Of a DNA stretch of 64,000 nucleotides, positions 1 to 64,000 are shown in pieces. The position numbers and the translations under genes were made by a program. Numbering within the stretch: position 1 is the first letter of the stretch; every line of letters begins with the position of its first letter. Where the stretch lies: positions 813,942 to 877,941 of the forward strand of contig JBMOKY010000001.1 in NCBI GenBank assembly GCA_049325535.1, given 5' to 3'. A model generated the notes under the pieces. The model did not search any database, was not told the DNA's origin, and worked only from the letters and a program-made list of their open reading frames with translations. This DNA is from Patescibacteria group bacterium (lineage in GTDB: Bacteria > Patescibacteriota > Patescibacteriia > UBA10025 > JAHIVO01).

Positions 1-378
1 GCTGGTATTCGCCTCATACCCGCGCCGATCCCAGGGGAAACCCGGCGTGTCCGTGCTCCAGCTGCCGACGCTTCCTGCTTTGATCTGGAGCGCATCAGCG
101 GTGGTGGTAAAATCCAATTGGCCCGGCCAATACTCTCCCGCCTCCCATTGGGCCTGAGACGTGACCGTGTACTCTGCCGATTCGGCGTACAGCACGTATG
201 AATAAAACATAAATGACGCCACGCCCAGCACGATGATTGCCACAGCGGCAAAAACCGGATTGACCCGGGTAACACGAAAAAGCCGACGCAACCGCGTAAG
301 TTGATTGGGAACTTTTTTACTGCGGCGCCGGAAAAATGTAGTAGATAAAAAATCCAGGAGTCTGCGCTTTCCTTTCAT
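1..378 (-). CDS. Hypothetical signal-anchored protein, 5' portion; the ORF runs off the left edge (partial)
   Basis: Manual translation of the minus strand. ATG at 378..376 opens an ORF with no stop before nt 1 (MKGKRRLLDFLSTTFFRRRSKKVPNQLTRLRRLFRVTRVNPVFAAVAIIVLGVASFMFYSYVLYAESAEY...). It has a basic N-terminus followed by a hydrophobic helix. It is absent from the ORF track, probably because it is edge-truncated. Confidence 0.35.
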   Translation of the reverse strand, partial: MKGKRRLLDFLSTTFFRRRSKKVPNQLTRLRRLFRVTRVNPVFAAVAIIVLGVASFMFYSYVLYAESAEYTVTSQAQWEAGEYWPGQLDFTTTADALQIKAGSVGSWSTDTPGFPWDRRGYEANTS

Positions 379-639
379 GCGCCGCGTACCCCCTCCGAGA
401 TGCAATATTTTTTTAATCCAGCTTATTTTTTGTTTTTTCACAACACTATACCGTCAATATATCGCCCCCGCAGACACAAGGGCGATAATCCAGTCTTTAA
501 AAACGATGACTATTGAGCATTATTCGCTCAATTTTACTAATACTATTGTAACATATTTTTTACCATTTTGCAAGTACTCAATTACCATAACCTTTTTGCG
601 CAATTTAACTCTTCTATGGCATACTATGGATACTATCCC

Positions 640-1626
640 ATGAATAACATCACGAATAAAAAACTGGGGCGCGCGTTAGTGTATGGCGGATTATTTATTG
701 CTGGTGCCCTCACCGGCTGGATTTTTTTTCGGATGACCACTGACATCTCGTCCAATAGCTCAAACGGGGTGCGCCAGAGCGGCTATACATTCATCAGTCC
801 GCTGCTCGAATGTGACGTGGCAGATGGCCAGACTACCAAGCCGCTCCGTTCGCTGCAAAATGATCTCGAGGAATATTCTGATTCCGTCATCGCATCCTCG
901 AGTGTCGACCATATTTCCATATACCTACGGGATCTGAATAACGGCCCCTGGATCGGCGTGTATGAGGAAGAGGTATTTACCCCCGCCAGCCTCCTCAAAG
1001 TCCCGGTGATGATGACCTATTTCCGGGCGGCTGAAAGTGACCCGGATTTGTTAGACGAAAAACTCACCTACCAGCCCGAGACTCCCCCATCAGAAACGGC
1101 CACACTGAAATCCGGCGAATCATACAGCATCGACCAACTGATCAAATACATGATACGGGATTCCGATAATGACGCCTTCTCCCTGCTCGTGTCGCACATC
1201 GATAACGATCTGGTGAATAAAACGCTGATCGACCTGGGTCTGACCGTTCCTGACGCATCGACACCCGAAAATTATATCACCGTACGCTCATACGCCAGTC
1301 TGTTCCGTGTCCTCTACAATGCATCATACCTTTCGCGTGACATGTCCGAACGCGCGCTGGAACTGCTCAGCTCCACGAGCTATGATGACGGATTACGCGC
1401 CGGCATCGGAGATGAAGTGATTGTCGCCAGCAAATTTGGCATCCGCGGAAATCAGAACAATACCGATCGGCAGCTCCATGATTGTGGCATCGTATACTAT
1501 CCCGATCACCCGTATCTCATCTGCGTCATGACCCGCGGGTCGGAAATCGGAGAACTTGCCACGACCATAGCAAATATTTCCAAGCGTATATTCGATTTCC
1601 ATCAGGAAGCATACCCGGTCGAATAA
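640..1626 (+). CDS. Class A beta-lactamase-like serine hydrolase with N-terminal TM/signal anchor
   Basis: SxxK motif (PASLLKVPVMM), SDN motif (IRDSDNDAF) and KxG motif (ASKFGIRG) occur in class A order and spacing. The start is uncertain: the ORF track opens at 568, with alternative ATGs at 616 and 640 (MNNITNKKLGRALVYGGLFIAG...). Confidence 0.6.
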   Translation: MNNITNKKLGRALVYGGLFIAGALTGWIFFRMTTDISSNSSNGVRQSGYTFISPLLECDVADGQTTKPLRSLQNDLEEYSDSVIASSSVDHISIYLRDLNNGPWIGVYEEEVFTPASLLKVPVMMTYFRAAESDPDLLDEKLTYQPETPPSETATLKSGESYSIDQLIKYMIRDSDNDAFSLLVSHIDNDLVNKTLIDLGLTVPDASTPENYITVRSYASLFRVLYNASYLSRDMSERALELLSSTSYDDGLRAGIGDEVIVASKFGIRGNQNNTDRQLHDCGIVYYPDHPYLICVMTRGSEIGELATTIANISKRIFDFHQEAYPVE

Positions 1627-1636
1627 CCCGCACGAT

Positions 1637-1673
1637 GAAAAAAATAAAAACCCCCGACGTGAGACGCACGGGG
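1637..1673 (-). terminator. Rho-independent terminator, probably bidirectional, between the convergent beta-lactamase-like gene and pgpA
   Basis: Hairpin cccccg-N12-cgggg at 1651..1673. On the minus strand it is followed by the U-tract tttttattttttt (plus-strand A-run 1637..1650). Confidence 0.45.
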
Positions 1674-1692
1674 TATCTTTATATTATCTCGG

Positions 1693-2172
1693 CTAGGAAT
1701 ACATCACCCGCAGCGCGATGAAAAAAAATATCCCGGCATGCAGTCCGGCAAAGAGATCGTCAACCATCACCCCCCAGTGCGACTGCCACCGATCCGCCAT
1801 GCGGGCCAGCCCGAATTTCAGCGTGTCAAACAAGCGGAAGATAAGGAAGGCGAGACCGAAATGCCATAAACTTTTTTCGAAATAAAAAAGCGGGATCAGC
1901 GTGAGCAGCATGCCCACGAATTCATCGATAACAATCTTCTTATTGTCATGGGCAGACCCGCCCCGTGCCTGTAAATACTCGTCGGTGCTCGGCACGGCTG
2001 CCACACCGAGGAAAAAAATAACCGCTACAATCCCCAGATACCAGCCGATCGGCAGTTCTAAAAGCCACCACGCGGGAACCAGCACCACCAATGACCCCCA
2101 ACTGCCCGGCGCCCATGGCAAATACCCACTACCAAATCCAGTGGCGACGGTGCGGGCAATCAGTGTATGCAT
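1693..2172 (-). CDS. pgpA: Phosphatidylglycerophosphatase A
   Basis: N-terminal TGFGSGYLPWAPGSWGSL matches the PgpA signature (GFGxGxxPxAPGTxGS). The protein is a small polytopic membrane protein. Confidence 0.7.
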   Translation of the reverse strand: MHTLIARTVATGFGSGYLPWAPGSWGSLVVLVPAWWLLELPIGWYLGIVAVIFFLGVAAVPSTDEYLQARGGSAHDNKKIVIDEFVGMLLTLIPLFYFEKSLWHFGLAFLIFRLFDTLKFGLARMADRWQSHWGVMVDDLFAGLHAGIFFFIALRVMYS

Positions 2173-2183
2173 ACCATTCTCGA

Positions 2184-2660
2184 TTACGTAGCAAAAAAGA
2201 GGGAAAAGACTAATTCATCTGTACCACGGCGGAAATGATTGCGCAAGATTGCCTCCTGGTGCATGCCTTTATTCAGAAAAAAATCCTTGATTTCCAGATT
2301 ATCCGCATGAATCATGGAAAAAATCTTGCGTAATTTCAACCCATGTCGTTTATAATAGTAGTCCGATTCCGCAATCACCTGATCAAACAGCATCTCTTTT
2401 ACAAAAGAGCGGTCTGGGGCATCGGGAGAAACGACGATGCGCGTCAGCTCGACGACCCCGTGCCGCAATGTCCCCTGCGGCCGCCAACTAATCAGCCCTA
2501 CCAAGCGGCCACCGTCCTCAGCGATACGATAATGCTGATAGGTACATTCCTGATCATAGACATGTTCAGCTTCGGCCGGTGAAGAAAAGCTATATCGCTG
2601 ATGCAGCATATTTGAAACCAGCGGGCCATCAGCACAGGTGGCGGGACGGATAGAAATCAT
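2184..2660 (-). CDS. GNAT-family N-acetyltransferase (probable)
   Basis: Size about 158 aa, an IRPATxxD start, and a C-terminal HADNLEIKDFFLNKGMHQEAIL block typical of the GNAT fold. Confidence 0.5.
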   Translation of the reverse strand: MISIRPATCADGPLVSNMLHQRYSFSSPAEAEHVYDQECTYQHYRIAEDGGRLVGLISWRPQGTLRHGVVELTRIVVSPDAPDRSFVKEMLFDQVIAESDYYYKRHGLKLRKIFSMIHADNLEIKDFFLNKGMHQEAILRNHFRRGTDELVFSLFFAT

Positions 2661-2757
2661 ATGATAATTATTTTTTATTTTCTAAGTGTAGGTCGTAGTA
2701 TAGCAGATACCAAAAAACCAAACAACGCCAAACGTGTGCATAAGTCGGTCCGCAAAA

Positions 2758-3150
2758 CTATAAATCCATCCCCTCTTCTGCAGGCGAGGATTGGTTTGGT
2801 TTGAATCGGGCGTATATCCGGCGATACAGGTACACGAGACCGCAGGCGACCAGGTAATTGATGCCCAATGGAACCACTATCTCCAATATGAAATATCCCA
2901 CTGACTGATACCACGTAAAATCGGAAAAGCCGCTAAAAAAATTTTCCGACCCCAGTACCACCGCGATCGCCCCAAACAGTAATACGGCAAAGGGCAATGG
3001 AGAGATCCTCCACCCGTCTTCAAAAACAGGCCCAATCGCGCCGGCCTCACCAGCCGGCACCTGCTGCACGACGTACCCGATATAGAGCGGGAGTATCAAG
3101 GCGACGATAATCTTTGGCCAGGTAAGTCGAAAAAAATCTTTCATGACCAT
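2758..3150 (-). CDS. Small integral membrane protein, hypothetical
   Basis: 130-aa ORF with 3-4 predicted hydrophobic helices. No recognised motif. Confidence 0.4.
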   Translation of the reverse strand: MVMKDFFRLTWPKIIVALILPLYIGYVVQQVPAGEAGAIGPVFEDGWRISPLPFAVLLFGAIAVVLGSENFFSGFSDFTWYQSVGYFILEIVVPLGINYLVACGLVYLYRRIYARFKPNQSSPAEEGMDL

Positions 3151-3208
3151 AGTGTAGCATTATTTATCGACGGGCTCAAATATGAATACGATACGCCCCC
3201 TCCGCTGC

Positions 3209-4309
3209 CTACAATCGTCCGCGCTTGATCGCTCCACGCACACGTCGCATCAATTCCAGGTAGAAACTGACATTTTGTAGTGTCGCCAACCGCAGCGCCA
3301 ACGGATCACCAATGGTGAAGAGATGCCTGAGATATGCCCGGGTATACCGGCGGGACGTAATCGCGCTGCTCTGGACATCGATCGGGTGGGTATCCGCCGC
3401 AAATCGCGCTCGTGAAATATGGATCGTGTCATAAAACCTGCCCCGTAGATCAGCGGTACGCCACACATAGATCAGCCCATGACGCGCATTACGCGTGGGA
3501 ATGACGCAATCAAACATGTCGACGCCCCGTCTCACTGCCTCTACTATTTGTTCCGGCTTTCCCACGCCCATCAAGTAGTGTGGCCGTGAATCAGGCAAGT
3601 GCGGTATCGTCACTTCGAGCATAGCATACAGCTGCTCCGCCGGTTCTCCGACCGCCAGACCACCGATGGCAAAACCGTCAAACGGCATACGCGCCAGAGT
3701 CTGGGCATGCGCCGAGCGCAACTCAGGAAACGTAGCACCCTGCACGATACCGAATACCATCTGGTCGGCTATGCGTCGTTTCTTTTTATGAGCGAGCGCA
3801 CGGAGCGCCCACCGGGTCGTCAATTCCATAGAGGTACGAGCATATCCCAGCGTAGTCGGATACGGTGGGCACTCGTCCAGTACCATCATGATGTCTGACC
3901 CGATCGCGCGCTGGATATCGATGGCCTGCTCCGGCGATAAAAAAAGCGAGCGGCCATCTATCTCCGAACTGAAATGCACCCCTTGCTCGGAAATCGTCCG
4001 CCGTTTGCTCAGCGAAAAGACCTGATACCCGCCGGAGTCAGTCAAGATCGGACCGCGCCAGCGCATGTACTGATGCAAGCCTTTGTACTTCCGCAACACT
4101 CCCAGCCCCGGCCGCTGCCACAGATGATAAGTGTTTGCCAGGATGATGTCGGCGTTCAACGAAGTGATATCCTCCGCGCTCAATGTTTTTACCACCCCGC
4201 GGGTAGCGATCGGCATGAATGCTGGCGTGCTGATCATGCCATGCGCTGTGCGCAGCGCACCGACACGAGCCCGGCTCTTCTTGCTCTTTTTGAGTATGCG
4301 AAATGCCAT
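3209..4309 (-). CDS. tgt: Queuine tRNA-ribosyltransferase
   Basis: PAFMPIATRG N-terminus, IMMVLDECPPYP, and MGVGKPEQIVEAVRRGVDMFDCVIPTRNARHG (Tgt signature). Start taken at MAFRILKK (nt 4309) rather than the upstream ATG at 4372. The zinc-site CxCxxC is replaced by QSSAITS (see findings). Confidence 0.85.
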   Translation of the reverse strand: MAFRILKKSKKSRARVGALRTAHGMISTPAFMPIATRGVVKTLSAEDITSLNADIILANTYHLWQRPGLGVLRKYKGLHQYMRWRGPILTDSGGYQVFSLSKRRTISEQGVHFSSEIDGRSLFLSPEQAIDIQRAIGSDIMMVLDECPPYPTTLGYARTSMELTTRWALRALAHKKKRRIADQMVFGIVQGATFPELRSAHAQTLARMPFDGFAIGGLAVGEPAEQLYAMLEVTIPHLPDSRPHYLMGVGKPEQIVEAVRRGVDMFDCVIPTRNARHGLIYVWRTADLRGRFYDTIHISRARFAADTHPIDVQSSAITSRRYTRAYLRHLFTIGDPLALRLATLQNVSFYLELMRRVRGAIKRGRL

Positions 4310-4336
4310 AAGAAGAATTAGACAGCGAGGGGTAAA

Positions 4337-4987
4337 TTGAGTACAGTACCAGTATACACTATGCGTGCCCATGAATTAAATAGCGTTCTGCTCGATCGCC
4401 TCAATCACACCAAAGACCGAGTGCTCCAAGGATCAGCCGCTTGGATGCCACACTGGCTGACGCCCAATATGATTTCGTGCCTGCGGGTACTTCTGGTGAT
4501 TCCACTGATACTTCTCTACCGAAACGGTCAGGTGGCTGCCGCCGCCATCATCTTTGCAGTCGCCCTGTATACTGACGCTCTGGATGGCGTCCAGGCGCGC
4601 CGGCTCAGGCAGGAAACGACGATCGGCAAATTACTCGATCCTGCGGCTGATAAGGTATTGATTATATCACTCTTTTTCACCGTGGCGGTCGGGCGAATCT
4701 CATCGGCCGTCATCACTACCCTCGTTGCCCTCGAAATAACCCTAGTGCTGCTGGCAGCAGTGATCGGCCCGCTGATCCGGCGCTTTACCCGCATACAGCC
4801 GCGGCTGGGTGCCAACAACGCGGGAAAAATAAAAATGACCCTGGAAAGCATCGGGGTTGGTATCCTCATCTTCGCACCATCAGGTGTCGCTGTTGATACA
4901 GCCGCGGAAATCATCCTTTGGATCGCTGCGGTATTCGCGGCGCTGAGCATAGCCTTGCATCTTTTTCTCCGTGAACGCCGGGCATAA
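4337..4987 (+). CDS. CDP-alcohol phosphatidyltransferase (PgsA-like)
   Basis: DALDGVQARRLRQETTIGKLLDPAADKV matches D-G-x2-A-R-x8-G-x3-D-x3-D. Multi-TM protein, adjacent to pgpA. Confidence 0.75.
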   Translation: MSTVPVYTMRAHELNSVLLDRLNHTKDRVLQGSAAWMPHWLTPNMISCLRVLLVIPLILLYRNGQVAAAAIIFAVALYTDALDGVQARRLRQETTIGKLLDPAADKVLIISLFFTVAVGRISSAVITTLVALEITLVLLAAVIGPLIRRFTRIQPRLGANNAGKIKMTLESIGVGILIFAPSGVAVDTAAEIILWIAAVFAALSIALHLFLRERRA

Positions 4988-4995
4988 GATGATCA

Positions 4996-7080
4996 CTAGC
5001 CACCATTCACATTGCCATTGGTGGCTGTATTTGTATTGGTAAGCACGGGGGCTGGCTGAACTTTTCCCGACCCCCGCTCGACCGGATCGGTGGTCAGCGC
5101 AGTCGTCAGCGTCTTGGCGGTTTGAGTTATGGACACGCCGGTGAAGGTGTCGGTCGCCTGGGCTGTCGTCATGCCGAGTAGTGTCACCACGTCCCCTACC
5201 TGCACCACCTGCGGAGTGATGCTGACATCGACGTATGCCTGCAGCTCCGGAATGAGCTGACCCGCGTTCTGTGGTATCCGATTGATTGTCCATTGGATTA
5301 ATCGGGTACTGGCATCGTAGCTCACATCACCGGCCGTCACCCCGCTGACGCCCGTCCAGTCGACGCCCGTTGGCAGCACCGCGGAAACAACCACATCCGT
5401 TACTTCATTTGTCGAATTATGCAGATACCAGTACAGCCGATATGTGGTGGTCGCGCCGACGCGGGGCGGTACCGGTCCGCTGCCAACAGGAATACTTTGA
5501 TCATCATAATACCGGGATTCAGCACGCAGCTTCAGGTCGGTGGTTATCTTGGTCACTAGTGGATCGGTCGAGACCACTAGATCGGTGCCATCCAGGTCCA
5601 CTACCCCGGATGACCGGGCAGTGGCGGTCGCGGAAATGGTCAATTCCCCATCATCAGCACCGGACGCACTATATGTAGCCACGACCGGTATGCTGAAGGA
5701 AATCTCCGCCTGTTCATTGGGCCGCAGCGATGTGAGCGTCGGCACCGTGGACGCGTCCCAGCGGATAGTGGTCCCCTCGGTAGTGCCTTTGTACGGATTT
5801 ACCAGTCCCGACCAATCCACGGCATTCGTCGTTAGTTCAACCCGTACCGCTATATCGTTGATCACGGCGTCGCTCCCATTTTCCAGCGTGACCGCATAGG
5901 TAATCAGATCTCCAAATTCAGCAGGCGCTCCGGACGTGCTGTCATTTTGTTTGAGGGTAATGAGGAGCTGCGGATTCACGACAAACAGCAGGGCGGTTTG
6001 CTCGGCTTGGGATAGGTAGGTACCTCCAGCATCGGTATACCCAACCTCGGCTTTCAATTCGCTGCTCGTGCCCTGCGCAGCGGTAATGGTGCCGTTCCAC
6101 GTCACGGAAAACGTCTCGCCACCCTCAAGCGAATCAATGCTCCAGATGAATGACCCGGTCGATGTCGCCTCCGGCTTAAAATTGTCCGCCTGCATCTCGG
6201 CAGGGACTGTCAGCGTCAGTCTCACCTGCTCGATCGTCTCGTCTGAGGTATTTTCCAATGTGAGTGCGTACTGGTCAGCCCGACCGCTGATGCTCTTCGG
6301 CGGCGCCTCCAGCGTCAGCGATAAAACCGACCCGCCGATAGTCAGTGACAGCGAACCGTGGGTCTGGAATACTGAATTAAAATTTGCCGGACGATAACCC
6401 AATATAGTAGGTACGGCCAGTTCAGTTCCCGTTTCACCAAAAAAGGTTCCGGTAATACTCACTAATTTTCGCTTGCCAGGATTGATGGTACCCACGTTCC
6501 ACGCATTGTGGGCATCATTCTCCGCCGACGGTACCGAGCTTCGAAATTGAAATGTACTGGGCAGCTGAAGAGTCATCTCAACATTGTGCACCGCTACGGC
6601 TTCGCCGTTTGTTATTGCGATGACAAACGTCGACTCCTTGCCCGAAGTCACTACCGTCGCCCCATCAATCGAAGCGGAGACCTGCTCATTGGCAAATTCC
6701 TGTTCCTGATTGACAAAGAAGAAAAATCCGCCTACTGCGGCACCCGCGATAATCATAAGTCCGACCAAAACCCAGACGATTATTTTCTTACGGCGATTCG
6801 GATCCGTCCGTTCAAAATGCGTCGCTGAGCTAGCTCCACTCGCTCGCTGGTACAGATCGGAAAAGCGTTTCTTCGCCTCGATGGCTATGCGACGATTCGA
6901 TTTCGGAGTCTCGGCTTCCTCTTCTGCGGCTACGGGAATATGCGTATGGACATCCTGTTGAGGCGGCGTCGTCTCTGCGGCCAGCGCCGCCATCTCATCC
7001 TCAGAAAAAACCTCAACGTCGTCATCGGATGATCGAGGCCGTGGCATATCTGCGTGCATGTCCTTTTGTTTCGCTATCAT
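4996..7080 (-). CDS. Large surface protein: cytoplasmic N-terminus of about 100 aa, one TM helix, then an extracellular repeat-rich region
   Basis: 694-aa ORF. TM helix IIVWVLVGLMIIAGAAVGGFFFFV follows an acidic N-terminal segment. The extracellular part is rich in T/S/G/V and ends in TNTNTATNGNVNGG. Its stop is 19 nt from recO. Confidence 0.5.
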   Translation of the reverse strand: MIAKQKDMHADMPRPRSSDDDVEVFSEDEMAALAAETTPPQQDVHTHIPVAAEEEAETPKSNRRIAIEAKKRFSDLYQRASGASSATHFERTDPNRRKKIIVWVLVGLMIIAGAAVGGFFFFVNQEQEFANEQVSASIDGATVVTSGKESTFVIAITNGEAVAVHNVEMTLQLPSTFQFRSSVPSAENDAHNAWNVGTINPGKRKLVSITGTFFGETGTELAVPTILGYRPANFNSVFQTHGSLSLTIGGSVLSLTLEAPPKSISGRADQYALTLENTSDETIEQVRLTLTVPAEMQADNFKPEATSTGSFIWSIDSLEGGETFSVTWNGTITAAQGTSSELKAEVGYTDAGGTYLSQAEQTALLFVVNPQLLITLKQNDSTSGAPAEFGDLITYAVTLENGSDAVINDIAVRVELTTNAVDWSGLVNPYKGTTEGTTIRWDASTVPTLTSLRPNEQAEISFSIPVVATYSASGADDGELTISATATARSSGVVDLDGTDLVVSTDPLVTKITTDLKLRAESRYYDDQSIPVGSGPVPPRVGATTTYRLYWYLHNSTNEVTDVVVSAVLPTGVDWTGVSGVTAGDVSYDASTRLIQWTINRIPQNAGQLIPELQAYVDVSITPQVVQVGDVVTLLGMTTAQATDTFTGVSITQTAKTLTTALTTDPVERGSGKVQPAPVLTNTNTATNGNVNGG

Positions 7081-7098
7081 GATTATAGTATACCAAAA

Positions 7099-7848
7099 TT
7101 ATGCACTCTCGAAAAATGGACGAAATGACAGGTCGGTTTCGGCAATTGCATTGATAAAAAGTGTGGTTATCCGCTCACATTCCTGCGCTACCGCGCTGGG
7201 CATAGTCAAGAGCATTACCCGCTCAATCGGTTGGTGCACCAACTCCCGCAAGAGTTTGACCGTATTTGCCCCGATCGGTACCACATCGATGGCACTGCTG
7301 CATCGAGCATGCGCTACCCCGCCGCGTTTCCAGGAAAATACCACCGCTGATGGAGCCAGCACCTGACGACAGATCACGCACCGATTCACCTCGGGCTGGT
7401 GTCCAACAGCAGAAACGAGCTGCCAGACGAAAAACCATCGGAGTAAAAATAATTGGGCTGGAGTAATTCCAGAAGTATCCAGCCGCTGTAACGCCTGCAG
7501 CACCAGTGCGTAGAGATGCCGATCACGCTGCCGGTCATGCAGCAGACGGTCCAGTAGGGTGGCAATATACCGGGCCAATGCCAAAGCGGCCGGTTCAGCG
7601 TGCAGCCGCCGCCAGGCATCCTGAACCGTGACGTCAGTCACCGTATCCAGACGCGCACCGCGGACGCACTGCACAGTCACCAGTTGAATTGGCTCTAGGC
7701 TTCCCGCCAGTTTACTGCTGATTTTTCGGGTGCCCCGCGCCAATACAGTAATTTTCCCGTATTCCTCGGTATACAGTGTAATAGTGCGATCAACCTCACG
7801 CAGATCATGATGCCGGATAATGATGCCGGTCATCTGATACGTACTCAT
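7099..7848 (-). CDS. recO: DNA repair protein RecO
   Basis: About 249 aa. N-terminal OB-fold-like region (GIIIRHHDLREVDRTITLYTEEYGKITVLARGTRK) and a C-terminal Cys4 zinc motif (CVICRQ...AHARC). Confidence 0.7.
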   Translation of the reverse strand: MSTYQMTGIIIRHHDLREVDRTITLYTEEYGKITVLARGTRKISSKLAGSLEPIQLVTVQCVRGARLDTVTDVTVQDAWRRLHAEPAALALARYIATLLDRLLHDRQRDRHLYALVLQALQRLDTSGITPAQLFLLRWFFVWQLVSAVGHQPEVNRCVICRQVLAPSAVVFSWKRGGVAHARCSSAIDVVPIGANTVKLLRELVHQPIERVMLLTMPSAVAQECERITTLFINAIAETDLSFRPFFESA

Positions 7849-7851
7849 AGA

Positions 7852-10788
7852 TTAGTGTGCTGCTTTGATACCGAACAACAATTTCACACCGCCAATATCC
7901 AGCACTTTTTTCAGATCAATATTTTCTGGGATGCCTTTGAGACATTTACCAGCCAGCACCTCGGCACAGATCTCATCACGATAATGCATCATGATACCCT
8001 CCAAATCGGGATCGCCAATCTCAAAATATATCGTTATGCGATCAGCAATAGTCAAATCGCCATCCTTGCGCAAGGCGTTTAGATGGCGGATAATTTCACG
8101 AGAAATCCCCCGCTGCTTCAATTCATCAGTGATAGTCGTGTCCAGTGCTACCCTCAGAGCCCCCTGCTCCGCTACGACAAATTCGCTGCCAGTGGGCAAT
8201 GTATCTGCGGCGACTGCCGAAACCACATTCAGCTCCTCCTGAATCAGTAACTGCATTTCAGGTGCCAGGGAAGGCGTCTGGATGATGCACTGAGACAGCG
8301 GCTGGCGTACTTTTATCTGCTGCTGTTTACGCAATGAATGGCCCAATTCAACCGCACTCCGTACCAGCTGCATCTCCCGTAACACGGCCTCTCCATTCTC
8401 CGCGGGCATCAGGTTTGGCCAGTCACTGATATGCACACTCGATGTTTCAGAACCGGTTGTCGTCTGATACAGCCACTCGCTAAAAAATGGGGCAAATGGC
8501 GCCAGTAATTTACTCAGGGTCACTAACGTATAGCGGAGCGTCTCCAATGCCGCGATCTGGTCAGGCGCTTGTGGTTTCAGACGTGCCCGGGACCGACGGA
8601 GATACCACGTCGACACATCCTGGATAAAATCAGAAATAGCCCGCGCCGCCTCGGTGACCGCGTACTGGTCCAATGCGGCAGTGACGGTCGCCGCTATCTG
8701 CTGCAGTCGGGCCAGCATCCAGCGATCCAAGACGTGGGTCACAACCGGCACTGCCGGCTCCCCATCGGGTTTTGTGGCATACATCTGCCAAAACGAAACG
8801 ACATTTGCCAGTATCATCCAGTTCTTTCGCACGATGTCGCCGACCTGCTTCTCTTCGAATAATTTTGCTTCGCCCGGCTGATTGACTGTGAAGAGGAACC
8901 AGCGCAATGCGTCCACCCCGTACGTATCCATCATCACAAACGGATCTACTACATTACCTTTGGATTTGGACATCTTCTGGCCCTTGGCATCCAATATATG
9001 TCCCAAACAAATGACATTTTTATATGGCGCTGGTTTATCGAGAAGGGTGGCCACAGCCAGCAAGGTGTAAAACCATCCTCGCGTCTGGTCGACCGCTTCT
9101 GATATATAATCAGCGGGAAAACTCTGGCCGGCATCGACACGCTCAGCATGCTCAAACGGATAGTGCCACTGAGCAAACGGCATGGCGCCAGAGTCAAACC
9201 AGACGTCGGCAACCTCCGGGATGCGATGGTATTCCCTGCCGTCTTTTTCCAGGACAATTTCATCCACAAACGGCCGGTGCGGATCAAACCACTGGTCGAT
9301 AGTATTTGGGTTCTTCGCCAATTCCTTGAGCTCAGCAAATGAACCGACGCACAGATAGTCACCGTCGGCCGATTTCCAGATAGGCAGCGGCGTCCCCCAA
9401 TAGCGTTCGCGGGAAAATGCCCAGTCCTTCAATTCATTCAGCCATTCCCCAAACCGGCCGTGTTTGAAATAATCCGGCACCCAATTGATGTGTTCATTAT
9501 TGGAAATCAGCTGCTGTTTTAGCGCGGTCATTTTGATAAACCAGGAATCCTTCGCATAGTACAGTAGCGGAGTGTCACAGCGCCAGCAAAAAGGATATGA
9601 GTGCTGATAGGGCTCCTCGCGGAACAGACTGCCCCGATCGGACAGATATTTGATCAGCGCACGTTCGACGTCCTTATCTTTTACGAATTTACCGGTAAAA
9701 TCTTTGACGTCTTTGGTAAAAAGGCCATTTTCGTCCACCGTGTGGTGCTGGGGCAACCCCACCGCCATACCGAGCTGATAATCATCTTCGCCGTACATCA
9801 CCGCCGTATGGACTACCCCCGTCCCCTCCTCGGTATTTACGAAATCCGCGGGATAGACGCGATAGGATTTTTCGGAACGCAATGCGTGAATGTCGAACAA
9901 CGGTTCATATTCCATGCCGACCAGATCCGCGCCACGTTTTTCCTCCACCACGCGATACGGCACACCCAAACGCTCCACCACGCTTTTAGCGATGTACAAA
10001 AATTCATGATCAATTTCCACCTTGACGTAATCAATAGTCGGCCCGACCGCCAGCGCCACATTACCCGGCAGCGTCCACGGGGTGGTCGTCCAGGATAATA
10101 TGTAGGTACCGTTCTGATCTTTAACTTTGAATTTAATAAAGACAGAATTGTCCGTCACGGTTTCATACCCCTGAGCCACCTCATGCGATGACAATGCCGT
10201 ACCACAGCGCGGACAATGCGGCACTACTTTGTGTCCCTGATAGAGCAGCCCTTTATCCCAAATTTGCTTGATAATCCACCACAGCGTCTCGATATACTCG
10301 TCCTGATAGGTGATGTACGGATGCTCCAGGTCTAGCCAAAAACCCATGCGCTTGGTCAGCCGCTCCCATTCCTCTTTGTACTGCCAGACCGATTCCTTGC
10401 ATTTCTGATTGAATTCAGCGATGCCGTACTTCTCGATATCCGGCTTGCCGGAAATCCCCAGCTCCTTCTCTACCTGCAGTTCCACAGGTAGGCCGTGGGT
10501 ATCCCAGCCAGCCTTCCGCTCGACAAAAAAACCCTGCATGGTTTTGTAGCGCAGGATGACATCCTTATAGGCGCGCGCCAGCAAGTGGTGGATACCCGGG
10601 CGGCCATTTGCCGTCGGCGGCCCCTCAAAGAAAACAAACGGGCGGCCGTCTGCTGTTCGCCGCAGGCTTTTTTCGAAAATATTCTCCTTTTCCCAAAAGG
10701 CGAGTATTTTCTCTTCTTGCGCAGGGAATGAAACCCGGTTATCTTTGGGGTCACTTTTATTCATAACGTGATTTCCAGTGTACCGCAA
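7852..10788 (-). CDS. ileS: Isoleucyl-tRNA synthetase
   Basis: HIGH-region PTANGRPGIHHLLAR, KMSKS present (KMSKSKGNVVDP), and the IleS-specific WAFSRERYWGTPLPIW block. 978 aa. Confidence 0.95.
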   Translation of the reverse strand: MRYTGNHVMNKSDPKDNRVSFPAQEEKILAFWEKENIFEKSLRRTADGRPFVFFEGPPTANGRPGIHHLLARAYKDVILRYKTMQGFFVERKAGWDTHGLPVELQVEKELGISGKPDIEKYGIAEFNQKCKESVWQYKEEWERLTKRMGFWLDLEHPYITYQDEYIETLWWIIKQIWDKGLLYQGHKVVPHCPRCGTALSSHEVAQGYETVTDNSVFIKFKVKDQNGTYILSWTTTPWTLPGNVALAVGPTIDYVKVEIDHEFLYIAKSVVERLGVPYRVVEEKRGADLVGMEYEPLFDIHALRSEKSYRVYPADFVNTEEGTGVVHTAVMYGEDDYQLGMAVGLPQHHTVDENGLFTKDVKDFTGKFVKDKDVERALIKYLSDRGSLFREEPYQHSYPFCWRCDTPLLYYAKDSWFIKMTALKQQLISNNEHINWVPDYFKHGRFGEWLNELKDWAFSRERYWGTPLPIWKSADGDYLCVGSFAELKELAKNPNTIDQWFDPHRPFVDEIVLEKDGREYHRIPEVADVWFDSGAMPFAQWHYPFEHAERVDAGQSFPADYISEAVDQTRGWFYTLLAVATLLDKPAPYKNVICLGHILDAKGQKMSKSKGNVVDPFVMMDTYGVDALRWFLFTVNQPGEAKLFEEKQVGDIVRKNWMILANVVSFWQMYATKPDGEPAVPVVTHVLDRWMLARLQQIAATVTAALDQYAVTEAARAISDFIQDVSTWYLRRSRARLKPQAPDQIAALETLRYTLVTLSKLLAPFAPFFSEWLYQTTTGSETSSVHISDWPNLMPAENGEAVLREMQLVRSAVELGHSLRKQQQIKVRQPLSQCIIQTPSLAPEMQLLIQEELNVVSAVAADTLPTGSEFVVAEQGALRVALDTTITDELKQRGISREIIRHLNALRKDGDLTIADRITIYFEIGDPDLEGIMMHYRDEICAEVLAGKCLKGIPENIDLKKVLDIGGVKLLFGIKAAH

Positions 10789-10833
10789 ACCCGCCTGCCA
10801 CGCAAGCAGGCACCAAAAATCGACAGCATCATG

Positions 10834-11280
10834 TCAGGATTTGCCCGTAGCCTCGATGAGCATCCTGCCCCAGGATGCCGCCCGCTCCACTTCGCCCTGC
10901 CGCAGCGGCCCCTCGTGTCCGAGGACGATGAAGTGCTCCGGCTTGGCAATCAGGGTTCCGCCATACCGCGTCAGACGACGGGCGATCTTAAAACACGCCG
11001 TACCAGCGAACCGCCGGTCATACCGCGAATCAAATGCGGCGACTTTTTTACCGGTCAAATCCCCGGGCCGAAGCCGCTTCAGTGCTTCAAGCATGTTTTT
11101 CGACGGGCGCCAAGCCTGGATCGGCGATCCCATGACCACCAAATCAGCGCGCTCCAAAACGTCCGGGTGAAATTCCCAGGCTTTGACCATCACGGCATCA
11201 CGCCCAAGTGAACTATAGATAGCCTCGGCTATCTTGCGCGTATTGCCGAATACTGAATCATATACAAGCACTGCTTTCAT
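10834..11280 (-). CDS. Flavodoxin-like protein
   Basis: MKAVLVYDSVFGNTRKIAEAI...DLVVMGSPI matches the flavodoxin FMN-binding N-terminus. 148 aa. Confidence 0.6.
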   Translation of the reverse strand: MKAVLVYDSVFGNTRKIAEAIYSSLGRDAVMVKAWEFHPDVLERADLVVMGSPIQAWRPSKNMLEALKRLRPGDLTGKKVAAFDSRYDRRFAGTACFKIARRLTRYGGTLIAKPEHFIVLGHEGPLRQGEVERAASWGRMLIEATGKS

Positions 11281-11342
11281 AGACAGGATTAGTATACTCT
11301 TATTGGGTTTTTTGTCACTACCCCCTTTTTCCCTGGGTATAC

Positions 11343-12986
11343 TTACCGCTTTCGTTCACTGAATAATTCTCTCCGTCGTCTTGCCCTCAGTACCGACAAC
11401 TGAATATCATCAAATACGTCCGTACCGATCCGCGAGATGCTCTGCTGTTTAATCCGACTGGCGATATGGGGCCATCGTTCGAGCGGTTCATGCCCCACCG
11501 TACCGATAATCCGTTCTGAATTCATGCCATGGTCCCGAAGCGTACGGCAAGCCCGTAACCCATTTAAAATAATTTGATAATACTCCCGTTCCAATACATC
11601 ATCCAGTGCGTCTTTAAAAATTGCCAGACGCTCCGCGGGTAATATTTCCCCGTAGTCCTCCGCCATCCGGATTTTGTCATCATTAAAATAATCATAGAGC
11701 CCTCCATCAGCCTTTTTTTGGGTCAAGGTGGAATACACTTCGTCCAGATCTCGTCCTTCTTTTATATACGCCAATATTTCATCCTTCGCTCGATAAACCC
11801 CGTGCTCCCGAGCATGCCGCAGCTCCCGCCGAATCGTTATGGCTAGGGCTTCATCGTCCATACCCTTCATCATCCGACGTCCAGCGCGCTCTGACGAGTG
11901 TGGCAACATGAATGATGTCGTCACTGAATTAATCGCGTGTTGTTCCTCATGCGCCAATACGCGCTGGGCGGCATATGGATCGTTCTGATTGTCGCTGGCA
12001 TTCTCAACCGTTATCGCACCCTCCAGATCCAGCACCGGCGCTCTATGGAGCTGGCACCCTCCACTTTGCGCGGCGACATCAAAATCATGCTCGGTCAGCC
12101 GGTCGGTGACATCCCCATAATGGTACATCCGCGTGTAGTCGCGCATATCATGACAACGAAGATATATGGTAAATGGCGTCACGTGCAGCTCTACCTCACC
12201 CTGCGGCGAGTCGCCCTGAAACATCCAGCGAAAGAATTCCGGGCCGGTGGAATACTGCTCTGTATACTTTTGTATATCGTGATACCGGGATTCGAGATTA
12301 TTCAAACTTCCCTCGATAATATCCTGAGTAAAACCATCAAATCCATATTTCTTCGCATAAATCTCTACCATACCCGAAAGCTCTCTGGCATCCACTCGCT
12401 GTGTCCGATCCACCATCTGCCGAAGCGCCTCACGCATCTGCCCTAAACCGCGCTGCTGGTACGCCAGCTTAGCCTTGAGCTCACGGATCAGCTGTGGTCG
12501 CTGCTCACGGGGCGCTTCCCGTAATTGCTGCATGGCTGCATCTGAATCAAACACTTCTCCATTGGCAATCGGCTGCACAAAAAAATCCTTGGCGACGTAT
12601 CCCGCCGTCAGCACGGCGTCCAGAGCGGTCGCGCGCAATTGATGGAGTTTTGACAGTACCCCTGTTTCACGATGCATCACCCGAGCCTCCGCTTCAGATA
12701 ATCCAAATTCTTCGTCAATAGCGTGTACCTCCTGTGGCCCCGTCACCAGTAGGTCACCCGCCTCGCGATGGGACGCTGAGAGTTCAGCGGCGAGTTCATC
12801 AAGCCATCGCTGCATATCTTCCGACTGCTCAACTGTGTCGGCTTCCGTTTCTGCCGCATCCGGCTGGAGAGAACCGGTTTCAGTATCCGCCCACCATTGT
12901 TCGCTCTTATTTTTTTCGGCTGATCGCATGACGCAGGTCGTTAATTTTCTTTTTTTCCACATGCGTTCGGTAAGTAGCCAAAACAC
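11343..12986 (-). CDS. Hypothetical cytoplasmic protein with an HExxH motif
   Basis: 547 aa, acidic, helical. Contains LAHEEQHAINS (HExxH zinc-metallopeptidase-like motif). No other recognised domain. Confidence 0.45.
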   Translation of the reverse strand: MFWLLTERMWKKRKLTTCVMRSAEKNKSEQWWADTETGSLQPDAAETEADTVEQSEDMQRWLDELAAELSASHREAGDLLVTGPQEVHAIDEEFGLSEAEARVMHRETGVLSKLHQLRATALDAVLTAGYVAKDFFVQPIANGEVFDSDAAMQQLREAPREQRPQLIRELKAKLAYQQRGLGQMREALRQMVDRTQRVDARELSGMVEIYAKKYGFDGFTQDIIEGSLNNLESRYHDIQKYTEQYSTGPEFFRWMFQGDSPQGEVELHVTPFTIYLRCHDMRDYTRMYHYGDVTDRLTEHDFDVAAQSGGCQLHRAPVLDLEGAITVENASDNQNDPYAAQRVLAHEEQHAINSVTTSFMLPHSSERAGRRMMKGMDDEALAITIRRELRHAREHGVYRAKDEILAYIKEGRDLDEVYSTLTQKKADGGLYDYFNDDKIRMAEDYGEILPAERLAIFKDALDDVLEREYYQIILNGLRACRTLRDHGMNSERIIGTVGHEPLERWPHIASRIKQQSISRIGTDVFDDIQLSVLRARRRRELFSERKR

Positions 12987-13107
12987 GCGCCTGTTCTTTT
13001 TTACAGTCAGCTATCCTTGCCCGGGCGTCAGCCACGAGCTTTTGCATCGTTTCCCTGTCGTTTGTAGAGACCGGTTGATTCATCTTCCTACCCTACCAAA
13101 TACATGC

Positions 13108-13497
13108 TCATATAGGCAAGTGCCAATTCTGGTCATGCACACAAAAAATCGCCGCATCGCGCATCCACCGTCGCCGTTCGTGTCCGACAAACGCCCGGAT
13201 ACCGTGATCTCGGATGTACTCCAGATTTTCCAGCATACTCATACCATATTTGGCGCGGTACCGTTTATCGAGATGCCGCAACCGAGCGCAGGGGTACGTA
13301 TCGCACTGTAAACAATACTGCCAATCATGACGAATACGCTTGGCGCATTTTTTTATGATGCAGTTCCGGCAACTTGTTTGCTTATGCGTATCATCATATC
13401 GGCAGCCCGGGCAGTGATTTTTTTCACGGAGGAAAGCCATGCACAGCGCGCAATCCATACCGCACGGGGCGATGAGTTTTTGTGCAATTACTTTCAT
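13108..13497 (-). CDS. DUF3795-like Cys-rich protein
   Basis: CGMDCALCMAF...HCPGCR...CRNCIIKKC...CLQCDTYPC pattern. Start taken at MKVIAQK (13497), which gives a 4-nt overlap with the upstream gene. Confidence 0.5.
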   Translation of the reverse strand: MKVIAQKLIAPCGMDCALCMAFLREKNHCPGCRYDDTHKQTSCRNCIIKKCAKRIRHDWQYCLQCDTYPCARLRHLDKRYRAKYGMSMLENLEYIRDHGIRAFVGHERRRWMRDAAIFCVHDQNWHLPI

Positions 13498-13979
13498 CAG
13501 ACTCGCCCAAAAATCACCACGTAATTCTTCCCGTACTTCTTGGCGCACGTGGGGCAGGTCGTATACCACATGTACCATTTTTTGATTGCTGCGTACCCTT
13601 GGGTTTTGGCATACGCTTCAAATTCTTTGCACCATTTGCCCGTGTCTTTGAAATTGCCCTCATACACCTTGCTCAGCATGGTGCCGCTCAGGGTGATATT
13701 CTTCGCTCCCGGAATTTCCTTGTCCACGGCGATGTACAGGTCCATGTTCCATTTCGACGTATGGTCGGAAAGTGACATCCAGTCGAGCGCTTTCCCCCCA
13801 GCGGCGTCGATCTTCAAATTCATCCGCGTGACCACCTGCCCAAAATTCATGGGCATGAAAAACAGCGTGAACACTCGATCCGTAATAAACTTCTTTTTGT
13901 TCCATCTGAATGTTTTGCCGTCCCAGAGTGCCGGGTCAAACGGTGGGCAACAATCTTTTTTTGGGTCGTAATTTTCCAT
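13497..13979 (-). CDS. Hypothetical protein
   Basis: 160-aa ORF with C-terminal TCPTCAKKYG. No confident family assignment. Confidence 0.4.
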   Translation of the reverse strand: MENYDPKKDCCPPFDPALWDGKTFRWNKKKFITDRVFTLFFMPMNFGQVVTRMNLKIDAAGGKALDWMSLSDHTSKWNMDLYIAVDKEIPGAKNITLSGTMLSKVYEGNFKDTGKWCKEFEAYAKTQGYAAIKKWYMWYTTCPTCAKKYGKNYVVIFGRV

Positions 13980-14097
13980 AAGGGTATAGTAATGAGTATG
14001 TAATGCACAATAGGCACACGGTAGTACGTCCGTGGCTAATAATAACTATTTTCATTTGTACCGTGCCGAATAATATTCGGCTGTCGATACTGGCATT

Positions 14098-14289
14098 CTA
14101 CAGTATCTGCTGGACTCTGCCCACCTCACCCGACACCAGTCGCACTTTTATCCCATGCGGGTGCGTCGGAGAACTGGTGAGTATGTCCTGTACCACACCC
14201 TCGGTTAATTTCCCGGTGGGCTGGTCTTCTTTCAGAATAACAGCGACGCGGAGACCGGGAAATATATTGCCTCTATTATGCGGGTTCAT
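14098..14289 (-). CDS. YwbE-family (DUF2196) small protein
   Basis: GKLTEGVVQDILTSSPTHPHGIKVRLVSGEVGRVQQI matches the YwbE signature (TNSPTHPHGIKVRL). Confidence 0.6.
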   Translation of the reverse strand: MNPHNRGNIFPGLRVAVILKEDQPTGKLTEGVVQDILTSSPTHPHGIKVRLVSGEVGRVQQIL

Positions 14290-14295
14290 AGGTTA

Positions 14296-14679
14296 TTACC
14301 GTTTTTGGAAATATCCATACTCTTCGTTCAGCAGATCCTCAAACGCTCGCGCGCTCAGGCTCCGCACAGCATCGGCTGCCGGCGTGTTACCATCGGCATA
14401 TGGATTTCCATACCGCTCAATGATAAAAAGCGTGGCATCCATGACCGCCTGCTCATGCTCATATGCATCCCCCGTAGATTCTGCACGGAGGACGGCATCG
14501 ATCCGCCCAGTATCTCCGGCGGCACCCCGCTCCAAGACTTTCATCGCCTGCACATATCGCTCGCTGCTCCGGTCATGCCGCTCTGCTATTGCGTCCGTGT
14601 GCTGGCCGGCCTCCGCGATCAGGCGATCCACCATCTGCTCTATGTGATCCGGCGCTCCTCTCGGCTGTTCTGGATTCAT
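14296..14679 (-). CDS. Hypothetical acidic protein
   Basis: 127-aa ORF. Called on the minus strand because the overlapping plus-strand ORFs translate to S/R/C-rich low-complexity sequence. Confidence 0.4.
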   Translation of the reverse strand: MNPEQPRGAPDHIEQMVDRLIAEAGQHTDAIAERHDRSSERYVQAMKVLERGAAGDTGRIDAVLRAESTGDAYEHEQAVMDATLFIIERYGNPYADGNTPAADAVRSLSARAFEDLLNEEYGYFQKR

Positions 14680-14685
14680 ATGCTA

Positions 14686-15273
14686 TCAATCGTAAATATT
14701 TTTCCCACTCATCAGTCTGACAGTGCGAACGACGATCGCTATGCCGATGCCGACGATACCCAAGATGATCAGCCACGGAAAAACGGCATTTGCCCACTCC
14801 CACCCGCCAAACAGATTCTTAAAATTAAAAGGAAACACCTGAAACATGCGTACGCTCACATAGATGCCAAACCCGTCAGTGACCAGCCGCCCGACGAAAT
14901 ACAGCAGCCGCCCATCCATAAACACAAACACGGCATTGACGATGATATTTAAATAAATGGAATACCGGACAACCTGATCTACCTGGCTCCACTCGTCAGT
15001 GATAAAAGTCCAGTCCCAGGCTTGAAAATTATTGATAATCCAGAGGAATATAAGGGAAAAGGCTATCACAAAAACGTAGCCGATCCGGCGGCTTGCTTTT
15101 GATTTTGCAGCGCGCCGTACCGTTCCATCCTTTTTCTTCTGAAAATGACTCTCAACCTGTTTGCCGATTTCTGCCCCGACTTCCTTACCGATAGCGCCGC
15201 CGATCTCTTCACCAATACCCTGATGCGATTTTTGTTGTTTAGATTCCATAGAAATAATATATAATTTGCTCAT
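14686..15273 (-). CDS. Membrane protein, hypothetical
   Basis: 195 aa. N-terminal IGEEIGGAIGKEVGAEIGKQV repeats followed by 3-4 TM helices. Confidence 0.45.
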   Translation of the reverse strand: MSKLYIISMESKQQKSHQGIGEEIGGAIGKEVGAEIGKQVESHFQKKKDGTVRRAAKSKASRRIGYVFVIAFSLIFLWIINNFQAWDWTFITDEWSQVDQVVRYSIYLNIIVNAVFVFMDGRLLYFVGRLVTDGFGIYVSVRMFQVFPFNFKNLFGGWEWANAVFPWLIILGIVGIGIAIVVRTVRLMSGKNIYD

Positions 15274-15308
15274 GCCAATCCCCTGTAATCATATGAACCA
15301 GGTGTCCA

Positions 15309-15701
15309 TTACGGATGTTCCGCCCGATCATTCACCTGCGCCCCTTCGGGTAAAACGCCACTACTGGAATGCCCTGAATATCTGTAGTGATGCATCAGAA
15401 ATAATCCCCCGATCACGCAGAGTGGCACTGAAAACAAAAGGATAGACATAGTTTCAAATCCGCCGATAAAAAGAAAGGCGACGCCAAACACCACAAACAA
15501 CCACCCGCCGATCCGCTCCCATTTCCAGGCTACATATAAAATACCTACCCCAAAAAAACTCGGCAGAAGGTGCATCACTAGCGCCAGCACGAATTCTCCG
15601 GCGCCGTATCCCTCACTAAAAACATCCAGAGCGAAAATGGAAATGAACCCAATGAACAATATTCCCAGAACGCGCGGTGCCCAGTAAAAAAATTTTTTCA
15701 T
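15309..15701 (-). CDS. Membrane protein, hypothetical
   Basis: 130 aa with 4 predicted TM helices. Confidence 0.45.
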   Translation of the reverse strand: MKKFFYWAPRVLGILFIGFISIFALDVFSEGYGAGEFVLALVMHLLPSFFGVGILYVAWKWERIGGWLFVVFGVAFLFIGGFETMSILLFSVPLCVIGGLFLMHHYRYSGHSSSGVLPEGAQVNDRAEHP

Positions 15702-15715
15702 ACACCCAATAATGG

Positions 15716-15901
15716 ATTACTCATTTTCCATGCAGCGACACCGCGTCACTGTTTTCGACGCCAGTCGATACGCGATCACGAACGCCCCTTTCGCCTCCGC
15801 GCCTTTTCTTCGAGCATCAGCTTCTTTGCGGCCAGGCGTTTGGCTGTTTTATGGGAGCGGGATTTCTTGCCCTTGCCGACCCCCGTGCTTCGTTTTGCCA
15901 T
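15716..15901 (-). CDS. Possible small, highly basic protein (61 aa)
   Basis: Manual translation gives MAKRSTGVGKGKKSRSHKTAKRLAAKKLMLEEKARRRKGAFVIAYRLASKTVTRCRCMENE. It falls below the ORF-track size cutoff and is K/R-rich. No confident homology. Confidence 0.25.
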
Positions 15902-16112
15902 AGATGTATTGATTAATAAATAATATGTTCATAGTATACCACAGATACATATTTCTTTTTACCAGCAGTCGCGGACTGCATATCACGCGTCGCTGGACGC
16001 CGTAAAAAAACTTAAACAAATTGATAATCGCCTGACGGTCAAACTCGACATCGATGCGAAAAGAGATACGCGGCGTGGGGAACTATGATAGCCCTCATCG
16101 GGAATGTCCGCA

Positions 16113-17321
16113 CTATTCCTGAACCTTATACACCATCAGATAGAACCCATTTCTCAGCGGGACGACCGACGGGTCAGCAGTGGCGCCCGGTGAACTGGGA
16201 TCGGTAAACTGGTCACCAGTGGCGGTAAACGACGTCGGGGTCGTGCCCGTAGCGATGCCAATACCGGCAGTGAAGAGATAATACGTCCCATCGTGATAAT
16301 ACACATCCGGCACCGCCCCGCCCTGGTAGGCGATACCACCCTCGGTAAAGGTCAGTCCATCGTCTGAGGTAGCATAGATGACTTGATTGCCTTCAATATC
16401 GCCGCCGTAGAGGTACCAGGTATCACCAAAGTGCTCCACATCCGGATCAAATATCCCCCGCCGCTCAAACCGGATACCTTCCTCCATGGCGAAGTGAATA
16501 CCGTCATTGGAAATTGCTGAGTATATCTTATTCGTCGGCTCAATGCCACTGGCCGGTTTATTCATCCGCGCTTCATTGATATCGAAGAAATACAGGCGAA
16601 TGCGACCATCATCCAGCACCACTGGTGCTGGATCAGCCAGCGCCCTGTCTCCCAATCCATCAATGGTCAATGTACGCTGCTCGGTCCATGTCGCCCCTTC
16701 GTCGTCACTCATGACCATCCCCAGTTGCTCCTTGATCCCGTCTTGTGATACATCCACAAAATAAACAAAGATGGTTCCATCCATGAATACAGCCCCAGGC
16801 ACGGATGCATGGTCCGCCAGCATCACCCCACGGGCGCTCCAGGCACGCAAATCATTACTCAGCGCATAAGTAATACGGTCGCGGTACGGACCCCGGTCCA
16901 TGGTCGACCAATTGAATTCCAGGGGATTGTCGAGTGGAAGAGCGGCATGATCAGCATCACAGACATCGGTCGGCTTCGGATCAGTCGGATTCCCCTGCTT
17001 GACCCAGTCTTTGCCATCACAGATCCACACGTCGTCCATGGTGCCAGGTATGGTTTGAACATTTGTGTTGGCCTGAGTCGTGTCCGGAGTGACCTCCCCG
17101 GTCGTGCACGAGTGGGGTATGCCATAGCACGTCACCTCCACTGGACCGACAGCCTGACTATGACGTGCTATACCCATGCATTGGCACGAACGGATCTCAC
17201 ATCCAGCGCATGTGCCTCCAGAACCGCCGTCTTTCGGAAAGAAAAAAGCAACCATTCCGATAATGAATATTGAAATGATAATATACGCTGATTTTTTCAT
17301 ATGGAAAAAACTGTTAGACAA
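16113..17321 (-). CDS. Secreted BNR/Asp-box repeat beta-propeller protein (sialidase/glycosidase-like)
   Basis: N-terminal signal anchor. Asp-box motifs SDDEGATW and SDDGLTF (SxDxGxTW/F), plus repeated YxxF/YYLF blade motifs. Confidence 0.55.
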   Translation of the reverse strand: MSNSFFHMKKSAYIIISIFIIGMVAFFFPKDGGSGGTCAGCEIRSCQCMGIARHSQAVGPVEVTCYGIPHSCTTGEVTPDTTQANTNVQTIPGTMDDVWICDGKDWVKQGNPTDPKPTDVCDADHAALPLDNPLEFNWSTMDRGPYRDRITYALSNDLRAWSARGVMLADHASVPGAVFMDGTIFVYFVDVSQDGIKEQLGMVMSDDEGATWTEQRTLTIDGLGDRALADPAPVVLDDGRIRLYFFDINEARMNKPASGIEPTNKIYSAISNDGIHFAMEEGIRFERRGIFDPDVEHFGDTWYLYGGDIEGNQVIYATSDDGLTFTEGGIAYQGGAVPDVYYHDGTYYLFTAGIGIATGTTPTSFTATGDQFTDPSSPGATADPSVVPLRNGFYLMVYKVQE

Positions 17322-17975
17322 TTATACTCTGTCCGCACTGTATAACTTCAGCATGAAACTCCGTGCCACCACATAGAAACTATCTTTGTACTCTATCCAC
17401 AGTTCAGAGGTGGTATTGAATGACACCACATAGTACCGATCACCGGCGTCGTATACCGCCACCATGACCGTGTACTCCACGTCCTGCTGTACAAATTCCA
17501 TGGCGGTAAAGGTAGCCGTCAACCCATTCACCGTCTCATCATCGGTATCAAAAATATTCACCCCATCAATCGTGCTGATAATATCGTCGATAGTCCGCTG
17601 GTACACCTCGGCTGGTGATCTCCCATTCGTCGTATCAAAAGAGACGGCGATATACGACTGAAAATTGATGGCCGCAGCAGCGCTTCCCGCCGGCTGTTGC
17701 TCACGTTCATTATGGAAAGAAACCAGCGTTCCGCTGAGATGCCCCTGAATCCAGCCCGGCAGTTGCAGCAGAGTGAAACCGTCGCCAATGTAAGTCCCAG
17801 GAGTCGCTGTGTTCACATTCATATACGCGTTGGCATTACTCACTAGAGTATTGGTAACCGTATTGCCCGCGCCTGTTTCGTTGTCATTGTGCTGCAAGGC
17901 AACATACAGTCCGATGCCACCACCGACGATGACGACCACAGCCATGATGATGGATAGCGATTTTTTCATATGCAC
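17322..17975 (-). CDS. Secreted hypothetical protein
   Basis: 217 aa with an N-terminal TM/signal helix. Its stop abuts the start of the next gene. Confidence 0.45.
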   Translation of the reverse strand: MHMKKSLSIIMAVVVIVGGGIGLYVALQHNDNETGAGNTVTNTLVSNANAYMNVNTATPGTYIGDGFTLLQLPGWIQGHLSGTLVSFHNEREQQPAGSAAAAINFQSYIAVSFDTTNGRSPAEVYQRTIDDIISTIDGVNIFDTDDETVNGLTATFTAMEFVQQDVEYTVMVAVYDAGDRYYVVSFNTTSELWIEYKDSFYVVARSFMLKLYSADRV

Positions 17976-18020
17976 GTCATGTTAATTCTCTTCACTGCAA
18001 GCATATCACTCCAGTACAAA

Positions 18021-18560
18021 TTAATACAGCGCGTATTCCCACCCTGGTTGCCACTGCCCGCTCCGGCGCCAGTCTGACTGAATCGCCTCGGGCCAGGATT
18101 TTTTGTTGCATAGAACTTCGAGCGCCAGTTGCGGCGCCTGATGTGCAACTATCGCCACGCGCTTGCCGTCATACCGAACTTTGAGAAATGCCAGTACATC
18201 TGCGACACGCCGCTCGACATCGTGATAACTTTCGCCGTTGGGGAATCCGGTGCTGATGTACCGCTCTAAATCATGTTTGAAGTGGTCGGGCTGGCCGTTC
18301 CACTTCCCATAGTTTGCTTCGCGCAACCGCTTGTCCTGAATTATGTCATAGCGTCCACCAAACGCCAGCCGGGCAGAGTCAACCGCCCGTCTCAAATCAG
18401 AACAGAATACCGCGTCAAACTGCTTACCCTTCGCCATCTCGCCTAATATTCGAGCCTGCTCAACACCGAGTTGCGAAAGCTCGCCAGGCAACCAACCGGT
18501 GGCAATCCCGGCTTCATTATCAGTCGTGGTGCCGTGAACGAAGTAGGTAAGGTGAATCAT
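18021..18560 (-). CDS. Histidine phosphatase family protein (phosphoglycerate mutase-like)
   Basis: N-terminal LTYFVHGTTTDNE (the RHG-type catalytic His motif context). 179 aa. 4-nt overlap with the upstream Nudix gene. Confidence 0.6.
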   Translation of the reverse strand: MIHLTYFVHGTTTDNEAGIATGWLPGELSQLGVEQARILGEMAKGKQFDAVFCSDLRRAVDSARLAFGGRYDIIQDKRLREANYGKWNGQPDHFKHDLERYISTGFPNGESYHDVERRVADVLAFLKVRYDGKRVAIVAHQAPQLALEVLCNKKSWPEAIQSDWRRSGQWQPGWEYALY

Positions 18561-19468
18561 ATCTGTCGACGCTCCTTGGCCATTTCTTTCTCGACCGCGG
18601 CTAATACCTGAGGTAAATCCTTATACACAAAAGAGGTGAACTGCGCTTTATCCTCCTCGCGCAGGCCACGCAACTTCTCCATCGGCCACCATTCGAGGCA
18701 CGTTGCCTTGCCATCTTCGAGCCGCAGCGTATCCGTGCCCTCTCGAAATCGATACAGATACATACAGCGAAATGCATAATTAATCATTCCATTCTTTTGC
18801 TGATTGCTCTGGCGCTTATTTTTATACATGAAAAATAAATCCTCCGGCTGGACCCGTATCCCCGTCTCCTCTTCCATTTCCATAATCGCCGCGCCAAGGT
18901 ATGTCTGGCCGGCGCTCACATGGCCACCCACCGATGTGTCCAGCTTGCCCGGTGCAATATCTTTATCCGGGGCTCGCCGCTGAAGCAGGATATCCCCCTT
19001 CGCATTATAGATAAACACCCCAACCTCCCGGTGGAGCTCGGCATTCATGTGAATTGCATGACGGTCTCCTTGCCCGATGACATGGTCATGCTCATCCACA
19101 ATATCGAGCCGCTCGGAGCTGCCTGATGATCGAGGAAATTTCAAAACCACAACCATGAGGAATACGCCAACCGCCGGCACCAGATACACCAAATCAAACC
19201 AACCCACCTGGTCAGTGATGGTAGTAATGACATTAAACCCGGCAACCACCAGCGCACCCCACCATGCCCAGCGCCGTCCTCGGCCCAAAAAATACGCCAA
19301 CGTGCCGATGAGCAGTGCATTGACCAATCCAACTGCGCTGTATAGGTAGCGGTAATCGGATCCCTGCCAGAGCCACCACGCTGACCAGCCGATCCATAAA
19401 ACAGACACGACATACATCGCCCACAGGGTCACGCGAATTCGTCGAGATGGCGTCTCTTTCATAAAAAC
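18557..19468 (-). CDS. Nudix hydrolase fused to an N-terminal multi-TM domain
   Basis: Nudix box GGHVSAGQTYLGAAIMEMEEETGI. About 120 N-terminal aa form 3-4 TM helices. Start taken at the internal ATG (19468) to avoid overlap with the upstream gene; the ORF track opens at 19492. Confidence 0.6.
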   Translation of the reverse strand, partial: VFMKETPSRRIRVTLWAMYVVSVLWIGWSAWWLWQGSDYRYLYSAVGLVNALLIGTLAYFLGRGRRWAWWGALVVAGFNVITTITDQVGWFDLVYLVPAVGVFLMVVVLKFPRSSGSSERLDIVDEHDHVIGQGDRHAIHMNAELHREVGVFIYNAKGDILLQRRAPDKDIAPGKLDTSVGGHVSAGQTYLGAAIMEMEEETGIRVQPEDLFFMYKNKRQSNQQKNGMINYAFRCMYLYRFREGTDTLRLEDGKATCLEWWPMEKLRGLREEDKAQFTSFVYKDLPQVLAAVEKEMAKERRQI

Positions 19469-19472
19469 CATG

Positions 19473-20084
19473 TTAATGCTCGTTTGAGGCAATCACCGAT
19501 CGTTTGTTTACAAAAAATCCATAATACACCGCAGTGAAATTGAGTACCATGTGCGCTGCTGAAGCGACGATCAAATTGGGGAATACGGAATATAGGGCGC
19601 TGAAACCAAGCCCCGCTACCAGTGCCAGCGGCAGATGCACTCGCCAGTTTCCATAGATGCTATGCATGATGGCAAAAAGAACGGCATTGATGATGACGGC
19701 CGCCCAGACGACGTCAGTCAGCTCAATCAACTGGCGCAGAGAAAATGACATGAACACGTACTGCTGGCCGATGCTGATGGGGATGAACCAATATCGAAAA
19801 TGCGTGTCCTGACGCCAGTCGGTATGGGGCGCCTGACCCAATACCATCGACAGCCAACGCAAAAAAACGCACCCCGTCACCGCAAATATCCCATAGGCCA
19901 ACAGTGTGGCGACTATATAGTCGGTATGGATGCCGATATCGGCCAGGGTGGTGCGTCGAATGAAAAAAACACCGCTGATAGCCAGTACCACCCCGGTAAG
20001 TAGATACCACCGCCACCGAGCGCGGATCATGCCGGAAGTAATCAATGCCAGCGGTAGGATTATCATAAAAACGAATTCGACCAT
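19473..20084 (-). CDS. CPBP-family intramembrane metalloprotease (CAAX protease-like)
   Basis: FxxxH (AVLFAIMHS) and HxxxN (AAHMVLNF) motifs in TM helices. Start taken at MVEFVFMII (20084), adjacent to the upstream stop; the ORF track opens at 20162. Confidence 0.6.
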   Translation of the reverse strand: MVEFVFMIILPLALITSGMIRARWRWYLLTGVVLAISGVFFIRRTTLADIGIHTDYIVATLLAYGIFAVTGCVFLRWLSMVLGQAPHTDWRQDTHFRYWFIPISIGQQYVFMSFSLRQLIELTDVVWAAVIINAVLFAIMHSIYGNWRVHLPLALVAGLGFSALYSVFPNLIVASAAHMVLNFTAVYYGFFVNKRSVIASNEH

Positions 20085-20085
20085 A

Positions 20086-21036
20086 CTACTTATAATACAC
20101 CATTTCAAAGTAACTTGTGGTTGGCGCTGCGGTAGTACCGGCCAGGATGCCGGAATTGGCATGGTGCAGTACGGTATACCCGGTTATTCCTCGCTGAGAC
20201 AGCCAGAAGAGCAGCAGTGCTATCGAGGGCGGCGAATCCAGGTAATCATTGAAGCGCGCGCCAAACGACAAAATAGTCTGGTAGTCGAGCGTCTCCAGAG
20301 CGGCCCGTGTCACATGGTCATGCGCCTCAGCTTCTGGCACTGACAGGTAATGGGAAAAATCGACGGCCGCCACGACTACGGTTTGATCATCGAAGTGCTG
20401 ATCCAGCAGCGCCACCAGCCGCTGCAGCTCCGGCAGCCGCAATTCCGCTTTCAGAATAACCGGTACGACGGTCGTTCCGGGCAAGTAATGACCAATAAAT
20501 GGCATGATGGCTGATACCGAATGCTCATTGACCGCTACGTGATCATTGGCCAAGGCATATCCCCCGTCAACCAGCGCCTGAACCAATCCTTGATCGGCTT
20601 CGACGAGCCCATTTGCCGTTTTCCAGGAAGCGGCCGTGGTCTGCACCAAACCGCTGCCGACCTCGTGGTGATTCGGTCCGATCAGAATGATACGCTGGGG
20701 CTGCTGCGACTGCAACCCCTGAAAAAAATGGGCGATATACTCCCCGCGGGTAAAATCATGGGGGATAATGGCACCCAGTACTTTTTTTTCCGGAAACGCC
20801 GGCCCGAGCTGAATCGCCCGCTCTACCGAACGCTGGAACTGATTTGGGTAGTAGTACGGCGTTTCCAGAATGCGTACTGATTGCGGTCTGTTCATCTTCG
20901 GATTACCAGCATCAACCGTACTGATGATGGTACTGCTGATGGCGACGATGCCCGGCAGGGCGATGGCCAGCACCACGATGAAGTGCCAGCGTTTCAGTGT
21001 GCGGCTATTCGATGGTGACGCTGGTGGATGTGCCAT
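20086..21036 (-). CDS. MEMO1-family (UPF0103) protein with N-terminal signal anchor
   Basis: AIIPHDFTRGEYIAHFF and ILIGPNHH motifs resemble the MEMO1/AmmeMemoRadiSam protein B family. 316 aa. Confidence 0.45.
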   Translation of the reverse strand: MAHPPASPSNSRTLKRWHFIVVLAIALPGIVAISSTIISTVDAGNPKMNRPQSVRILETPYYYPNQFQRSVERAIQLGPAFPEKKVLGAIIPHDFTRGEYIAHFFQGLQSQQPQRIILIGPNHHEVGSGLVQTTAASWKTANGLVEADQGLVQALVDGGYALANDHVAVNEHSVSAIMPFIGHYLPGTTVVPVILKAELRLPELQRLVALLDQHFDDQTVVVAAVDFSHYLSVPEAEAHDHVTRAALETLDYQTILSFGARFNDYLDSPPSIALLLFWLSQRGITGYTVLHHANSGILAGTTAAPTTSYFEMVYYK

Positions 21037-24000
21037 AATTCACACTGGAGCGCACCACGAATCCCTGCACCACCGGCGCATCGGCAGTAAAGGTACCCTT
21101 GCCAGTCACCAGGGCGTAGTAATAAAACTCCTGGGACGTCCGGCCGGTCCAAAATTTTACCGCCTGACCATTGACCTCGTAGGGATACCGGTACAACTGT
21201 TCATACGGTACATTTCGAGAAGAAAGATTGGACAGCAGTTTCAAACCGGCCGGCAGATAATCGGTCACCTGATACTCCGTATCCAGAGCACCGCTGCTGA
21301 TTGACGGTTTCAGTGTCACCCGGACGATATCATTTGCCCGGAATATCGTCGTTGGTTGACCATTGACGGTGTACTCCCGCGTGATGCTCAGATTCGCATC
21401 AGTGAGCGCCGATGCAGGGTCGACCGGCTGTTGGTAGGAGCTTATCACTCCGACTTCGCCCTCGATACCGCTGAACGTGATGGCCGAGAGCTGTTCTGGG
21501 GTTACTGACAGTGCATAGGTATCTGCATCTTCCAGAATAACTGATTTTGTCTCCCCATCAAGCGTATAGCTGAAACGTACCGGATCTCCGCTCAAAAGCG
21601 GTACTGCCGTCTGAATATACGCCAGCTGATCGATCGTATGCAGCGTCAGATTAGCCGGATGCGCCAGCGCGTATTGATACAGTTTTGGAGCCTCTTCCGA
21701 GGACACTGCCGCAGCGAGCACGGCCGCCTGGTACGTATACTCAGTATAGTCATCCTGGGTAGTGCCGAGCTGGACTTCGATATACGGATCAGCAGCATGG
21801 CCGTGCTCATTCAAGACCTCTTGCAGCAGGGTAGCGGCATACTCGGAAGCACCGAGCTGAGCCACCGCCCGTGCCAGATACAGCTTCAGCTCTGCGGAAA
21901 CATCGTGGTGTGCCATGAAAATATTGATATCAGTCAGTACGGGCTCACCGAGATTTGCCAATCCCAGCAAAGCATAGACAATCTCATCGGTGTTACTCTG
22001 GCGGTTATTGAGCACGCTGTAGAAATAATCACGGCCGGCAATCGCATCAAACAACCCAGGTGCCACTCCAAATGTCTTCGCGGTGGTCAATAACTCAGCC
22101 GATGAATAGGGCAAGAGGGATATGCCACCCTCAGGCAATTGGTAATCGGTAAAGGTGATGGCCGGAAGCGTGCCGTCTTCGCCGAAATACTCATTCAGCA
22201 GCGATTGAGCCTGATACCGTCCGAGCTGTTGCTCAATCCGGTCGCCGTACGACCAGATCAGCGCCTGCAGATCACGGTAAAACTGGCCCCGTTCGAGATT
22301 GGTAAAGACCAGGGATGTGCGGCGGTCCGCGCTACCGGAGAGCGGGGCGGCTGGTTCCAGCCGATAATACTGCGTCGTACCGACGGTGATATGGGAATCA
22401 TGGTACTGCATGGTTTTGATCACAGCATCGGTAGAGCTCCCCTGTTTTCCTTCCACGCGGATCTGATGGGTGCCCGCCGGAAAATCCGGGAGTCCCACCG
22501 CCACGGTGTCCTGGGCACCCGCTGAACGGGTAATCACATCCTCAGAGAATCCGGGAAACGTGATGGTATAGGTCACCGCCGTATCTGGATCGACCGCCCG
22601 ACCGAAACTCCGCAGCAGCACCTGTGGCGCGTCCCCCACCACATAGTCCCCGGCTACCGCCACGTCCACGAAATACGGCTGAGTGGCGATGAGTGCGGTT
22701 TGCGCGGCTTGTGCCTGCAGATCCTTGGTCAACGCATGTACGGTAGTCTGCCAGGACGTAATATTGTCCGGCAGCTTAAACGTAACCGAGGCGTTTCCGG
22801 ATCGGTCAGTGGTGGTGCTGCCGAAATACGCGATGTCCTGAAAATTCTGGCGGCCACCACCCTTTTCATTGTGTACGTAGATGCCGTCCGCGATGAAAGT
22901 ATGGTACGGTTCGGTAGTCAGATTGTATACGTCAATCTGATGATACTGACGGATAATCGAATGAATCACCACGCGACTGCCCTGCTGGTCGATGAGCCAG
23001 TCTCCGACCCGTGCGCTGCCGATCGTCTGCCACGACCCATTCAGCAAAACGACATGTTCCGGCGTGACGCGCAGGGAACCATTGATCACCAGATATTCCG
23101 CCACGCGGTGCTCAAATGTATTGGTGACGGTGGCACTGACCAGTTCATCGCTCCCGACCGCCGGATGCGTGGCCACTGAATCACCGATCCGAATCTCCCC
23201 AATGTGTTTGGTCGTGCCATCTGCCATGAGGATGGTGGTATCGCCGCTGAAACAGCCTCCCCCCTCGGCCATGGCATTCAGCTCTGCTTTATGCGTCTGG
23301 TATGAATACACAATCGGTGATGGTAAATACTGATACAGCGTACTCAACACCTCTGCAGGATTTGCCCACTGGATGGCGGTCAGCGCCTCGTCGATGGCGG
23401 ACACATTGACCGTCGCGGTCACGGGATTATTGGCAGAGTCAGTCACATGAATATCCAGAGTCACATCTTCACCCGGACGATACGCCGGCTGATCCGGCGA
23501 CAACTGAATCTGCAGAGCTTTCAGACTCCGATCATAGTTCAGTTGTAGACCGTCAGTCAGGGCATACCCCCGACCGTCAAAATAGAGTCCATATACGTAG
23601 ATATTTGGGGCATAGCTCTCCCGAAACGTAAATGACATGCCCGGCTGATTGGTAGGATAGAGGTCAAACAGGTTGGTCTGACCTTTGAAGAAGAGGATGT
23701 TTTTTTCCTGAGTGGCACCGACTATTTCATCATTCCGGTACAGAGATACCGCCACATTATCTCCGGGTCGAAAATCGCCTATGCCGCTCTCGTCCTGAGC
23801 GTCCACGGCCACATGATACTGGACAAATCCCTGCGAAGCCGCCCAGTAGTCCCATGACCCCTGGTATAAGTACGAGGTCGAGGTGGCCTCCCGGCCATCA
23901 GGATCGGTGACGCGGACTTCGATACGATAATTCTGATCAGCTGCCGGCTGAAAACCGGCAGTATAGGCACCGTCAGTGTTGGTTACTGCCGAGAGGGTGG

Positions 24001-26440
24001 CAATTTCATCCGAGTGTGACTGATAATCATAAGTTTTATACGTTTTTTTGCTGATGATGTCATAGCGTGTACCGGTTTCCGTCTTGGTATAGTATTCGTG
24101 GAATACCGTCATGGCTATAGCGGCATTAGGAATAGGATCGCCCTCATATTCCCAAGAAAATTCATCAGCAGCGGCATTGATCGTTTCTAAATCAATCGCA
24201 TGTACCGAGCCCGATACAAAGCCTTCCTGGTTCACGCTACTATCCACGGTATAGCGAGGACCAAATGAATAAATGTACGCATCGGTATAGATGCCGGACA
24301 ATTCGGCATTGGTCGGATGCACGGAGAAATATTCATACTCCGGATAATACCCCCCGCTGTAGCTCGTGCCCAGCACTACCCGTGCCGTGCCATCCGCATC
24401 GGTCGTCACTGTGCCGGTGCCCAGCGCTCCCGTATACTGCAGCTCCAGATTACCCACCGGCGTCCCATCATAAAACATGGCGGTGATGTCAAAGATAGCG
24501 TCTTCCCCTTCGAATATCGCTTTCTTTGGCGTCGACACTTCAATTTTATACGCAGGCTTCGTATAGGTGGCCACCTCCACATACTGTGACAGTATTTCAG
24601 TGCCGTCTACGGTGACACCCAAACGATAACTGCCCGGATTGAGGTGACGATAGTCGATCGACCCCTCATACGTCCCGTAGTCAGACACCGGTACTTCCTG
24701 AGTAGCGATGATTTCATCCTCCATCGACGTGTAATAATTGGCACTTTTCGTAAACGTGATGGTCGCCGCCTGTGGCCCGCGAACATCCGCCCGGGGGCGG
24801 ATGACCCCCCAAAACTTCACGCTGTCGTCCGGCGAGTAGAGTGTCCGATTGGTATACAGATACGTCCAGTAGTCCCGCGAAGCATTATTCATGAACCCAT
24901 TAAACTCATAGTGCGGAATCACAGGCACCAGTAGGTCGCCACGCTCGGTATGGACGGTAAAAAAACTGGCGGCGAGTGGTGCGTCGGATGACCGGTCAGC
25001 GATGTCCGATGGCGTAGCAAAAGAAGCTAAGCCGTCACGGTCAGTCTCCGCGCTGAATGCCGCATCGCCGGAATATCCGATCGAGGCGTCACTGACCGGC
25101 GCCTGCGTACCGAGATCATGTACCCAGATAAACGAATTGTCGGGGCTGGATTGATAGCTGGCGGTCAGCTGCCCCACCTGCAGAAATGCCTGGGCTTTTG
25201 TGTCGCCATAGGGTACCTGAACCAGATAGTACCCGGCCGGCAGAGCTTCCGGGAATTCAATGTATTGGAAATAATCAGATGATTTCTTTTCCGCGTCAAA
25301 AGTTGCCTGGAGCGTCAGTGAATCCGTGGCATACGGATGCGTACGCCAGGCATACGCCGCCCAATACGGCAAGCTGGCGAACGACTGTACGGCATCGGTA
25401 AATTCGCGGAATGAAGTAAATGCATATACCTGAACCGGAATGGCGGTCAGCCCGGAATTATATTCACTCACGGTCATGACCGGCGCTTCAGAAGACGGAT
25501 ACTCAAAAAATTCCTTAGTAAAATCAAAATACCCATACGACTCTTGAGATTGATCAGTTTCGAACTGAAACTGGTAATCAGCAACCAGGGTGTCGTCGCT
25601 CCCGTCCAATGGCAGTCCGGCCCGTACCGTGACAGTGTAGACGGTCATGGGTGCCAAGCTATCGGGCACAAATACCAGCGTTTTGCGGTATTGCTCAAAA
25701 CGCCCACTCACCGCCGGCGAGATGGATACATACTGCTCATACTCCCGGAAATTTTCATGGGAAAAAGTAATCTCGATGCCAGAGTCACGCGGCACGGTGG
25801 TTGCCTGATCCCGCGGCACGGTGGACATTACTTTAAACGTGTCCTTGGTCTGATAGGCCCACTGATACTCACGTTTCTGTTCATCCCCAACCGTCTGTGC
25901 GACCATGCTGAATTGATAAATTGTACCATCGTCCAGCGGTTGACTCGGGGTAATGGTAAACGTATTTGTATCAGAAGAATGCACCGCGTAGGCAATGGCG
26001 GGCTCGATCTGCAAATTACCCTCCACGGTGGCTACGTCAATTGGCAGTGAGCTGGTCAAGGTAAATGAGGTGGCGGTATCCACGCCCAGAATATCTCCTG
26101 AATCCGCCGACAGCTTCAGCTGCACGTCCGCATCAGTGAGAATGACCGGGATAGTCCGGGTATCCGAAATCGACTCGGGCCCAAACCAGACATACCCAAA
26201 CAATCCACAGGCGACCAGGGCGGCGAGCGAGGATAGAACGATTAATGACCGTTTCATAGACATGGGAATAAATGATAAAAATGCTGGCTGGTCAATCTCC
26301 TGCGGCGATTGACGACGTTGCATTTCCGACGCGGCGATCAGGCGCGCCCTGATCCGTCGGCTGGCTGCATCGTCCATCGTCGGCGGGGTGCCATGATGTA
26401 ACAGCCGTTTGACACTATGGATATCGAAAGGGGTTTTCAT
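21005..26440 (-). CDS. Giant (1811 aa) membrane-anchored MG-domain/alpha-2-macroglobulin-like surface protein containing an internal Hint domain
   Basis: Cytoplasmic N-terminus of about 65 aa, then a TM helix (LIVLSSLAALVACGLFGYVWF), then a long array of Ig/MG-like segments. A2M-domain-like LPDNITSWQTTVHA motif is present. A TED-like helical region (LLGLANLG...) lacks the GCGEQ thioester. A Hint domain lies at residues 1063-1191. The start overlaps the ECF sigma stop (ATGA). Confidence 0.7.
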   Translation of the reverse strand: MKTPFDIHSVKRLLHHGTPPTMDDAASRRIRARLIAASEMQRRQSPQEIDQPAFLSFIPMSMKRSLIVLSSLAALVACGLFGYVWFGPESISDTRTIPVILTDADVQLKLSADSGDILGVDTATSFTLTSSLPIDVATVEGNLQIEPAIAYAVHSSDTNTFTITPSQPLDDGTIYQFSMVAQTVGDEQKREYQWAYQTKDTFKVMSTVPRDQATTVPRDSGIEITFSHENFREYEQYVSISPAVSGRFEQYRKTLVFVPDSLAPMTVYTVTVRAGLPLDGSDDTLVADYQFQFETDQSQESYGYFDFTKEFFEYPSSEAPVMTVSEYNSGLTAIPVQVYAFTSFREFTDAVQSFASLPYWAAYAWRTHPYATDSLTLQATFDAEKKSSDYFQYIEFPEALPAGYYLVQVPYGDTKAQAFLQVGQLTASYQSSPDNSFIWVHDLGTQAPVSDASIGYSGDAAFSAETDRDGLASFATPSDIADRSSDAPLAASFFTVHTERGDLLVPVIPHYEFNGFMNNASRDYWTYLYTNRTLYSPDDSVKFWGVIRPRADVRGPQAATITFTKSANYYTSMEDEIIATQEVPVSDYGTYEGSIDYRHLNPGSYRLGVTVDGTEILSQYVEVATYTKPAYKIEVSTPKKAIFEGEDAIFDITAMFYDGTPVGNLELQYTGALGTGTVTTDADGTARVVLGTSYSGGYYPEYEYFSVHPTNAELSGIYTDAYIYSFGPRYTVDSSVNQEGFVSGSVHAIDLETINAAADEFSWEYEGDPIPNAAIAMTVFHEYYTKTETGTRYDIISKKTYKTYDYQSHSDEIATLSAVTNTDGAYTAGFQPAADQNYRIEVRVTDPDGREATSTSYLYQGSWDYWAASQGFVQYHVAVDAQDESGIGDFRPGDNVAVSLYRNDEIVGATQEKNILFFKGQTNLFDLYPTNQPGMSFTFRESYAPNIYVYGLYFDGRGYALTDGLQLNYDRSLKALQIQLSPDQPAYRPGEDVTLDIHVTDSANNPVTATVNVSAIDEALTAIQWANPAEVLSTLYQYLPSPIVYSYQTHKAELNAMAEGGGCFSGDTTILMADGTTKHIGEIRIGDSVATHPAVGSDELVSATVTNTFEHRVAEYLVINGSLRVTPEHVVLLNGSWQTIGSARVGDWLIDQQGSRVVIHSIIRQYHQIDVYNLTTEPYHTFIADGIYVHNEKGGGRQNFQDIAYFGSTTTDRSGNASVTFKLPDNITSWQTTVHALTKDLQAQAAQTALIATQPYFVDVAVAGDYVVGDAPQVLLRSFGRAVDPDTAVTYTITFPGFSEDVITRSAGAQDTVAVGLPDFPAGTHQIRVEGKQGSSTDAVIKTMQYHDSHITVGTTQYYRLEPAAPLSGSADRRTSLVFTNLERGQFYRDLQALIWSYGDRIEQQLGRYQAQSLLNEYFGEDGTLPAITFTDYQLPEGGISLLPYSSAELLTTAKTFGVAPGLFDAIAGRDYFYSVLNNRQSNTDEIVYALLGLANLGEPVLTDINIFMAHHDVSAELKLYLARAVAQLGASEYAATLLQEVLNEHGHAADPYIEVQLGTTQDDYTEYTYQAAVLAAAVSSEEAPKLYQYALAHPANLTLHTIDQLAYIQTAVPLLSGDPVRFSYTLDGETKSVILEDADTYALSVTPEQLSAITFSGIEGEVGVISSYQQPVDPASALTDANLSITREYTVNGQPTTIFRANDIVRVTLKPSISSGALDTEYQVTDYLPAGLKLLSNLSSRNVPYEQLYRYPYEVNGQAVKFWTGRTSQEFYYYALVTGKGTFTADAPVVQGFVVRSSVNYGTSTSVTIE
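22868..23254 (-). other. Hint / bacterial intein-like (BIL) domain embedded in the giant protein
   Basis: 129 aa. Block A CFSGDTTILMADG has Cys1; block B is RVTPEHVV (TxxH); the C-terminus is YNLTTEPYHTFIADGIYVHN. The next residue is Glu, not C/S/T. The domain is flanked by GGG on both sides. Confidence 0.75.
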
Positions 26441-26994
26441 AAATCAGCGACGTTGAGTAATTGCTTAAGTTTTCGGATGCCTCGAAATTTAAGCACTCGG
26501 ACATGAACCATGGTGGTCTCCATCAGCGCCGCGATGTCCGCCGTATCCATATCCTCGAGACATGACAGCTGGATAACTCGGCGCATCTGATCGGGAAGTT
26601 GGACAATTGCCTGGCGGACCCTTTCGCTACGCGCGTCATATGTCAGTTCAGCCGGCTCAACGGCCACGGGCGAATGCCGGCCCACTACGATCTGATCCAG
26701 AGAAAGCGTCTCACCCCGCTGTCGATAATGATCGACAAGGCGATGGCGGGCTATTTGAAAGAGCCAGGCGGAAAAAGGAGTGGCAGTGCGGGCTACAAAG
26801 CGCGGCAAAGAACGGATCATTTCCAGGAATACCGTCTGGGTCAGGTCCTCGGCTGTTTCCCGGATGCCGACCCGATAGTAAAAGAAGCGGTATATTCGCT
26901 GATGAAATTCATCATATAGCCGCCCAACGCTCTCCGTATCGCCCGATTGAGCCTGGCGTACGATACCCAGAATATCCGCTTCATCAACCCCCAT
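26437..26994 (-). CDS. ECF (sigma-70 family group 4) RNA polymerase sigma factor
   Basis: Region 2 ETAEDLTQTVFLEMIRSLPRF and region 4 HTH DTADIAALMETTMVHVRVLKFRGIRKL. 185 aa. Confidence 0.8.
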   Translation of the reverse strand: MGVDEADILGIVRQAQSGDTESVGRLYDEFHQRIYRFFYYRVGIRETAEDLTQTVFLEMIRSLPRFVARTATPFSAWLFQIARHRLVDHYRQRGETLSLDQIVVGRHSPVAVEPAELTYDARSERVRQAIVQLPDQMRRVIQLSCLEDMDTADIAALMETTMVHVRVLKFRGIRKLKQLLNVADL

Positions 26995-27126
26995 ACTCTC
27001 TATATCGTATCAATCGATAAATCGTTACAGCTCCGCGCTTCCCATGATATGCGCAGTGCTGAAACGGTCGTGTACTCGATCAACGTAAGTATACTGCCAA
27101 ACCAGCGCCCACTTCAATCCGACCGA

Positions 27127-27600
27127 TCATTCACAATAGTATGAATCGAGCAGCGCCGGATCCAATACATCGGTGGTAGGGTGTACGATGATGCCGATGT
27201 CACACTGATCGAGAGTCTTGACCCCACAGACGCCCTGTAGATAACCCTCAGCGGTAAAAACGGCCTCCTCATTTGACGCTGGCTTACCCTGATAGATGCA
27301 GGCGGTATAACACTGACTTGATTCGATGCAGGGAATACCGACGTCATACGGCAGGCAGTACTCCACTCCACCAGGATACCGTGGCGAGGGATACGTCCTG
27401 ATCGTGCCGCCATCCAGCACACAACGTTCCCGTTGGTACGCACTCAACTCTCCGATCCCGACGCGCTCCTCTGGCACCACTTCCTCAGGACGCACCAACA
27501 GGGCGACAGCGACCGTCACGATGACAATCAAAAAACCAATCACCAGCCAGGGCCAGATGCGGTGTCGTTTGATTAGTGATGCTGAAGCGGAATGTCGCAT
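27127..27600 (-). CDS. Membrane-anchored Cys-rich extracytoplasmic protein, hypothetical
   Basis: 157 aa with an N-terminal TM helix and about 8 Cys in the C-terminal half. Confidence 0.45.
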   Translation of the reverse strand: MRHSASASLIKRHRIWPWLVIGFLIVIVTVAVALLVRPEEVVPEERVGIGELSAYQRERCVLDGGTIRTYPSPRYPGGVEYCLPYDVGIPCIESSQCYTACIYQGKPASNEEAVFTAEGYLQGVCGVKTLDQCDIGIIVHPTTDVLDPALLDSYYCE

Positions 27601-27875
27601 GAGGTGAGTAGCGCGGGCGTAACTCCCATAATACTGACTATCTTACGCCGGGAGGTCGATCCACGCACAATACGAATCGAAGATGTCGGCACGCGGAAAT
27701 ATGTAGCCAGGACAGCGCACACCGCCTGATTTGCCCTGCCGTGATCCGGACTGGCCGTGACGCGAATCTTCAGCGCTTCACCATACAGCCCGACGATGCT
27801 ATTGCGCTTACCGTGTGGGGATACGATCACCGAGACCTGCATGCCATGAGCCGGATGATAACGATACCAAGACAT
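27573..27875 (-). CDS. DUF167 (YggU-family) protein
   Basis: KIRVTASPDHGRANQAVCAVLATYFRVPTSSIRIVRGSTSRRKIV matches the YggU/DUF167 pattern. Confidence 0.6.
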   Translation of the reverse strand: MSWYRYHPAHGMQVSVIVSPHGKRNSIVGLYGEALKIRVTASPDHGRANQAVCAVLATYFRVPTSSIRIVRGSTSRRKIVSIMGVTPALLTSCDIPLQHH

Positions 27876-27876
27876 T

Positions 27877-29022
27877 TTATTTTTTTGAGTACACCGCCAG
27901 GGTTTCCTCCGCCGCCCTGCGCCAGGAAAAATCTCGAGCCCGGGCCATGCCGGCCGTGCGCAGCCGTTGCTGCAGCGCCGGGGTGGCTATCAGTTCCTTC
28001 ATGGCTTCAGCCAGCGCCAAATCGTTCTCTGGATTCACCCGCAGTGCTGCATTGCCCGTTATCTCAGGGAGCGAGGAAATATTGCTGGTGATAACCGGCG
28101 TCCCGAGAGCCATCGCCTCCATGACTGGCAATCCAAACCCCTCATAACTGGAAGGGAAAGCGAAACACGCAGCTCGTTTGATCAGCTCAATTTTTTGATT
28201 GTGCGTGACGTACCCCAGGTATTTCACCTGTTTGGTCAGTTTCAGCTCTTTGATCGCCTCAAATACCTCCTCATGCTTATACCCCTTCGCACCGGCTAAT
28301 ACCAACTGATAGTCAGCAAAGCGAACCCGCGGGTATTTGGCGTCAGCGTCTAAAAATTTGCGGTACGCCCGGAGGAGCGTGGCAATATTCTTGCGCGGCT
28401 CGATAGTGCCGACGAAGAATATGTACCGAGACGACAAATTGAATCGTTTCAAACTATCGATTGATTGATTCCGCACGGAAATTTTTTGCACATGCACCCC
28501 TTCATAGACTACGGACATTTTCTTTGCCGGGATATTAAATAGGGTTTTCAGGTCTTTGCGCGTACTCTCGGATACCGCTATGATATGGTCGGCAGCACTC
28601 AGGCTCCGCGGCACCAGCAGTCGGGTACTGAATATTTGCGAGGGAAACCAGGCCGGATTCTTATAAATGGCGAGGTCATGGACCGTGACGATGCTTTTTT
28701 TCGGATAGGTCAGCGGCAGCGAGGTGATCGGCGAATGAAACACATCAAGCCCGTGCTTCAATAGATATGCCGAGATCAGCATGTGCGAATACGCGAACGG
28801 CATGAATTTATTGTACTGTGAGAATGGAAGCTGTTTGATTCGGACATTTTCCTGCACAAATTCCTTCGTATCGGGCACTCGATGGTCGAAATATAAATAA
28901 TATGTATTTTTCGTATCGACTTTCAACAAATTACGCACCAAATGGTACGTATAGTGACCGACGCCAGCGCCTTCGCCGGATTTCGGATTCAGGATAGTAC
29001 GACAGTCGATGCCAATACGCAT
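27877..29022 (-). CDS. Glycosyltransferase family 4 (GT-B)
   Basis: EGFGLPVMEAMALGTPVITSN (the EX7E GT4 motif region). Start taken at MRIGIDCRTIL (29022) to avoid overlap with argS; the ORF track opens at 29154. Confidence 0.75.
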   Translation of the reverse strand: MRIGIDCRTILNPKSGEGAGVGHYTYHLVRNLLKVDTKNTYYLYFDHRVPDTKEFVQENVRIKQLPFSQYNKFMPFAYSHMLISAYLLKHGLDVFHSPITSLPLTYPKKSIVTVHDLAIYKNPAWFPSQIFSTRLLVPRSLSAADHIIAVSESTRKDLKTLFNIPAKKMSVVYEGVHVQKISVRNQSIDSLKRFNLSSRYIFFVGTIEPRKNIATLLRAYRKFLDADAKYPRVRFADYQLVLAGAKGYKHEEVFEAIKELKLTKQVKYLGYVTHNQKIELIKRAACFAFPSSYEGFGLPVMEAMALGTPVITSNISSLPEITGNAALRVNPENDLALAEAMKELIATPALQQRLRTAGMARARDFSWRRAAEETLAVYSKK

Positions 29023-29033
29023 AAGGGTGGAGA

Positions 29034-30677
29034 TTACATTTTTTCTGGGGCAGTGATGCCCATGGTTCCCAATACCTGCCGCAAAATAATTTGTGTCGCC
29101 CGGATCAGCTGAACGCGACTGCGCTGCGCGCTTCGGCCCTGAATCACTCGGCACTGCGTATAAAAGTCGTGGAACTGCGTGGCTAGCTCTATGGCATAAA
29201 ACGGTAATCGGTGCACGTGATACGTCTGGCTGACATCAGTCACGAGCTCGGGCCATTTGAGAATCGTCTTGATCAGCCGTACCTCGGGCAATTCCATCCG
29301 AACATTCCGTGCCTCTGCTTTCGGTGCAAATCCCTGTACTTTCTTCAGTATACTACAGATACGCGCATGCGCATATTGGACATAGTACACTGGGTTGTCT
29401 TTTGACTGCTTTTTCGCCAGATCCATGTCAAAATCCATGTGCGAATTGAACTCATGCATGAGAAAGAAAAAACGAGCTGCATCCACTCCGACCTCCTCTA
29501 CCAGCTCATCGAGCGTCACAAAGGTGCCGGATCGTTTGGACATCCGGACCTCTTGGCCTTTTTTCAGCAACCGGACCATCTGGATGATGATGATGTCCAA
29601 TCGGTCAGCCAATCCGAGCAATTGCATAGCCGCCTGCATCCGGCCGATGTACCCATGGTGATCGGCGCCCAAAAGAAAAATTTCCCGATCGAATTTGCGT
29701 TTGAAAAATCGATTATACCGCAGGGCGATGTCTGATAGGAAATACACCGGCTCTTCATTTGCCTTGATCAGCACTCTGTCTTTATCGTCGCCGTAGACGG
29801 TGGTACGGAGCCAGATAGCACCCTCGGATTTGTACAGCACCCCTTGTTTTTTCAGCAGAGCTAATACCGTATCAACGGTACCGGATGAATACAGTGTTTT
29901 TTCCGAAAACCACTCATCATACTTGATGCCCAGCCGGTTTACCAGTAATTTCTGGATGTCCCTGATCATCTTTTCCAGGATGCGCCCTTTGATTTTATCG
30001 CGCACCTCTTCAATTTTTTGTACATTATTTAATTTATAATTTGGCACATTGATTCGCCGTGCCAGGTCACTGATGTAGGTTCCTTGATAGCAATATTCTG
30101 GGTATTCCATTTTAATCCCCTGCTGAATCCAATACCGACGCACCACGGATTCCGCCAATATATTTACCTGGTTACCGATGTCATTGATATAGTACTCCCG
30201 CCGTGGCCGAAACCCTCCCAGCGCCAAAACATTGGCCAGGGTATCGCCGGCAAAAGCGGCGCGACCGTTAGCAATGGTTACTGGACCGGTGGGATTTGCC
30301 GAGACAAATTCGATGACAATTTTTTTCCCCGCCCCCATGTCGGATCTGGCGAATGCCGTTTTCTCATTGAGCACCGCGGCAACCTGCCGCTTCAGCCACC
30401 CGTGTTTCAATTTAAAATTGATAAAACCCGGCGGAACAATCTCCACCGTTTCCACCGGCGCCATTCCGCCCAGCGATGCGACCAGCGTCTGGGCGATATC
30501 CATCGGGCTGCGATGCAGTAATGGCGCCAGCTGCATGGCGATATTTGTCGAATAATCACCAAATCGCTCCTCCGGCGGATAATTCAATTCTATGCGCGGC
30601 ACGTGTCCCCGTAATTCCGCCCACTCATTGATGATGGTACGGGAGATTTTTGCGATGAAAAAACGCTTGAGGTTCAT
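29034..30677 (-). CDS. argS: Arginyl-tRNA synthetase
   Basis: FVSANPTGP... ArgRS N-terminal catalytic block and LLGADHHGYIGRM. 547 aa. The HIGH tetrapeptide position reads TIAN (see findings). Confidence 0.9.
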   Translation of the reverse strand: MNLKRFFIAKISRTIINEWAELRGHVPRIELNYPPEERFGDYSTNIAMQLAPLLHRSPMDIAQTLVASLGGMAPVETVEIVPPGFINFKLKHGWLKRQVAAVLNEKTAFARSDMGAGKKIVIEFVSANPTGPVTIANGRAAFAGDTLANVLALGGFRPRREYYINDIGNQVNILAESVVRRYWIQQGIKMEYPEYCYQGTYISDLARRINVPNYKLNNVQKIEEVRDKIKGRILEKMIRDIQKLLVNRLGIKYDEWFSEKTLYSSGTVDTVLALLKKQGVLYKSEGAIWLRTTVYGDDKDRVLIKANEEPVYFLSDIALRYNRFFKRKFDREIFLLGADHHGYIGRMQAAMQLLGLADRLDIIIIQMVRLLKKGQEVRMSKRSGTFVTLDELVEEVGVDAARFFFLMHEFNSHMDFDMDLAKKQSKDNPVYYVQYAHARICSILKKVQGFAPKAEARNVRMELPEVRLIKTILKWPELVTDVSQTYHVHRLPFYAIELATQFHDFYTQCRVIQGRSAQRSRVQLIRATQIILRQVLGTMGITAPEKM

Positions 30678-30777
30678 AGATAGCTATAGTATAGCATACT
30701 ACGCTTGACGAGTGACGCTCCGTACGATACGATTGGAGACTTTGTACATTGCACATCATTGACTACAGGAGGATCAT

Positions 30778-31341
30778 ATGACGGAACGAGACGTCACCTA
30801 TGCATCAGTTGTCTTTGCCGTTATGAGTCATTCGCCGCGCCTGGTCAAATGGCTGGAAAATGAGGGCGTGAGCACCGACACCCTGTGTCGAGCCGATGCC
30901 GTTTTATTTATCCATCCGGAATCAAAAGGGTTGGCCATCCTCAAACTGCCGGCAGACCTCATCACCAAACTCTGTACCGTGCAAGAAGACATCGCCCGGA
31001 CGTCCGGCTATATCTGGGAAATTACCAGCGTCATGGCGGAAAAAACTATCGAGCCATACGCCATCTGCCTCACCGTTCACGCAAACCGTCTCCGTGCCGA
31101 ACTGGCGCTCAAAAATGGAGGAGATGAACTGGCCTATGTTCAGATTCCCGACCTGGGAAAAGCGCTGTTGGCCTTCATCGAGCTGGATAAAATGAATGAT
31201 GACGAAAACGCCGTCATTCCCCTGCTGGTGGATGACGCCTTGCTCACCGGAAGCTTCTACGAAGACCCGGACGACCTGAGTAAATGCTGGCCCGGCGCGA
31301 GTGTCATGCAGTTCATACCGTTTGCCAAAGAAAAGGCATGA
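30778..31341 (+). CDS. Hypothetical protein
   Basis: 187-aa ORF preceded by AGGAGGA and followed by a strong terminator. Confidence 0.45.
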   Translation: MTERDVTYASVVFAVMSHSPRLVKWLENEGVSTDTLCRADAVLFIHPESKGLAILKLPADLITKLCTVQEDIARTSGYIWEITSVMAEKTIEPYAICLTVHANRLRAELALKNGGDELAYVQIPDLGKALLAFIELDKMNDDENAVIPLLVDDALLTGSFYEDPDDLSKCWPGASVMQFIPFAKEKA

Positions 31342-31365
31342 TCCGTGGATCCACTTCACGTCATT

Positions 31366-31401
31366 CCCGCCTATTGCCCATACACCGGTAGGCGGGTTTT
31401 T
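31366..31401 (+). terminator. Rho-independent terminator
   Basis: Stem cccgccta / taggcggg with a 15-nt loop, followed by ttttt. Confidence 0.6.
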
Positions 31402-31432
31402 ATTCACACCACTTTCGACTATACTTACTCAC

Positions 31433-31882
31433 ATGCCCACTCTGACCACAAACAAACGCGCCTGGCATGATTACCAGATCCTCGAGGAACAAGAGGCTGG
31501 TATAGTATTGACCGGCGCCGAGGTAAAAGCAATCAAACAGGGTCACGCCAATCTCCGGGGCAGCTATATCTCCATCCGCCAACAAGAATTATGGCTGATC
31601 GGAGCCCATATTAGCCCCTATGCTATGGCTGCCGGACGAGGGCAGATGGATCCCGCGCGCGATCGTAAATTGATTATGCGTCGAATAGAGATAGATTCAT
31701 TACAAGGAAAAGAACACTCCCAAGGCTTGACAATCGTGCCACTTTCTGTTTATACTAAGGGGGGCTTAATCAAAGTTAAGCTCGGTATTTGTAGAGGCAA
31801 GAAGGCACATGATAAACGCTCGTCAATCAAGAAGCGGGAAACTGATCGCCTCATCCAACGGGCGCTCAGACAGAAAGCATAG
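31433..31882 (+). CDS. smpB: SsrA-binding protein SmpB
   Basis: MPTLTTNKRAWHDYQILEEQEAGIVLTGAEVKAIKQG...GLIKVKLGICRGKK is a clear SmpB. Start taken at the internal ATG at 31433; the ORF track begins at 31301. Confidence 0.9.
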   Translation: MPTLTTNKRAWHDYQILEEQEAGIVLTGAEVKAIKQGHANLRGSYISIRQQELWLIGAHISPYAMAAGRGQMDPARDRKLIMRRIEIDSLQGKEHSQGLTIVPLSVYTKGGLIKVKLGICRGKKAHDKRSSIKKRETDRLIQRALRQKA

Positions 31883-31955
31883 CGACAAACGCCTGAAATA
31901 GTTTGCGGAAAGTGTCGAAAACTACTTGATAAGAAGGAGTTTTCGAAACCTTTCT

Positions 31956-32355
31956 GGGAGCGATCTAAAATCGACAGTAGTACGTTGATACGAATTGCAA
32001 GCCGTCTCATGCTATCTCGAGACGCTAAACTCCCGATAGCACTACACAAATGCCAATTCATTTGTTTCAAAAGTGAAGGCTACGTTCGCTTCGGCGTTCC
32101 GTATGCCGGCACTCGCAGTTGCATAACTATCCAACTGCCATTACCTATGTGATGTCCGATATCATAGCGTAGTGACATTTTCGGAATACGACGCCGGTGT
32201 CGTCACTGCCGGTGTCCGACCAATTGTGTGACGTAGGATCATGGGGTTTTTGCGCGTTTCATACCCATGACCCGAACCTATGAGACGCGCTACGCTTGTA
32301 GAGATTTGTACCACGGGCTGCATGGACAGGGGTGCGATGCCCCTCGCTTCCACCA
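31956..32355 (+). ncRNA. ssrA: tmRNA (SsrA), standard one-piece form, about 400 nt
   Basis: Lies immediately downstream of smpB. 5' end GGGAGCGAUCUAAAAUCGACAG resembles E. coli GGGGCUGAUUCUGGAUUCGACGG. 3' end GGAC-AGGGG-UGCGAUG-CCCCU-CGCUUCC-ACCA has the T-arm, acceptor and ACCA architecture of GGACGCGGGUUCAACUCCCGCCAGCUCCACCA. The 5' GGGAGCG pairs with the 3' CGCUUCC. The candidate tag ORF ends ...PALAVA with a UAA at 32124..32126. Confidence 0.65.
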
Positions 32356-32378
32356 TTTTATCCAATAACTGAAAAAAT

Positions 32379-32921
32379 ATTCGCCACTCCCAAAAACCGA
32401 AATTCGTCAGGCGCCAGCGCGTCAATGAACAAATTCGCGTGCCCCAGGTGCGCGTCATCGATGAACAGGGCGAACAACTCGGCGTTCTCGATACCCGGCG
32501 TGCCATGGATCTCGCCCACGAACGCGGTTTCGATTTGATTGAAGTCTCGCCGCTGGCAGAACCGCCGGTATGCCGTATTGCGGACTACGGCGCATTTCTC
32601 TTCAATCAGGACAAAAAAGAACGGAAACAGAAAGCCAAACAGAAAAAAGTCGAGGTCAAAGGCATTCGACTCACCCTGAAGATTGGCCCCCACGACCTGG
32701 AAAATCGACGCCGCCAATCGCTAAAATTTTTGGAAAAGGGCGACAAAACCAAAGTGGAGATGATATTGCGGGGCCGAGAACGAGCCTATGCGGATCGAGC
32801 AGTCGAGATCATGAAAAAATTCGCTCAGGACCTCGCCGCGGAAAATGCCAATGTCCTGGTGGAAAAAGGGGCATCCCGCCAGGGCAATCGCCTCTTCATG
32901 ATTATCGGCATGAAAAAATAG
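32379..32921 (+). CDS. infC: Translation initiation factor IF-3
   Basis: INEQIRVPQVRVIDEQGEQLGVL...EPPVCRIADYG is a clear IF-3. The frame is open upstream to 32373. The N-terminus needs about 15 aa before the INEQIR block, so an in-frame ATT at 32379 is proposed as the start (AUU starts are typical of infC). The ORF track uses GTG at 32439. Confidence 0.8.
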   Translation: MRHSQKPKFVRRQRVNEQIRVPQVRVIDEQGEQLGVLDTRRAMDLAHERGFDLIEVSPLAEPPVCRIADYGAFLFNQDKKERKQKAKQKKVEVKGIRLTLKIGPHDLENRRRQSLKFLEKGDKTKVEMILRGRERAYADRAVEIMKKFAQDLAAENANVLVEKGASRQGNRLFMIIGMKK

Positions 32922-32941
32922 TACCACCCGCGCCAGCATGG

Positions 32942-32966
32942 CAACTGGCATCCCAGTTGACTTTTT
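32942..32966 (+). terminator. Hairpin plus U-tract between infC and rpmI (terminator or attenuator)
   Basis: caactgg-catc-ccagttg followed by acttttt. Confidence 0.4.
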
Positions 32967-33011
32967 CCTGTATTCACCGTAACCTATACTCTACATAATT
33001 TACCTATCCGT

Positions 33012-33212
33012 ATGCCTAAACTAAAGACTCATAAAGCAACCGCGAAACGCGTCCGTGTCAGTGGCGCCCGAAAACTGCTCCGCCGCCGTGCCGGCCAAGA
33101 TCATTTTAATTCACGAGAATCCGGAACTGTCACCCGCAGTAAACGCCGCGACGCATCGATTGCCGAGACTGCAGCCGCGAAAACTATTAAAATCCTAACC
33201 CCTTATCGCTAG
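33012..33212 (+). CDS. rpmI: 50S ribosomal protein L35
   Basis: MPKLKTHKATAKRVRVSGARKLLRRRAG... Confidence 0.9.
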   Translation: MPKLKTHKATAKRVRVSGARKLLRRRAGQDHFNSRESGTVTRSKRRDASIAETAAAKTIKILTPYR

Positions 33213-33215
33213 CAT

Positions 33216-33560
33216 ATGCGCGTCAAACGAGGAACAAGTCACGTCCACCATCGTAATCGGATCCTGAAACGTACCAAAGGTTTCCGCTGGGGTCGGAAAA
33301 GACTCATTACATTAGCTAAAACTGCCGAGACCAAAGCGGGGGCGCACGCCTATCGAGATCGCCGCGTCAAAAAACGAAATACCCGCCGCGTCTGGAATGT
33401 ACAAATCAATGCGGGCACCCGCATCCATAATCTTTCCTATAGCAAATTCATCAAGCAGCTCAAGGACGCAAAAGTCGAACTCGACCGGAAGTCATTGGCA
33501 TATCTGGCCGAACACCAGCCTGAGGCATTTGCCTACATCGTCAAACACATCAGCAAATAG
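33216..33560 (+). CDS. rplT: 50S ribosomal protein L20
   Basis: MRVKRGTSHVHHRNRILKRTKGFRWGRKRL... Confidence 0.9.
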   Translation: MRVKRGTSHVHHRNRILKRTKGFRWGRKRLITLAKTAETKAGAHAYRDRRVKKRNTRRVWNVQINAGTRIHNLSYSKFIKQLKDAKVELDRKSLAYLAEHQPEAFAYIVKHISK

Positions 33561-33582
33561 CGGCACAAACACAACGAAGCAA

Positions 33583-33607
33583 GTCCATGGTGTAGCCCGG
33601 TTAACCC
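33583..33607 (+). repeat. Partial duplicate of the tRNA-Asp 5' region (acceptor 3'-part and D-arm); tRNA remnant
   Basis: ccatggtgtagcccggttaac matches positions 4-24 of the downstream tRNA-Asp. No T-arm or acceptor complement follows. Confidence 0.4.
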
Positions 33608-33675
33608 CGTAGAAACTCTCACGGCGTTCGAGTTGTACGTGGCAAGCACGCCGACAAATCAATACGGTTCAGAGC

Positions 33676-33750
33676 GGGCCCATGGTGTAGCCCGGTTAAC
33701 ACGCCTCCCTGTCACGGAGGAGATCAGGGGTTCAAATCCCCTTGGGCCCG
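33676..33750 (+). tRNA. tRNA-Asp (anticodon GTC)
   Basis: Cloverleaf folded by hand: acceptor GGGCCCA/UGGGCCC, D-stem GUGU/ACAC, anticodon stem CCUCC/GGAGG with loop CUGUCAC, T-arm AGGGG-UUCAAAU-CCCCU, discriminator G. CCA is not encoded. Confidence 0.85.
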
Positions 33751-33892
33751 CTCTGAACCGTAGAATTACTCCCTGCCCGCCCTCGCGAGTACCGGCATTT
33801 TTTTTGAATTGACAAAACACCCCACCAATACTAAGGTAACGTAATTCAAAACAAAGACTCAAACAGTTCACCATCAAAAAACGAGGTTTATC

Positions 33893-34978
33893 ATGGACGC
33901 AACCACACTTGGACAAAAGATCCAGGAACATCCAGAAGCAACCGGATTCATCGGTCTTCCCGCTGCGCCGTGCAAGTATGGCGAAAATGCCTGGCAGGCA
34001 CCGGCGCGTCTGATGCGGTTTCTCGATGAACAGGCTGCCGCAGATCCACTGACGCTCGACAAATTCACCCTCCTGGCCGGAACCGACCCGAGCTACAATA
34101 ACTTTTGTGATCTCGACCGTCTCCTGCAGACGACGACGCATATCGCGGCCGGTTTCGACGTCAACTTCCAGTACGTTCCAGCGATCGCCGTAGCCGTCAA
34201 ACACGGAAACGCATGCGGCGCCAGCGTCGGTGATGATCACGTCACCGTGCTGCAGAAAGTCGTCATGGGTGACCCGCGGGCGATATTCGGCGGGCTGGTC
34301 ATGGTTAATTTCCCCATCGGGGAAATCGAGGCTGAAGTGCTCCTATCGTATGGTACCGCCGGTGGCCGCCGACTGCTGGACGGAATCGTCGCTCCGGACT
34401 TCTCGCCCGAGGCCGTCAGCATGTTGTCCCGGAAAAAGGATAAATGCCGTTTCCTGCAGAACTCCGCGCTGGCACGGCTGAGCCAGAACTCTCTCGATGC
34501 GCGCCTGCGCTTCCGATACGTCCGCGGGGGGTGGCTGGAACAGCCGAACTACACCTACATTTTCAGCTTCAATCATCCCAATCTGGAAATCAATGGGGTG
34601 CTCAGCCAGCAGGAAATGACCGACCTGGTGCTGGGCTGGGCGATCAATGCCACCAGCAACTCGAACACCATCACGCTGACCAAAGACGGCATGCTGATCG
34701 GCAACGGCACCGGCCAGCAGGATCGCGTCAGCGCCGCGGAGCTGGCGATCAGAAAAACGGTGGATGCGCACCATACGACGTTCAAGGCAGTCGCGATCAG
34801 CGACAGCTTCTTCCCATTCACGGATGGACCCGAACGTCTGTGCGTAGCCGGCGTATCAGCCATTTTGACCACCTCCAGCTCGGTAGCGGACGAAAAAGTC
34901 CGTGAGACCATCATGAACCGCGGGGTGGCACTGGCGTGGCTGCCCGATGCCGATGGCCGTGGTTTCTACGGGCATTAA
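33893..34978 (+). CDS. purH: AICAR transformylase domain protein (PurH C-terminal domain only, no IMP cyclohydrolase/MGS domain)
   Basis: VKHGNACGAS (the KHxNPCG-like motif) and AISDSFFPFTDG (SDAFFPF) are AICARFT signatures. At 361 aa the protein covers only the transformylase half of bifunctional PurH. Confidence 0.7.
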   Translation: MDATTLGQKIQEHPEATGFIGLPAAPCKYGENAWQAPARLMRFLDEQAAADPLTLDKFTLLAGTDPSYNNFCDLDRLLQTTTHIAAGFDVNFQYVPAIAVAVKHGNACGASVGDDHVTVLQKVVMGDPRAIFGGLVMVNFPIGEIEAEVLLSYGTAGGRRLLDGIVAPDFSPEAVSMLSRKKDKCRFLQNSALARLSQNSLDARLRFRYVRGGWLEQPNYTYIFSFNHPNLEINGVLSQQEMTDLVLGWAINATSNSNTITLTKDGMLIGNGTGQQDRVSAAELAIRKTVDAHHTTFKAVAISDSFFPFTDGPERLCVAGVSAILTTSSSVADEKVRETIMNRGVALAWLPDADGRGFYGH

Positions 34979-35010
34979 TCCTGACTCTCCTCGCGCTGTT
35001 CGCTCTCACT

Positions 35011-35044
35011 GGCGGCCTGCTCTACCCAGGCCGCCATTTTTATT
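35011..35044 (+). terminator. Rho-independent terminator after the purH-like gene
   Basis: ggcggcct-gctctaccc-aggccgcc followed by atttttatt. Confidence 0.55.
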
Positions 35045-35141
35045 GACTAAAATTAACTAAATTGGTAAGGTGCTCAAACGAAAACAGATACTAAAAAAAT
35101 TACAAAACCGTTCACTACTAAACCAAGAAGGAGGTGTGCAA

Positions 35142-36656
35142 ATGCGCACGCTCACCGACACCCGGCCGTGGAATATCCCGGCCGAATTCCCGCTCACCCA
35201 GGGCAAAGTCCGCGACGTCTATGACCTCGGGGACGAACTCCTCATCATCGCCACCGATAGGCTCTCGGCCTTCGATGTGGTGCTACAGGAATCGCCAATC
35301 CCAGGTCGTGGAATTGTTCTCACCCAGATGACAATCCACTGGCTCAATGTCCTGAAGGACGCAAGTGCAAGCGTCAATTCACCGATCCCGGTCGTTCATC
35401 ACCTGGTTTCAACCGATGTCGCCGACTTGCCGGATGCCTTCCAGCCGTTTGCTGCGGATCTCGAGGGCCGCTTTATGCTCGTCAATACGTGTGAAGCGCT
35501 CTGGATTGAAATGATCGTCCGGGGATTTATCTCTGGATCGCTCTGGAAAGAATACGCATCCGCAAGCGCCACTGGACCGGTAGTACTCCTCTCCGGCCAT
35601 GAGTTACCCGTTGGCCTGGTGGAGTCCCAGGAATTCCCGCAGGCCATCTTCACGCCATCCACCAAGGCGCCGCAAGGCGAACACGATATTAATATCTCAT
35701 ACGATGAGATGGTCGAGTCGCTCCGATCCGGCCTGGCTGAGCGTGATATCGATCTCGATGCAGAGACACTGGCCGCGGCTTGCCGTGACCTGTCGCTGAC
35801 CCTCTACACCGCCGGCCGGGACTACGCCCGCGAGCGCGGCATCATCATCGCCGACACGAAATTCGAATTCGGTCTGCGACTGATTGACGGCATCTGGCAC
35901 TTGGTCATCATCGACGAAGTGCTAACGCCTGACTCATCCCGCTTTTGGCCCGCCGACGAATACGAGGCAGGTCGCAGCCAGAATAGTTTCGACAAACAGA
36001 TTGTCAGAGACTATCTGGCCAAGAATCTGAAGTGGAATAAGCAGCCGCCAGTACCGGTATTACCGGCCGAAATCATCGAAAAAACGGCCAGCCGCTACCA
36101 CGATTGCGCGGAGAAACTGGGTATCGAGCTGTCGGCACTACGGCTGAATGTCACCGTCCTCTTCGGCAGTAAAAATGATCTGGACGAGGACATGCGGAAA
36201 GCCATCCGAGATGCTCGAGAGGCCTGGTGTTTTGATGGGCCGTTCCATACCATCGACGTGCATGTGATGAGCGTACACCGGAATACACCCATATGCATAG
36301 CCCTAGCTGCAAACGAGCTCGAGGGAGTCAGTCTGGATGATATCGATATCATCATCGCCGCGGCTGGTTGGGCCAACCAGTTGGCGGGTATGATGGCAGC
36401 CTTCCTCCACCATAACGGCCGGAAGATTCCGGTCATTGGCCTGGCTATCGGCACCCCCGGGACCAAGGAATTCGACGCGGCACGACTGTCGATCGAGTGT
36501 CTGCCTGGCAAACCGGTCATCCTCGATCCGAGTGGTAATGCCTATGCCAACGCTACTGGTATGAGGGATATTTTCCTCCGGCTGGCGACAGAACCGTTGC
36601 CGCAGGCAAAACCGTATGTCGAAAAACCGGTCGAACTCTACGTCGAGATCGATTGA
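35142..36656 (+). CDS. purC: Fused SAICAR synthetase (PurC) plus PurE-like AIR carboxylase/mutase domain
   Basis: N-terminal GKVRDVYDLGDELLIIATDRLSAFDVVL is the PurC signature. The C-terminal roughly 170 aa carry PurE-like blocks (FGSKNDLDEDM; VMSVHRNTP vs SAHRTP; AAAGWANQLAGMMAA vs AGGAAHLPGMVAA; PVIGLAIG vs PVIGVP). A strong SD AAGGAGGTG lies 6 nt before the ATG at 35142; the ORF track begins at 35070. Confidence 0.75.
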   Translation: MRTLTDTRPWNIPAEFPLTQGKVRDVYDLGDELLIIATDRLSAFDVVLQESPIPGRGIVLTQMTIHWLNVLKDASASVNSPIPVVHHLVSTDVADLPDAFQPFAADLEGRFMLVNTCEALWIEMIVRGFISGSLWKEYASASATGPVVLLSGHELPVGLVESQEFPQAIFTPSTKAPQGEHDINISYDEMVESLRSGLAERDIDLDAETLAAACRDLSLTLYTAGRDYARERGIIIADTKFEFGLRLIDGIWHLVIIDEVLTPDSSRFWPADEYEAGRSQNSFDKQIVRDYLAKNLKWNKQPPVPVLPAEIIEKTASRYHDCAEKLGIELSALRLNVTVLFGSKNDLDEDMRKAIRDAREAWCFDGPFHTIDVHVMSVHRNTPICIALAANELEGVSLDDIDIIIAAAGWANQLAGMMAAFLHHNGRKIPVIGLAIGTPGTKEFDAARLSIECLPGKPVILDPSGNAYANATGMRDIFLRLATEPLPQAKPYVEKPVELYVEID

Positions 36657-36880
36657 TCGAACCTTTTCACCCTGAAACCAAAACCGGCTCTCATTATCTG
36701 AGAGAGCCGGTCTTTTTTTATGAAAGGTATCAAGTGCCTCCCAGCGTGGCAGCGGCAATCGATGCAGCAATAAATAAGGTCACTACCATTCCCACGCCGA
36801 TCAGCACCTTGGTCACGACGGTCGTGGAGGTTTTTACTTCAGTTGTGGTTTCAACTTCTGGCTTAGGCATATGTGTTCAT

Positions 36881-39082
36881 TTATTGGATGACGCCATCAA
36901 TGACGGTGACGGTATTACTGCAGGCGACCTGGCTCTGCGAGTCCAGCACGCAAACGCTGTAATACTGCGTACCGCTCGATACGTTCACTGCCGAGGCACG
37001 TTCGCCACCCTTGGCGCCGGTATCAGTGTAGGACACTTCACTGGCACTGGAAATTGCCTTGATATACCCATTGTCGGGATACGCGGGAGTGCTGTCAGTC
37101 TGAGACCAGGCAATTTTATAGGCCGAGAAATCCCCTTCAGTTGATTTGGTCCAGGCTAGTTTGATACCGTCAGCAGTGACAGTCGCACTGAGGGTGACCG
37201 CACTCGGCGCAGCATTAGTGTGGATAGCCGTCACTTGAACTACGTTGCTGCAATAGATAGTGTCCCCCACAGCACAAATACGGTAATAATACGCCGTGCC
37301 TTTTTTCGCGCTGAAATCACGATGGCTCAGCTCACCCTCACCTTTGACGGCGATGTAGCCGTCATCCGGATACCGCAGATTTGCATTCTTTTCAGAGCGA
37401 ACCACTTTATAATACTTGAATCCGCTTATATCCGATGCAGCTGTCCACCACAGGCCCACACCGGTTGATTCTGCTTTTGCTGACATCACCACATTGACCG
37501 CGGAATCATCGGGAGTAATCGCCGTCACCGCAGTATCATTGCTATAGACGAGGCAGCCGCCCTCGCCATTGTACTGGCACACGCGGAAATGGTAGGTCTT
37601 ACCATCAGTCGCCTGCCAGACATAGGATCGGGTATCCGACAGCTCTATATAGACCGCCTCGTCGCCGTCCCGCGTCGGATAGGTGGGATTAGCGCTAGTA
37701 CTGCGGATGATCTTGAACCCTTTATTGACCGACATGCCCTCGACGGTCCAGATGAGTTTGATACCGCTCGTAGAAGCCGAACCAGACAGGAAAATGCCCA
37801 CTCGTTCCTCCTCAGGTTCCGGTTCTGGTTCTGCCGCGGCGCGACCGGACATATATATAATATTCGAACAGAACGATTGGCTATCAGTCATCACTTCGCA
37901 CACCCGATAGTAATAATTTGTCCCCGCTTCCGTGGTCGTATCCGCATGGCGCTCGGTTCCGAGAGCATACGCTGCTATGGCGTCAGTACCCGGATACGCC
38001 AGCTGGGCATTGGTCGTGGAACGAATTACTTTATATTCCTTAAAAGTCGCGCTGGTTGATTTGTTCCATTGCAGATCGACGCCTGATATGGTACTGCCGC
38101 CCGTCAGGGTCAGTGGAGTCGCTACCGCTTCCGTCTGGAAGACCACCCGCACTTCCTTGAGCGTCCGATGTGCCTCTGCGTCACTCGCAATCACGGTAAT
38201 GACGTTCTTCCCTGGCTCGAGCGTGAGGGTCTGGGAAAAGGCACCGTCAGTAATCGGCGTGTCAATCCCTTGTACGGTCACGGCCGTGGCATCCTCGCTC
38301 ACGGTACCGACCACCGCCAATTGCTGTTCTGTCGTCGTGGTACCATCAGCTGGCTGTGACACCGTCAGCGTCGGTCCGGCCAAAGGCTCAAAAATGCCCA
38401 GCGAATTATTATGTTTCGAATCCTCTTCTTTGTTCCAGACGTACCATTCGCTCTTCAGGGCATCGGGATTGATGTCAGACACCGCCACCTGCAGCGCCGC
38501 CTTATCGATGGTAGCCTGAGAACCCTGCGCTACCTCAGCCTGATCCGCGGAGGTATCGATAGCTACGCTGCTGTCAATCACCCCGACATCAACCGCCTCC
38601 TCTTTTTCGATCACGTCAAACGCCGTTCCGAGCGCGCTAATGGCAATATCCCCGCTGGTAACGATATACTGGCGACGGGGGTCCTTGGCTACCCGATTAT
38701 AGGTGGCGCCGCTCTGCTGGGCGATAATCACCTGGGTAGTTTCCAAATTGGTCAAAGTCACCTCAGTGGTATATCCCAGGCGTACGACGTCACCATTTTC
38801 AAATTCGACAATGGCTTTGCTTTCTGCTCCGGTCGAGAGCTGATCACCCGTATGCAGCACCGTATCGGTGTCCACTGATTTCCAATCGCTTCCGTCTACC
38901 CGAACCAGTACCGTCCCCTGCTGATAGGCCAGCGTAGCGGCCATCGGCTTGCTCGGTTGGCGGATATCAAATACTGTCGGATCGAGAAACCCGTTTTGCT
39001 CGGTGTACCAGTACACCCCGCCCAGGGCGACTCCAACAGCGAGTAATAAAATAATGGAAACCACGAAATAATTCTTTTGCAT
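36881..39082 (-). CDS. Secreted FecR-domain protein with four FN3-like repeats
   Basis: N-terminal signal anchor. FecR-like segment VLVRVDGSDWKSVDTDTVLHTGDQLS. Four repeats of about 95 aa each end in a YYYRVC / YHFRVC / YYYRIC / YYSVC motif (FN3-like W...Y...YxxRVC pattern). Confidence 0.55.
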   Translation of the reverse strand: MQKNYFVVSIILLLAVGVALGGVYWYTEQNGFLDPTVFDIRQPSKPMAATLAYQQGTVLVRVDGSDWKSVDTDTVLHTGDQLSTGAESKAIVEFENGDVVRLGYTTEVTLTNLETTQVIIAQQSGATYNRVAKDPRRQYIVTSGDIAISALGTAFDVIEKEEAVDVGVIDSSVAIDTSADQAEVAQGSQATIDKAALQVAVSDINPDALKSEWYVWNKEEDSKHNNSLGIFEPLAGPTLTVSQPADGTTTTEQQLAVVGTVSEDATAVTVQGIDTPITDGAFSQTLTLEPGKNVITVIASDAEAHRTLKEVRVVFQTEAVATPLTLTGGSTISGVDLQWNKSTSATFKEYKVIRSTTNAQLAYPGTDAIAAYALGTERHADTTTEAGTNYYYRVCEVMTDSQSFCSNIIYMSGRAAAEPEPEPEEERVGIFLSGSASTSGIKLIWTVEGMSVNKGFKIIRSTSANPTYPTRDGDEAVYIELSDTRSYVWQATDGKTYHFRVCQYNGEGGCLVYSNDTAVTAITPDDSAVNVVMSAKAESTGVGLWWTAASDISGFKYYKVVRSEKNANLRYPDDGYIAVKGEGELSHRDFSAKKGTAYYYRICAVGDTIYCSNVVQVTAIHTNAAPSAVTLSATVTADGIKLAWTKSTEGDFSAYKIAWSQTDSTPAYPDNGYIKAISSASEVSYTDTGAKGGERASAVNVSSGTQYYSVCVLDSQSQVACSNTVTVIDGVIQ

Positions 39083-39111
39083 ACGAAATGAAAACTCAGT
39101 TATTAATTATG

Positions 39112-40000
39112 CTATGGTTTGATGATGCGAATGTGCGGCGCGCCGCCTGCCCGGGGTATAGTCAGCAGTTCATCGGTACCATCGCCGTCGACGTCTCCGC
39201 CACTTAATTGTACACCACCAAGGAAATTTTGTGCATACACATAAAATTCATTGCGCCACCGTTCGCGGATATCATACACCTTTACAAACGGAGTGGCATT
39301 GTCTCCCACACCGACCACGATCTCTTTGGTGCCGTCGCCGTCAGTATCAACACCCGCCACGGACACGCCGCCACGATAATCACGGTGAAAAGCAAAGAAA
39401 CCGGGAGATAATCGCTTCAGCTGATTGGGGCGAATCTGAAATATCTGCACGTGCGGAGCGCCCCACTGCGGGCCGGTGATGATTTCATCTTTGCCGTCGC
39501 CGTCAGCATCAGCCGTGGTCACATTGATACCGCCGCGGAAGCCGGGGTCGTAGGCCATGAAATTGGTGAGTATTTTTCCCGCAGCGCTATACACCATCAC
39601 CTGCGGCCCCCCACCACGCATGGCCGCGACCACTATTTCCGAGATGCCATCGCCATTGGTGTCGCCACAGGCGACATGTACCCCGCCGGTAAATTTCCCG
39701 TCGAGGACGAAGAAGCCATCATGAATCACATCACCGTAGCCATTAAATACTTTTACCAGAGGCCACCCGCCGCGTCCCTGAGCAGTCACGATTTCCTCCC
39801 GGCCGTTTCCATCGATATCACAAGCGGTGACGGTGACACCATTGCGGAGGCTGCGGTCGTAGGCGAAAAACTGTGATTTGAGGGCTCCCTGGTTATCAAA
39901 CACCCGCACTTGAGGCGCCATGCCGCTGGCCGTCCCGGCAATCACTTCGGCTTTCCGGTCTCCGAGCACGTTACCACTGGCGATATGGTAGCCACCGCGC
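39112..40000 (-). repeat. Roughly 0.9-kb duplicated segment (FG-GAP propeller module), copy 1
   Basis: Long stretches of DNA identity with 41802..42690 (offset 2690). For example ctgcacgtgcggagcgccccactgcgggccggtgatgatttcatctttgccgtcgccgtcagcatcagccgtggtcacattgataccgccgcggaagccggg occurs in both. Confidence 0.7.
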
Positions 40001-41799
40001 AGATTGCTAGAAAAACCAAAGAACGATTTACTGGCGGAAACAATGGCATTGGTTGTGCCGCCTGGACTGGTAGTGCGATTGATTCGAGCGCCAGATACCC
40101 CCGGGGCAGTATAGGGTGCCACTTGTGCCGTCGGCGTACCGCCCGCCTGGGTGGTCGCCAAATTAAATATGACCAGTTTTGAAGAATCAAGTGATATGCT
40201 GGACGAACCGCCCACGTATCCATCAGCGCTAATGACTATAGTATGAGGCGTATCAACCGTTTCCACCGGCGGTTTTCCGGCATAGTCGTGAGTACGGATG
40301 GCAAAGAGTGCCTGGCCGCTACTATTCGTCGTACCGAAAGCGACTTCATCGCCCTGCTGATTACGTATGCTGAGGTAGGCTCCAGCCAGCACGCCACCGG
40401 CCTGGCGATGTACCTGGACGCTGAGATACTGCTGGATTTCATACCCGATGGTCGCTCCGGCAGTGCGATATGAGACATCATTTATGGATACGCCGGAACC
40501 CAAAATGGAATCGAGAAAAGCGATGCCGGTCGATGGCAGTGTTCCGGTATTGAACCGGAGAAAATGATAATTCACCGGGGTGCCCGTACGTTCAAATGTA
40601 TTGGTGCGGAAAAGCACGTCACTGCCCGAATCCCAGTCGGCGTAGACATGGTAATTATTGGTGCGAAAAATATTATGGTGGATATCCAATCCATTCCCCG
40701 CCTCCACCCCCACGAAATGGACTGCCGCGGCTATTTGCGCGCTTTCGCTGGTGGTTGCCGTAAATGTATTGTTATGTATTTCATTGTTCGAACCGGCGTC
40801 GAGTGTCAAATCCAGCGCATAGGCGGCCCCATATCCGCCGCCAGCCACCGCGGTCACGATATTATCATGGATATCTGCGTTGGTCGCACCCTCAAGCTTG
40901 ATACCATGCGACCAGCCTCCCGCGTATTCGGCATTTGGCCCCTCTTTGACGGTGATAGTATTATTATACACCTCGACATTATCAGCGGTGACATGGACGC
41001 CGCGGCCGTTCTGCGGGGTCAGGGTATTATTGTAAATTTTCATGTTTGGCGCGTGGCCGGCAATGCTATACGGGTTTGCCACCCGGGCGTTTTGACTGAT
41101 GGTATTGCCATAGATCTCCACTCCGCTGCTGCCAGACGCACCCTCATACACCCGGATGCCCCACTGCGGGCCACCGGTGATGGTATTATTGTATATTTTC
41201 GTGTTACCGCTGTCATTGAGCGAGCCAACCACCTCCTTACCCTGATGACGATTGGAAACCACCGTCGAATTGTTTATCAGCGTATTATTATAAATCTGCA
41301 GATTATTTGCGTAGAGAAATAGGAAATTATCCGTATCATCTCCGTGGACGGTTGCCGTAATAGAGTGGACCGTCGAACCAGCGCCACTCCGGGCAAAAAT
41401 CGCATGGCAATCAGCGCCATTGCCACCGCCCTGGGTGATGCTGCCATTACGAATGGTGGCGTAGCGCGCCCCACCAAATGCCTCATCCGGCAATCCGGGA
41501 AACCAGGTTCGGGAGACGTCATTGGCATACGAGACGGGAATGGCAATCCCATACCGGCTGGTACCCGCCGCCGTCCCATAGGTAATCGTATATCCATTCA
41601 GATCTAATACGATATTATCCCCGGCGATGGCGATGCAGGTACCCTCGGACGAAATATCATTCTGAAGAATATACGTCTCGCCGTCTGTCGCCAATACACC
41701 ACAGGTAGTCACGTTTGTGGCGGCATACGCCGGCTGCGCCAGCAGGCATATTCCGCAGACTAAAAATCCACCGAGTATGAGTATAAACGGCATCCGCAT
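39112..41799 (-). CDS. Secreted right-handed beta-helix protein with C-terminal FG-GAP/VCBS beta-propeller
   Basis: Signal peptide. Parallel beta-helix repeats (IYNNTIT, VYNNTITV, IHDNIV, IHNNTF, IHHNIF). The C-terminal roughly 300 aa carry 6-7 FG-GAP-like Ca-binding repeats (DIDGNGREEIV, GDTNGDGISEIV, DADGDGKDEII, DTDGDGTKEIV, DVDGDGTDELL). Confidence 0.6.
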   Translation of the reverse strand: MRMPFILILGGFLVCGICLLAQPAYAATNVTTCGVLATDGETYILQNDISSEGTCIAIAGDNIVLDLNGYTITYGTAAGTSRYGIAIPVSYANDVSRTWFPGLPDEAFGGARYATIRNGSITQGGGNGADCHAIFARSGAGSTVHSITATVHGDDTDNFLFLYANNLQIYNNTLINNSTVVSNRHQGKEVVGSLNDSGNTKIYNNTITGGPQWGIRVYEGASGSSGVEIYGNTISQNARVANPYSIAGHAPNMKIYNNTLTPQNGRGVHVTADNVEVYNNTITVKEGPNAEYAGGWSHGIKLEGATNADIHDNIVTAVAGGGYGAAYALDLTLDAGSNNEIHNNTFTATTSESAQIAAAVHFVGVEAGNGLDIHHNIFRTNNYHVYADWDSGSDVLFRTNTFERTGTPVNYHFLRFNTGTLPSTGIAFLDSILGSGVSINDVSYRTAGATIGYEIQQYLSVQVHRQAGGVLAGAYLSIRNQQGDEVAFGTTNSSGQALFAIRTHDYAGKPPVETVDTPHTIVISADGYVGGSSSISLDSSKLVIFNLATTQAGGTPTAQVAPYTAPGVSGARINRTTSPGGTTNAIVSASKSFFGFSSNLRGGYHIASGNVLGDRKAEVIAGTASGMAPQVRVFDNQGALKSQFFAYDRSLRNGVTVTACDIDGNGREEIVTAQGRGGWPLVKVFNGYGDVIHDGFFVLDGKFTGGVHVACGDTNGDGISEIVVAAMRGGGPQVMVYSAAGKILTNFMAYDPGFRGGINVTTADADGDGKDEIITGPQWGAPHVQIFQIRPNQLKRLSPGFFAFHRDYRGGVSVAGVDTDGDGTKEIVVGVGDNATPFVKVYDIRERWRNEFYVYAQNFLGGVQLSGGDVDGDGTDELLTIPRAGGAPHIRIIKP

Positions 41800-41801
41800 A
41801 T

Positions 41802-42690
41802 TTATTGTTCCTCTACGTTAATAATTCGAATGTTCGCGCCGCCGCTTGCCCGGGGGGCAACTAATAGTTCGTCTGCACCATCACCATCGACATCACCGCC
41901 CCCGAGCTGCACGCCGCCCAAAAAATTAGTTTGATACACGAAAAACTCTTTCTGCCATTGTTCACGAATGTTAAATACCTTTACAAACGGAGTGGCATTG
42001 TCCCCCACACCGACCACGATCTCTTTGGTGCCGTCGCCAGTCGTATCCACACCCGCCACGGACACGCCGCCACGGTAATCGGTATTAAAAGCAAAGAAAC
42101 CAGGTGAAAGCCGATGGACGGCGCCTTTCCGGATCTGAAATATCTGCACGTGCGGAGCGCCCCACTGCGGGCCGGTGATGATTTCATCTTTGCCGTCGCC
42201 GTCAGCATCAGCCGTGGTCACATTGATACCGCCGCGGAAGCCGGGATCGTAGGCCATGAAATTGGTGAGTATTTTTCCATCTTTATTATAGACGAGCACG
42301 TGCGGCCCCCCACCACGCATGGCCGCGACCACTATTTCCGAGATGCCATCGCCATTGGTGTCGCCACAGGCGACATGTACCCCGCCGGTAAATTTCCCGT
42401 CGAGCACAGAAAAGCCACTATTGATGACCGCTCCTGATCCGCTGAATATTTTGACGATCGGCCACCCGCCGCGTCCTTGAGCAGTCACGATTTCCTCCCG
42501 GCCGTTTCCATCGATATCACAAGCGGTGACACTGGCGCCATTGCGCAAATTTTGGTCATAGGCAAAAAATTGGGACTGTACATTTCCCGAATCATCAAAA
42601 ACACGGACCTGTGGCGCCAACCCTGTGGCCGTGCCCATCAGTATCTCGGCGCTGGCATCCCCCAGTACGTCACCTGAAGCCACCTGGAAT
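41802..42690 (-). repeat. Roughly 0.9-kb duplicated segment (FG-GAP propeller module), copy 2
   Basis: See copy 1. The two copies show runs of more than 100 identical nucleotides. Confidence 0.7.
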
Positions 42691-43574
42691 CCACCGCGCA
42701 CAGATGCGTCATACCCGAGGAATGAAACTCCTGAAGCGATACGTTCGGGTGCGGTGGCTGCTACGAATACAAGCGCATTCGGGATGTTGCGTCCCGGGCC
42801 GCGTAAATACTGCCCGTCGAGCATGAGTGCCGAGGAACCGCCGCCGTCGAGATTCATGGCGTGCGTCATATGCATAGCCTGCATGGCTCGCGCCAGATCC
42901 ATCACCGTCGCGCTCGACGCCACCGCCAGATAGACATTGCCATTTTTAAACCCGATACCGGATCGGTTTGATTTGACGGTGCGCTGTTTCGAGTCCAGAT
43001 CACTGTCGCTAACAATGAGCTGCCCTTCATAGATGAGGCCAGGGCCATTGGAAATGACTGCCGCCAGCGAAGTGGAATGCGCGGCTTCAAATGCCTGCTT
43101 ACCCGGCCAATCTTTCGCATTGCGGAAAAAATGGAAATTATTGTCGGTGTCAAAAGCAATCACCGGCCCTCTATTGAACTGGTTTTGGTAGGAATTGACG
43201 AATGCATCAGATACCGAATCATACCACATCCAATAGTACGAACCATCTTCACTGGCACAACTGGCGTAATCCGACGGGCAAAAATAACTGCCATTGATAC
43301 CAGCAAACCCGCCTACTTCATCGACGTATGATTTCAGAGGCTGGACCGGACAATTATCTTTGCAGTCGTAATCCGCCGCGGACAATGATTTTACCTGCAG
43401 GCCAGCGCTGCCGAGATTGATGCGGATCAACTGGACGGATATGATCCCCTGGCCGGTATCGACCGCCAGGCTCTCATAGCCGCTGTCGACTGCCGCTCGA
43501 GCGCTCTGGCTAGCAAAAAAAATCACACTGGCTATGCTAAGGGTGAGGAGTAAACGATACATGACTCGCTTCAT
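41802..43574 (-). CDS. Secreted phosphodiester glycosidase (NAGPA)-like domain protein with C-terminal FG-GAP beta-propeller
   Basis: Signal peptide. GINGSYF and NLDGGGSSALM motifs resemble the NAGPA family. The C-terminal roughly 290 aa are near-identical to the C-terminus of the upstream paralog. Confidence 0.5.
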   Translation of the reverse strand: MKRVMYRLLLTLSIASVIFFASQSARAAVDSGYESLAVDTGQGIISVQLIRINLGSAGLQVKSLSAADYDCKDNCPVQPLKSYVDEVGGFAGINGSYFCPSDYASCASEDGSYYWMWYDSVSDAFVNSYQNQFNRGPVIAFDTDNNFHFFRNAKDWPGKQAFEAAHSTSLAAVISNGPGLIYEGQLIVSDSDLDSKQRTVKSNRSGIGFKNGNVYLAVASSATVMDLARAMQAMHMTHAMNLDGGGSSALMLDGQYLRGPGRNIPNALVFVAATAPERIASGVSFLGYDASVRGGFQVASGDVLGDASAEILMGTATGLAPQVRVFDDSGNVQSQFFAYDQNLRNGASVTACDIDGNGREEIVTAQGRGGWPIVKIFSGSGAVINSGFSVLDGKFTGGVHVACGDTNGDGISEIVVAAMRGGGPHVLVYNKDGKILTNFMAYDPGFRGGINVTTADADGDGKDEIITGPQWGAPHVQIFQIRKGAVHRLSPGFFAFNTDYRGGVSVAGVDTTGDGTKEIVVGVGDNATPFVKVFNIREQWQKEFFVYQTNFLGGVQLGGGDVDGDGADELLVAPRASGGANIRIINVEEQ

Positions 43575-43722
43575 CTGCGCCGGTTCTTAATGATATGTAT
43601 TTTTATTTTTAGTATGTATATACTACCACATTTTTTACTATAATTCAAGGGTTATAGTGGTATAAAAAAAACGGGCACGGTGTTGGTACACGCGTGCCCG
43701 TACAATGATCACAAAGGACGAA

Positions 43723-45411
43723 CTATGTCGCCGGACGGTCATCCGGAATGACGATATTCCCCCAATACTCACTCTGGTATACGACCAGACAGAGTTTGAC
43801 GGAACGTACTTCACTCGGAAGTTCTCCTCTGAAGGTCAGGCGGCAGTCGATCTGCTGCCCACCCTCGATACTCCACACGCCGACATCGAGATCCCGACGT
43901 TCGAAATTACGCCAATAGATATTGTAGAACTCCACTCCGCTGATGGGAACCACCGGAGCATAATGTCCATACACCACCTGCTGGGTATATTCGAAACGCG
44001 TGTCTCCGCTGATGACGAGCTTCTGGCCGTCACGAGATGACTGCGGATTCAGCCGGGGGCACTGGAATCTCAAATACACCATCGACTGGCCGCCTACGGA
44101 CACGATACTGTCGACGAAGATATCCAGCGGCACATTGTACGTGGACCGGGGGGTAAGCGCTACCGGAAACGGCTGGCGAATGCCCACCGGAATCCCCGAC
44201 TGGAAGACGCTGGCCATCTGCATCACGCTCTGAGCGGCACCATCAGCGACCATTCGAGACGCTGTCTGTTGCTGCTGCGCTGTGTCCGGCGGCGGCGGGA
44301 TGGTGGTGTCAGGCTGCTGCGGCTGGATAGCCGGTTGCGTTTGCGGCGTCTGAGGAGGTTCGGGCTCGCGGTATGCGAGTTTGAACCGTTCCTGCATCGT
44401 CGCCGGACCAGGGCCCTGCTTTGCCAGCCACAACTTCATAGCTACGGCATCTGCGTAATCCCGATCCCCATCACCGTCAAAATCACCGAGGACGATACTT
44501 CGCCCATTGATGATGATGTGACGGTCGACGTCGCCGATGCGGGCGATGATGTCCGCGTCGGTACTGTCCCGTTCGCCATCCATGTTCAGATCAATGATCC
44601 GTTCGGGGTCCGGAAGAGCCGAGAGGGTCCCGGTCGAGCGTGCGAGCTTGCCGCCCGCGTACGCGATCAGATTCCCGGTGCCCTTCCCCAAATCACCGAT
44701 ACCGTTGCCGAATTGCCACACGATGGCTCTGCCCCGTTCAGCGGCCGGCTTGGTCACATCGGAAAGCGACATCACCATGTAGAGGAGGACGAGAAAGGCG
44801 GCGATACCACTGGCTCCAGAAACGACGGTCGCGGCCAAACGAACTGCCCGGCGTGTTCCGCTGGAGAGAAGGAACCACGCGGCTTCGGACAGTACCAGCA
44901 CTACGAACCATTCCAGATGCCCCGGTAACCAGGGCTTGAAGAGAAGGTTCGCCAGCAGGAACATGCAATCCCAAAACAGGACATGCACGTAGAGCTTCCA
45001 CATCGTGCTTGGCGCACTCGTCGGCGAATCGCTCGACCACTTGTAGGCGAGCGCTGCCGCCAGCGCGATGGTAAAGGGATAGATCTGGAGGACGATCAGA
45101 CAGACGGCGAAGAAGAACAGCAGTCCTCCTGCCACATACTCAGGTACGCCCCCGCCAAACACGTACGTGGCGAGACCAAACACGCCGGTGAGCACCGCCC
45201 ACCAGATGATGCGCGTCTTGACCTCGCTGGAGACGGTTCGCCCCCAATCCCAACCAGTATGGGCTATTTCTTTGCCGATTTCGGCGCCCTGTCGGACAGC
45301 CTTGAAATCGAGCAGGAACAGCACCGCGGACGGGATGAGGGCATCCTTACCGGCTCCCAAGAGCGAGTCCCATACGCCCTTCAATTGCTTCTTGATTTCC
45401 GTTTTCGTCAT
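43723..45411 (-). CDS. Polytopic membrane protein with dockerin-like Ca-binding repeats and a C-terminal extracytoplasmic domain
   Basis: About 6 N-terminal TM helices. Two dockerin-type repeats (DLNMDGERDSTDADIIARI; GDFDGDGDRDYADAVAMKLWL). A P/Q-rich linker (QTPQTQPAIQPQQPDTTIPPPP). The C-terminal roughly 200 aa are Cys-containing. Confidence 0.5.
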   Translation of the reverse strand: MTKTEIKKQLKGVWDSLLGAGKDALIPSAVLFLLDFKAVRQGAEIGKEIAHTGWDWGRTVSSEVKTRIIWWAVLTGVFGLATYVFGGGVPEYVAGGLLFFFAVCLIVLQIYPFTIALAAALAYKWSSDSPTSAPSTMWKLYVHVLFWDCMFLLANLLFKPWLPGHLEWFVVLVLSEAAWFLLSSGTRRAVRLAATVVSGASGIAAFLVLLYMVMSLSDVTKPAAERGRAIVWQFGNGIGDLGKGTGNLIAYAGGKLARSTGTLSALPDPERIIDLNMDGERDSTDADIIARIGDVDRHIIINGRSIVLGDFDGDGDRDYADAVAMKLWLAKQGPGPATMQERFKLAYREPEPPQTPQTQPAIQPQQPDTTIPPPPDTAQQQQTASRMVADGAAQSVMQMASVFQSGIPVGIRQPFPVALTPRSTYNVPLDIFVDSIVSVGGQSMVYLRFQCPRLNPQSSRDGQKLVISGDTRFEYTQQVVYGHYAPVVPISGVEFYNIYWRNFERRDLDVGVWSIEGGQQIDCRLTFRGELPSEVRSVKLCLVVYQSEYWGNIVIPDDRPAT

Positions 45412-45413
45412 GA

Positions 45414-46079
45414 CTATTCACCTACATCCTCGGTTTCAGTTTGAGGTACGCCAACCGGAATAATCGGCCGACGATTGTTGTTCTGGATGGCCAGCGCTAC
45501 CCCGACGGTACCACCGACCAGAATGAGGCCGACCAGAAATACGCCAACCCGCTGCTCATGGGGAAACATGCCACACAGGATGATGAATATCATCAGCGTG
45601 ACGCCTCCCCGAACAAACCACCGACGCTTCCGCTCAGCCTGCTCCCGACGCACCCGAAATTCATCGCGGTAGACGGGAAACTGGGCGATGAACTCCCGGA
45701 ATTCCCGATCGTTCATCAGCTTCGCCTTCTGCAAGTGTTTATACGCCTTGCCGAAGGTATTCTCGAATTCTTCCTTGACACGGTCAAGGAATCGCTCCGC
45801 CCCCAATTCGAGTTCCGCCATCATCCGACGGCGTTCCTCTTCCCGCAGACGGCGGGCATTGGGATCGTTCTGCAGGAAATCCCGCATTCCCGATGCCACC
45901 ACTTTCGCGGTCACCAGGCTCATACCCCACCCGACCATCAGGTCGAATATAGGGCGCTCCCGGATAAACTGGCCGATACCCTCAAAGAGGCCACCAACCG
46001 AATCCGCGGCGAACTTAGCAATTCCCGATCCGCTGGATGCGGCATTCGAGGCGCTGGTTTCTTTCTTATTATCAGGCAT
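45414..46079 (-). CDS. Membrane protein with a cytoplasmic coiled-coil N-terminus and two C-terminal TM helices, hypothetical
   Basis: 221 aa. Charged helical segment REEERRRMMAELELGAERFLDRVKEEFE. 2-nt gap to the next gene. Confidence 0.45.
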   Translation of the reverse strand: MPDNKKETSASNAASSGSGIAKFAADSVGGLFEGIGQFIRERPIFDLMVGWGMSLVTAKVVASGMRDFLQNDPNARRLREEERRRMMAELELGAERFLDRVKEEFENTFGKAYKHLQKAKLMNDREFREFIAQFPVYRDEFRVRREQAERKRRWFVRGGVTLMIFIILCGMFPHEQRVGVFLVGLILVGGTVGVALAIQNNNRRPIIPVGVPQTETEDVGE

Positions 46080-46084
46080 ATCTC

Positions 46085-47149
46085 CTACCTTCTGGCGCGC
46101 CGCTGGGGAGCGTTGCGCCGTTTGCGTGCACGTTCTTTGTCAGCGCGGTACTTCCGCAGCCGTTCTTCTGCCTCATCCGCACGGCGTGAAGCATCCAATA
46201 CCATTTCCGCCGTGACTTTCGTCGCGCTGTCGGATAATCCGAGCAGCCGCTTGCCGAACTCCTTCACCTGCGTGATGGGGTTCGGCCGGACACCGAAATA
46301 GTTACGGCGCTGCTGGATAGGATACCCAGCCACCAGCTTGAGAATCTGGCGGCTCCGATTGAGTACTTCGTCAGTACCATCACCGTACAGTCCGGCCATG
46401 GTTCGACGATAGTTCTGTTCGTCGGAATCGCTGTCGTGCCCCACGTCCATCATGACTTCGAGAATGCTTTTCTTCTCGTCGTCAGTCAGGCCGTCGAGCA
46501 GCCTGCCTTCCATCATCCCAGGCGCGGGTTTGCCCTTTTTTTCCTCATCGCGTTTCGGGTCGAGCTTGCCGATCCCAAAATACGAGACGAGGTCGCACCC
46601 GGCTCCACCATCCGCGTATTTGCAGAAATCGGTGGCTAGGGTAGGAAAATCCTTGGGAGAGATGTTTGAGATTATCTGGAGGAGTTCCTCATAGATAATC
46701 TCGCTTTCCTTCTGGATTCTGCGGAGCTCATCGCTCCACTTCTTGTTATGATGCGGCTGCAATGATGCAATCCGCGTCATGACGGCGGCTGTCACCTTGG
46801 CGGCTGAAGCAGGACTCTGTCCTCCTTGCTGGCCACCACCGCCTTTGCCTTTGTTGTTGGCCATGTCAGCCTCCAGGGTATGGTGTTTCAGTTCCCGCTC
46901 CCGGTGTCGCCGCAGTGCCGCTTCCGCGACTGACCGCGACTTTCCCGAGAGCCTGTTTACCAGCTCGGTTTCCAGTGCTGGCCCCCCGAAATTTCGGGAA
47001 AGCCTGATGAGAAAATCAGCTCCCTCGTCGACGAGACGAGAGAAAACCGGCAGCCGCATCAGAAGACTTGCGCCTTCCTGTACTGCGACGCCTTTTCCGA
47101 TCTCCATCGCACCCTCAACCACTTTTGAAGCAATATGGGCGGTTCCCAT
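46085..47149 (-). CDS. Hypothetical soluble protein with a Gly-rich insert, first gene of a 3-gene operon
   Basis: 354 aa with no recognised motif. Internal NKGKGGGGQQGGQ low-complexity segment and a basic C-terminal tail. Confidence 0.45.
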   Translation of the reverse strand: MGTAHIASKVVEGAMEIGKGVAVQEGASLLMRLPVFSRLVDEGADFLIRLSRNFGGPALETELVNRLSGKSRSVAEAALRRHRERELKHHTLEADMANNKGKGGGGQQGGQSPASAAKVTAAVMTRIASLQPHHNKKWSDELRRIQKESEIIYEELLQIISNISPKDFPTLATDFCKYADGGAGCDLVSYFGIGKLDPKRDEEKKGKPAPGMMEGRLLDGLTDDEKKSILEVMMDVGHDSDSDEQNYRRTMAGLYGDGTDEVLNRSRQILKLVAGYPIQQRRNYFGVRPNPITQVKEFGKRLLGLSDSATKVTAEMVLDASRRADEAEERLRKYRADKERARKRRNAPQRRARR

Positions 47150-47224
47150 TAGCGCTCACCTCCTTCCAGGAAGTGGACGTTTGTCCAGGGTTGTACCGGC
47201 GCCCTGGCGCGCCTTTTGCCGTAC

Positions 47225-47242
47225 GGCAAAACGAACGTCAGT
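47225..47242. promoter_or_regulatory. Perfect 18-bp palindrome upstream of the 3-gene operon (candidate operator or terminator)
   Basis: TTTTGCCGTACGGCAAAA lies 76-93 nt upstream of the start codon at 47149. It is adjacent to a GC-rich segment ggcgccctggcgcgcc. Confidence 0.3.
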
Positions 47243-47439
47243 GCGTTCATGTGCATCATATGCACTCCTTTCCACACCCGAAAATCGGGGTGAGCGTTTG
47301 ATTGTTGCTATTTCGACAGTTTCAGTATTTTCGAACTTCCGAAGTTAAATTTTCAAAGACCGTTGCTGTAATACAGCTGTTTCATACACCTGTGTGTAAA
47401 CAAAACAGCCTACCACGTTACTACATAATGATGATTTTG

Positions 47440-48303
47440 TCAAGGGGTAAAATGCCTAACCCAGATCCCGTCACTCTCAAATCTGATGTCCCCTTGTCCA
47501 TCGGTCCGCAATACCTCAGCACCGACCGAACCGAGGCGACGTAGTACGAGCTCATGCGGATGACCAAATGAATTACCGACACCGGACTGTATGACCGCAT
47601 ACTGCGGACTGACCGCCCGCAGGAAATCAACGGATGAAGAGTACCGGCTGCCGTGATGGCCTACCTTCAGTACATCACTATCCAGCGTATCGGGATATTC
47701 AGCCAGAAGCCCCTCCTCAACCGCCACCGGCGCGTCACCAGTAAACAAAAAAGACACATCATGATATTCCAGCCGCCCCACGATCGAGCTGTCGTTCACA
47801 TCGTCATAGTACTGACCAGCAATATCATCCAGCGGATGCAAAATGGTAAATGTCGCATCACCGAATCGCAGACGCTGGCCACGCCGTGGAGTGATAACGG
47901 TCGCGCCTGAATCCCGTACCATTTCCTGCCAGGCCGTATACTCTGGCGCATCATACTCTATATCAGCATAGACGATGGTACTGACATCATACCGTTGCAG
48001 AACTTCATTCAAGCCGATGACATGGTCGGCGTGCGGATGTGTCAGCACGACGATATCAATCTGACGAGAATAAAATGGCAGCGCACGGCCCAGATCGGCC
48101 AGTATCGACCGATCGGGTCCGCCATCGATGAGCATGGTCTGTCCAGTCGGCGTCTGGATCAGGATGCTGTCTCCCTGCCCCACGTCAAAAAAAGTCACGC
48201 GCAATCCGGCATCGGGACGCAGCACGACCAACGCTAACAATATCCCGACCAGCGCTAGTGCACTGAATAAAACGTACATTAATTTTCTTCGATGGAAAGG
48301 CAT
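47440..48303 (-). CDS. Standalone ComEC-type metallo-beta-lactamase domain protein (signal-anchored)
   Basis: FFDVGQGDSILIQTPTGQTMLIDGGP, VLTHPHADHVIGL and VGHHGSRYSS match the ComEC/Rec2 C-terminal MBL-domain signature. Confidence 0.65.
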   Translation of the reverse strand: MPFHRRKLMYVLFSALALVGILLALVVLRPDAGLRVTFFDVGQGDSILIQTPTGQTMLIDGGPDRSILADLGRALPFYSRQIDIVVLTHPHADHVIGLNEVLQRYDVSTIVYADIEYDAPEYTAWQEMVRDSGATVITPRRGQRLRFGDATFTILHPLDDIAGQYYDDVNDSSIVGRLEYHDVSFLFTGDAPVAVEEGLLAEYPDTLDSDVLKVGHHGSRYSSSVDFLRAVSPQYAVIQSGVGNSFGHPHELVLRRLGSVGAEVLRTDGQGDIRFESDGIWVRHFTP

Positions 48304-48346
48304 AAGATGATTGACTAAAACACTTGAAAACGATACACTGCACTAT

Positions 48347-49297
48347 ATGGACAGAAATTTAGCTCTGGAATTTGTCAGGGTGACCGAAGCAGCGGCCATC
48401 GCCGCCGCCGAATGGATTGGCTATGGGGAAGCGAAGAAAGCAGACGGTGCCGCGGTCGACGCCATGCGCATCCGATTCAATCAAATTGATTTCCAGGGAA
48501 CCGTGGTGATCGGTGAGGGTGCCAAAGACGAAGCGCCTGAACTGTATGTGGGTGAAAAAATTGGCTTGGGAGCTGGCCCGGAAATGGACATCGCTGTCGA
48601 TCCACTAGAATGCACCGAAAGCGTTGCCCACGGCCGGTACAATGCCATGTCCGTCATCGTCGTGGGCGCTGCCAGATCGCTCTTCCACGCCCCTGACACG
48701 TATATGGAAAAAATCGCAGTTGGCCGAGCAGCGGCTGGAGTTATCGACCTGGATGCCACGCCGACGGATAATGTGCGCAAAACTGCACGAGCACTGGGAA
48801 AAGACGTCAGAGAAATGACGGTGATGGTACTCGACCGGCCCCGCCATGACCCGCTGGTCGCTGAATTACGCAAAGCCGGCGCCCGGGTGCGCATGGTCAC
48901 CGATGGCGATGTGGCTACGGCAGTTGCCGCCTGTATCCCGGATAATGATATCGATATGATCATGGGTATCGGCGGCTCGACCGAAGCGGTGCTCGCTGCC
49001 GCACCAGTAAAAATAATGGGCGGACAGCTCCTGGCCAGATTCGCTCCGCAAAACGACAAACATGCTCAGATAGTCAAAGCAGCCGGCTATACCACCTCCA
49101 CCGTCTACACCGCTGAAGACCTGGCGCACGGACACCAGCTGACCTTTACGGCCACAGGGATTATCGACGGCCCATTGCTACGCGGCGTAGTTGTCCGTCC
49201 GCACTGCATCGAAACGCACTCAATCGTCCTGCGAGGCACCTCCGGCACGTGCCGTTACATCACCACCCAGCATGATGCTTATAAACCTAATGCCTAG
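48347..49297 (+). CDS. glpX: Fructose-1,6-bisphosphatase class II (GlpX)
   Basis: MDRNLALEFVRVTEAAAIAAAEWIGYGEAKKADGAAVDAMR is the GlpX N-terminal signature. Start taken at MDRNL (48347); the ORF track opens at 48311. Confidence 0.8.
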   Translation: MDRNLALEFVRVTEAAAIAAAEWIGYGEAKKADGAAVDAMRIRFNQIDFQGTVVIGEGAKDEAPELYVGEKIGLGAGPEMDIAVDPLECTESVAHGRYNAMSVIVVGAARSLFHAPDTYMEKIAVGRAAAGVIDLDATPTDNVRKTARALGKDVREMTVMVLDRPRHDPLVAELRKAGARVRMVTDGDVATAVAACIPDNDIDMIMGIGGSTEAVLAAAPVKIMGGQLLARFAPQNDKHAQIVKAAGYTTSTVYTAEDLAHGHQLTFTATGIIDGPLLRGVVVRPHCIETHSIVLRGTSGTCRYITTQHDAYKPNA

Positions 49298-49300
49298 CCT

Positions 49301-50317
49301 ATGAACGAGTCATTGCAGAACATTGCCAAACAACTGATGGCCGACCACAAGGGGTTCCTGGCTGCCGATGAGAGCGTCAGCACCGCCACAAAACGATTGG
49401 CGGAAATCAATCTCGAATCGACCGAAGAAACCCGCCGCCAGTACCGTAATCTCTTCCTCACGACCGCCGATCTCGGCCAATATATTTCCGGCGTCATCCT
49501 CTTCGAGGAAACGCTCACGCAGTCAGCCGATGACGGGACCCCATTCATGGAACTTTTGCGACAGCACCAGGTCATCCCCATCATCAAAGTGGACAAAGGC
49601 GCTCATGACATGGCGCTCTTTCCCGGGGAAAAAGTGACCGATGGACTGGACAAGCTACGTGACCGATTTGCGGAATTTTACAAAAAAGGGTGTCGTGCTG
49701 CGAAATGGCGCGCGGTAATCAAAATAGAGGATAACACCGTACCTAGCGAACCGTGCCTCCATGCAAATGCCCACGCCCTTGCTCGCTACGCTGCCCTGGC
49801 CCAGGAGGCTGGTATCGTCCCAATCGTCGAACCGGAAGTGCTCATCGACGGGCCGCATGATATCGCGCGAAGTGAAGCGGTCACCACCGCCACACTCCAG
49901 ATCATGTTTGACGAGCTGAAACGCTACCGGGTGGATCCGACCGCCACCATCCTCAAATCCAGCATGGTCATCAGTGGCAATGAATGCACCAGCCAAGCGA
50001 CTCCTGACGAAATCGCGGCGGCTACGCTCCGCTGTTTCAAAAAAACGGTCCCCGCGGAACTCCCCGGTATCGTCTTCCTGTCTGGTGGGCAGAGTGCCAC
50101 ACAAGCGACGGAAAACCTCAATGCCATTGCCCGGCAGAGCATGGGTCCGTGGCCATTGAGCTTCTCGTATGCCCGGGCGCTGCAGGGCACCCCGCTCCAG
50201 TTCTGGAATGGGAAACCAGAAAACCTCGCTGCGGCACAAGCGGAATTTTCTAAACGCATGCGTCTCAATCACGCGGCAGCCAAAGGTGCCTATACACCGG
50301 ACATGGAGCACGCGTAA
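49301..50317 (+). CDS. fba: Fructose-bisphosphate aldolase, class I (eukaryotic-type)
   Basis: GFLAADESVSTATKRLAEINLESTEETRRQYRNLFLTT resembles animal-type class I FBA (ILAADESTGS...ENTEENRR). 338 aa. Confidence 0.8.
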   Translation: MNESLQNIAKQLMADHKGFLAADESVSTATKRLAEINLESTEETRRQYRNLFLTTADLGQYISGVILFEETLTQSADDGTPFMELLRQHQVIPIIKVDKGAHDMALFPGEKVTDGLDKLRDRFAEFYKKGCRAAKWRAVIKIEDNTVPSEPCLHANAHALARYAALAQEAGIVPIVEPEVLIDGPHDIARSEAVTTATLQIMFDELKRYRVDPTATILKSSMVISGNECTSQATPDEIAAATLRCFKKTVPAELPGIVFLSGGQSATQATENLNAIARQSMGPWPLSFSYARALQGTPLQFWNGKPENLAAAQAEFSKRMRLNHAAAKGAYTPDMEHA

Positions 50318-50324
50318 TATTTTT

Positions 50325-51845
50325 TTAATGAACAGCCGCCGTTGGTCTAGCCAGCGGCGGTTTTTTGTTATATCGCCACAGGAACAACCCAATCAATGCG
50401 TGCAATCCGCCGGCCCATCCCCAATGCACCGGCGGCAGGTGCCAACTGACAAACGGCAACTGGCTGCTCACCTCAATCACCGACAGTATCACATGCAGCA
50501 GACCCCAGGCCAGCCAGCCGACCAGTGAACCGATAAACGGGAGAAGTATGCCGCCGATACCCGCCAAAAACCCGAGTGCCATGGCAAACGGAATCAGCGG
50601 TAATATAACTACATTCACCAGTGGCGCTATTGCGGACACCCGTCCAAAACTAATCAGGATCAAAGGCGTGGTCATGATGATGGCTGACAGAGTCGACGCA
50701 GCGCTGGCACGCAGCTCAAATACCGCGGGAAGAAAACGCACTACCCGCTCTACCACCGGTGACAGATAGACGAGCCCCACCGTCGCCAAAAAAGACAGCT
50801 GGAACCCAGCGTCAGATGCAAGTATATGTGGATTGACGAGCAGCATGATGGCCGCGGCCAGCACCAACGCATTGGTAATCCGGCTCATCCGCCCCAGTTG
50901 CCGCGCCACCAGTACGAGGCCGCCCATGATCCCGGCCCGGGTCACTGAAGCCGGCGCCCCCGTCATCACCACGAAAAAAAGTATAGCACCGGCGGATATC
51001 CAGAACGCGTAGCGGCGGCCGATCCACAGACTGCTGCATACATGCTGGATGCAAACCGCGATAATGGTGATATTATATCCCGACAGAGCGATGATATGAG
51101 TCGTGCCCGTAGCAGCAAAAGCGTCTAAGAGCCACTCGGGCATCGATGCCCGAGCGCCCAGCAACAAGCCGCCGGCAAATGACGCTTCTGGCTCGGCAAT
51201 GACGCTCGTGATGCGTTCCGTAAAATATGACTTGGTATGAAGGATAGCCGCCACAATCCAGCTCCCTCCATCAGTACCCACCAGAGTGACATCCGGCCGA
51301 TAGCATACTGAATAAATTTCATACCGTGCCAGATACCGGTCATAGTGAAATGTACGCCCATCATCGCCGGTGATGACCCCGGGTGATTGCAGCTGGCACC
51401 GGATACGCAGGATATCTCCATAGGCATAGGCAGGGTACGGACGGATATTGACCAGTACATAACCTGCCACGGGCAGGCGCTCATCCAGTGACTGTGTCCG
51501 GATCGTTAATTTGACATGGTCCGTGCGCACATCCGGCTCGGCTGCGACATACCCGGAAAATAAAACATCCTGGCCGTTGTAATAGTGAATGTACTGAGGA
51601 CTCACCACCGGCGAGGTGGCCGCATACCGCACCATGCCCAGACCGGCAGCGAGCAATACGACGGCTGCTGCCAGTACGCGCCGTGACCAGACACCGACGA
51701 TGCAGCCGATTCCGCCGACCGCACCAGTCGTAAAGACCACCATCGCAGGCAGTGACACCGCCGACGCTACCCCGATACCGCCAATAAACCCGAGACAGCC
51801 AACAAGAAATATTTTATCTTTCGACACATGCATAAAACCTTCCAC
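50325..51845 (-). CDS. comEC: ComEC/Rec2 competence channel protein, N-terminal (DUF4131 + competence) domains only
   Basis: 506 aa, polytopic. GGLLLGARASMPEWLLDAFAATGTTHIIALSGYNITII matches the ComEC competence-domain core (LLLG...TG..HLLAISGLH). There is no C-terminal MBL domain. Confidence 0.7.
   Translation of the reverse strand: MEGFMHVSKDKIFLVGCLGFIGGIGVASAVSLPAMVVFTTGAVGGIGCIVGVWSRRVLAAAVVLLAAGLGMVRYAATSPVVSPQYIHYYNGQDVLFSGYVAAEPDVRTDHVKLTIRTQSLDERLPVAGYVLVNIRPYPAYAYGDILRIRCQLQSPGVITGDDGRTFHYDRYLARYEIYSVCYRPDVTLVGTDGGSWIVAAILHTKSYFTERITSVIAEPEASFAGGLLLGARASMPEWLLDAFAATGTTHIIALSGYNITIIAVCIQHVCSSLWIGRRYAFWISAGAILFFVVMTGAPASVTRAGIMGGLVLVARQLGRMSRITNALVLAAAIMLLVNPHILASDAGFQLSFLATVGLVYLSPVVERVVRFLPAVFELRASAASTLSAIIMTTPLILISFGRVSAIAPLVNVVILPLIPFAMALGFLAGIGGILLPFIGSLVGWLAWGLLHVILSVIEVSSQLPFVSWHLPPVHWGWAGGLHALIGLFLWRYNKKPPLARPTAAVH
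50335..50366 (+). terminator. Hairpin plus U-tract after fba; overlaps the 3' end of the convergent comEC
   Basis: gccgccg-N13-cggcgg followed by tttttt. Confidence 0.4.
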
Positions 51846-51962
51846 ATCGTTTGGGGAAGGCTTCTGTCTCTATCCTATGCCATGCTGGAAAAACTGTCAA
51901 ATAAAAAAGAGAGCGGGATCCCACGTGAAGATCCCGCTTTTGAACAATGATAACGTGCGAAG

Positions 51963-52256
51963 TTAGAACTCACCGGCGAACTTCGCAAGACAGAAGGGCT
52001 TTCTCCGGCCACGGTTGTTGATTTTGATCACACCGTGGCGGCGCTGATCGACCATCCGCTTTCTGAACCCGGCCAGATCGCCGAGCATGGCCTCGGGGCC
52101 TTCCTCATAGTGCAGCGTCAAGCCGCTGCATTGCGTACAGGCACCGATGGGCCGTTCCGGACTCATCGACACCGATCCGACGATTTCGATGGTTCCCTTC
52201 GCTCCGCACTCCTCGTGCGGGCAGTCAAATACCTGATGTTCTTCTCCTTGCTTCAT
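51963..52256 (-). CDS. Small zinc-ribbon protein, hypothetical
   Basis: CPHEEC ... CTQC (CxxxxC...CxxC). 97 aa. Confidence 0.4.
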   Translation of the reverse strand: MKQGEEHQVFDCPHEECGAKGTIEIVGSVSMSPERPIGACTQCSGLTLHYEEGPEAMLGDLAGFRKRMVDQRRHGVIKINNRGRRKPFCLAKFAGEF

Positions 52257-52547
52257 GGCGGTTTCCTTTTCCGAGGAGGTTTGAAGTTGCTGTTTTTTTA
52301 ATACGCATCTCTTTTTTTAGACTCCTTTCTGCAGAGATGCAATTTTTTGGTTTATCGATAGATGTGACGCATAATCGTCACGGTTGATTTGGCGTAATTT
52401 ATTACCAAGGGTGGGGGGCGTCATAGATTTGAAACCGCCAAGTTCCTCAACTATCACGCACCCCCAGGCACCTCGATTTTCAAATATCAGAACACGGGAC
52501 TATAGCACGTAGTATACTCCCTGTCAATGGGTAATCGCAAGAGTTGC

Positions 52548-54443
52548 CTATTCCACAGTGACTGATTTAGCTAAATTGCGGGGCTTGTCCGGATCATAGC
52601 CTTTCAGCACCGCAATCTCATAGGCTAATAGTTGCAACGGGATAGTGGCTAGTACCGGCACCAAATGGGCAAGAGTATTGGGGATTTCGATCACCCATTC
52701 GGCCATACGGGCAATCTGTTCATCGCCCTCATTCACCACCGCAATGATTCGACCGCCACGGGCGCGTACCTCCTCGGCATTGGAAACAATTTTATCATAG
52801 CTGATTGGCTCTTCACTGTCGTTCGGCGCGATGATCACCACTGGCATATTCTCATCGATCAGCGCAATCGGTCCATGCTTCATTTCCGCCGCCGAATACC
52901 CCTCGGCGTGGATGTAGGATATCTCCTTCAGTTTCAGCGCCCCCTCCAGGGCAATGGGATAATTATACCCCCGGCCCAAATAGAGAAAATGGTCAGCACG
53001 CTGAAATTCACGGGCAATCTGCTGTACGATACCGTTGCCGCCGATTCGATCATACACCGAGGCGAGCACCTGCTCTACCTTGCCGGGCAACACCGATAAT
53101 TCATTGGCGATTTTCAGGAAATCATCATGGGGAATACGTGGTTTCCCTGTACTCAGGGGTTTGCTGCGGTCCAGGATACGTGCCAAGCCGAGATTTAATA
53201 TGGAAAGCGCCGCCACCTGGCAGGAAAAAGCCTTGGTCGATGCGACACCGATCTCCGGCCCCGCGTGCAAATAGATGCCGCCGTCAACCATCCGCGCAAT
53301 GCTCGACCCAACCACATTGACCACGCCGAGCGTATAGGCTTCCAGCTCCCGAGTGAGCTCGATGGCACCCTTGGTATCGGCCGTCTCTCCGGACTGGGAA
53401 ATGGCGATGGCCAAGGTATGCGGCATGATCACCGGCTGCCGGTAGCGAAACTCCGAGGCCTGCTCACAGGTCACGGGGACGCGCAATATTTTTTCCATCA
53501 TAAATTGCCCGACCAATCCAGCATGCCAGGATGTGCCACATGCCAATATTTTAATAGCGCTAATAGTGGGCAATGCCTCAGCAAACCCGTTTTCCAAACA
53601 GCGTACGTGCACCGAAGCGGCACCGTGCTGTACCCGACCGGACAATGTCTGCCGGATTGCTTCCGGCTGCTCAAATATTTCCTTCAGCATAAAATGGGGG
53701 AAACCGCCTTTTTCTATCTGCTCCAGATCCCAGGTGATCTGCTCCACCTCCTTAGCCACCCGCTCGTTATCCAGCGTCCGCACCGAATACGAGTCACGGG
53801 TCAGCACGGCCACCTCCCCATCGTTCAGGTAGATGACGTTTCGGGTATAGGGCAATAAAGCCGATGCATCTGAAGCAATAAAATATTGACCGTCGGAAAT
53901 CCCCAGCACCAATGGGCTGCCATTCCGGGCCGCCACCAATTTATCCGGTTCGCGGCTGCTCACTACTGCAATCCCATAGGCGCCCTGGAGCTGGGTCAGC
54001 GCCCGCTGTACCGCTTCCTCCAGCGGCAAATCGTTATGGTATTTCTCAATCAAATGGGCAATAACTTCCGTATCGGTTTCCGAACGAAACGTGTGGCCCT
54101 GCTGTTTCAGCAACAAACGCAGTGCCCGATAATTTTCGATGATGCCGTTGTGTACCAGCGCCACGATGCCATCCTGACCAATATGCGGATGAGCATTCAC
54201 GTCCGACGGAATGCCATGAGTAGCCCAACGAGTATGGGCGATGCCCACTGAACTGGAAAATGAAGTACCCTCGAGCAGCCGTTCCAGCTCAGCAATTTTG
54301 CCGGTTGCTTTACGGATCTCCAGGGTATCGCCCACGGTAGCGATGCCGGCGGAATCATATCCGCGGTATTCCAAACGCTTCAGCCCATCGAGCAGGATGG
54401 ACTGCGCTGGTTTCGTGCCAATATATCCGACAATACCACACAT
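52548..54443 (-). CDS. glmS: Glutamine--fructose-6-phosphate aminotransferase
   Basis: MCGIVGYIG N-terminal nucleophile and two SIS domains. 631 aa. Confidence 0.95.
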   Translation of the reverse strand: MCGIVGYIGTKPAQSILLDGLKRLEYRGYDSAGIATVGDTLEIRKATGKIAELERLLEGTSFSSSVGIAHTRWATHGIPSDVNAHPHIGQDGIVALVHNGIIENYRALRLLLKQQGHTFRSETDTEVIAHLIEKYHNDLPLEEAVQRALTQLQGAYGIAVVSSREPDKLVAARNGSPLVLGISDGQYFIASDASALLPYTRNVIYLNDGEVAVLTRDSYSVRTLDNERVAKEVEQITWDLEQIEKGGFPHFMLKEIFEQPEAIRQTLSGRVQHGAASVHVRCLENGFAEALPTISAIKILACGTSWHAGLVGQFMMEKILRVPVTCEQASEFRYRQPVIMPHTLAIAISQSGETADTKGAIELTRELEAYTLGVVNVVGSSIARMVDGGIYLHAGPEIGVASTKAFSCQVAALSILNLGLARILDRSKPLSTGKPRIPHDDFLKIANELSVLPGKVEQVLASVYDRIGGNGIVQQIAREFQRADHFLYLGRGYNYPIALEGALKLKEISYIHAEGYSAAEMKHGPIALIDENMPVVIIAPNDSEEPISYDKIVSNAEEVRARGGRIIAVVNEGDEQIARMAEWVIEIPNTLAHLVPVLATIPLQLLAYEIAVLKGYDPDKPRNLAKSVTVE

Positions 54444-54448
54444 AGGAG

Positions 54449-55609
54449 TTAGACTTGTTTACGTGACCGCAAATAATGCTCAATGAACCCATCGAGCTTT
54501 CCACCGAGCACCGCATCGGTATCATGCTCTTCATATTTAGTCCGATGATCTTTCACCAGTGTGTACGGATGGATGACATAGGACCGCACTTGATTTCCCC
54601 AGGCCGCTTCCTGATACTCCCCCCGGAGCGCCTGTTTCTCCTGCTGCTGTTCGGCCAATGCCCGCTGATGCAATTTGCTCTGCAGAATTTTCAATGCCAT
54701 CGCCTTGTTTTGCTGCTGAGAACGTTCGTTCTGACACGACACTGTAATGCCAGTAGGCACATGGACGATACGAACCGCGGAATACGTCGTATTGACGGAC
54801 TGGCCACCATGCCCAGAAGCCATAAATGTGTCTATACGCAGATCGGACTCGCTGATTGTCATTTCATCAGATTCGTCCAGTTCTGGCAATACTTCCACCA
54901 GAGCAAACGAGGTATGGCGCATTTTTTCCGCATCAAAAGGTGAAATCCGCACCAGCCGATGCACGCCGGCTTCAGCCTTCAGATACCCATACGCATAGCG
55001 GCCGCGAACTTCCAGGGTGACGCGTTTGATACCTGCTTCCTGACCGGCCGCTTCATCCAGGACGCGGACCTGCCATGATTTTTTCTCGGCAAAACGCAGG
55101 TACATCCGCAGGAGCATGGCTGCCCAGTCCTGGGCATCCACACCGCCCGTACCGGCATGAATGGCCATGATAGCGTTGTTCGTGTCGTATTTTTCTGAAA
55201 ATAAAATGTAAAATTCCAATGAGTCAAACTGTGACTGCAGCTCCGCCAGCCGCTGACTGATATCATCCTTCAAACTCGAATCGTCGGCATTGATGCTGTC
55301 TTCCGCGAGCTGAGCCAAATCGCCGACTTCATGGCGGATGCGCTCCCAACGCTCCAGCTCCTGGGAAATCTCATCGTGGCGCTGGCTTTGTTTTTTCGCC
55401 TGATCCGGGTCATTCCAAAAATCAGGTTCAGCCATGGCGTATTCCAGTGCCTTTTTTTCGTCGCGCTGACTATCCAGATTCAGTAGTTTCCAGGTTCGAT
55501 CTATCTTACGCACTAACTCACGAAGTTGGTCGAGGAGTTCTTTCATATCCCTCATCATAGCCGAAAAAGAGGCATCCGACCAGCCTATTTGACTCCGATC
55601 CGGCACCAC
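54449..55609 (-). CDS. prfB: Peptide chain release factor 2 (single uninterrupted ORF, no programmed frameshift)
   Basis: SPF tripeptide (VRISPFDAEK) and GGQ (SGHGGQSVNTTYSAVRIVHVPTGI). 386 aa. Confidence 0.9.
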   Translation of the reverse strand: MVPDRSQIGWSDASFSAMMRDMKELLDQLRELVRKIDRTWKLLNLDSQRDEKKALEYAMAEPDFWNDPDQAKKQSQRHDEISQELERWERIRHEVGDLAQLAEDSINADDSSLKDDISQRLAELQSQFDSLEFYILFSEKYDTNNAIMAIHAGTGGVDAQDWAAMLLRMYLRFAEKKSWQVRVLDEAAGQEAGIKRVTLEVRGRYAYGYLKAEAGVHRLVRISPFDAEKMRHTSFALVEVLPELDESDEMTISESDLRIDTFMASGHGGQSVNTTYSAVRIVHVPTGITVSCQNERSQQQNKAMALKILQSKLHQRALAEQQQEKQALRGEYQEAAWGNQVRSYVIHPYTLVKDHRTKYEEHDTDAVLGGKLDGFIEHYLRSRKQV

Positions 55610-55683
55610 CCGTATACTGATCTAATATAAAAATTGTTCTTATTACTCCCCACTACAAACCATTCCCTAACACGGAGGTCGTC

Positions 55684-57093
55684 ATGACATCTTGTATTTT
55701 CTGCACCAATCGCGCAGCACAGGAAGTGATTGAACAGCTCTTCCGCCAGGACGTCCGCTATGTCCGGCTCTATTTCCCCGATCCGCTGGGCCGGGTCAAA
55801 GGCCAAAACGTCTCCCGCGACCAGATCTGGAAAATTCTCCAGCGGGGTCAGGGATTCGATGGCTCCAGCATAGAGGGATTCGTGCGCATCCAGGAAAGCG
55901 ATAAAATCGCCCTACCCATGCCGGAAACATTCCGCATCCTGCCCTATCCGGTCGACGGACAACGAGTCGGCGTCATGTTTTGCCGAGTACTCGACACTGA
56001 TCGGGCTCCCTTTGCCGGCGACTCGTTCCTCCCCTTGGAGCGGGCGCTAGTCCAGATGCGGGAGATGGGATACGAAACGTTTTTCGTCGGACCCGAGCTT
56101 GAATTTTTCCTTTTCAAACAGGGTTCACTGGAAAAGGGTGTCCCCCAACTGGTACATTCCGGCGGGTATTTCGACGAGGGCGTCACCCATCCCGGCGCTG
56201 TCTGCCGCATGAAGATAGTGGAAGCATTCCACTCGCTCGGGATCAAGGTGGAAGGAGACCACGGAGAAGTAGCCGATTCCCAGAACGAAATCGACCTGGA
56301 ATACCAGGATGCCTGGACTATGGCATGGTGGACCCTGCTCTACCGCGTCGTGGCTCGGGAAATCGCCGAAAGTCTGGGCATGCGGGCGTCATTCATGCCC
56401 AAACCGATCACCGGCGTCAACGGTTCCGGGATGCACATGCACCTCAGTCTGTTCCGCAAAGGGCACAATGCGTTTTTCGATGCTGACGATCCGTATAGCC
56501 TCTCCACGGTGGCGCGCCAGTTCATGGCCGGCATATTCAAATACCTGCCGGAAGGGATGCTCATCTTCAATCAATGGGTGAACTCTTTCAACCGCCTGGT
56601 TCCCGGGTACGAAGCCCCGGTCTACCTGTGCTGGGGCCGGCGCAACCGTTCCGCGCTCATCCGTGTTCCGGAATACCAGCGCGGGCAGGAAAATGCCACC
56701 CGCATCGAACTGCGGAATCCCGATCCTGGATGCAACACGCCACTGGCCATCGCCACCGTGCTGCAGATGGGCCTCCGAGGCATCACCGAGCAGCTTGACT
56801 GCTTGCCCGCGGCGGTCGAGGAAGATGTTTTTCAGCTCACGGATGACGAACGGAAAGCACGGGGCATCAAGGCGCTACCCGGTTCATTTACCGAGGCGCT
56901 GAATGCATTCGAAACGAGTGAATTCATGAAATCAATCCTCGGTGAGCACATGCACACCAGAATCGTTGCGTCGAAACGGGATGAACTGAACACCTACCAG
57001 GGCGCTATCAAGGACGACGTCTCATCAAATGAGGTGTCGGACCAGGCTGTCGTCCTGCCCGGCGCGGTACGTCTGTACAGCAAATGGCTCTGA
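55684..57093 (+). CDS. glnA: Glutamine synthetase (type I-like)
   Basis: GS beta-grasp N-terminus (VRYVRLYFPDPLGRVKG) and catalytic domain blocks. GGAGG RBS precedes it. 469 aa. Confidence 0.8.
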   Translation: MTSCIFCTNRAAQEVIEQLFRQDVRYVRLYFPDPLGRVKGQNVSRDQIWKILQRGQGFDGSSIEGFVRIQESDKIALPMPETFRILPYPVDGQRVGVMFCRVLDTDRAPFAGDSFLPLERALVQMREMGYETFFVGPELEFFLFKQGSLEKGVPQLVHSGGYFDEGVTHPGAVCRMKIVEAFHSLGIKVEGDHGEVADSQNEIDLEYQDAWTMAWWTLLYRVVAREIAESLGMRASFMPKPITGVNGSGMHMHLSLFRKGHNAFFDADDPYSLSTVARQFMAGIFKYLPEGMLIFNQWVNSFNRLVPGYEAPVYLCWGRRNRSALIRVPEYQRGQENATRIELRNPDPGCNTPLAIATVLQMGLRGITEQLDCLPAAVEEDVFQLTDDERKARGIKALPGSFTEALNAFETSEFMKSILGEHMHTRIVASKRDELNTYQGAIKDDVSSNEVSDQAVVLPGAVRLYSKWL

Positions 57094-57119
57094 TCCTTTT
57101 CTCCGTCCAAAACCAACCA

Positions 57120-57158
57120 GCCCAGGAACTCACACGTCCTGGGCTTCTTTTTTTTCTT
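57120..57158 (+). terminator. Rho-independent terminator after glnA
   Basis: gcccagga-actcacacg-tcctgggc followed by ttcttttttttctt. Confidence 0.65.
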
Positions 57159-57174
57159 ATGCCAATGGCGGTAT

Positions 57175-57597
57175 TTAGGCAGCCTGACTTTTAGCGGCTT
57201 GTTCCGCTCTGACTCCAGCCAAATAATGACGGTAAAAATTCAGTTCAGCGCTGCCACTAGGCATCTGCCGAGGGTCGGACAGTTCCCGGAAAAAATCATC
57301 CGCATTTTCCGCATGACCAGCCATGTCTACCACCTGTGCCACCAAATCCACGGCGGTAGCGGGAGCGCCACCATCTTCCAGCACATGCTTGATAGCATCG
57401 GTCAATTTGCGCAGGCGCTGGCTGCGGTCACGCAGCTGGAAAAAAGACAAATCGCCGGTCTGATGTTCTTTCACCAGTTCATACAATTGGACAAACACTT
57501 CCTTTTCCTGGTCCATCGTCGCCATATCCTCGGGAGTCACCTCGATGGCTTCCGGTGTCGGCTCAGTACTGTCATGCATTGACTCTCCTTCACGCAT
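57175..57597 (-). CDS. Hypothetical acidic protein
   Basis: 140-aa ORF with no recognised motif. Confidence 0.4.
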   Translation of the reverse strand: MREGESMHDSTEPTPEAIEVTPEDMATMDQEKEVFVQLYELVKEHQTGDLSFFQLRDRSQRLRKLTDAIKHVLEDGGAPATAVDLVAQVVDMAGHAENADDFFRELSDPRQMPSGSAELNFYRHYLAGVRAEQAAKSQAA

Positions 57598-57614
57598 ACG
57601 GATAATGCTAAAAA

Positions 57615-58904
57615 TTATTGAGTTGATTCAGCGAGGGTGGCTGTAATTATTTTTTCCTCCCCCTTACTGAGCACTTTCAGCGTAATAGTATCACCCGGTT
57701 TATACTTTTGCAATTCATGCGCCAAACTATGATCCTCATCGATGACCTGGTCATTGATAGAGAGGATTATGTCGTTTTCCTGTATACCAGCTTTGTCGGC
57801 TGGGCTGCCGGGGATGATAGCCAAATCAGCCGGCTGACTCCCCCGGACAACGAGTGCGCCATAATCGACAGAAAGATCGTTCTGCTCGGCAATGTCTTTA
57901 TTGATGACCATATACCGTACCCCCAGGTACGGCCTGACGATATACCCGTACTCCTGGACGCTTTCGATCACTTGCTTCGCCTGATTGATGGGGATGGCAA
58001 ACCCGACCAGCTGTCCCTGCTGGCTGATAGCGGTATTCACCCCGATAACCTCACCATTGAGATTGACCAAAGGGCCGCCCGAATTACCAAAATTGATGGC
58101 CGCATCCGTCTGAATAATATTTTCCAGCGTCTCAGACTGTCCGGTCCGGGTACCGGCGGTGACCGTGCGGGCCAATCCGGAAATGACGCCCCGGGTCACT
58201 GTATTGCTGTACTCCCCGAGCGTATTACCGATGGCAATAACTGTCTGGCCAATGCTCAGGGAATCAGAATCGCCCAGCGACACCGTGAGGAGCTGCTCCG
58301 CATCAATTTTTATCAGCGCCAAATCATTCAGCGGATCAGTGTCGAGAATCTGTGCATCATATTTTTTCCCATCATTCATCACGACGGTATACGAAGCGGT
58401 AACGTCAGAAACTACGTGTTTATTCGTCAATATCATGCCATCCGAACTGACGATGAACCCCGTGCCCGCCCCCACTTCCTGCTCTCCCTGGGATTCCTGA
58501 CTGGGAATAGAAAACCCAAACAAATCAAATGGCGCGGTGGCTGAATACGAGCCTAAATCCTGGGTGATGACGATACTGACCACCGCGGGTGAAACTTTTT
58601 GTACGGTTTCAATGGTTGCCGATTCCTCCGTCGTCACCTGCAGCGTCGTACGGGCAGCCGTGTTGGCCGACGGCGCTCCGCTCAGACTGCCAAAAATCCG
58701 GGAATCCACCCAATCCGCCGCGACACGATCGGCACGCAACCACCCGCTGACCAGGAGACCTGATATACCACCCAGCGCCAGACTAGCTACGATGGTACCA
58801 ATGAAAAGCCACCGCAAAGACTTTGTGGACATCACAACTGATTGTTCAGCCTGCCGACCAGGCTGACTGGGGGATGAAGATTGTGTATTTTTAGCAGTTG
58901 CCAT
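57615..58904 (-). CDS. htrA: HtrA/DegP-family serine protease with PDZ domain
   Basis: GTGFIVSSDGMILTNKHVV (His), DLALIKI (Asp) and GNSGGPLVNLNGEVIGVNTA (Ser), followed by a C-terminal PDZ. Start taken at MATAKNTQ (58904) because the predicted promoter places the TSS near 58950; the ORF track opens at 58952. Confidence 0.8.
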   Translation of the reverse strand: MATAKNTQSSSPSQPGRQAEQSVVMSTKSLRWLFIGTIVASLALGGISGLLVSGWLRADRVAADWVDSRIFGSLSGAPSANTAARTTLQVTTEESATIETVQKVSPAVVSIVITQDLGSYSATAPFDLFGFSIPSQESQGEQEVGAGTGFIVSSDGMILTNKHVVSDVTASYTVVMNDGKKYDAQILDTDPLNDLALIKIDAEQLLTVSLGDSDSLSIGQTVIAIGNTLGEYSNTVTRGVISGLARTVTAGTRTGQSETLENIIQTDAAINFGNSGGPLVNLNGEVIGVNTAISQQGQLVGFAIPINQAKQVIESVQEYGYIVRPYLGVRYMVINKDIAEQNDLSVDYGALVVRGSQPADLAIIPGSPADKAGIQENDIILSINDQVIDEDHSLAHELQKYKPGDTITLKVLSKGEEKIITATLAESTQ

Positions 58905-58949
58905 TGTATTGATGTTAGATGTGTAAGATGTGTTGTTTATTTTGATGAG

Positions 58950-58985
58950 CACATATAATTATTAAAATATTTTTATGCCTTGTCA
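58950..58985 (-). promoter_or_regulatory. Sigma-70-like promoter for htrA
   Basis: On the minus strand: TTGACA (58985..58980), a 17-nt spacer, then AATAAT (58962..58957). Confidence 0.4.
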
Positions 58986-59066
58986 ATACAGACCTAAATA
59001 CCCGCTGTACGGGTGATTACGCACCATACAGCAGATTTATTGCGGTTATTGTCGATGATATATAGA

Positions 59067-59555
59067 TTACTCCGCTGTGTTTAGATTGACCGTCTGGGCC
59101 GTGAGGCAATTCACATAATCCATACCGACCTGACCCCGGCATCGGATATTGTTCCCCCGGTCACGCTCACACAATGATAACTGCTCACCTTCGAGACCGA
59201 CACATGGATCCCCCTGCAATGTCTCGACACAGGTGCGGAACTGTTCATTCCCTTCCCATGCGCATCGATTGTGCTGACACAAGCAGTTGTCTTCCGCAAA
59301 ACAACTGTATGCCTCCTGATATTCGCAGGTAGTCACGGTGGAATCAGACTGAAGCCGAGCCACACACAGCGTACCCGAACATCCCGCCGGCATACAGTCG
59401 GCGTCGGTGTAGCATTCCACCAGCTCACCGGAATTGGTCAGGGGCAGCGTACTGGACGGCGGCTGATCCCGCTGATCCAGCCGATAGCTAAGATACACGG
59501 CCACCATGGCCAATAGCACGAGTACGGACAGGATGATCACGTATGATCGGCGCAT
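59067..59555 (-). CDS. Secreted Cys-rich protein, hypothetical
   Basis: 162 aa. Signal anchor plus 16 Cys. Confidence 0.45.
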   Translation of the reverse strand: MRRSYVIILSVLVLLAMVAVYLSYRLDQRDQPPSSTLPLTNSGELVECYTDADCMPAGCSGTLCVARLQSDSTVTTCEYQEAYSCFAEDNCLCQHNRCAWEGNEQFRTCVETLQGDPCVGLEGEQLSLCERDRGNNIRCRGQVGMDYVNCLTAQTVNLNTAE

Positions 59556-59557
59556 AG

Positions 59558-60487
59558 CTATTTGATCCCCAGATTAGTATGTAAATCGACAAACGCATAC
59601 CCCTGATCCTGAATCTGACGAATCAGCTCCGGGACAATCTCGGCTGTGGTGGCATTGCTTGCCTGCATCAGTATGATAGCGCCATTGCCTATGGCGTCGA
59701 TAACGCGCTCCCGCGACTGCTCTGGCGTATAGTCACTCGACCAATCCAGTGCATCGACGGTCCAGGTGACCGTGCAATACCCGTCGGCAGCCGCAGTAGA
59801 AACAACCGCTTCGTCGGCGGCGCCATATGGCGGGCGGAAAAATGGCTTGCTCCCCTGTGTGGCCTGGGCGCTGATCGCTTCCTGCGCCTGCGCCAATTCA
59901 TCGGTCAGTTCCTCGGCGCTGAGGTCAGTGGCGCGAGTATGATTGTACGTCAGATTGTATACCGGAAACCCGGCGTCAGAAATCTGCCGGATCATATCCG
60001 GATTTGACTCGGCGACATCCCCCCGAGCAAAAAAATCTGCGGTCACACCGGCGCTTTTCAGCGATTGGAGCACTGAAGTGATTTCGCCGGACTTTGTGGT
60101 GCCGACATTAAACGTCAAGGTTACCCGCTTCTCATTCGTGTCGCCCCGGGAAAACACCTGGTCGCATTCATCAGGCGCGATCGATGCCGTTTCCGCGGCC
60201 GTATTCACGTTCGATGAAGAATTCGTATTGGTATTTACGTTCTCATTCACTGCGGCATTTACATTTGATTCGGTCGTGGCTGGTGCCGCGGTATTGGTAT
60301 CTGGGACGATCGGCTGGTTTGTGCCATCAACCAGCGCCGGATCTCCCGGGCCACCGATCAAGGCTCGAATAATGAAATATAATACCCCGACGACGCCGAT
60401 GATGATGCCATATTTACCAAATCGAAATCCGGCAGCGTCACGGCGAGGCGTTTGGTGATACTGGCTATAGCGTGGGTACGGTGGCAT
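59558..60487 (-). CDS. Polysaccharide deacetylase (CE4/NodB-like) with a low-complexity N-terminal region
   Basis: RPPYG motif (FFRPPYGAAD) and LTYNHT. Motif 1 reads TLTFNVG instead of TFDDG. An N-rich NVNTNTNSSSNVN linker follows the TM helix. Confidence 0.5.
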   Translation of the reverse strand: MPPYPRYSQYHQTPRRDAAGFRFGKYGIIIGVVGVLYFIIRALIGGPGDPALVDGTNQPIVPDTNTAAPATTESNVNAAVNENVNTNTNSSSNVNTAAETASIAPDECDQVFSRGDTNEKRVTLTFNVGTTKSGEITSVLQSLKSAGVTADFFARGDVAESNPDMIRQISDAGFPVYNLTYNHTRATDLSAEELTDELAQAQEAISAQATQGSKPFFRPPYGAADEAVVSTAAADGYCTVTWTVDALDWSSDYTPEQSRERVIDAIGNGAIILMQASNATTAEIVPELIRQIQDQGYAFVDLHTNLGIK

Positions 60488-60512
60488 GCGATGGAAGCCT
60501 TATGATGAAATA

Positions 60513-61010
60513 TTATTCCGGCTGATACTGACGTTCGAAAGTAAACCGTATCTCATCGCCACCTTTGATGACTGTCCGATCCGCGGTCTGCAGCGGCTGA
60601 CTCCCATTGACGGTAAATACCCAAAAATTGAAATCATCACCATTGGTCCGATCGCCAATCGTCCGCACGACTGTGCCAAAGGGACTCTGGACAGTTTCGA
60701 TACTCAAGTCAAATGCCAATGCTACCTGCTGGAGTATGTCCTGAGCGGTCATGTCAGGAAGTACGGGGAAATCAATCTGCAGCGGCTCACCGTCCCCGCG
60801 ATCGATAATTATCGTCGCCTGGTCGACCGATTCGATGGATACGCCAGCAACCCGGGCGCGATTCTGATCGGTGTTCACCACCGGTGGATTTGCCGACAGC
60901 CGGACGATGTCCCGCTCGATGACAAACCCCGATACACTCATGACGACGAGACCGAGGGTCATCACCGCAAACAAGGTGACTCCAAAACCCAGATGACTAA
61001 TTTTTTTCAT
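60513..61010 (-). CDS. Secreted hypothetical protein
   Basis: 165 aa with a signal peptide and no confident family assignment. Confidence 0.4.
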   Translation of the reverse strand: MKKISHLGFGVTLFAVMTLGLVVMSVSGFVIERDIVRLSANPPVVNTDQNRARVAGVSIESVDQATIIIDRGDGEPLQIDFPVLPDMTAQDILQQVALAFDLSIETVQSPFGTVVRTIGDRTNGDDFNFWVFTVNGSQPLQTADRTVIKGGDEIRFTFERQYQPE

Positions 61011-61049
61011 ATGCGTATACCATTAGTACTTAGGCCCCCTCCCGGAATA

Positions 61050-61523
61050 TTATTTTGCTTTGGACGAATTCCGTCTGTTCATCAATTTCTTCAATTCAAG
61101 CTGAAATGATTTCACATCCTTAAACGAGCGGTAAACGGAAGCAAACCGGATGTACGCCACCTGGTCTTTCTTCTTCAGATTGCGCATGATGATTTCCCCG
61201 ATGTCGCTGCTTTTGATTTCTTCCTTGCCCATCAGCTGAATATCACGTTCAATCCGATTGACCAGTTTTTTGAATTCATCCTGGGTAATCGGTCGCTTTT
61301 CAAACGCTTTTTTCAGTCCATTTTCCAGTTTATCTTTGGCATACGGCTCGTGCCGGCCATCCCGTTTGATCACGGTCAGATTCAAAATCTCCACCTCTTC
61401 ATACGTGGAAAAACGAAAGCCGCATTTGGCACATTCACGACGCCGACGAATAGCCAAACCTTCATTCACCAACCGTGAATCATTGACGCGGGTATCTTCG
61501 AAATGGCATGCAGGACAACGCAT
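61050..61523 (-). CDS. nrdR: Transcriptional repressor NrdR
   Basis: MRCPACHFEDTRVNDSR...CAKCGFRFSTYEE zinc ribbon plus ATP-cone. Start taken at MRCPACH (61523); the ORF track opens at 61664. Confidence 0.85.
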   Translation of the reverse strand: MRCPACHFEDTRVNDSRLVNEGLAIRRRRECAKCGFRFSTYEEVEILNLTVIKRDGRHEPYAKDKLENGLKKAFEKRPITQDEFKKLVNRIERDIQLMGKEEIKSSDIGEIIMRNLKKKDQVAYIRFASVYRSFKDVKSFQLELKKLMNRRNSSKAK

Positions 61524-61757
61524 GATGACGCGGATAACAACGAATAATTGCTCCTTCTGGCACCCGCAGTATACTATCAAATCCTCACTTTGACAAGGTG
61601 ATTGCGCCCACCCCGCGGACAACGAAAAAGCGCCAGGCCCCGGGTTTCCCCCGACATAAACCAAAGGCGCTAAAATTCGTCTTCATGTCGAGTGAAGTGT
61701 ATGTGTGTTTGACGAAACGTATAGAAAACCTTTTTTTCTAAAAGGGTTTTCTACTAT

Positions 61758-62993
61758 TTACATCATCTTCTTCCTGATGAAAGCAGGGATCTCCAAATCC
61801 TCATCCTCAGATGGGCGACTCTGGCTGATTGCCGCACCAGTGGGGCGTGACGACGGGATCGGGCGGGATGTCGGGGCGGGTGTGGGTGCTGACTGGCGTA
61901 CCGGCTTTTCAATCGGACGGGGTTTTACCGGTGCAGCGGTGAAGCTCGGACGAGCGTCTTCTTTCTTTTCGAAATCAGGATAGCCGACCGGCTCAATTTT
62001 CTTTATTGTCCGCTGTTTTCCACCAAATCCAGTAGCGATGACCGTGATGCGGATTTGATCTTTCATCGACTCGTCGATGACGGAACCAAATATAACCCGT
62101 GCATTGGCATCCGCTGATGACGTGATGATCCGTGCCGCTTCATTTACTTCGTACATACCCAGATCCGGACCGCCCGTGACAGTAAAGAGGATGCCCTTGG
62201 CGCCTTCTATGGAAAGCTCAAGCAATGGGCTGTCGATCGCAGCTTTTGCCGCATCAATCGCACGATTCTCACCGGTACCCTGACCGATGCCCATCAGTGC
62301 CGAACCGGCATTTTCCATAACCGAACGGACGTCAGCAAAATCAACATTGATCAGTCCGGGAACGGTAATCAGATCGGAAATGCCTTTGACACCCTGACGC
62401 AATACCTCGTCAACAGTACTGAAAGCCTCTAGCAGCGACGTCTTCTTATCAATTATTTGTAAGATTCGATCATTGGGGATGGTAATAATCGTATCAACTT
62501 TATCCGAAAGATCCGACAGTCCAGAATCAGCAATCTGCCGGCGCTGTGCTCCCTCGAAGGCAAATGGTTTCGTCACGACTGCCACGGTCAGCGCCCCCAA
62601 ATCACGGGCAACATCGGCAATCAATGGCGCAGCGCCCGTGCCGGTTCCCCCACCCAAACCACAGGTAATAAACACCATGTCAGCCCCTTTCAGCGTATCG
62701 TGAATCTCATCTTGATTTTCCTCGGCTGCTTTCCGGCCGATTTCCGGATCCATGCCAGCACCCAAGCCACGAGTCACTGTTTTGCCGATGTGGATTTTAT
62801 GCTGGGCTTTTGAGTGATGCAGCGCCTGTGCATCGGTATTGACAGCCACAAATTCCACACCTTGTATCTTCGCATTGATCATGCGATCAATGGCGGAACC
62901 GCCTGAACCACCGACACCGACAACTTTTATTTTAGCGAACGTTTCGATGTCTGGTTTGATCTCCATATGGTTATTCGATCTACTTTTAGACAT
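61758..62993 (-). CDS. ftsZ: Cell division protein FtsZ
   Basis: [13 protein letters not shown] tubulin signature. 411 aa. Confidence 0.95.
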
Positions 62994-63026
62994 AATGAAT
63001 CAAAAAATGCACGTGCCTGTGCGAAC

Positions 63027-64000
63027 CTAGGGAATTAAGGTTTTAAACCATTTCTTCATCCGATCAGTCGCATCGGAAACGGATGAAAATTTTGGAATAG
63101 ATAGTTTGCGTCCACCAGCGCCTCCGTCATCAGTCAGTCCAGCGCCCCAGTGCAAAAGTCCGATAGCCGTGGAATAATTCAAATCATTTACTTTATCGAC
63201 AGCAGTTGATCCAAGCTCCAGTGGATACCCCAATGCAGCCGGTAATTTGAACTGCCGTTTGGCCACTTCGACGAGACCATTTAATTTTGCGCCGCCACCC
63301 GTCAGTACCACGCCCGCCGGAAGGAGCCCAGCGCGGTCAATTTTCTGCAGCTCTTTATCCGCCATGGTAAATATTTCCTCACAGCGCGCCTCGATAATTT
63401 CCGCAATATGCTTATGCGACACGACTCCCTCTTCCCGCGAATCGAGCTCGTTCAGATTGATCTCATCACGCTTGTTTATTTCATCCGGCAGCGCAGACCC
63501 GTATTCCACTTTTATCTTTTCCGCCAGATCAATCGACGTACGCAAGCCAATGGCGATATCGTTGGTAATGTGACTTGATCCGACCGGAAGAATGGCGCTG
63601 TGCAATACATCGCCCTCTTCAAAAACCAATAAGCTGGTGGTGGTACCGCCGATATTCAGGAGGGCCACCCCGAGATCTTTTTGTTTACGGGTCAGTACTG
63701 CTTCAGCACCGGCTAAGACGCCCAGCACCAAATCGTCGATGTCGACGCCGGTCCGATATACGCATTTGGTAATGTTTTTTATCTGTGAAGAGAGACCCTG
63801 GATAATTTGAGCGTCAACCTCTAATCGAATTCCGGTCATGCCAATAGGATCCTTGATCCCGGTCTGATTATCGACAGAAAAACTCCGGGGGATGACGTGC
63901 AGGATTTCATAGTTCGGTGGCGTCGCTACCGCCTGGGCGGCTTCAATCACACGCTCGACATCTTCTTCCTTTATCTCACCATCCGATTTAGATACAGCGA
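63027..64000 (-). CDS. ftsA: Cell division protein FtsA, partial; the N-terminus lies beyond the window edge
   Basis: Actin-like ATPase blocks (LNIGGTTTSLLVFEEG). The reading frame is open upstream through nt 64000. Confidence 0.85.
   Translation of the reverse strand, partial: AVSKSDGEIKEEDVERVIEAAQAVATPPNYEILHVIPRSFSVDNQTGIKDPIGMTGIRLEVDAQIIQGLSSQIKNITKCVYRTGVDIDDLVLGVLAGAEAVLTRKQKDLGVALLNIGGTTTSLLVFEEGDVLHSAILPVGSSHITNDIAIGLRTSIDLAEKIKVEYGSALPDEINKRDEINLNELDSREEGVVSHKHIAEIIEARCEEIFTMADKELQKIDRAGLLPAGVVLTGGGAKLNGLVEVAKRQFKLPAALGYPLELGSTAVDKVNDLNYSTAIGLLHWGAGLTDDGGAGGRKLSIPKFSSVSDATDRMKKWFKTLIP

Follow-up and report, generated by a model that had tools for sequence, protein, structure and literature searches.

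A probable ECF sigma/anti-sigma operon in a Patescibacteria genome in which the candidate anti-sigma factor is joined to an A2M-Hint surface protein

The window, by which we mean the whole 64-kb stretch of DNA analysed here, from a tiny, uncultured member of the Patescibacteria, carries on its minus strand a small gene for an ECF (stress-type) sigma factor followed directly by a giant gene for a protease-trap-like single-pass membrane protein. The coordinates of the two genes agree with those of the initial annotation, as does their ATGA overlap, in which the TGA of the sigma gene and the ATG of the giant gene share bases. The features are as follows, in order of transcription.

27004-27029, minus strand: ECF-type motif TGTAAC-N16-CGAT, putative autoregulatory promoter, 9 nt upstream of the sigma ATG
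26437-26994, minus strand: ECF sigma factor gene, 185 aa (Pfam Sigma70_r2 and Sigma70_r4_2)
26437-26440, minus strand: ATGA, overlap of sigma stop and giant-gene start, putative translational coupling (ORF coordinates, sequence)
21005-26440, minus strand: giant gene, 1811 aa, with anti-sigma-like head, membrane helix, Big_5, MG, A2M_BRD, Hint, A2M and C-terminal body
26297-26440, minus strand: residues 1-48, proposed sigma-binding segment (profile match, identity to P0169, AF2, alignment A5)
26255-26263, minus strand: M60-S61-M62, fusion junction and possible internal start (M62 at 26255-26257; alignment with sigma-less homologues)
26183-26254, minus strand: membrane helix, about residues 60-86 (coordinates for residues ~63-86; hydropathy, AF2, translation)
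25556-25837, minus strand: Big_5 (bacterial Ig-like), best-scoring stretch, residues 202-295 (Pfam PF13205)
23378-23773, minus strand: A2M bait-region domain, residues 890-1021 (Pfam PF07703, E 1.6e-10)
22868-23254, minus strand: Hint domain, residues 1063-1191 (Pfam PT-HINT and Vint, NCBIfam intein_Cterm, translation, motifs)
22652-22819, minus strand: A2M family domain, residues 1208-1263 (Pfam PF00207, E 1.4e-8)
18021-21036, minus strand: Memo-like, Rce1/CPBP-like membrane protease, NUDIX and histidine phosphatase genes (ORF coordinates, Pfam)

By Pfam and NCBIfam criteria the sigma gene encodes an ECF (group 4) sigma-70 factor, with matches to Sigma70_r2 (E 1.7e-16), Sigma70_r4_2 (E 3.2e-9) and the sigma70-ECF model TIGR02937 (81.8 bits, cut-off 42.9). 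Among NCBIfam models TIGR02952 (BldN family) fits it best, but the score of 126 bits is below the equivalog cut-off of 206.45 bits for membership of that family; the top PDB match is sigma-BldN (6dxo_A, E 9e-22). Judged by sequence it belongs to a Patescibacteria ECF clade, of which we looked up seven close relatives with 40-55% identity to the window sigma. In all seven the downstream partner is a single-pass protein of 305-383 aa that overlaps or abuts the sigma stop, and Pfam finds DUF5667 (PF18915) in six of the seven partners. Outside this clade, too, in Patescibacteria and in other phyla, genes for DUF5667 proteins directly follow ECF sigma genes; the proteins are uncharacterised and find no mention in the literature searched, and their position and topology suggest an anti-sigma role. 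The 4-nt overlap of sigma stop and partner start recurs at L086, L087, L169 and L170 and, among sigma/A2M pairs, at L001, L083 and L084.

The motif TGTAAC-N16-CGAT has a single match in the 64-kb window, where 0.11 are expected by chance, and it is found 24-41 nt upstream of the sigma start in 7/7 looked-up relatives, so that it precedes the sigma gene in all eight clade members (the window and the seven relatives). A putative own promoter of the AAC...CGT type and an overlapping gene downstream are the arrangement looked for in an ECF locus, and the sigma/A2M pairs of Bacillota likewise have a conserved ECF-like motif upstream. To our knowledge, gene regulation in Patescibacteria is almost unstudied; a putative promoter motif is now available for one of their ECF clades.

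The topology of the giant protein is much as first described: hydropathy, AF2 and Pfam give about 60 cytoplasmic residues (instead of about 65), one membrane helix and a Big_5/MG/A2M body that includes a Hint domain. Pfam matches are to Big_5 (two stretches, whole-protein E 4.2e-14), MG2/bMG3, A2M_BRD, PT-HINT/Vint and A2M, with A2M_BRD and A2M above the Pfam cut-offs and MG2 and bMG3 below them; DUF5667 has no Pfam match in the protein. By its MG, bait-region and A2M domains it classes as an A2M-family protein, its sequence after the membrane helix aligns with A2M-family homologues, and several of its 248 homologues are labelled A2M family by their sources. The CxEQ thioester is absent, the only cysteines being C78 and C1063; an incidental CxEQ occurs in 4/120 homologues. 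The Hint domain is inserted between A2M_BRD and A2M and has Cys1 (C1063), TPEH and VHN, followed by Glu. A splicing intein was rejected, as the +1 residue is not Cys, Ser or Thr; the domain fits the PT-HINT or bacterial intein-like kind by its motifs, and Hint domains of this kind cleave rather than splice. Homologues have it both with and without a linked sigma. A lipobox-like LVAC (residues 75-78), with a weak LPAM_1 match, lies inside the membrane helix, and a lipoprotein start at M62 was considered and rejected: the hydrophobic run extends beyond the Cys, and the Cys is missing in the inspected sigma-less homologues.

An in-frame stop lies two codons upstream of the giant ATG, and the ATG in the overlap is therefore the earliest possible start; the NCBI annotation of the same genome (MFZ6036356.1, PGAP) likewise begins the protein here and gives it a length of 1811 aa. 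The in-frame coding score of codons 1-59 is +0.12 bits per codon, versus -0.45 and -0.20 in the other two frames, a low but positive value that no off-frame window attains and that corresponds to the 3.7th percentile of true genes here (mean 0.37, sd 0.13). Shine-Dalgarno-like motifs precede few of the 35 starts checked in the window, so ribosome-binding sites cannot discriminate between candidate starts. The sigma-less homologues (P0003, P0005 and others) begin with MKR or MKK and run straight into the membrane helix, and M62 aligns with their start, which implies that a putative sigma-binding head was added in front of an A2M-Hint protein that was already complete. On this alignment the A2M-Hint gene originally began at M62, and the part from M62 onward corresponds to a complete surface protein that is sigma-less in its nearest relatives. 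The initial annotation had named the internal MSMKRS as a possible true start that would leave no cytoplasmic domain. M60 or M62 may serve as an additional or alternative start, but with an open frame running on from the coupled ATG one would still expect the full-length product to be made.

The head consists of a short helix (residues 8-15), a Pro-rich loop and an Arg-rich helix (residues 24-42) containing AASRRIRARLIAA, both helices being predicted at modest confidence in a single-sequence AlphaFold2 model. Against a profile of 15 partner N-termini, residues 1-48 score 17.4 bits, colinear from residue 1, and 0/20000 shuffles score as high (another scoring gave the giant N-terminus 15.9 bits and 0/5000 shuffles). 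Against P0169 the head has 45% identity over 38 aa from residue 1 (E 4e-5). When the whole giant protein is scored among the 8756 ORFs of a database, the profile hit has E = 0.53, and the significance of the match hence rests on the shuffle test and colinearity. Residues 1-48 are, on these alignments, homologous to the cytoplasmic N-terminus of DUF5667-type sigma partners, and they may bind the sigma factor. An exhaustive HMMER search with the N-terminus profile returns DUF5667-type proteins only, plus a tandem-repeat artefact (P0167), and zero new ectodomain types. The search against known anti-sigma families that had been proposed as a check came back empty: residues 1-85/100 match none in Pfam, NCBIfam or PDB sequence searches, a PDB profile search with the N-terminal segment finds no anti-sigma chain, RsbN included, and residues 1-85 have neither a Pfam match to zf-HC2 (PF13490, ZAS class I) nor an HxxxCxxC motif. 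A suspected link between the DUF5667 partners and mycobacterial RsdA was dropped, given no RsdA_SigD_bd Pfam hit and an empty PDB search.

Comparison with related genomes shows where the two parts come from. L086 is syntenic with the window (sigma 55%, flavodoxin-like 64%, IleRS 77%, RecO 45% identity), and relative to it about 15 kb, starting with the A2M-Hint body, occupies the place of the partner's membrane helix and DUF5667 domain. Conservation of the sigma/giant pair in relatives, which the initial annotation had asked for, is not found for the exact pair: the nearest homologue of the giant protein, at 69% identity, comes with neither a sigma nor an N-terminal extension, the nearest sigmas are paired with DUF5667 proteins, and the pair itself is known only from five near-identical strains, among which residues 1-110 are invariant. 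Taken alone, this lack of synteny would speak against the proposed role. A metagenome scan with the sigma alignment gave only distant ECFs, which reach no more than 40% identity across most of the query and have a variety of partners. Analogous sigma/A2M pairs do exist, however, in at least three separate sigma lineages, and across them a long N-terminus tracks an upstream sigma. Such pairs occur in other Patescibacteria and in Bacillota. Besides the window, 20 A2M-family loci have an ECF sigma gene immediately upstream, and each of them encodes 49 or more residues ahead of the membrane helix. The pairing is present in roughly one in four of 80 sampled A2M-family loci. For 74 evaluable loci, a long cytoplasmic N-terminus is found in 21/21 with a sigma directly upstream, an upstream sigma in 0/42 with a short N-terminus, and a long N-terminus and no adjacent sigma in 11 (table 21/11/0/42, Fisher p = 8.5e-11, kinship among loci ignored). 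Two giant homologues with an adjacent sigma, P0092 (30.4 bits) and P0109 (24.6 bits), match Pfam zf-HC2 above its 22.2-bit cut-off. The window sigma has only 22-30% identity to the other A2M-linked sigmas, which indicates that the couplings arose independently.

ECF sigma/anti-sigma pairs are a major route by which bacteria sense their environment, and the outer domain of the anti-sigma factor sets what is sensed. The giant protein has the position expected of a membrane anti-sigma factor: N-in single-pass topology, a gene directly after the sigma gene, and co-occurrence. It resembles the DUF5667 partners in its homologous cytoplasmic N-terminus (short helix, loop, xRIRxRL helix), its one membrane helix, its start at the sigma stop, its sigma clade and its promoter motif, and differs in its ectodomain, a 1725-residue A2M-Hint body in place of a DUF5667 domain of about 100 residues and an acidic tail. 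The closest solved relative of the sigma, sigma-BldN, is bound in Streptomyces venezuelae by RsbN, a single-pass class III anti-sigma factor with helices on flexible linkers (PDB 6DXO; PMC6101532). RsbN has no sequence similarity to earlier anti-sigmas, and its domain comprises 117 residues and three helices, of which alpha-3 is clamped between sigma-2 and sigma-4 (PMC6101532). The giant protein, in contrast, has a cytoplasmic part of about 60 residues with two helices predicted at modest confidence, and its sigma scores below the BldN cut-off. Class II anti-sigmas (CnrY/NepR) form a short two-helix clamp on sigma-2 and sigma-4, to which the two tentatively modelled helices of the head may be compared. 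The zf-HC2 anti-sigmas share topology and gene order with the giant protein, which lacks their zinc-binding-type motif HxxxCxxC.

Other anti-sigma factors have ectodomains that meet an external agent directly: RsiV (sigma-V) senses lysozyme and RsgI (sigma-I) polysaccharides, and in RsgI self-cleavage is part of signalling. They offer a functional analogy for a protease-sensing A2M anti-sigma factor with a Hint domain, although the domains are unrelated; unlike in RsgI, cleavage-dependent signalling by the giant protein is hypothetical, and the Hint domain occurs with or without sigma linkage. Among A2M proteins, ECAM/YfhM of E. coli is membrane-anchored and outward-facing and was proposed to trap attacking proteases (PMC4498604). 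The giant protein shares its outward-facing membrane placement and its MG, bait-region and A2M domains, but has no CxEQ, has an N-terminal membrane helix instead of a lipid anchor, carries Hint between the bait-region and A2M domains, and has a putative sigma-binding head.

Taken together, we read the locus as a probably autoregulated operon of an ECF sigma factor and a membrane anti-sigma factor that is a chimera (probability about 0.7). The comparative evidence supports the anti-sigma role that had been suggested, through the match of the head to DUF5667-partner N-termini, the association of sigma with long N-termini, and the zf-HC2 homologues. Translation would couple from the sigma stop into the giant gene, and the two-helix head with its Arg-rich helix would hold the sigma at the membrane. 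Destruction of the giant protein would free the sigma, which would transcribe its own operon and replenish the trap. The likeliest trigger would be cleavage of the A2M-like ectodomain, which has no thioester, by foreign proteases, with intramembrane proteolysis as the next step; one surface defence protein would in that event serve as sensor and output alike. A cell-surface defence protein is thus probably also a switch for its own gene expression, and the ectodomain may have a sensing role. About 1000 residues separate the bait and Hint region from the membrane, a distance that fits awkwardly with the usual route of intramembrane proteolysis.

This distance also favours a different account, possible if somewhat doubtful, in which the head binds the sigma while the A2M-Hint ectodomain receives no signal, and the fusion does no more than anchor the sigma and make its amount follow that of the giant protein, with release depending on something else, for example general envelope proteolysis, turnover or a cytoplasmic cue. 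A sigma-binding head and a membrane helix would be enough for sequestering a sigma, and the fusion in the window seems peculiar to its lineage, which leaves no need for the ectodomain to have evolved for sensing; yet the architecture arose independently several times and persists in Bacillota and Patescibacteria, which argues that the combination itself was selected. Rather unlikely, in our estimate, is the production of two forms, such that only some trap molecules hold sigma: one would be full-length, translated by coupling and active as anti-sigma, the other an A2M-Hint protein that starts at M60/M62 and lacks the head. Met residues stand immediately before the membrane helix here, as they do at or within a few residues of its start in 15/16 listed DUF5667 partners, an AT-rich stretch lies ahead of M60, and in 3/7 partner genes the promoter motif of the sigma recurs internally, at 110-119 nt. 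That copy coincides with a conserved VT-x5-RY peptide and may reflect protein-level constraint, however, and the giant gene has neither the peptide nor an internal TGTAAC-N16-CGAT.

Codons 1-59 might also be the relic of a DUF5667-type anti-sigma gene truncated by the arrival of A2M-Hint, with the giant protein starting at M60/M62 and the sigma orphaned or controlled elsewhere. The ancestral start at M62, the low coding potential of the extension, its absence from the nearest homologue, the resemblance of residues 62-78 to a lipoprotein or signal-anchor start, and a one-in-three chance of being in frame would all suit such a relic. We nevertheless consider it improbable: the ATG overlaps the sigma stop as it does in relatives and is followed by an open frame, through which ribosomes would enter the giant protein in any case, the conserved head motifs are intact, PGAP calls the long form, and an ECF sigma acting on its own promoter, unchecked by an anti-sigma factor, would run away. 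That the extension is open by chance and the sigma a mere neighbour is very improbable indeed; 59 open codons have a chance of roughly 5% by a rough estimate, but the extension is homologous to the N-termini of the sigma clade's partners, the genes are coupled by ATGA, and sigma and long N-terminus are associated family-wide.

If the chimeric anti-sigma reading is true, an A2M-type trap as anti-sigma ectodomain would be a new input, foreign protease attack, and the first link of bacterial A2M-like proteins to gene regulation. In keeping with the initial annotation, no published description of such a system was found in the literature searched. More speculatively, A2M-like surface proteins could be an unrecognised class of ECF anti-sigma sensors for proteolytic attack, with at least three separate origins across Bacillota and Patescibacteria, in which ectodomain cleavage, or Hint-dependent self-processing in Patescibacteria, would license intramembrane proteolysis, free the sigma and induce the trap, making the defence molecule its own alarm. 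The window locus is a clean case of a natural domain swap, in which the predicted sigma-binding head of a partner family meets an unrelated surface protein precisely at the latter's start codon. Some pairs occur in Bacillota lineages with cultivated relatives (Gracilibacter, Peptococcaceae, Clostridia) and may be testable outside the uncultured Patescibacteria.

A Pfam scan of 29 window ORFs identified neither a site-1 nor a site-2 protease, and generic sigma-70 promoter and terminator scans were uninformative for the start-site question. The Memo-like to histidine phosphatase genes lie downstream of the giant gene on the same strand, with successive ORFs overlapping, and probably belong to its operon. 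A Memo gene is also found downstream of the sigma-less A2M-Hint genes in L002 and L088.

The arrangement of the sigma and giant genes is as follows:

27004-27029, minus strand: TGTAAC-N16-CGAT, the single match in the window, 9 nt before the sigma ATG
26437-26994, minus strand: sigma gene, 185 aa, Pfam Sigma70_r2 and Sigma70_r4_2
21005-26440, minus strand: giant gene, 1811 aa, ATG shared with the sigma stop (ATGA, 26437-26440)
22868-23254, minus strand: Hint domain (Pfam), giant residues 1063-1191
to about 18021: downstream genes overlapping one another (ORF coordinates)

The overlap of the two genes and the topology of the giant protein, both claimed in the initial annotation, are borne out by the ORFs, Pfam, hydropathy and AlphaFold2. 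A Patescibacteria MAG at NCBI encodes identical copies of both proteins (MFZ6036356.1 and MFZ6036357.1), and its PGAP annotation gives an identical 1811-aa giant product. The sigma factor exceeds the cut-off of the general ECF model TIGR02937 (NCBIfam); the NCBIfam model that fits it best is that of the BldN family (TIGR02952), with 126 bits where the cut-off is 206, and its nearest solved structure is sigma-BldN (6dxo_A, E 9e-22). The mutual overlap of the downstream genes suggests that they form one operon with the giant gene, reaching to about 18021.

A stop codon in the giant's frame two codons 5' of the shared ATG leaves no earlier start available. An internal start at MSMKRS, raised in the initial annotation, would leave no cytoplasmic domain; M62 (MKRSLIVLSS...) aligns with the annotated start of A2M-Hint homologues encoded without a sigma factor, e.g. 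P0003 (MKRIYVIASS...), and the frame upstream of it has a positive, though low, coding score. Codons 1-59 reach +0.12 bits per codon in frame (alternative frames, -0.45 and -0.20), which is low against local genes (mean 0.37, sd 0.13) and is not attained by any off-frame window. By the alignment with the sigma-less homologues, the A2M-Hint gene ancestrally started at M62, and residues 1-61 were added to it. Ribosome-binding sites are uninformative on the giant start, since Shine-Dalgarno-like motifs are scarce upstream of the 35 window starts examined. TATAAT-like sequences lie at most ~10 nt 5' of several window ATGs (tatactataatcATG, ctatactatagctatctATG), e.g. upstream of 7080, 30677 and 26994 (minus strand), and together with the scarcity of Shine-Dalgarno-like motifs this suggests that many mRNAs in the window are leaderless or near-leaderless.

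The source of the added residues is indicated by the relatives of the sigma factor. All sigma homologues at 40-55% identity come from Patescibacteria, and in each of the seven looked up (P0122, P0123, P0127, P0133, P0135, P0145 and P0129) the sigma gene is followed by a gene for a single-pass protein of 305-383 aa; the two genes share 4-11 nt at the sigma stop, or the second begins at most 7 nt away. Six of these seven partners carry Pfam DUF5667 after the membrane helix, and the partner cytoplasmic N-termini have in common a short helix, a loop and then xRIRxRL (alignment A5). Giant residues 1-62 score 15.9 bits against a profile of 11 partner N-termini, equalled by none of 5000 composition-preserving shuffles, and 17.4 bits against a profile of 15 (0 of 20000 shuffles, top shuffle 13.5), with the latter match colinear from residue 1. 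BLASTP of the same residues against P0169 gives 45% identity over 38 aa, also from residue 1 (E 4e-5); searched at full length among 8756 ORFs, the giant has a profile E of 0.53, which alone is not significant. Run exhaustively over 1.84 billion representatives, HMMER with the N-terminus profile retrieved DUF5667-type proteins, one tandem-repeat artefact and nothing else. By these matches the head is homologous to the proteins partnered with this clade of sigmas. A known anti-sigma family, for which the initial annotation had proposed a profile search, did not emerge from Pfam, NCBIfam or the PDB, and in comparison with the PDB the head resembles no solved anti-sigma.

The window is syntenic with L086, the locus that carries the closest sigma:

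26440-27009: sigma, 55% identity to L086
10837-11355: flavodoxin-like gene, 64% identity to L086
7855-10833: IleRS, 77% identity to L086
7102-7851: RecO, 45% identity to L086

A DUF5667 partner sits between the sigma and flavodoxin-like genes in L086, and in its place the window has ~15 kb (11356-26263, minus strand), with the A2M-Hint body first, followed by Memo, CPBP protease, NUDIX, histidine phosphatase, GH43-like, 'Bact_hydrolase' and other genes. The partner-type head is fused in frame to the start of A2M-Hint. In the related Patescibacteria genome of L088, a sigma-DUF5667 pair is preceded on its own strand, at a distance of ~5 kb, by an A2M-Hint-Memo block (1-1646 versus 6001-7672), which puts both modules close together; tandem duplication followed by deletion could yield the window fusion from such an arrangement. 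A Memo-like gene directly 3' of A2M-Hint, with or without a sigma gene (window 20086-21036, minus strand; L002 9279-10163; L088 819-1646), suggests a conserved functional partnership of the two.

In the giant protein, Pfam detects Big_5, weak matches to MG2 and bMG3, A2M_BRD (residues 890-1021), Hint and A2M (residues 1208-1263). Residues 8-15 and 24-42 are predicted to be helical, and residues ~60-86 to form a membrane helix (hydropathy; AlphaFold2 single-sequence, mean pLDDT 66.6). A lipobox-like LVAC follows MKRSLIVLSSLAA inside the membrane helix (residues 75-78; window 26207-26218, minus strand), with a weak LPAM_1 match, and a product begun at M62 could resemble a lipoprotein precursor. 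We rejected this reading, as the Cys is absent from the inspected sigma-less homologues and the hydrophobic run extends beyond it. C78 and C1063 are the only cysteines, and the CxEQ thioester is absent from the giant, as it is from its A2M family apart from an incidental CxEQ in 4 of 120 homologues. The Hint domain separates the bait-region domain from the A2M domain and is flanked by GGG/C and HN/EKGGG; this is the site where the bait of A2M and the anaphylatoxin domain of C3 are located. Its motifs are Cys1, TPEH and a terminal VHN, but with Glu at +1; lacking a +1 nucleophile, the domain should cleave itself rather than splice. That Hint might make a thioester at the bait position in place of the missing one is speculation. 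Hint occurs in family members with and without a linked sigma, and these searches gave no Hint-family Pfam match in Bacillota sigma/A2M pairs; it is thus not needed for sigma coupling.

Conservation of the exact pair does not extend to the nearest giant homologue, P0002 (69% identity), which lacks both sigma and head, and the sigma relatives pair with DUF5667 proteins; what does recur is analogous sigma/A2M pairs. We surveyed the A2M family in GTDB species representatives at 80 loci (of 308 GTDB A2M-family loci) from Patescibacteria, Bacillota and Chloroflexota. An ECF sigma gene lies directly upstream on the same strand (gap -44 to +30 nt) at 20 of the 80 loci and in the window, and all 21 sigma-linked loci have a pre-helix stretch of at least 49 residues. 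Taking 45 or more residues before the helix as a long N-terminus, the 74 evaluable loci divide into 21 long with and 11 long without a sigma upstream, and 0 short with and 42 short without (Fisher's exact p = 8.5e-11, a significance overstated by shared phylogeny). At L001 the giant is 57% identical, its start shares 4 nt with the sigma stop, and its head has ~77 residues. The heads of sigma-linked A2M proteins are of several unrelated sequence types; two further homologues, P0092 (Bacillota) and P0109, each with its start overlapped by sigma, have the Pfam anti-sigma domain zf-HC2 above the gathering score. Sigma-linked heads other than that of the window match the partner N-terminus profile weakly or not at all.

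In a rough neighbour-joining tree without support values, supplemented by pairwise identities, the window sigma nests in the DUF5667-linked Patescibacteria clade, the majority of the remaining A2M-linked sigmas group apart, in a clade only 22-30% identical to the window sigma, and the zf-HC2-linked sigmas fall outside both. This division into DUF5667-linked, main A2M-linked and zf-HC2-linked groups means that coupling of a sigma to an A2M-like protein would have arisen independently at least three times. Such recurrence is the strongest argument that a sigma-binding head joined to an A2M-like ectodomain would be functional.

Elsewhere in the survey, 10 loci besides L074 have long, mostly low-complexity N-termini and no adjacent sigma. 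At L074 (3911-8983, Peptococcaceae) a Bacillota-type anti-sigma-like head has glycolate-oxidase-like genes upstream and no adjacent sigma; either the sigma is encoded elsewhere or the pair has decayed. Dockerin (PF00404) occurs on the Clostridia giant homologues P0100, P0102, P0104-P0107 and P0110-P0112, which would be cellulosome-attached A2M-like proteins.

The TGTAAC-N16-CGAT motif has a chance expectation of 0.11 matches in the window, and all seven relatives carry it, or an N17 form, 24-41 nt 5' of the sigma start codon. AAC at -35 and CG at -10 are also features of known ECF promoters, and from this resemblance the sigma operon is probably autoregulated via this putative promoter. Bacillota sigma/A2M operons have their own conserved motif, CGTAACTTTT...CGTT. 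An exact second TGTAAC-N16-CGAT, missing from the window fusion, occurs within the DUF5667 partner gene at three loci (L086 719-744, L087 6671-6696, L170 3183-3208), 110-119 nt past the partner start, and is translated there as a conserved VT-x5-RY peptide. A Met, commonly in KPMIPI, lies at the membrane-helix start or a few residues from it in 15 of 16 listed partners. Combined, the two features hint at an internal sigma-dependent promoter yielding a head-less partner.

The anti-sigma role proposed for the N-terminus in the initial annotation gains support from the head homology to DUF5667 partners and from the recurrence, and we consider it roughly 70% probable that the head is an anti-sigma segment binding the sigma. 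Beyond the established part (gene order, ATGA overlap, topology, head homology, promoter motif and recurrence), the head would bind and sequester the sigma factor, loss of the giant protein would set it free, and the A2M-like ectodomain would act as sensor; that it senses proteolysis is a tentative and rather unlikely proposal. None of the 29 window ORFs scanned against Pfam is a site-1 or site-2 protease. As the closest functional analogies we suggest RsiV and RsgI, in which the anti-sigma ectodomain contacts an external agent directly: lysozyme for RsiV, and polysaccharides, with self-cleavage, for RsgI. RsbN, which holds BldN, is a single-pass protein whose class III domain has three helices and which had no sequence relatives among earlier anti-sigmas (PMC6101532); the giant head is alike in this last respect.

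The window pair is, from these comparisons, best described as a lineage-specific domain swap within a wider class of sigma/A2M-like anti-sigma pairs that is apparently not previously described. The initial annotation knew of no example, and no paper in the literature searched connects A2M or macroglobulin with anti-sigma factors or names DUF5667; macroglobulin, A2M, Big_5 and Patescibacteria all go unmentioned in the main text of the 2021 ECF reclassification. The window also encodes a 733-aa protein with FecR, a domain typical of sensors in trans-envelope signalling, together with Glucodextran_B and fn3 (36881-39082, minus strand); it adjoins two large FG-GAP repeat proteins (39112-43574).

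What the first reader, a model, noticed from the sequence alone, without database searches (positions are those of the whole stretch)
22868..23254. Complete Hint / bacterial intein-like domain inserted in an alpha-2-macroglobulin-like giant surface protein
Residues 1063-1191 of the 1811-aa protein form a 129-aa Hint fold with all catalytic blocks: Cys1 (CFSGDTTILMADG), TxxH (RVTPEHVV) and terminal HN (IADGIYVHN). The residue after HN is Glu, so classical intein splicing is impossible. This fits a BIL-type autoprocessing domain. It sits between the MG-domain array and the conserved A2M-domain motif (LPDNITSW, about 35 aa downstream). That is where A2M-family proteins carry the protease bait region. 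The downstream TED-like region lacks the GCGEQ thioester. A self-cleaving module at the bait-region position could act as an intrinsic trigger or maturation switch, which would be a very unusual architecture.
Basis: partly seen in the sequence, partly recalled or inferred. Interest (0 to 1): 0.8.

Follow-up and report, generated by a model that had tools for sequence, protein, structure and literature searches.

The report
Intein-like domain in macroglobulin bait loop
A giant alpha-2-macroglobulin-like surface protein of a Patescibacteria (CPR) bacterium carries a complete self-processing intein-like (Hint/BIL) domain exactly in the loop that proteases normally cut. The design is conserved in well over a hundred CPR species, appears undescribed, and suggests a self-made cut, splice or cross-link at the trigger site of a protease trap.

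Summary
Residues 1063-1191 of the 1811-aa minus-strand protein (window 22868-23254) form a Hint domain by Pfam, NCBIfam, PDB profile search and fold search. Its closest solved relatives are the Tetrahymena BIL2 and Clostridium thermocellum bacterial intein-like (BIL) domains, ahead of true inteins.

The host is a thioester-less A2M-family protein. The Hint is an exact 129-aa insertion in a conserved Gly-rich loop (AEGGG|C...HN|EKGGGR). That loop aligns inside the E. coli A2M (ECAM) bait region and is disordered in the AlphaFold model.

In 43, 79 and 90 homologues from three searches, Cys1, block-B Thr/His and terminal His-Asn are invariant. The +1 residue is almost never a nucleophile, and a Lys at +2 is nearly invariant.

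The architecture is CPR-wide (130 species genomes), so it is common but undescribed. Hint-less relatives 82-85% identical to Hint-bearing ones exist, so the Hint is dispensable for the host fold.

Best reading: a type-A BIL that excises itself after export and probably rejoins the loop. Cleavage into two chains is the main rival. A lysine-directed thioester "warhead" is the most novel option not excluded. The product is untested.

The parts
21005..26440 (-). Gene for the 1811-aa membrane-anchored A2M-like protein (host of the Hint)
   Evidence: ORF. 100% match to database protein P0001. Pfam Big_5, MG2, A2M_BRD, A2M. The model of aa 620-1811 has pLDDT 86 and matches ECAM and Salmonella A2M at E=1e-43 to 1e-45.
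26252..26440 (-). N-terminal cytoplasmic extension (aa 1-63), possible anti-sigma segment
   Evidence: The first hydrophobic helix starts at aa 64. The start codon overlaps the stop of the upstream sigma gene. There is no Pfam match, so the anti-sigma role is inferred from adjacency only.
26183..26251 (-). Single transmembrane helix (about aa 64-86); contains the only other Cys (C78)
   Evidence: Hydropathy scan; Cys positions.
23378..23773 (-). A2M bait-region domain (Pfam A2M_BRD, aa 890-1021)
   Evidence: E=1.6e-10, 41.9 bits against a cut-off of 22.7.
23255..23305 (-). Disordered, sequence-variable bait-like linker (aa 1046-1062) ending in the conserved AEGGG; Gly1062 is the predicted acyl donor
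   Evidence: pLDDT below 50 for model residues 427-443. Column entropy is about 2.2-2.3 bits against 1.05 at the junction. It aligns to the ECAM bait segment 923-947. Residue -1 is Gly in 76/79 and 88/90 homologues.
22868..23254 (-). Hint / type-A BIL domain (aa 1063-1191, 129 aa)
   Evidence: It is an exact presence/absence indel relative to 77 Hint-less homologues.
23252..23254 (-). Cys1063 codon (Hint Cys1, predicted N-S acyl-shift nucleophile)
   Evidence: Cys in 43/43, 79/79 and 90/90 homologues.
23054..23065 (-). Block B TxxH (Thr1126-Pro-Glu-His1129)
   Evidence: His1129 is invariant in 43/43; the block-B Thr is invariant in the alignments. BIL2 His69 is the equivalent catalytic residue.
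22868..22873 (-). His1190-Asn1191 (block G; predicted Asn cyclisation and C-terminal cleavage)
   Evidence: HN in 43/43, 79/79 and 90/90.
22850..22867 (-). C-terminal flank Glu1192-Lys1193-Gly-Gly-Gly-Arg1197: non-nucleophilic +1, near-invariant +2 Lys
   Evidence: +1 is D/E/Q/N/A/I in nearly all; S/C/T in 1/43, 6/79 and 4/90. Lys at +2 in 43/43, 74/79 (at +3 in the other 5) and 89/90. pLDDT below 50 for aa 1192-1195.
22652..22819 (-). Pfam A2M domain (aa 1208-1263) with LPDNITSW at aa 1223-1230
   Evidence: E=1.4e-8. The profile stretch just after the Hint aligns to human A2M chain residues 721-800.
21596..22291 (-). Helical TED-like domain (aa 1384-1615) without a thioester motif
   Evidence: Helices at model residues 765-996. 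No CxEQ in the protein or in any of the 43 Hint-bearing homologues.
26437..26994 (-). Upstream ECF-type sigma-70 gene; its stop overlaps the A2M-like gene start
   Evidence: Sigma70_r2 E=1.7e-16 and r4_2 E=3.2e-9. The same adjacency is seen at 31/65 related loci.
20086..21036 (-). Downstream Memo-like gene (recurrent neighbour)
   Evidence: Pfam Memo E=2.2e-26. Adjacent downstream at 39/70 related loci.

Best explanation
What it is (near certain): a 129-aa type-A bacterial intein-like (BIL) Hint domain. It is inserted between Gly1062 and Glu1192 in the flexible bait loop of a membrane-anchored, thioester-less A2M-family protein of a Patescibacteria bacterium.

How it most likely works (inferred):
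1. The protein is exported by Sec and folds outside the cell.
2. Cys1063 makes an N-S acyl shift, assisted by Thr1126/His1129. This converts the Gly1062-Cys1063 peptide bond into a Gly thioester.
3. Asn1191, assisted by His1190, cyclises to a succinimide and cuts the Asn1191-Glu1192 bond.
4. An amine of the freed C-terminal flank then attacks the Gly thioester. This is either the new alpha-amine of Glu1192, as proposed for type-A BILs, or the epsilon-amine of the near-invariant Lys1193, as in Tetrahymena BIL2.
5. The Hint is released and the two halves are rejoined. The resulting Gly-rich loop (AEGGG-EKGGGR) resembles the loop of Hint-less relatives (AExGG-EGG-R).

Hydrolysis of the thioester, giving two chains, would be a competing side reaction. 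On this reading the Hint is a self-removing maturation step: it delays or conditions completion of the bait loop and is not part of the mature machine.
For: Shown:
- Hint fold and BIL affinity.
- Catalytic residues for BOTH junctions are invariant in three samples: Cys1, block-B Thr/His, terminal His-Asn. Selection therefore acts on complete excision, not on a single cut.
- The insertion is exact and lies in a disordered loop homologous to the ECAM bait.
- The Hint co-diverges with its host (r=0.69) and is more conserved than the host, 45% against 36% mean identity.

Pointing to re-ligation:
- Hint-less P0031 is 85% identical to Hint-bearing P0022, and P0070 is 82% identical to P0035. The loop is continuous in the Hint-less forms, so a continuous chain is a functional state of this protein.
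- Lys at +2 is near-invariant and occurs only in Hint-bearing members. The same Hint clade in other proteins has ...GGG|C...HN|KGGG... junctions.
- The closest solved relative, BIL2 (RGG|C...HN), forms a Lys isopeptide with the N-extein C-terminal Gly (PMC8616854).
- Type-A BILs are reported to splice without a +1 nucleophile by aminolysis (PMC4031507).
- A few members carry Ser/Cys/Thr at +1, which is compatible with ligation being the selected outcome.
Against: - No biochemical data exist for this protein.
- For characterised type-A BILs, 'cleavage products dominate' (PMC4031507).
- If the element were merely self-removing, the several independent losses seen make its retention in most CPR lineages hard to explain without some benefit.
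- Conservation of catalytic residues is expected under every active-Hint hypothesis, so it does not discriminate between them.
- The +2 Lys could be catalytic or structural rather than a nucleophile.
- The AlphaFold model of the C-terminal two thirds is closer to protease-activated A2M structures (TM 0.52 to 4ZIQ) than to native ones (0.27). That would fit a cut loop, although a predicted conformation is weak evidence.
Confidence: 0.4

Rival explanations
1. Cleavage without ligation. The Hint excises itself, or cuts at one junction, and the thioester is hydrolysed. The mature protein then has two chains: a membrane-anchored MG1-6/BRD half and an MG7-CUB-TED-MG8 half held non-covalently. This would be either a constitutive maturation cut, like furin processing of C3/C4/C5 in the equivalent loop (my own knowledge), or a self-sprung or conditionally sprung trap. 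The latter is the first reader's 'intrinsic trigger'.
For: - Cleavage dominates in studied type-A BILs (PMC4031507).
- In A2Ms, cutting this loop is the activating event (PMC4498604).
- The halves of bait-cleaved type II A2M MagD stay associated (PMC5764988).
- The AlphaFold model resembles activated ECAM and CD109 more than native forms.
- Both junction chemistries are conserved.
Against: - Close Hint-less relatives (82-85% identity) with an uninterrupted loop would then be in a radically different, uncut state, yet they keep the full protein.
- A constitutively sprung trap would be useless as an inhibitor.
- This reading gives no role to the near-invariant Lys at +2.
- No evidence for a regulatory input was found.
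Confidence: 0.3
2. Lysine-directed thioester warhead. The Hint stays in place with the Gly1062-Cys1063 thioester in equilibrium. It transfers the membrane-anchored N-terminal half onto an amine of another protein, as BIL2 transfers ubl4 onto ubl5 or Ras. The target could be an attacking protease at the adjacent bait segment or a host-cell surface protein. This would functionally replace the CxEQ thioester that this A2M family lacks.
For: - The closest solved relative performs exactly this chemistry on several substrates (PMC8616854).
- The acyl donor is an unhindered Gly-Gly-Gly.
- The Hint lies immediately next to a variable, disordered bait-like segment.
- The family has no CxEQ motif at the thioester (TED) position.
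- Cys1 is the only Cys in the whole protein in 17/43 Hint-bearing homologues, which would avoid disulfide trapping.
Against: - Hint-less family members also lack CxEQ at that position, so the Hint does not track loss of the thioester.
- The invariant terminal Asn is not needed for trans-conjugation.
- The invariant Lys in cis would compete with any external amine.
- There is no experimental support.
Confidence: 0.12
3. Purely selfish or neutral mini-intein-like passenger, or an inactive structural insert with no chemistry.
For: - Presence/absence polymorphism between close relatives.
- Mostly vertical inheritance.
- No compositional anomaly: GC is 55% against 54% for the gene.
Against: - Inactivity is contradicted by the absolute conservation of Cys1, TxxH and HN over proteins that have diverged to 28% identity.
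- A classical intein needs a +1 Cys/Ser/Thr. That is absent here and in more than 90% of homologues.
- There is no homing endonuclease to drive spread.
- Retention across most CPR classes despite repeated losses suggests some benefit.
Confidence: 0.12

Closest known systems
Type-A bacterial intein-like (BIL) domains (Amitai 2003; Dassa 2004; C. thermocellum BIL, PDB 2LWY)
   Same: Hint fold, Cys1, block-B TxxH, C-terminal His-Asn, no +1 nucleophile, and location in an extracytoplasmic bacterial protein. Profile E=5e-17 to 2e-16; TM 0.84 and rmsd 1.9 A. Chemistry as described in PMC4031507.
   Different: Here the domain has a fixed, orthologous position in one conserved protein family across a whole superphylum, instead of a scattered distribution in variable proteins. 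The flanks are conserved as GGG|C...HN|[DE]K-G.
Tetrahymena thermophila BIL2 of the BUBL polyubiquitin-like locus (PDB 6Y75/6TMM)
   Same: Best sequence and structure match in the PDB (E about 2e-17 to 3e-18; TM 0.76-0.79). The N-extein ends in Gly-Gly before Cys1, and a Lys in the C-extein is the nucleophile that forms an isopeptide (PMC8616854).
   Different: BIL2 is eukaryotic and cytoplasmic, lies between ubiquitin-like domains, and responds to Zn. The host here is an exported A2M-like protein, and whether Lys1193 is a nucleophile is unknown.
PT-HINT (PF07591) of polymorphic toxin systems
   Same: Best Pfam match, above the gathering score. Some NCBI records are auto-named 'polymorphic toxin-type HINT domain-containing protein'.
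   Different: PT-HINT precedes a C-terminal toxin that it releases. Here, no Pfam family in the scan matched a toxin domain after the Hint. The downstream region is the MG7-CUB-TED-MG8 half of an A2M fold.
Class 1 mini-inteins (e.g. Mtu RecA, Ssp DnaB)
   Same: Same fold and the same blocks A, B and G. Insertion in a conserved site and a presence/absence pattern among relatives.
   Different: No +1 Cys/Ser/Thr (Glu here; acidic in about 75%). The sequence match is weaker (E about 1e-8 to 1e-9) than to BILs. The host is exported, and there is no endonuclease.
Bacterial A2Ms: type I (ECAM/YfhM, Salmonella A2M) and type II (MagD/YfaS)
   Same: Overall MG-BRD-CUB-TED-MG fold (E=1e-43 to 1e-45) and a membrane anchor. 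Like type II, it lacks CXEQ. The bait loop is homologous to ECAM 923-956.
   Different: Found in monoderm, Patescibacteria and Bacillota-type organisms. It has an N-terminal transmembrane anchor rather than a lipoprotein anchor, is often paired with an ECF sigma gene, shows no PBP1c or mag operon in the window or the five related loci whose genes were listed, and carries a Hint in the bait loop.
Complement C3/C4/C5 pro-protein processing (my own knowledge)
   Same: A maturation cut in the equivalent MG6-inserted linker gives a two-chain native protein.
   Different: That cut is made by furin in trans. Here any cut would be autocatalytic.

Membership tests
Hint superfamily | Significant profile match and Hint fold | tested here: met
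   PT-HINT, Vint and (on the isolated segment) Hint PF01079 score above their Pfam cut-offs. Foldseek hits BIL2, 2LWY, inteins and Hedgehog at E=1e-11 to 1e-6.
Type-A BIL | N-terminal Cys/Ser nucleophile plus block-B TxxH | tested here: met
   Cys1063, Thr1126 and His1129 are invariant in homologues.
Type-A BIL | C-terminal His-Asn (distinguishes type A from type B) | tested here: met
   His1190-Asn1191; HN in 43/43, 79/79 and 90/90. Definition taken from PMC4031507.
Type-A BIL | No nucleophilic residue at C-extein +1 | tested here: met
   Glu1192. S/C/T occurs in only 1/43, 6/79 and 4/90 homologues.
Type-A BIL | Closer to known BILs than to inteins | tested here: met
   Profile E about 1e-16 to 1e-18 for BIL2 and 2LWY, against about 1e-8 to 1e-9 for RecA inteins. 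The structural ranking is the same.
Type-A BIL | Autocatalytic cleavage or splicing activity | not testable with these tools
   Needs expression with SDS-PAGE and MS.
Classical (class 1) intein | Cys/Ser/Thr at +1 for transesterification | tested here: not met
   Glu1192. The residue is non-nucleophilic in more than 90% of homologues.
Classical (class 1) intein | Homing endonuclease, or evidence of homing | tested here: not met
   The domain is a 129-aa mini-domain with no insert. The Hint co-diverges with its host, r=0.69.
PT-HINT polymorphic toxin module | C-terminal toxin domain downstream of the Hint | tested here: not met
   The downstream region is MG7-CUB-TED-MG8 of the A2M fold.
Alpha-2-macroglobulin superfamily (host protein) | MG array, BRD, CUB, TED and C-terminal MG fold | tested here: met
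   Pfam MG2, A2M_BRD and A2M. Foldseek E=1.9e-45 to ECAM, and hits to C4, C5, CD109 and A2ML1.
Alpha-2-macroglobulin superfamily (host protein) | CXEQ thioester in the TED (type I and eukaryotic A2Ms) | tested here: not met
   No CxEQ; the only Cys are C78 and C1063. The motif is absent in all 43 Hint-bearing homologues. The protein therefore resembles type II (PMC5764988).
Alpha-2-macroglobulin superfamily (host protein) | Protease-trapping activity after bait cleavage | not testable with these tools
   Needs biochemistry.
Anti-sigma factor (N-terminal part of the host) | Recognisable anti-sigma domain | tested here: not met
   No Pfam hit on aa 1-120. One Hint-less homologue, P0092, has zf-HC2 PF13490.
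Anti-sigma factor (N-terminal part of the host) | Co-transcribed ECF sigma gene, with a cytoplasmic N-terminus followed by a single transmembrane helix | tested here: met
   The sigma gene overlaps the start codon. There are 63 aa before the transmembrane helix. A sigma gene is adjacent at 31/65 related loci.

The most novel reading that the evidence does not exclude
The Hint is not just a self-removing insert. It is the reactive centre of the protein: it generates a Gly1062 thioester at the bait loop that is resolved by a lysine amine. Two versions are possible. (a) The invariant Lys1193 attacks in cis, giving an isopeptide-linked 'splice', a protein-splicing outcome not described in bacteria. 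(b) A lysine of an attacking protease or of a host-cell surface protein attacks in trans. The Hint thioester would then stand in for the missing CXEQ thioester of A2Ms and covalently tether the target to the CPR cell surface. With the upstream ECF sigma gene, this could also report the event to the cytoplasm.
Probability: 0.15. Interest if true: 0.85.

Novelty: new variant of a known kind. Interest (0 to 1): 0.66.

Why it matters
A2M-family proteins are triggered by cutting one loop and, classically, capture their target with an internal thioester. Here a whole bacterial superphylum has placed a thioester-generating, self-cutting module in exactly that loop of a thioester-less A2M.

Whatever the product turns out to be, it would be an unrecognised way of maturing or arming a macroglobulin. 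The possible products are a rejoined loop, two chains, a Lys isopeptide or a trans-adduct.

It would also give BIL domains a defined, conserved, testable physiological context, since their biological role has remained vague. The proteins are among the largest surface proteins of Patescibacteria, which live attached to host cells. About half are paired with an ECF sigma factor, so they are candidates for host-interaction or protease-sensing devices. A fragment of roughly 250-420 aa is enough for a decisive in vitro test.

Tried and rejected
Rejected readings:
- Just another MG/Ig domain: rejected by the fold search.
- True intein: rejected on the +1 residue and on weaker similarity than to BILs.
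- Toxin-releasing PT-HINT: no toxin domain was detected downstream.
- The Hint compensates for a lineage-specific loss of the thioester: the Hint-less relatives also lack CxEQ at the TED position. The four CxEQ strings found lie at positions 803-1432 that differ between proteins.
- Recent horizontal acquisition: there is no GC anomaly, and Hint and host identities correlate.

Searches that led nowhere:
- Word-indexed homologue search with the 156-aa Hint segment returned only one unrelated 168-aa protein.
- A single-sequence PDB search with the C-terminal 1192 aa found only Hint hits and no A2M. Profiles were needed.
- Pfam on the N-terminal 120 aa found nothing.
- Literature searches pairing A2M, macroglobulin or bait region with Hint or intein, and Hint or intein-like with CPR or Patescibacteria, found no relevant paper. 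A Patescibacteria paper citing the bacterial A2M structure does so only in a list of adhesion-type domains.

Limitation: I could not measure the Lys1193-Cys1063 distance, because model coordinates are not exposed.
Full report
**1. The observation**

The interval 22868-23254 lies inside a minus-strand ORF, 21005..26440, of 1811 aa. The plus-strand translation of the interval is meaningless. Residue 1063 is Cys, residues 1190-1191 are His-Asn, and residue 1192 is Glu. The local sequence is ...NAMAEGGG|CFSGDTTILMADG...RVTPEHVV...IADGIYVHN|EKGGGRQNFQD...FKLPDNITSW.

Pfam gives PT-HINT (35.5 bits, cut-off 27.7) and Vint (34.2, cut-off 27) on aa 1062-1191. These are flanked by A2M_BRD (890-1021, E=1.6e-10) and A2M (1208-1263, E=1.4e-8). 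NCBIfam intein_Cterm also passes its cut-off.

The protein has only two cysteines, C78 in the membrane helix and C1063, and no CxEQ motif. The GC content of the Hint (55%) equals that of the gene (54%).

**2. Fold**

An AlphaFold model of aa 1000-1270 has pLDDT 84-98 (by 10-residue block) across the Hint core. Foldseek against the PDB returns, in order:
- BIL2 of the Tetrahymena BUBL1 locus (TM 0.76-0.79, rmsd 2.3-2.5 A);
- the C. thermocellum bacterial intein-like domain 2LWY (TM 0.84, rmsd 1.9 A);
- DnaB, RecA and gp41-1 inteins, and Hedgehog.

The ranking by sequence profile is the same: BIL2 at about 2e-17 to 3e-18, 2LWY at 5e-17 to 2e-16, and RecA inteins at about 1e-8 to 1e-9. The segment is therefore a Hint of the BIL kind and not an MG domain.

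**3. The host and the insertion site**

A model of aa 620-1811 (pLDDT 86.3, pTM 0.70) shows beta-sandwich domains, a helical TED-like domain (aa 1384-1615) and a C-terminal beta domain. The only low-confidence stretches near the Hint are aa 1046-1062 and 1192-1195, its two flanks. Foldseek matches ECAM (E=1.9e-45), Salmonella A2M, C4, C5, A2ML1 and CD109.

A profile of 55 Hint-less homologues aligns the loop '...ggaekgGegg..R.dF.D' to ECAM chain residues 903-927. Adding 39 to the chain index reproduces all three residues named by Fyfe et al.: Arg923 and Leu942, which bound the disordered bait, and Arg956 of the cleaved bait region (PMC4498604). The insertion point therefore corresponds to ECAM about 948-952, inside the bait region of the BRD.

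The stretch just after the Hint aligns to human A2M chain residues 721-800. From memory, the human bait is 690-728.

The 12-17 residues before Cys1 are variable in sequence and length. The junction itself is highly conserved.

**4. Relatives**

Of the 120 best homologues, 43 carry the Hint and 77 do not. The region 1045-1215 has 157-179 residues in Hint-bearing proteins (170-179 in the full-length ones) and 41-93 residues (mostly 42-47) in Hint-less ones, which is an exact domain-sized indel.

Hint-bearing proteins are annotated as Patescibacteria, Parcubacteria or Uhrbacteria. Hint-less ones are mostly Bacillota, Clostridia or Dehalococcoidia.

A scan of one genome per GTDB species found 130 genomes encoding the Hint with its A2M flanks. 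They span Parcubacteria, Kerfeld-, Uhr-, Collier-, Nomura-, Magasanik-, Peregrini-, Peri-, Gracili-, Sacchari-, Portnoy-, Dojka- and Levyibacteria.

An exhaustive phmmer search of 1.84 billion cluster representatives gave 217 hits below 1e-30. Among the top 150, 106 are single-Hint proteins. In 90 of these the A2M PDNxTSW-like motif follows the Hint.

Junction residues in the three samples of 43, 79 and 90 proteins:

| Position | Result |
|---|---|
| Cys1 | 100% |
| Phe2 | invariant in the samples where it was examined |
| Block-B Thr and His | invariant in the samples where they were examined |
| Terminal His-Asn | 100% |
| -1 | Gly in 96-98% of the 79- and 90-protein samples; 40/43 in the first sample |
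| +1 | Asp/Glu about 75%, otherwise Gln/Asn/Ala/Ile; Ser/Cys/Thr in only 1, 6 and 4 cases |
| +2 | Lys in 43/43, 74/79 (at +3 in the other five) and 89/90 |

The Lys is absent from Hint-less loops.

**5. Evolutionary behaviour**

On a neighbour-joining tree of the host part, the Hint-bearing proteins group together, but several Hint-less proteins are nested among them.
- P0031 is 85% identical to Hint-bearing P0022.
- P0070 is 82% identical to Hint-bearing P0035.
- At the DNA level the flanks of P0031 and P0022 align well. The difference is AEGGGGGGG|R in P0031 against AEGGGA[C...HN]IKG|R in P0022.

Pairwise identity of Hint and host correlates (r=0.69). The Hint is more conserved than the host, 45% against 36%. 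The element is therefore old, mostly vertically inherited, under purifying selection, and occasionally lost cleanly. The host protein tolerates its absence.

**6. Mechanism**

The following points come from the literature:
- Type-A BILs end in His-Asn, lack a +1 nucleophile and form an N-terminal thioester. They cleave C-terminally by Asn cyclisation and can ligate when the freed amine attacks the thioester, although cleavage products dominate (PMC4031507).
- BIL2, the closest solved relative, forms a Lys epsilon-amine isopeptide with the C-terminal Gly of its N-extein and can conjugate it to several substrates (PMC8616854). The crystallised mutant reads RGG-A(C1A)F...LAH-A(N143A) and aligns end to end with this family's profile.

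My favoured reading is self-excision after export, followed by re-ligation through the alpha-amine of Glu1192 or the epsilon-amine of Lys1193. The reasons are:
- both junction chemistries are conserved;
- an amine-bearing residue is conserved beside the junction, only when the Hint is present;
- the ligated loop would mimic the Hint-less loop;
- near-identical Hint-less proteins have a continuous chain.

This is an inference. The main rival is cleavage into two chains. That fits BIL biochemistry and the fact that bait-cleaved A2Ms stay assembled (PMC5764988). It also fits, weakly, the model's greater similarity to activated ECAM and CD109 (TM 0.52 and 0.45) than to native forms (0.27). A trans-acting thioester warhead is the most novel option not excluded.

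**7. Context**

An ECF-type sigma-70 gene (26437-26994) overlaps the start codon. The protein has 63 cytoplasmic residues before its single transmembrane helix. A sigma homologue is directly upstream on the same strand at 31 of 65 related loci, and a Memo-like gene is directly downstream at 39 of 70. N-terminal extensions of about 40-100 aa occur in both Hint-bearing and Hint-less members, and one Hint-less member has a zf-HC2 anti-sigma domain. The family may therefore include sigma/anti-sigma sensors with an A2M-like ectodomain, independent of the Hint.

**8. Novelty**

Full-text searches pairing A2M, macroglobulin or bait region with Hint or intein, and Hint or intein-like with CPR or Patescibacteria, returned nothing relevant. 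Public records are auto-named 'Ig-like domain-containing', 'alpha-2-macroglobulin family' or 'polymorphic toxin-type HINT domain-containing' protein.

The domain type is known. What is new:
- its fixed position in the A2M bait loop;
- its conservation across the CPR;
- the GGG|C...HN|[DE]K junction signature.

I rate this a new variant of a known kind, with interest 0.66.

Noticed in passing
window 26437-26994 (-) and aa 1-86 of the A2M-like protein (window 26183-26440): An ECF-type sigma-70 gene overlaps the start of the giant protein. The protein has a 63-aa cytoplasmic N-terminus and one transmembrane helix, which is a sigma/anti-sigma-like arrangement with an A2M-like ectodomain. A sigma homologue is adjacent at 31/65 related loci, and one Hint-less homologue (P0092) has a zf-HC2 anti-sigma domain. 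The window's own N-terminus has no recognisable anti-sigma domain.
   Followed up: partly
window 20086-21036 (-); loci L001, L002, L006 and 39/70 of L007-L086: A Memo-like gene lies immediately downstream of the A2M-like gene in most Parcubacteria-type loci. In the window it has an N-terminal hydrophobic segment. In L006 it is fused to a PGA_cap domain. Its functional link to the A2M-like protein is unknown.
   Followed up: partly
proteins P0122, P0127, P0132, P0135, P0136, P0151, P0179, P0211, P0229: The same Hint clade also occurs as head-to-tail arrays of 2-5 complete Hints joined only by 'KG' or 'KGGG' linkers (...GGG|CF...VHN|KGGG|CF...VHN|KGGG...). Sources include Mucilaginibacter (4119 aa) and Omnitrophota. 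What a protein made of tandem self-excising domains produces is unexplained.
   Followed up: partly
model m9d061da6f09c (aa 620-1811): The AlphaFold model of the C-terminal two thirds superposes better on protease- or methylamine-activated A2M structures (4ZIQ TM 0.52, 9FX3 0.45, 4RTD 0.40) than on native ECAM or Salmonella A2M (0.26-0.27). This may be a prediction bias, or it may reflect a family that rests in the 'collapsed' state.
   Followed up: no
whole protein; homologues P0001-P0120: Cys1 of the Hint is the only cysteine in the entire protein in 17/43 Hint-bearing homologues. Here the only other Cys is in the transmembrane helix. Hint-less relatives have a median of about 4. This may be selection against disulfide trapping of the catalytic thiol outside the cell, or simply a lineage effect.
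   Followed up: partly
loci L005 (P0031) and L006 (P0022): A natural Hint-minus / Hint-plus pair, 85% identical in the host part, comes from two runs with neighbouring accession numbers (SRR22388028 and SRR22387873). It is a ready-made comparison for experiments. P0070 / P0035 is a second such pair.
   Followed up: partly
window 18557-20162 (-): Downstream on the same strand are a membrane protein with an Rce1-like CAAX protease domain (19473-20162) and a NUDIX protein with a multi-helix hydrophobic N-terminus (18557-19492). Whether they belong to the same operon was not examined.
   Followed up: no
window 31956-32355 and 33676-33751: A tmRNA gene (tag ANSFVSKVKATFASAFRMPALAVA) and a tRNA-Asp(GTC) gene. 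These are ordinary housekeeping features that confirm a bacterial chromosome.
   Followed up: no
loci L010, L013, L016-L019, L025, L028, L032 and others: Many contigs carrying this CPR-type gene come from MAG records titled 'uncultured Gammaproteobacteria', 'Pseudomonadales' or 'Nanoarchaeia'. These titles are probably placeholder or wrong taxonomic labels, so taxon counts taken from record titles should be treated with care.
   Followed up: no

Follow-up and report, generated by a model that had tools for sequence, protein, structure and literature searches.

A PurC–PurE' fusion gene in Patescibacteria and its divergent family of PurE-like domains

A single gene in a 64-kb stretch of DNA from a Patescibacteria group bacterium (64,000 nucleotides, referred to here as the window) encodes a long-form SAICAR synthetase (PurC) followed in the same chain by a divergent PurE-like domain, designated PurE'. 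The product is probably a bifunctional purine enzyme that forms CAIR and turns it into SAICAR as part of a purH–purC–purE'–purB module, a reading given a probability of roughly 0.65. At steps 6 and 7 of purine synthesis, microbes use PurK plus a class I PurE and animals a class II PurE fused to PurC, a difference that has been pursued as an antibiotic target. Bacteria of the CPR type have long been thought unable to make purines. Nothing specific was found in the literature on bacterial PurC-PurE fusions or on purine synthesis in CPR bacteria.

The fusion gene, its PurC half and its neighbours

The initial annotation had described a one-gene fusion of PurC to a PurE-type domain, with the domain order of animal PAICS, in a bacterium. 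This description holds, since one open reading frame carries two Pfam domains (Table 1). The longest ORF spanning the fusion runs from 35070 to 36656 on the forward strand with a GTG start, and the ATG at 35142 gives the 504-residue protein. The frame is unbroken: neither a stop codon nor a frameshift separates the PurC and PurE' halves into two genes.

Table 1. Features of the purC–purE' fusion locus, in window coordinates
Feature	Position	Strand	Description and basis
Promoter-like element TTGAC-N18-TAAGGT, second copy	33809..33837	+	Upstream of purV
purV, AICAR formyltransferase-only PurH, 361 aa	33893..34978	+	Directly upstream of the fusion; PF01808
Terminator-like hairpin (10 bp, 8 GC) and T-run	35010..35036	+	Between purV and the fusion gene
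Promoter-like element TTGAC-N18-TAAGGT	35043..35071	+	5' of the fusion gene
Ribosome-binding site GGAGG	35130..35134	+	7 nt 5' of the ATG; read off the sequence
purC–purE' fusion gene	35142..36656	+	Single ORF, 504 aa plus stop, two Pfam domains
SAICAR synthetase (PurC) domain, long-form, residues 18-302	35193..36047	+	PF01259, NF010568, Foldseek
PurE-like (AIRC-fold) domain, residues 337-504	36150..36653	+	PF00731, AF2, Foldseek, clade bootstrap
P-loop GSKND	36165..36179	+	Equivalent of E. coli PurE G15-D19
40s loop SVHRNT	36270..36287	+	Equivalent of E. coli S43-A44-H45-R46; putative catalytic His379, Arg380
70s loop AAAGWANQLAGM	36357..36392	+	Equivalent of E. coli A68-M79; motif table

It is extremely unlikely that a sequencing or assembly error joined two adjacent genes, or that the contig is chimeric. 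In two relatives purC and purE' are indeed adjacent yet separate, with a gap of 8 bp in L008 and of 157 bp in L068. However, a protein identical to that of the window apart from one residue (P0001) comes from an independent Logan assembly, a syntenic contig encodes the same architecture in a protein 56% identical to that of the window (P0002/L001), and the order PurC to PurE' is found again in L002, L005, L066 and 34 full-length database clusters. Because the architecture recurs in this way, the fusion is real rather than an artefact. There is no break in GC or GC3 at the domain junction, and the full-length AF2 model is a confident one (pLDDT 94.0, pTM 0.87).

Judged by its sequence, the N-terminal half is a genuine PurC, and SAICAR-forming activity is predicted for it. 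It matches the SAICAR_synt profile PF01259 with E=2.9e-60 and 204 bits (cut-off 20). An alignment of 56 PurC-containing sequences has 19 invariant columns, and the window protein keeps every one of them, including G21, K22, E123, R127, T171, K175, D182, D238, K240, E242, D258, D264, R267, D284, K285 and R289. The best Foldseek matches are yeast Ade1 (1obg; 40% identity, TMt 0.85) and the PurC of M. abscessus, and TMt values against solved SAICAR synthases lie between 0.83 and 0.87. In bootstrap trees built on Kimura-corrected p-distances, the PurC half falls among the long-form PurC proteins of bacteria; it groups with the stand-alone proteins P0003 and P0004 in 100% of replicates and falls within the canonical bacterial PurC clade in 91%. 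The PurC domains of the main fusion type were not recovered as a monophyletic group (1/100 bootstraps).

The upstream gene, purV, is without the IMP cyclohydrolase/MGS domain. It matches PF01808 (E=3.2e-42) over profile positions 76-311 only and the PurH model NF002049 over positions 202-500. The corresponding position is occupied by a 573-residue PurH in L001 and L067 and by an ORF of about 544 residues in L002. Both purV and the fusion gene are preceded by the element TTGAC-N18-TAAGGT, which occurs twice in the 64 kb against 0.05 matches expected by chance. The same element lies 5' of pur genes in L001, L067 and L068, and with a spacer of N16-18 it precedes pur genes only, stand-alone purE' among them. 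In the form TTGAC-N17-TAAGGTAnnTAAT it would be the binding site of a factor. The pur genes, purE' included, are thus apparently co-regulated through this promoter-like sequence. Rfam found no riboswitch, such as ZTP, 5' of the pur genes, and reported only tmRNA and one tRNA.

Linkage to purine genes extends to the relatives. Stand-alone purE' adjoins purC wherever the neighbourhood can be read, with purE' preceding purC in L003, L004, L013, L046 and L067. A purH or purB gene is adjacent in L001, L002, L005, L006, L008, L046 and L065; folD and glyA are nearby in L066, where the genes are fused, and guaA adjoins one stand-alone copy of purE'. In L046 an OMP-decarboxylase-like gene adjoins purE'. 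Assemblies with the fusion or a stand-alone purE' include GCA_975963565.1, JBAZNF01 (isolate SO_2017_LW4_60), GCA_016196745.1 and LJNE01.

The PurE' family and its place among PurE proteins

The PurE part had been called divergent, and this is borne out. With the PurC equivalog NF010568 the fusion scores 327 bits (cut-off 251), but the PurE equivalog TIGR01162 gives only 30.5 bits (33.4 bits with the isolated domain) against a cut-off of 149.6. The C-terminal domain does pass Pfam AIRC PF00731, with 35-38 bits over residues 337-446 (gathering cut-off 30), in a match that covers profile positions 2-95 of 148 only, about two thirds of the model.

The AF2 model of the domain has a pLDDT of 94.6. 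Its best fold matches in the PDB are the class I PurE structures 3kuu and 3oow (Foldseek probability 1.0), with TM scores that reach only 0.56-0.66, the last third of the domain being different. A single-sequence search of the PDB with the PurE' half gave class I PurE only at E<0.1. LarB structures form a second tier of fold matches (E~1e-4, TM 0.53), which invites the thought that the domain catalyzes another reaction of the PurE/LarB superfamily, either a LarB-like carboxylation or hydrolysis or the decarboxylation of another nucleotide, unrelated to CAIR. A faint LarB match of 19 bits in one family member and the OMP-decarboxylase-like neighbour in L046 would fit such a reaction. Yet the window protein has no match to LarB NF033503 (cut-off 175 bits), neither larC nor larE turned up in the gene context, linkage or fusion to purC, purB and purH is consistent, and the PurE-type ribonucleotide pocket is conserved. 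Such a reaction is therefore very improbable.

When the C-terminal domain was the sole query, a word-indexed homology search returned no matches; the family was recovered only by exhaustive HMMER search and by profile search. A search for loci with a two-sequence alignment gave mostly canonical PurE loci with AGM or AGW 70s loops. The exhaustive search yielded a PurE'-like clade of 118 clusters, all from Patescibacteria wherever they are labelled, and the phylogeny places the window domain inside this clade, which is monophyletic in 100/100 bootstraps. Against the family HMM the window domain scores 172 bits. It is sister to L002 (73-75% bootstrap; 52% identity); the stand-alone purE' genes of the syntenic relatives L067 and L068 were rejected as its direct ancestors, with 0/100 bootstraps and only 31-35% identity.

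Members of the family, including the window protein, share the motifs S-x-H-R-N, VIG(V/L)A and SI..(L/V)PG.(P)V and a proline- and lysine-rich C-terminal tail, for which the family consensus is GELPPxKPRxxKPA. Subfamily B has S(I/V)HRNT together with AGWANHLTG; the window domain combines loops like these with a SIECLPGKPVI loop like that of subfamily A. Stand-alone Patescibacteria proteins annotated as 'AIR carboxylase family protein' (for example P0146, L008, L013, L046, L067, L068) belong to the same clade and have the same motifs, and their genes adjoin purC, purB or guaA; unlike the fused window protein, they are products of separate genes and have 160-190 residues. On sequence comparison the window protein is a mosaic, in that the closest relatives of its PurC and PurE' halves differ.

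The rarity of the fusion implied by the initial annotation did not survive the family search, in which 45 of the 118 clusters proved to be PurC→PurE' fusions and the remainder stand-alone genes. Three kinds of fusion were seen, a main type, the window type and the reversed-order protein P0211, and the alignments and trees indicate that fusion of PurE' with PurC arose repeatedly.

Comparison with the two established classes puts the PurE' family, by its sequence profile, much nearer class I than class II. The family profile gives E-values of 4e-20 to 6e-16 with class I proteins, 1.8e-6 with the class II PurE of Treponema denticola (3rg8), over positions 10-88 only, and 3.5e-5 to 1.2e-4 with PAICS. 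The suggestion of a class II-like carboxylase consequently finds no support, the profile favouring class I (E~1e-20) over 3rg8 (1.8e-6) and PAICS (~1e-4), and the window domain having His-Arg, as in class I, where human class II has His-Lys (PMC10484210). Class I PurE (TIGR01162; E. coli 1qcz/1d7a, 3kuu, 3oow) has its fold in common with the window domain and is its best match in both sequence and structure. The two share the P-loop G-S-x-x-D, the 40s loop S-x-H-R, an (I/V)PV(I/L)G(V/L) strand and an (M/L)PG-PV loop. They differ in the 70s loop, which is AGWANQLAG in the window domain and AGGAAHLPG in class I, in the stretch that follows the PG-PV loop and in the C-terminal tail, and the window domain is fused to PurC with no purK seen nearby. 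With the class II protein of T. denticola the window domain shares Asn74 and Leu76 of the 70s loop, and where class II has Arg72 the residue in many PurE' members is basic or large (Lys); independence of PurK is a further possible likeness. The class II signature AGRSNGLGP is not matched by the window domain, however, and class II has Lys after the catalytic His where this domain has Arg, the Lys/Arg difference being described in PMC10484210.

In layout the nearest known counterpart is metazoan PAICS (PDB 2h31, 6yb8, 4ja0), which likewise has PurC at the N-terminus and a PurE fold at the C-terminus of one chain, and which carries out consecutive steps around CAIR, the pairing predicted for the window fusion. 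Foldseek aligns PAICS to the window model over about 475-485 columns and both domains; the monomer model superposes on PAICS with an rmsd of 17-19 Å and a TM of 0.35-0.50, which suggests a different arrangement of the two domains. The PurE domain of PAICS is of class II, with His-Lys, whereas window PurE' is much nearer class I and has His-Arg. Because the PurC half nests among long-form PurC proteins of bacteria, and the PurE half in a clade whose labelled members are all from Patescibacteria, the PAICS-like layout is a convergence, of independent origin and without common descent with metazoan PAICS, and a link to PAICS finds no support.

Active-site loops

PurE is a homo-octamer in which the active site is formed from three protomers. 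The motifs first quoted for the window protein are all present: GSKND at residues 342-346, SVHRNTP at 377-383 and AGWANQLAGM at 408-417. In the P-loop all members of the PurE' family have the G, S and D; the class I Ser18 is replaced by Asn in the window domain, and Asn stands at this position in 14 of 107 members. The S and R of the 40s loop are also invariant, and H is found in 102 of 111 members (92%). The window 70s loop, A-G-W-A-N-Q-L-A-G, is without the class I residues Gly72, His75 and Pro77. Among the 118 family clusters W72 occurs in 28, N74 in 23, Q75 in 13 and A77 in 2, and position 75 is A in 60, H in 29, Q in 13 and R in 7.

Seven columns are invariant among 32 aligned PurE' members, G17, S18, D21, S52, R55, A122 and P130. 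Six of these correspond to E. coli G15, S16, D19, S43, R46 and P111, which in the E. coli structures are ligand-positioning residues. The roles described for PurE residues include positioning of the phosphate and ribose and flanking of the catalytic His (PMC10484210). The description of the domain as a possible degenerate module is at odds with these results, for the ligand-holding residues are invariant over the 32 aligned members and the residues listed as odd are recurrent states of the family (N18 14, W72 28, N74 23, Q75 13).

P0002, the nearest relative over the full length, carries Asp in place of the catalytic His. Each of the seven Asp45 members also has Arg75, an Arg that is found in none of the 102 His45 members, and the Asp45/Arg75 members fall in at least three separate branches of the tree. 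Since the change from His45 to Asp always comes with the gain of Arg75, and on several branches, it suggests compensation rather than decay. These data bear on the proposal that the PurE-like domain is a non-catalytic pseudoenzyme, acting as an oligomerisation scaffold or a nucleotide-sensing regulator of PurC. The low PurE equivalog score, the altered 70s loop and the loss of the catalytic His from P0002 and six other members are what such a proposal would predict, and the PurE octamer of PAICS is likewise a structural core (PMC10484210). Nevertheless, the invariant columns are ligand-binding rather than surface positions, His45 is kept in most members, each change of it to Asp is paired with Arg75, and stand-alone copies exist with the pur-type promoter-like element. 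A purely structural or regulatory domain is accordingly unlikely.

PurK, the proposed reaction and its significance

No purK or ATP-grasp match was found among the scanned ORFs of the 64-kb window (nearly all of those of at least 150 aa), and no purK was seen in about 15 inspected CPR neighbourhoods. An E. coli PurK query, in a search run without a positive control and for that reason uninformative, had no match anywhere. Among the ORFs next to canonical purE the recurring neighbour was PurD, not PurK. Nor did the window or any of the inspected CPR neighbourhoods show genes of the upper pathway (purF, purD, purN, purL and purM). There are archaeal precedents in class I-like PurE proteins without PurK and in a halobacterial PurE that fits neither class consensus, for which a high-CO2 route or non-enzymatic formation of N5-CAIR has been proposed (Brown et al., 2011, PMC3261824). 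Like the window protein they stand outside the class consensus or lack a purK gene; they belong to other lineages, however, and have no PurC in the same chain, those of methanogens being PurE-PurE' tandems. On balance, independence of PurK is slightly favoured over dependence.

The main competitor, distinctly less probable though far from negligible, is that the domain, divergent in appearance only, works as an ordinary class I N5-CAIR mutase, with purK elsewhere in the genome and the fusion a fixed accident of gene order. The His-Arg of the 40s loop, the class I fold matches and a profile 14 or more orders of magnitude nearer class I than class II all agree with it, and the search for purK was confined to the window and the inspected neighbourhoods, in which none appeared. 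Against it, the clade stands on a long branch apart from class I in 100/100 bootstraps, is without Gly72 and mostly without His75, and has a C-terminal tail motif of its own. The repeated fusion, seen in 45 of 118 clusters, further argues that the joining of the two genes was not an accident.

For the favoured bifunctional enzyme, the PurE-type domain would bind an aminoimidazole ribonucleotide in the usual PurE pocket and make CAIR from it, His379/Arg380 playing the part of E. coli His45/Arg46. The substrate would be either N5-CAIR, supplied by an unseen PurK or formed non-enzymatically, or AIR plus CO2. The N-terminal SAICAR synthetase would then ligate aspartate to CAIR with ATP. The fusion would place the labile CAIR beside its consumer, as in animal PAICS. 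The analysis shows the domain architecture, fold, conservation, gene linkage and phylogeny; that the fusion is catalytically active and channels its intermediate we infer. The PurE' clade is a separate one that branched from the class I side, and its gene, fused to purC or, where the neighbourhood is readable, beside it, lies in a purH/purV–purC–purE'–purB(–guaA) module.

A more speculative extension, offered tentatively, is that PurE' may represent a third functional PurE class, derived from class I and free of PurK, acting by direct carboxylation of AIR or on N5-CAIR formed spontaneously in CO2-rich anoxic habitats. His45 and the Asp45+Arg75 pair would be interchangeable in it, and fusion to PurC would have occurred several times for the hand-over of labile CAIR. 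With purV/purH, purB and guaA and its own promoter/operator, it would form a self-contained module for the lower half of the pathway, perhaps fed by an imported aminoimidazole intermediate.

PurE' provides annotators with a delimited family that escapes the present equivalog models, and this uncharacterised family could reveal purine making in the tiny bacteria of the CPR type. If the fusion is active, it would have been selected for the hand-over of CAIR and would not be a historical accident, and PurE chemistry would have more than two solutions. The Asp45/Arg75 variant would then offer a ready natural experiment on what the catalytic histidine does, and CPR/Patescibacteria would keep a dedicated, apparently co-regulated lower purine pathway.

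A single gene for PurC and a PurE-like domain

The PurC-PurE fusion proposed in the initial annotation lies in a single open reading frame without interruption, and its 504-residue product is read from an ATG preceded by GGAGG (see table). Pfam places SAICAR_synt at residues 18–302 (E = 2.9e-60) and AIRC at residues 337–446, the latter with 35 bits, above the gathering cut-off of 30, and over profile positions 2–95 of 148 only. The N-terminal half matches the NCBIfam PurC equivalog NF010568 (327 bits, cut-off 251), and the C-terminal half scores 30.5 bits with the PurE equivalog TIGR01162, far under the threshold of 149.6. The motifs GSKND, SVHRNTP and LAGM, read earlier by eye, are all present. 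There is no compositional break between the halves. P0001, a protein from an independent assembly, differs from the window fusion at one residue only, and P0002 (513 aa, 56% identity) is encoded on a syntenic contig, L001, in the order SmpB–IF3–L35–L20–PurH–fusion. With a near-identical copy and a syntenic fusion at hand, a frameshift or assembly artefact is scarcely credible.

Coordinates of features in the window and in related loci
Locus	Feature	Coordinates	Strand	Remarks
Window	Fusion gene, open reading frame	35070–36656	+	ATG at 35142; GGAGG at 35130–35134
Window	purV	33893–34978	+	PurH homologue with AICAR formyltransferase domain only, 361 aa
Window	Promoter-like element	33809–33837	+	before purV
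Window	Promoter-like element	35043–35071	+	before fusion gene
Window	Terminator-like hairpin, strong	35010–35036		between purV and fusion gene
Window	tRNA-Asp gene	33676–33751		
Window	21-nt exact duplicate	33585–33605, 33680–33700	+	CCATGGTGTAGCCCGGTTAAC
Window	Alpha-2-macroglobulin-like gene	21005–26440	-	1811 aa
L001	Promoter-like element	3929–3957, 5789–5817		before purH and fusion gene
L001	Fusion gene (P0002)	5884–7425		Asp45/Arg75
L067	Promoter-like element	5394–5422, 7257–7285, 7905–7933		before purH, purE', purC
L068	Promoter-like element	1134–1162		before purE'
L046	OMP-decarboxylase-family gene	9188–9973	+	Parcubacteria bacterium DG_74_1
L065	purC (two short ORFs) and purE'	9249–10744	+	
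L065	Reverse transcriptase and bAvd	18401–19819		
L007	PurE, variant 70s loop	3978–4538		Phycisphaerae MAG
L009	PurE, variant 70s loop	9935–10489		Phycisphaerae MAG

The PurE' family and its active site

A word-indexed search with the C-terminal domain alone returned zero matches; when 1.84 billion cluster representatives were scanned exhaustively with HMMER, 126 matched. After scoring against a family HMM, the family, here called PurE', comprises 118 clusters. In 45 of them PurC is fused N-terminally (34 are full-length, at least 450 aa), in one, P0211, the order is reversed, and 59 are apparently complete stand-alone proteins of 150–230 aa. The window gene is thus not a single oddity. Members carry database names such as 'AIR carboxylase family protein' or 'NCAIR mutase', and wherever labelled they are Patescibacteria (Patescibacteria group bacterium for locus L002 and protein P0146, Candidatus Falkowbacteria for P0247).

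The family motifs are GSxSD in the P-loop, S-C/I/V-H-R-N-P/T in the 40s loop, AG-(K/M/W)-A-x-x-L-P-G in the 70s loop, followed by the strand (I/V)PV(I/V)G(V/L)A, then AAxLSIxx(L/V)PGxPV and a distinctive C-terminal tail, G-E-(L/F)-P-P-x-K-P-R-x-x-K-P-A. Subfamily A (SCHRNP, AG(K/M)AAALPG) is fused or stand-alone; subfamily B (S(I/V)HRNT, AGWANHLTG) is stand-alone, and 96% of bootstraps recover it as monophyletic. In the window domain the 40s and 70s loops (SVHRNT, AGWANQLAG) resemble those of B and the SIECLPGKPVI loop resembles that of A. Residues flagged as unusual all recur in the family: N18 in 14 members, W72 in 28, N74 in 23 and Q75 in 13.

The suggestion that the domain is class II-like fares poorly. 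The PDB chains that the isolated domain matches at E < 0.1 are all class I PurE (best 3ors, 2.7e-5), and a 32-sequence family profile matches class I PurE at 4e-20 to 6e-16, compared to 1.8e-6 for the class II enzyme of Treponema denticola and only 3.5e-5 to 1.2e-4 for PAICS. As in class I PurE, the window domain has Arg after the 40s-loop His, where the human class II enzyme has Lys (PMC10484210), and its 70s loop fits neither the class I signature AGGAAHLPG nor the class II signature AGRSNGLGP. An AlphaFold2 model of the domain on the family alignment (pLDDT 94.6, pTM 0.89) is closest to class I PurE 3kuu and 3oow (probability 1.0, TM 0.56–0.66), the moderate TM reflecting a different C-terminal third. 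LarB comes second (E~1e-4), and a different chemistry of the superfamily, such as that of LarB, is most improbable. In a neighbor-joining tree the family, on a long branch, is monophyletic against class I sequences in 100 of 100 bootstraps. Taken together, these comparisons mark PurE' as a distinct clade derived from class I, neither class II-like nor kin of PAICS. Two otherwise canonical PurE proteins with SAHRNP, from L007 and L009, have a 70s loop, AAGMSNALAG, that resembles the class II signature and may represent another intermediate type.

Seven columns are invariant among 32 aligned members (G17, S18, D21, S52, R55, A122 and P130, domain numbering), and six align to G15, S16, D19, S43, R46 and P111 of E. 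coli PurE, in a numbering that agrees with the published His45 and His75. In the PurE structures of E. coli and A. aceti these residues keep the phosphate and the ribose in place and flank the catalytic histidine. The same roles are described elsewhere (PMC10484210). Of the 111 members that could be scored, 102 have His45. Seven have Asp45 (P0002, the closest full-length relative of the window protein, P0164, P0175, P0190, P0198, P0213 and P0214), and all seven have Arg75, which is found in none of the 102 His45 members. They are spread over at least three separate tree branches, and a double change so often repeated and so perfectly coupled argues for selection on a working active site rather than decay. 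The pocket columns and this coupling speak against the degenerate module first considered; they also make it improbable that the domain is a non-catalytic scaffold or sensor.

Gene linkage and proposed pathway

Upstream of the fusion lie smpB, tmRNA, infC, rpmI, rplT, tRNA-Asp and purV, a name given to PurH with only the AICAR formyltransferase domain (PMC6486802). At the syntenic position L001 and L067 encode a full 573-residue PurH, in which Pfam also calls the MGS/IMP-cyclohydrolase domain, and L002 has an open reading frame of ~544 residues, a putative purH. The window purV lacks the cyclohydrolase domain, and no candidate for purJ or purO that could complete the final step to IMP lies in the window. 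Nearly all non-overlapping ORFs of at least 150 aa in the window were scanned with Pfam, which gave housekeeping genes (IleRS, ArgRS, RecO, TGT, GlmS, GlnA, FBA, GlpX, ComEC, RF, FtsZ/FtsA, NrdR) and cell-surface proteins, and no ATP-grasp/PurK, canonical PurE or further pur genes. A 5' part of tRNA-Asp is duplicated 95 nt upstream, perhaps left behind by an integration or a duplication. The alpha-2-macroglobulin-like protein (Big_5, MG2, A2M_BRD, A2M) has an intein-like or pretoxin-like Hint/PT-HINT domain (residues ~1061–1190) between the bait-region and A2M domains.

Local HMM scans of every locus retrieved, together with precomputed Pfam tables and additional Pfam scans, place purE' beside purC in nearly every Patescibacteria-type locus with readable neighbours. 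The two are fused in the window, L001, L002, L005 and L066, separate in the order purC–purE' in L008 (8 bp gap) and L068 (157 bp gap), and in the order purE'–purC in L003, L004, L013, L046 and L067. Adjacent are purH or purV (window, L001, L002, L065, L067) and purB (L005, L006, L008, L046, L065); L066 has folD and glyA close to the fusion, and in L062 a stand-alone purE' neighbours guaA. In L046 the order is guaA-like, purB, the OMP-decarboxylase-family gene (49 bits), stand-alone purE' and purC. In L065 purC is called as two short ORFs before a purE' of 247 aa whose N-terminus bears a PurC-like extension, an arrangement that may reflect a frameshifted fusion or recoding; a retroelement-like reverse transcriptase–bAvd pair of the diversity-generating type lies 8 kb away.

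The element TTGAC-N16-18-TAAGGT, extended by (A..TAAT) and an A-rich leader of ~55 nt, occurs twice in the 64-kb window (0.05 expected by chance), ~55–70 nt 5' of the purV and fusion start codons. In four related genomes it precedes pur genes only, and may be a pur-specific promoter or operator. As it spares the adjacent translation genes in relatives, purE' looks like part of a small pur regulon.

We infer that the C-terminal domain would bind aminoimidazole ribonucleotide in a canonical PurE pocket and form CAIR via His379/Arg380, the counterparts of His45/Arg46. The PurC half would convert CAIR, Asp and ATP to SAICAR, and PurB with PurV/PurH would continue toward IMP; their genes lie nearby in relatives, and purV is immediately upstream in the window. 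Fusion would favour the hand-over of labile CAIR, as has been argued for PAICS (PMC8988938). The candidate substrate is N5-CAIR, made by a PurK from another part of the genome or arising spontaneously where CO2 is high, a route discussed for archaea (PMC3261824), or else AIR and CO2. No purK or upper-pathway gene was found in any neighbourhood inspected, and the lack of purK there inclines us slightly toward independence of PurK. An ordinary class I mutase with purK elsewhere, which would differ from the proposed scheme only in its dependence on PurK, is possible if somewhat unlikely.

Origin of the fusion

The domain order is that of PAICS, as first noted, but the geometry predicted for the monomer may well differ, since an alignment to PAICS over both domains has an rmsd of 17–19 Å. 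The N-terminal half is a long-form PurC, with yeast Ade1 (40% identity, TMt 0.85) and M. abscessus PurC as top fold matches. In the PurC tree the window protein and P0002 cluster with two stand-alone PurCs, P0003 and P0004, in 100 of 100 bootstraps, inside canonical bacterial PurC and apart from the PurC halves of other fusions (91 of 100). The P0003 locus is fully syntenic with the window (GT4–ArgRS–SmpB–IF3–L35–L20–PurH–purE'–purC), with purE' a separate gene upstream of purC. The window PurE' half has its nearest relative in L002 (52% identity; the two are sisters in 73–75% of bootstraps), a locus that shares the IF3…purH–fusion synteny, and is only 31–35% identical to PurE' of P0002, L067 and L068. 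The PurC halves of L002 and the window are only 36% identical, so the two halves differ in history: an older fusion may have had one of its halves replaced, or a different partner was used in a second fusion. P0211, a metagenome protein of 455 aa with subfamily-B PurE' N-terminal and PurC C-terminal (TIGR00081, 88 bits), stems from a separate fusion with the domains in reverse order. With the discordant halves, it indicates that fusion or re-fusion took place more than once. From these trees the fusion is evidently convergent with PAICS and evolutionarily fluid.

The domain combination is already known from animals, and bacterial PurC-PurE' proteins are in databases under generic names; a literature search, still incomplete, found no paper describing them. 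The label 'PAICS in a bacterium' would make the finding too exotic. Its interest goes beyond that of one odd gene: the gene belongs to a sizeable and uncharacterised clade of PurE in which fusion to PurC happened more than once, and which has an Asp/Arg alternative at the active site and a promoter-like element of its own.
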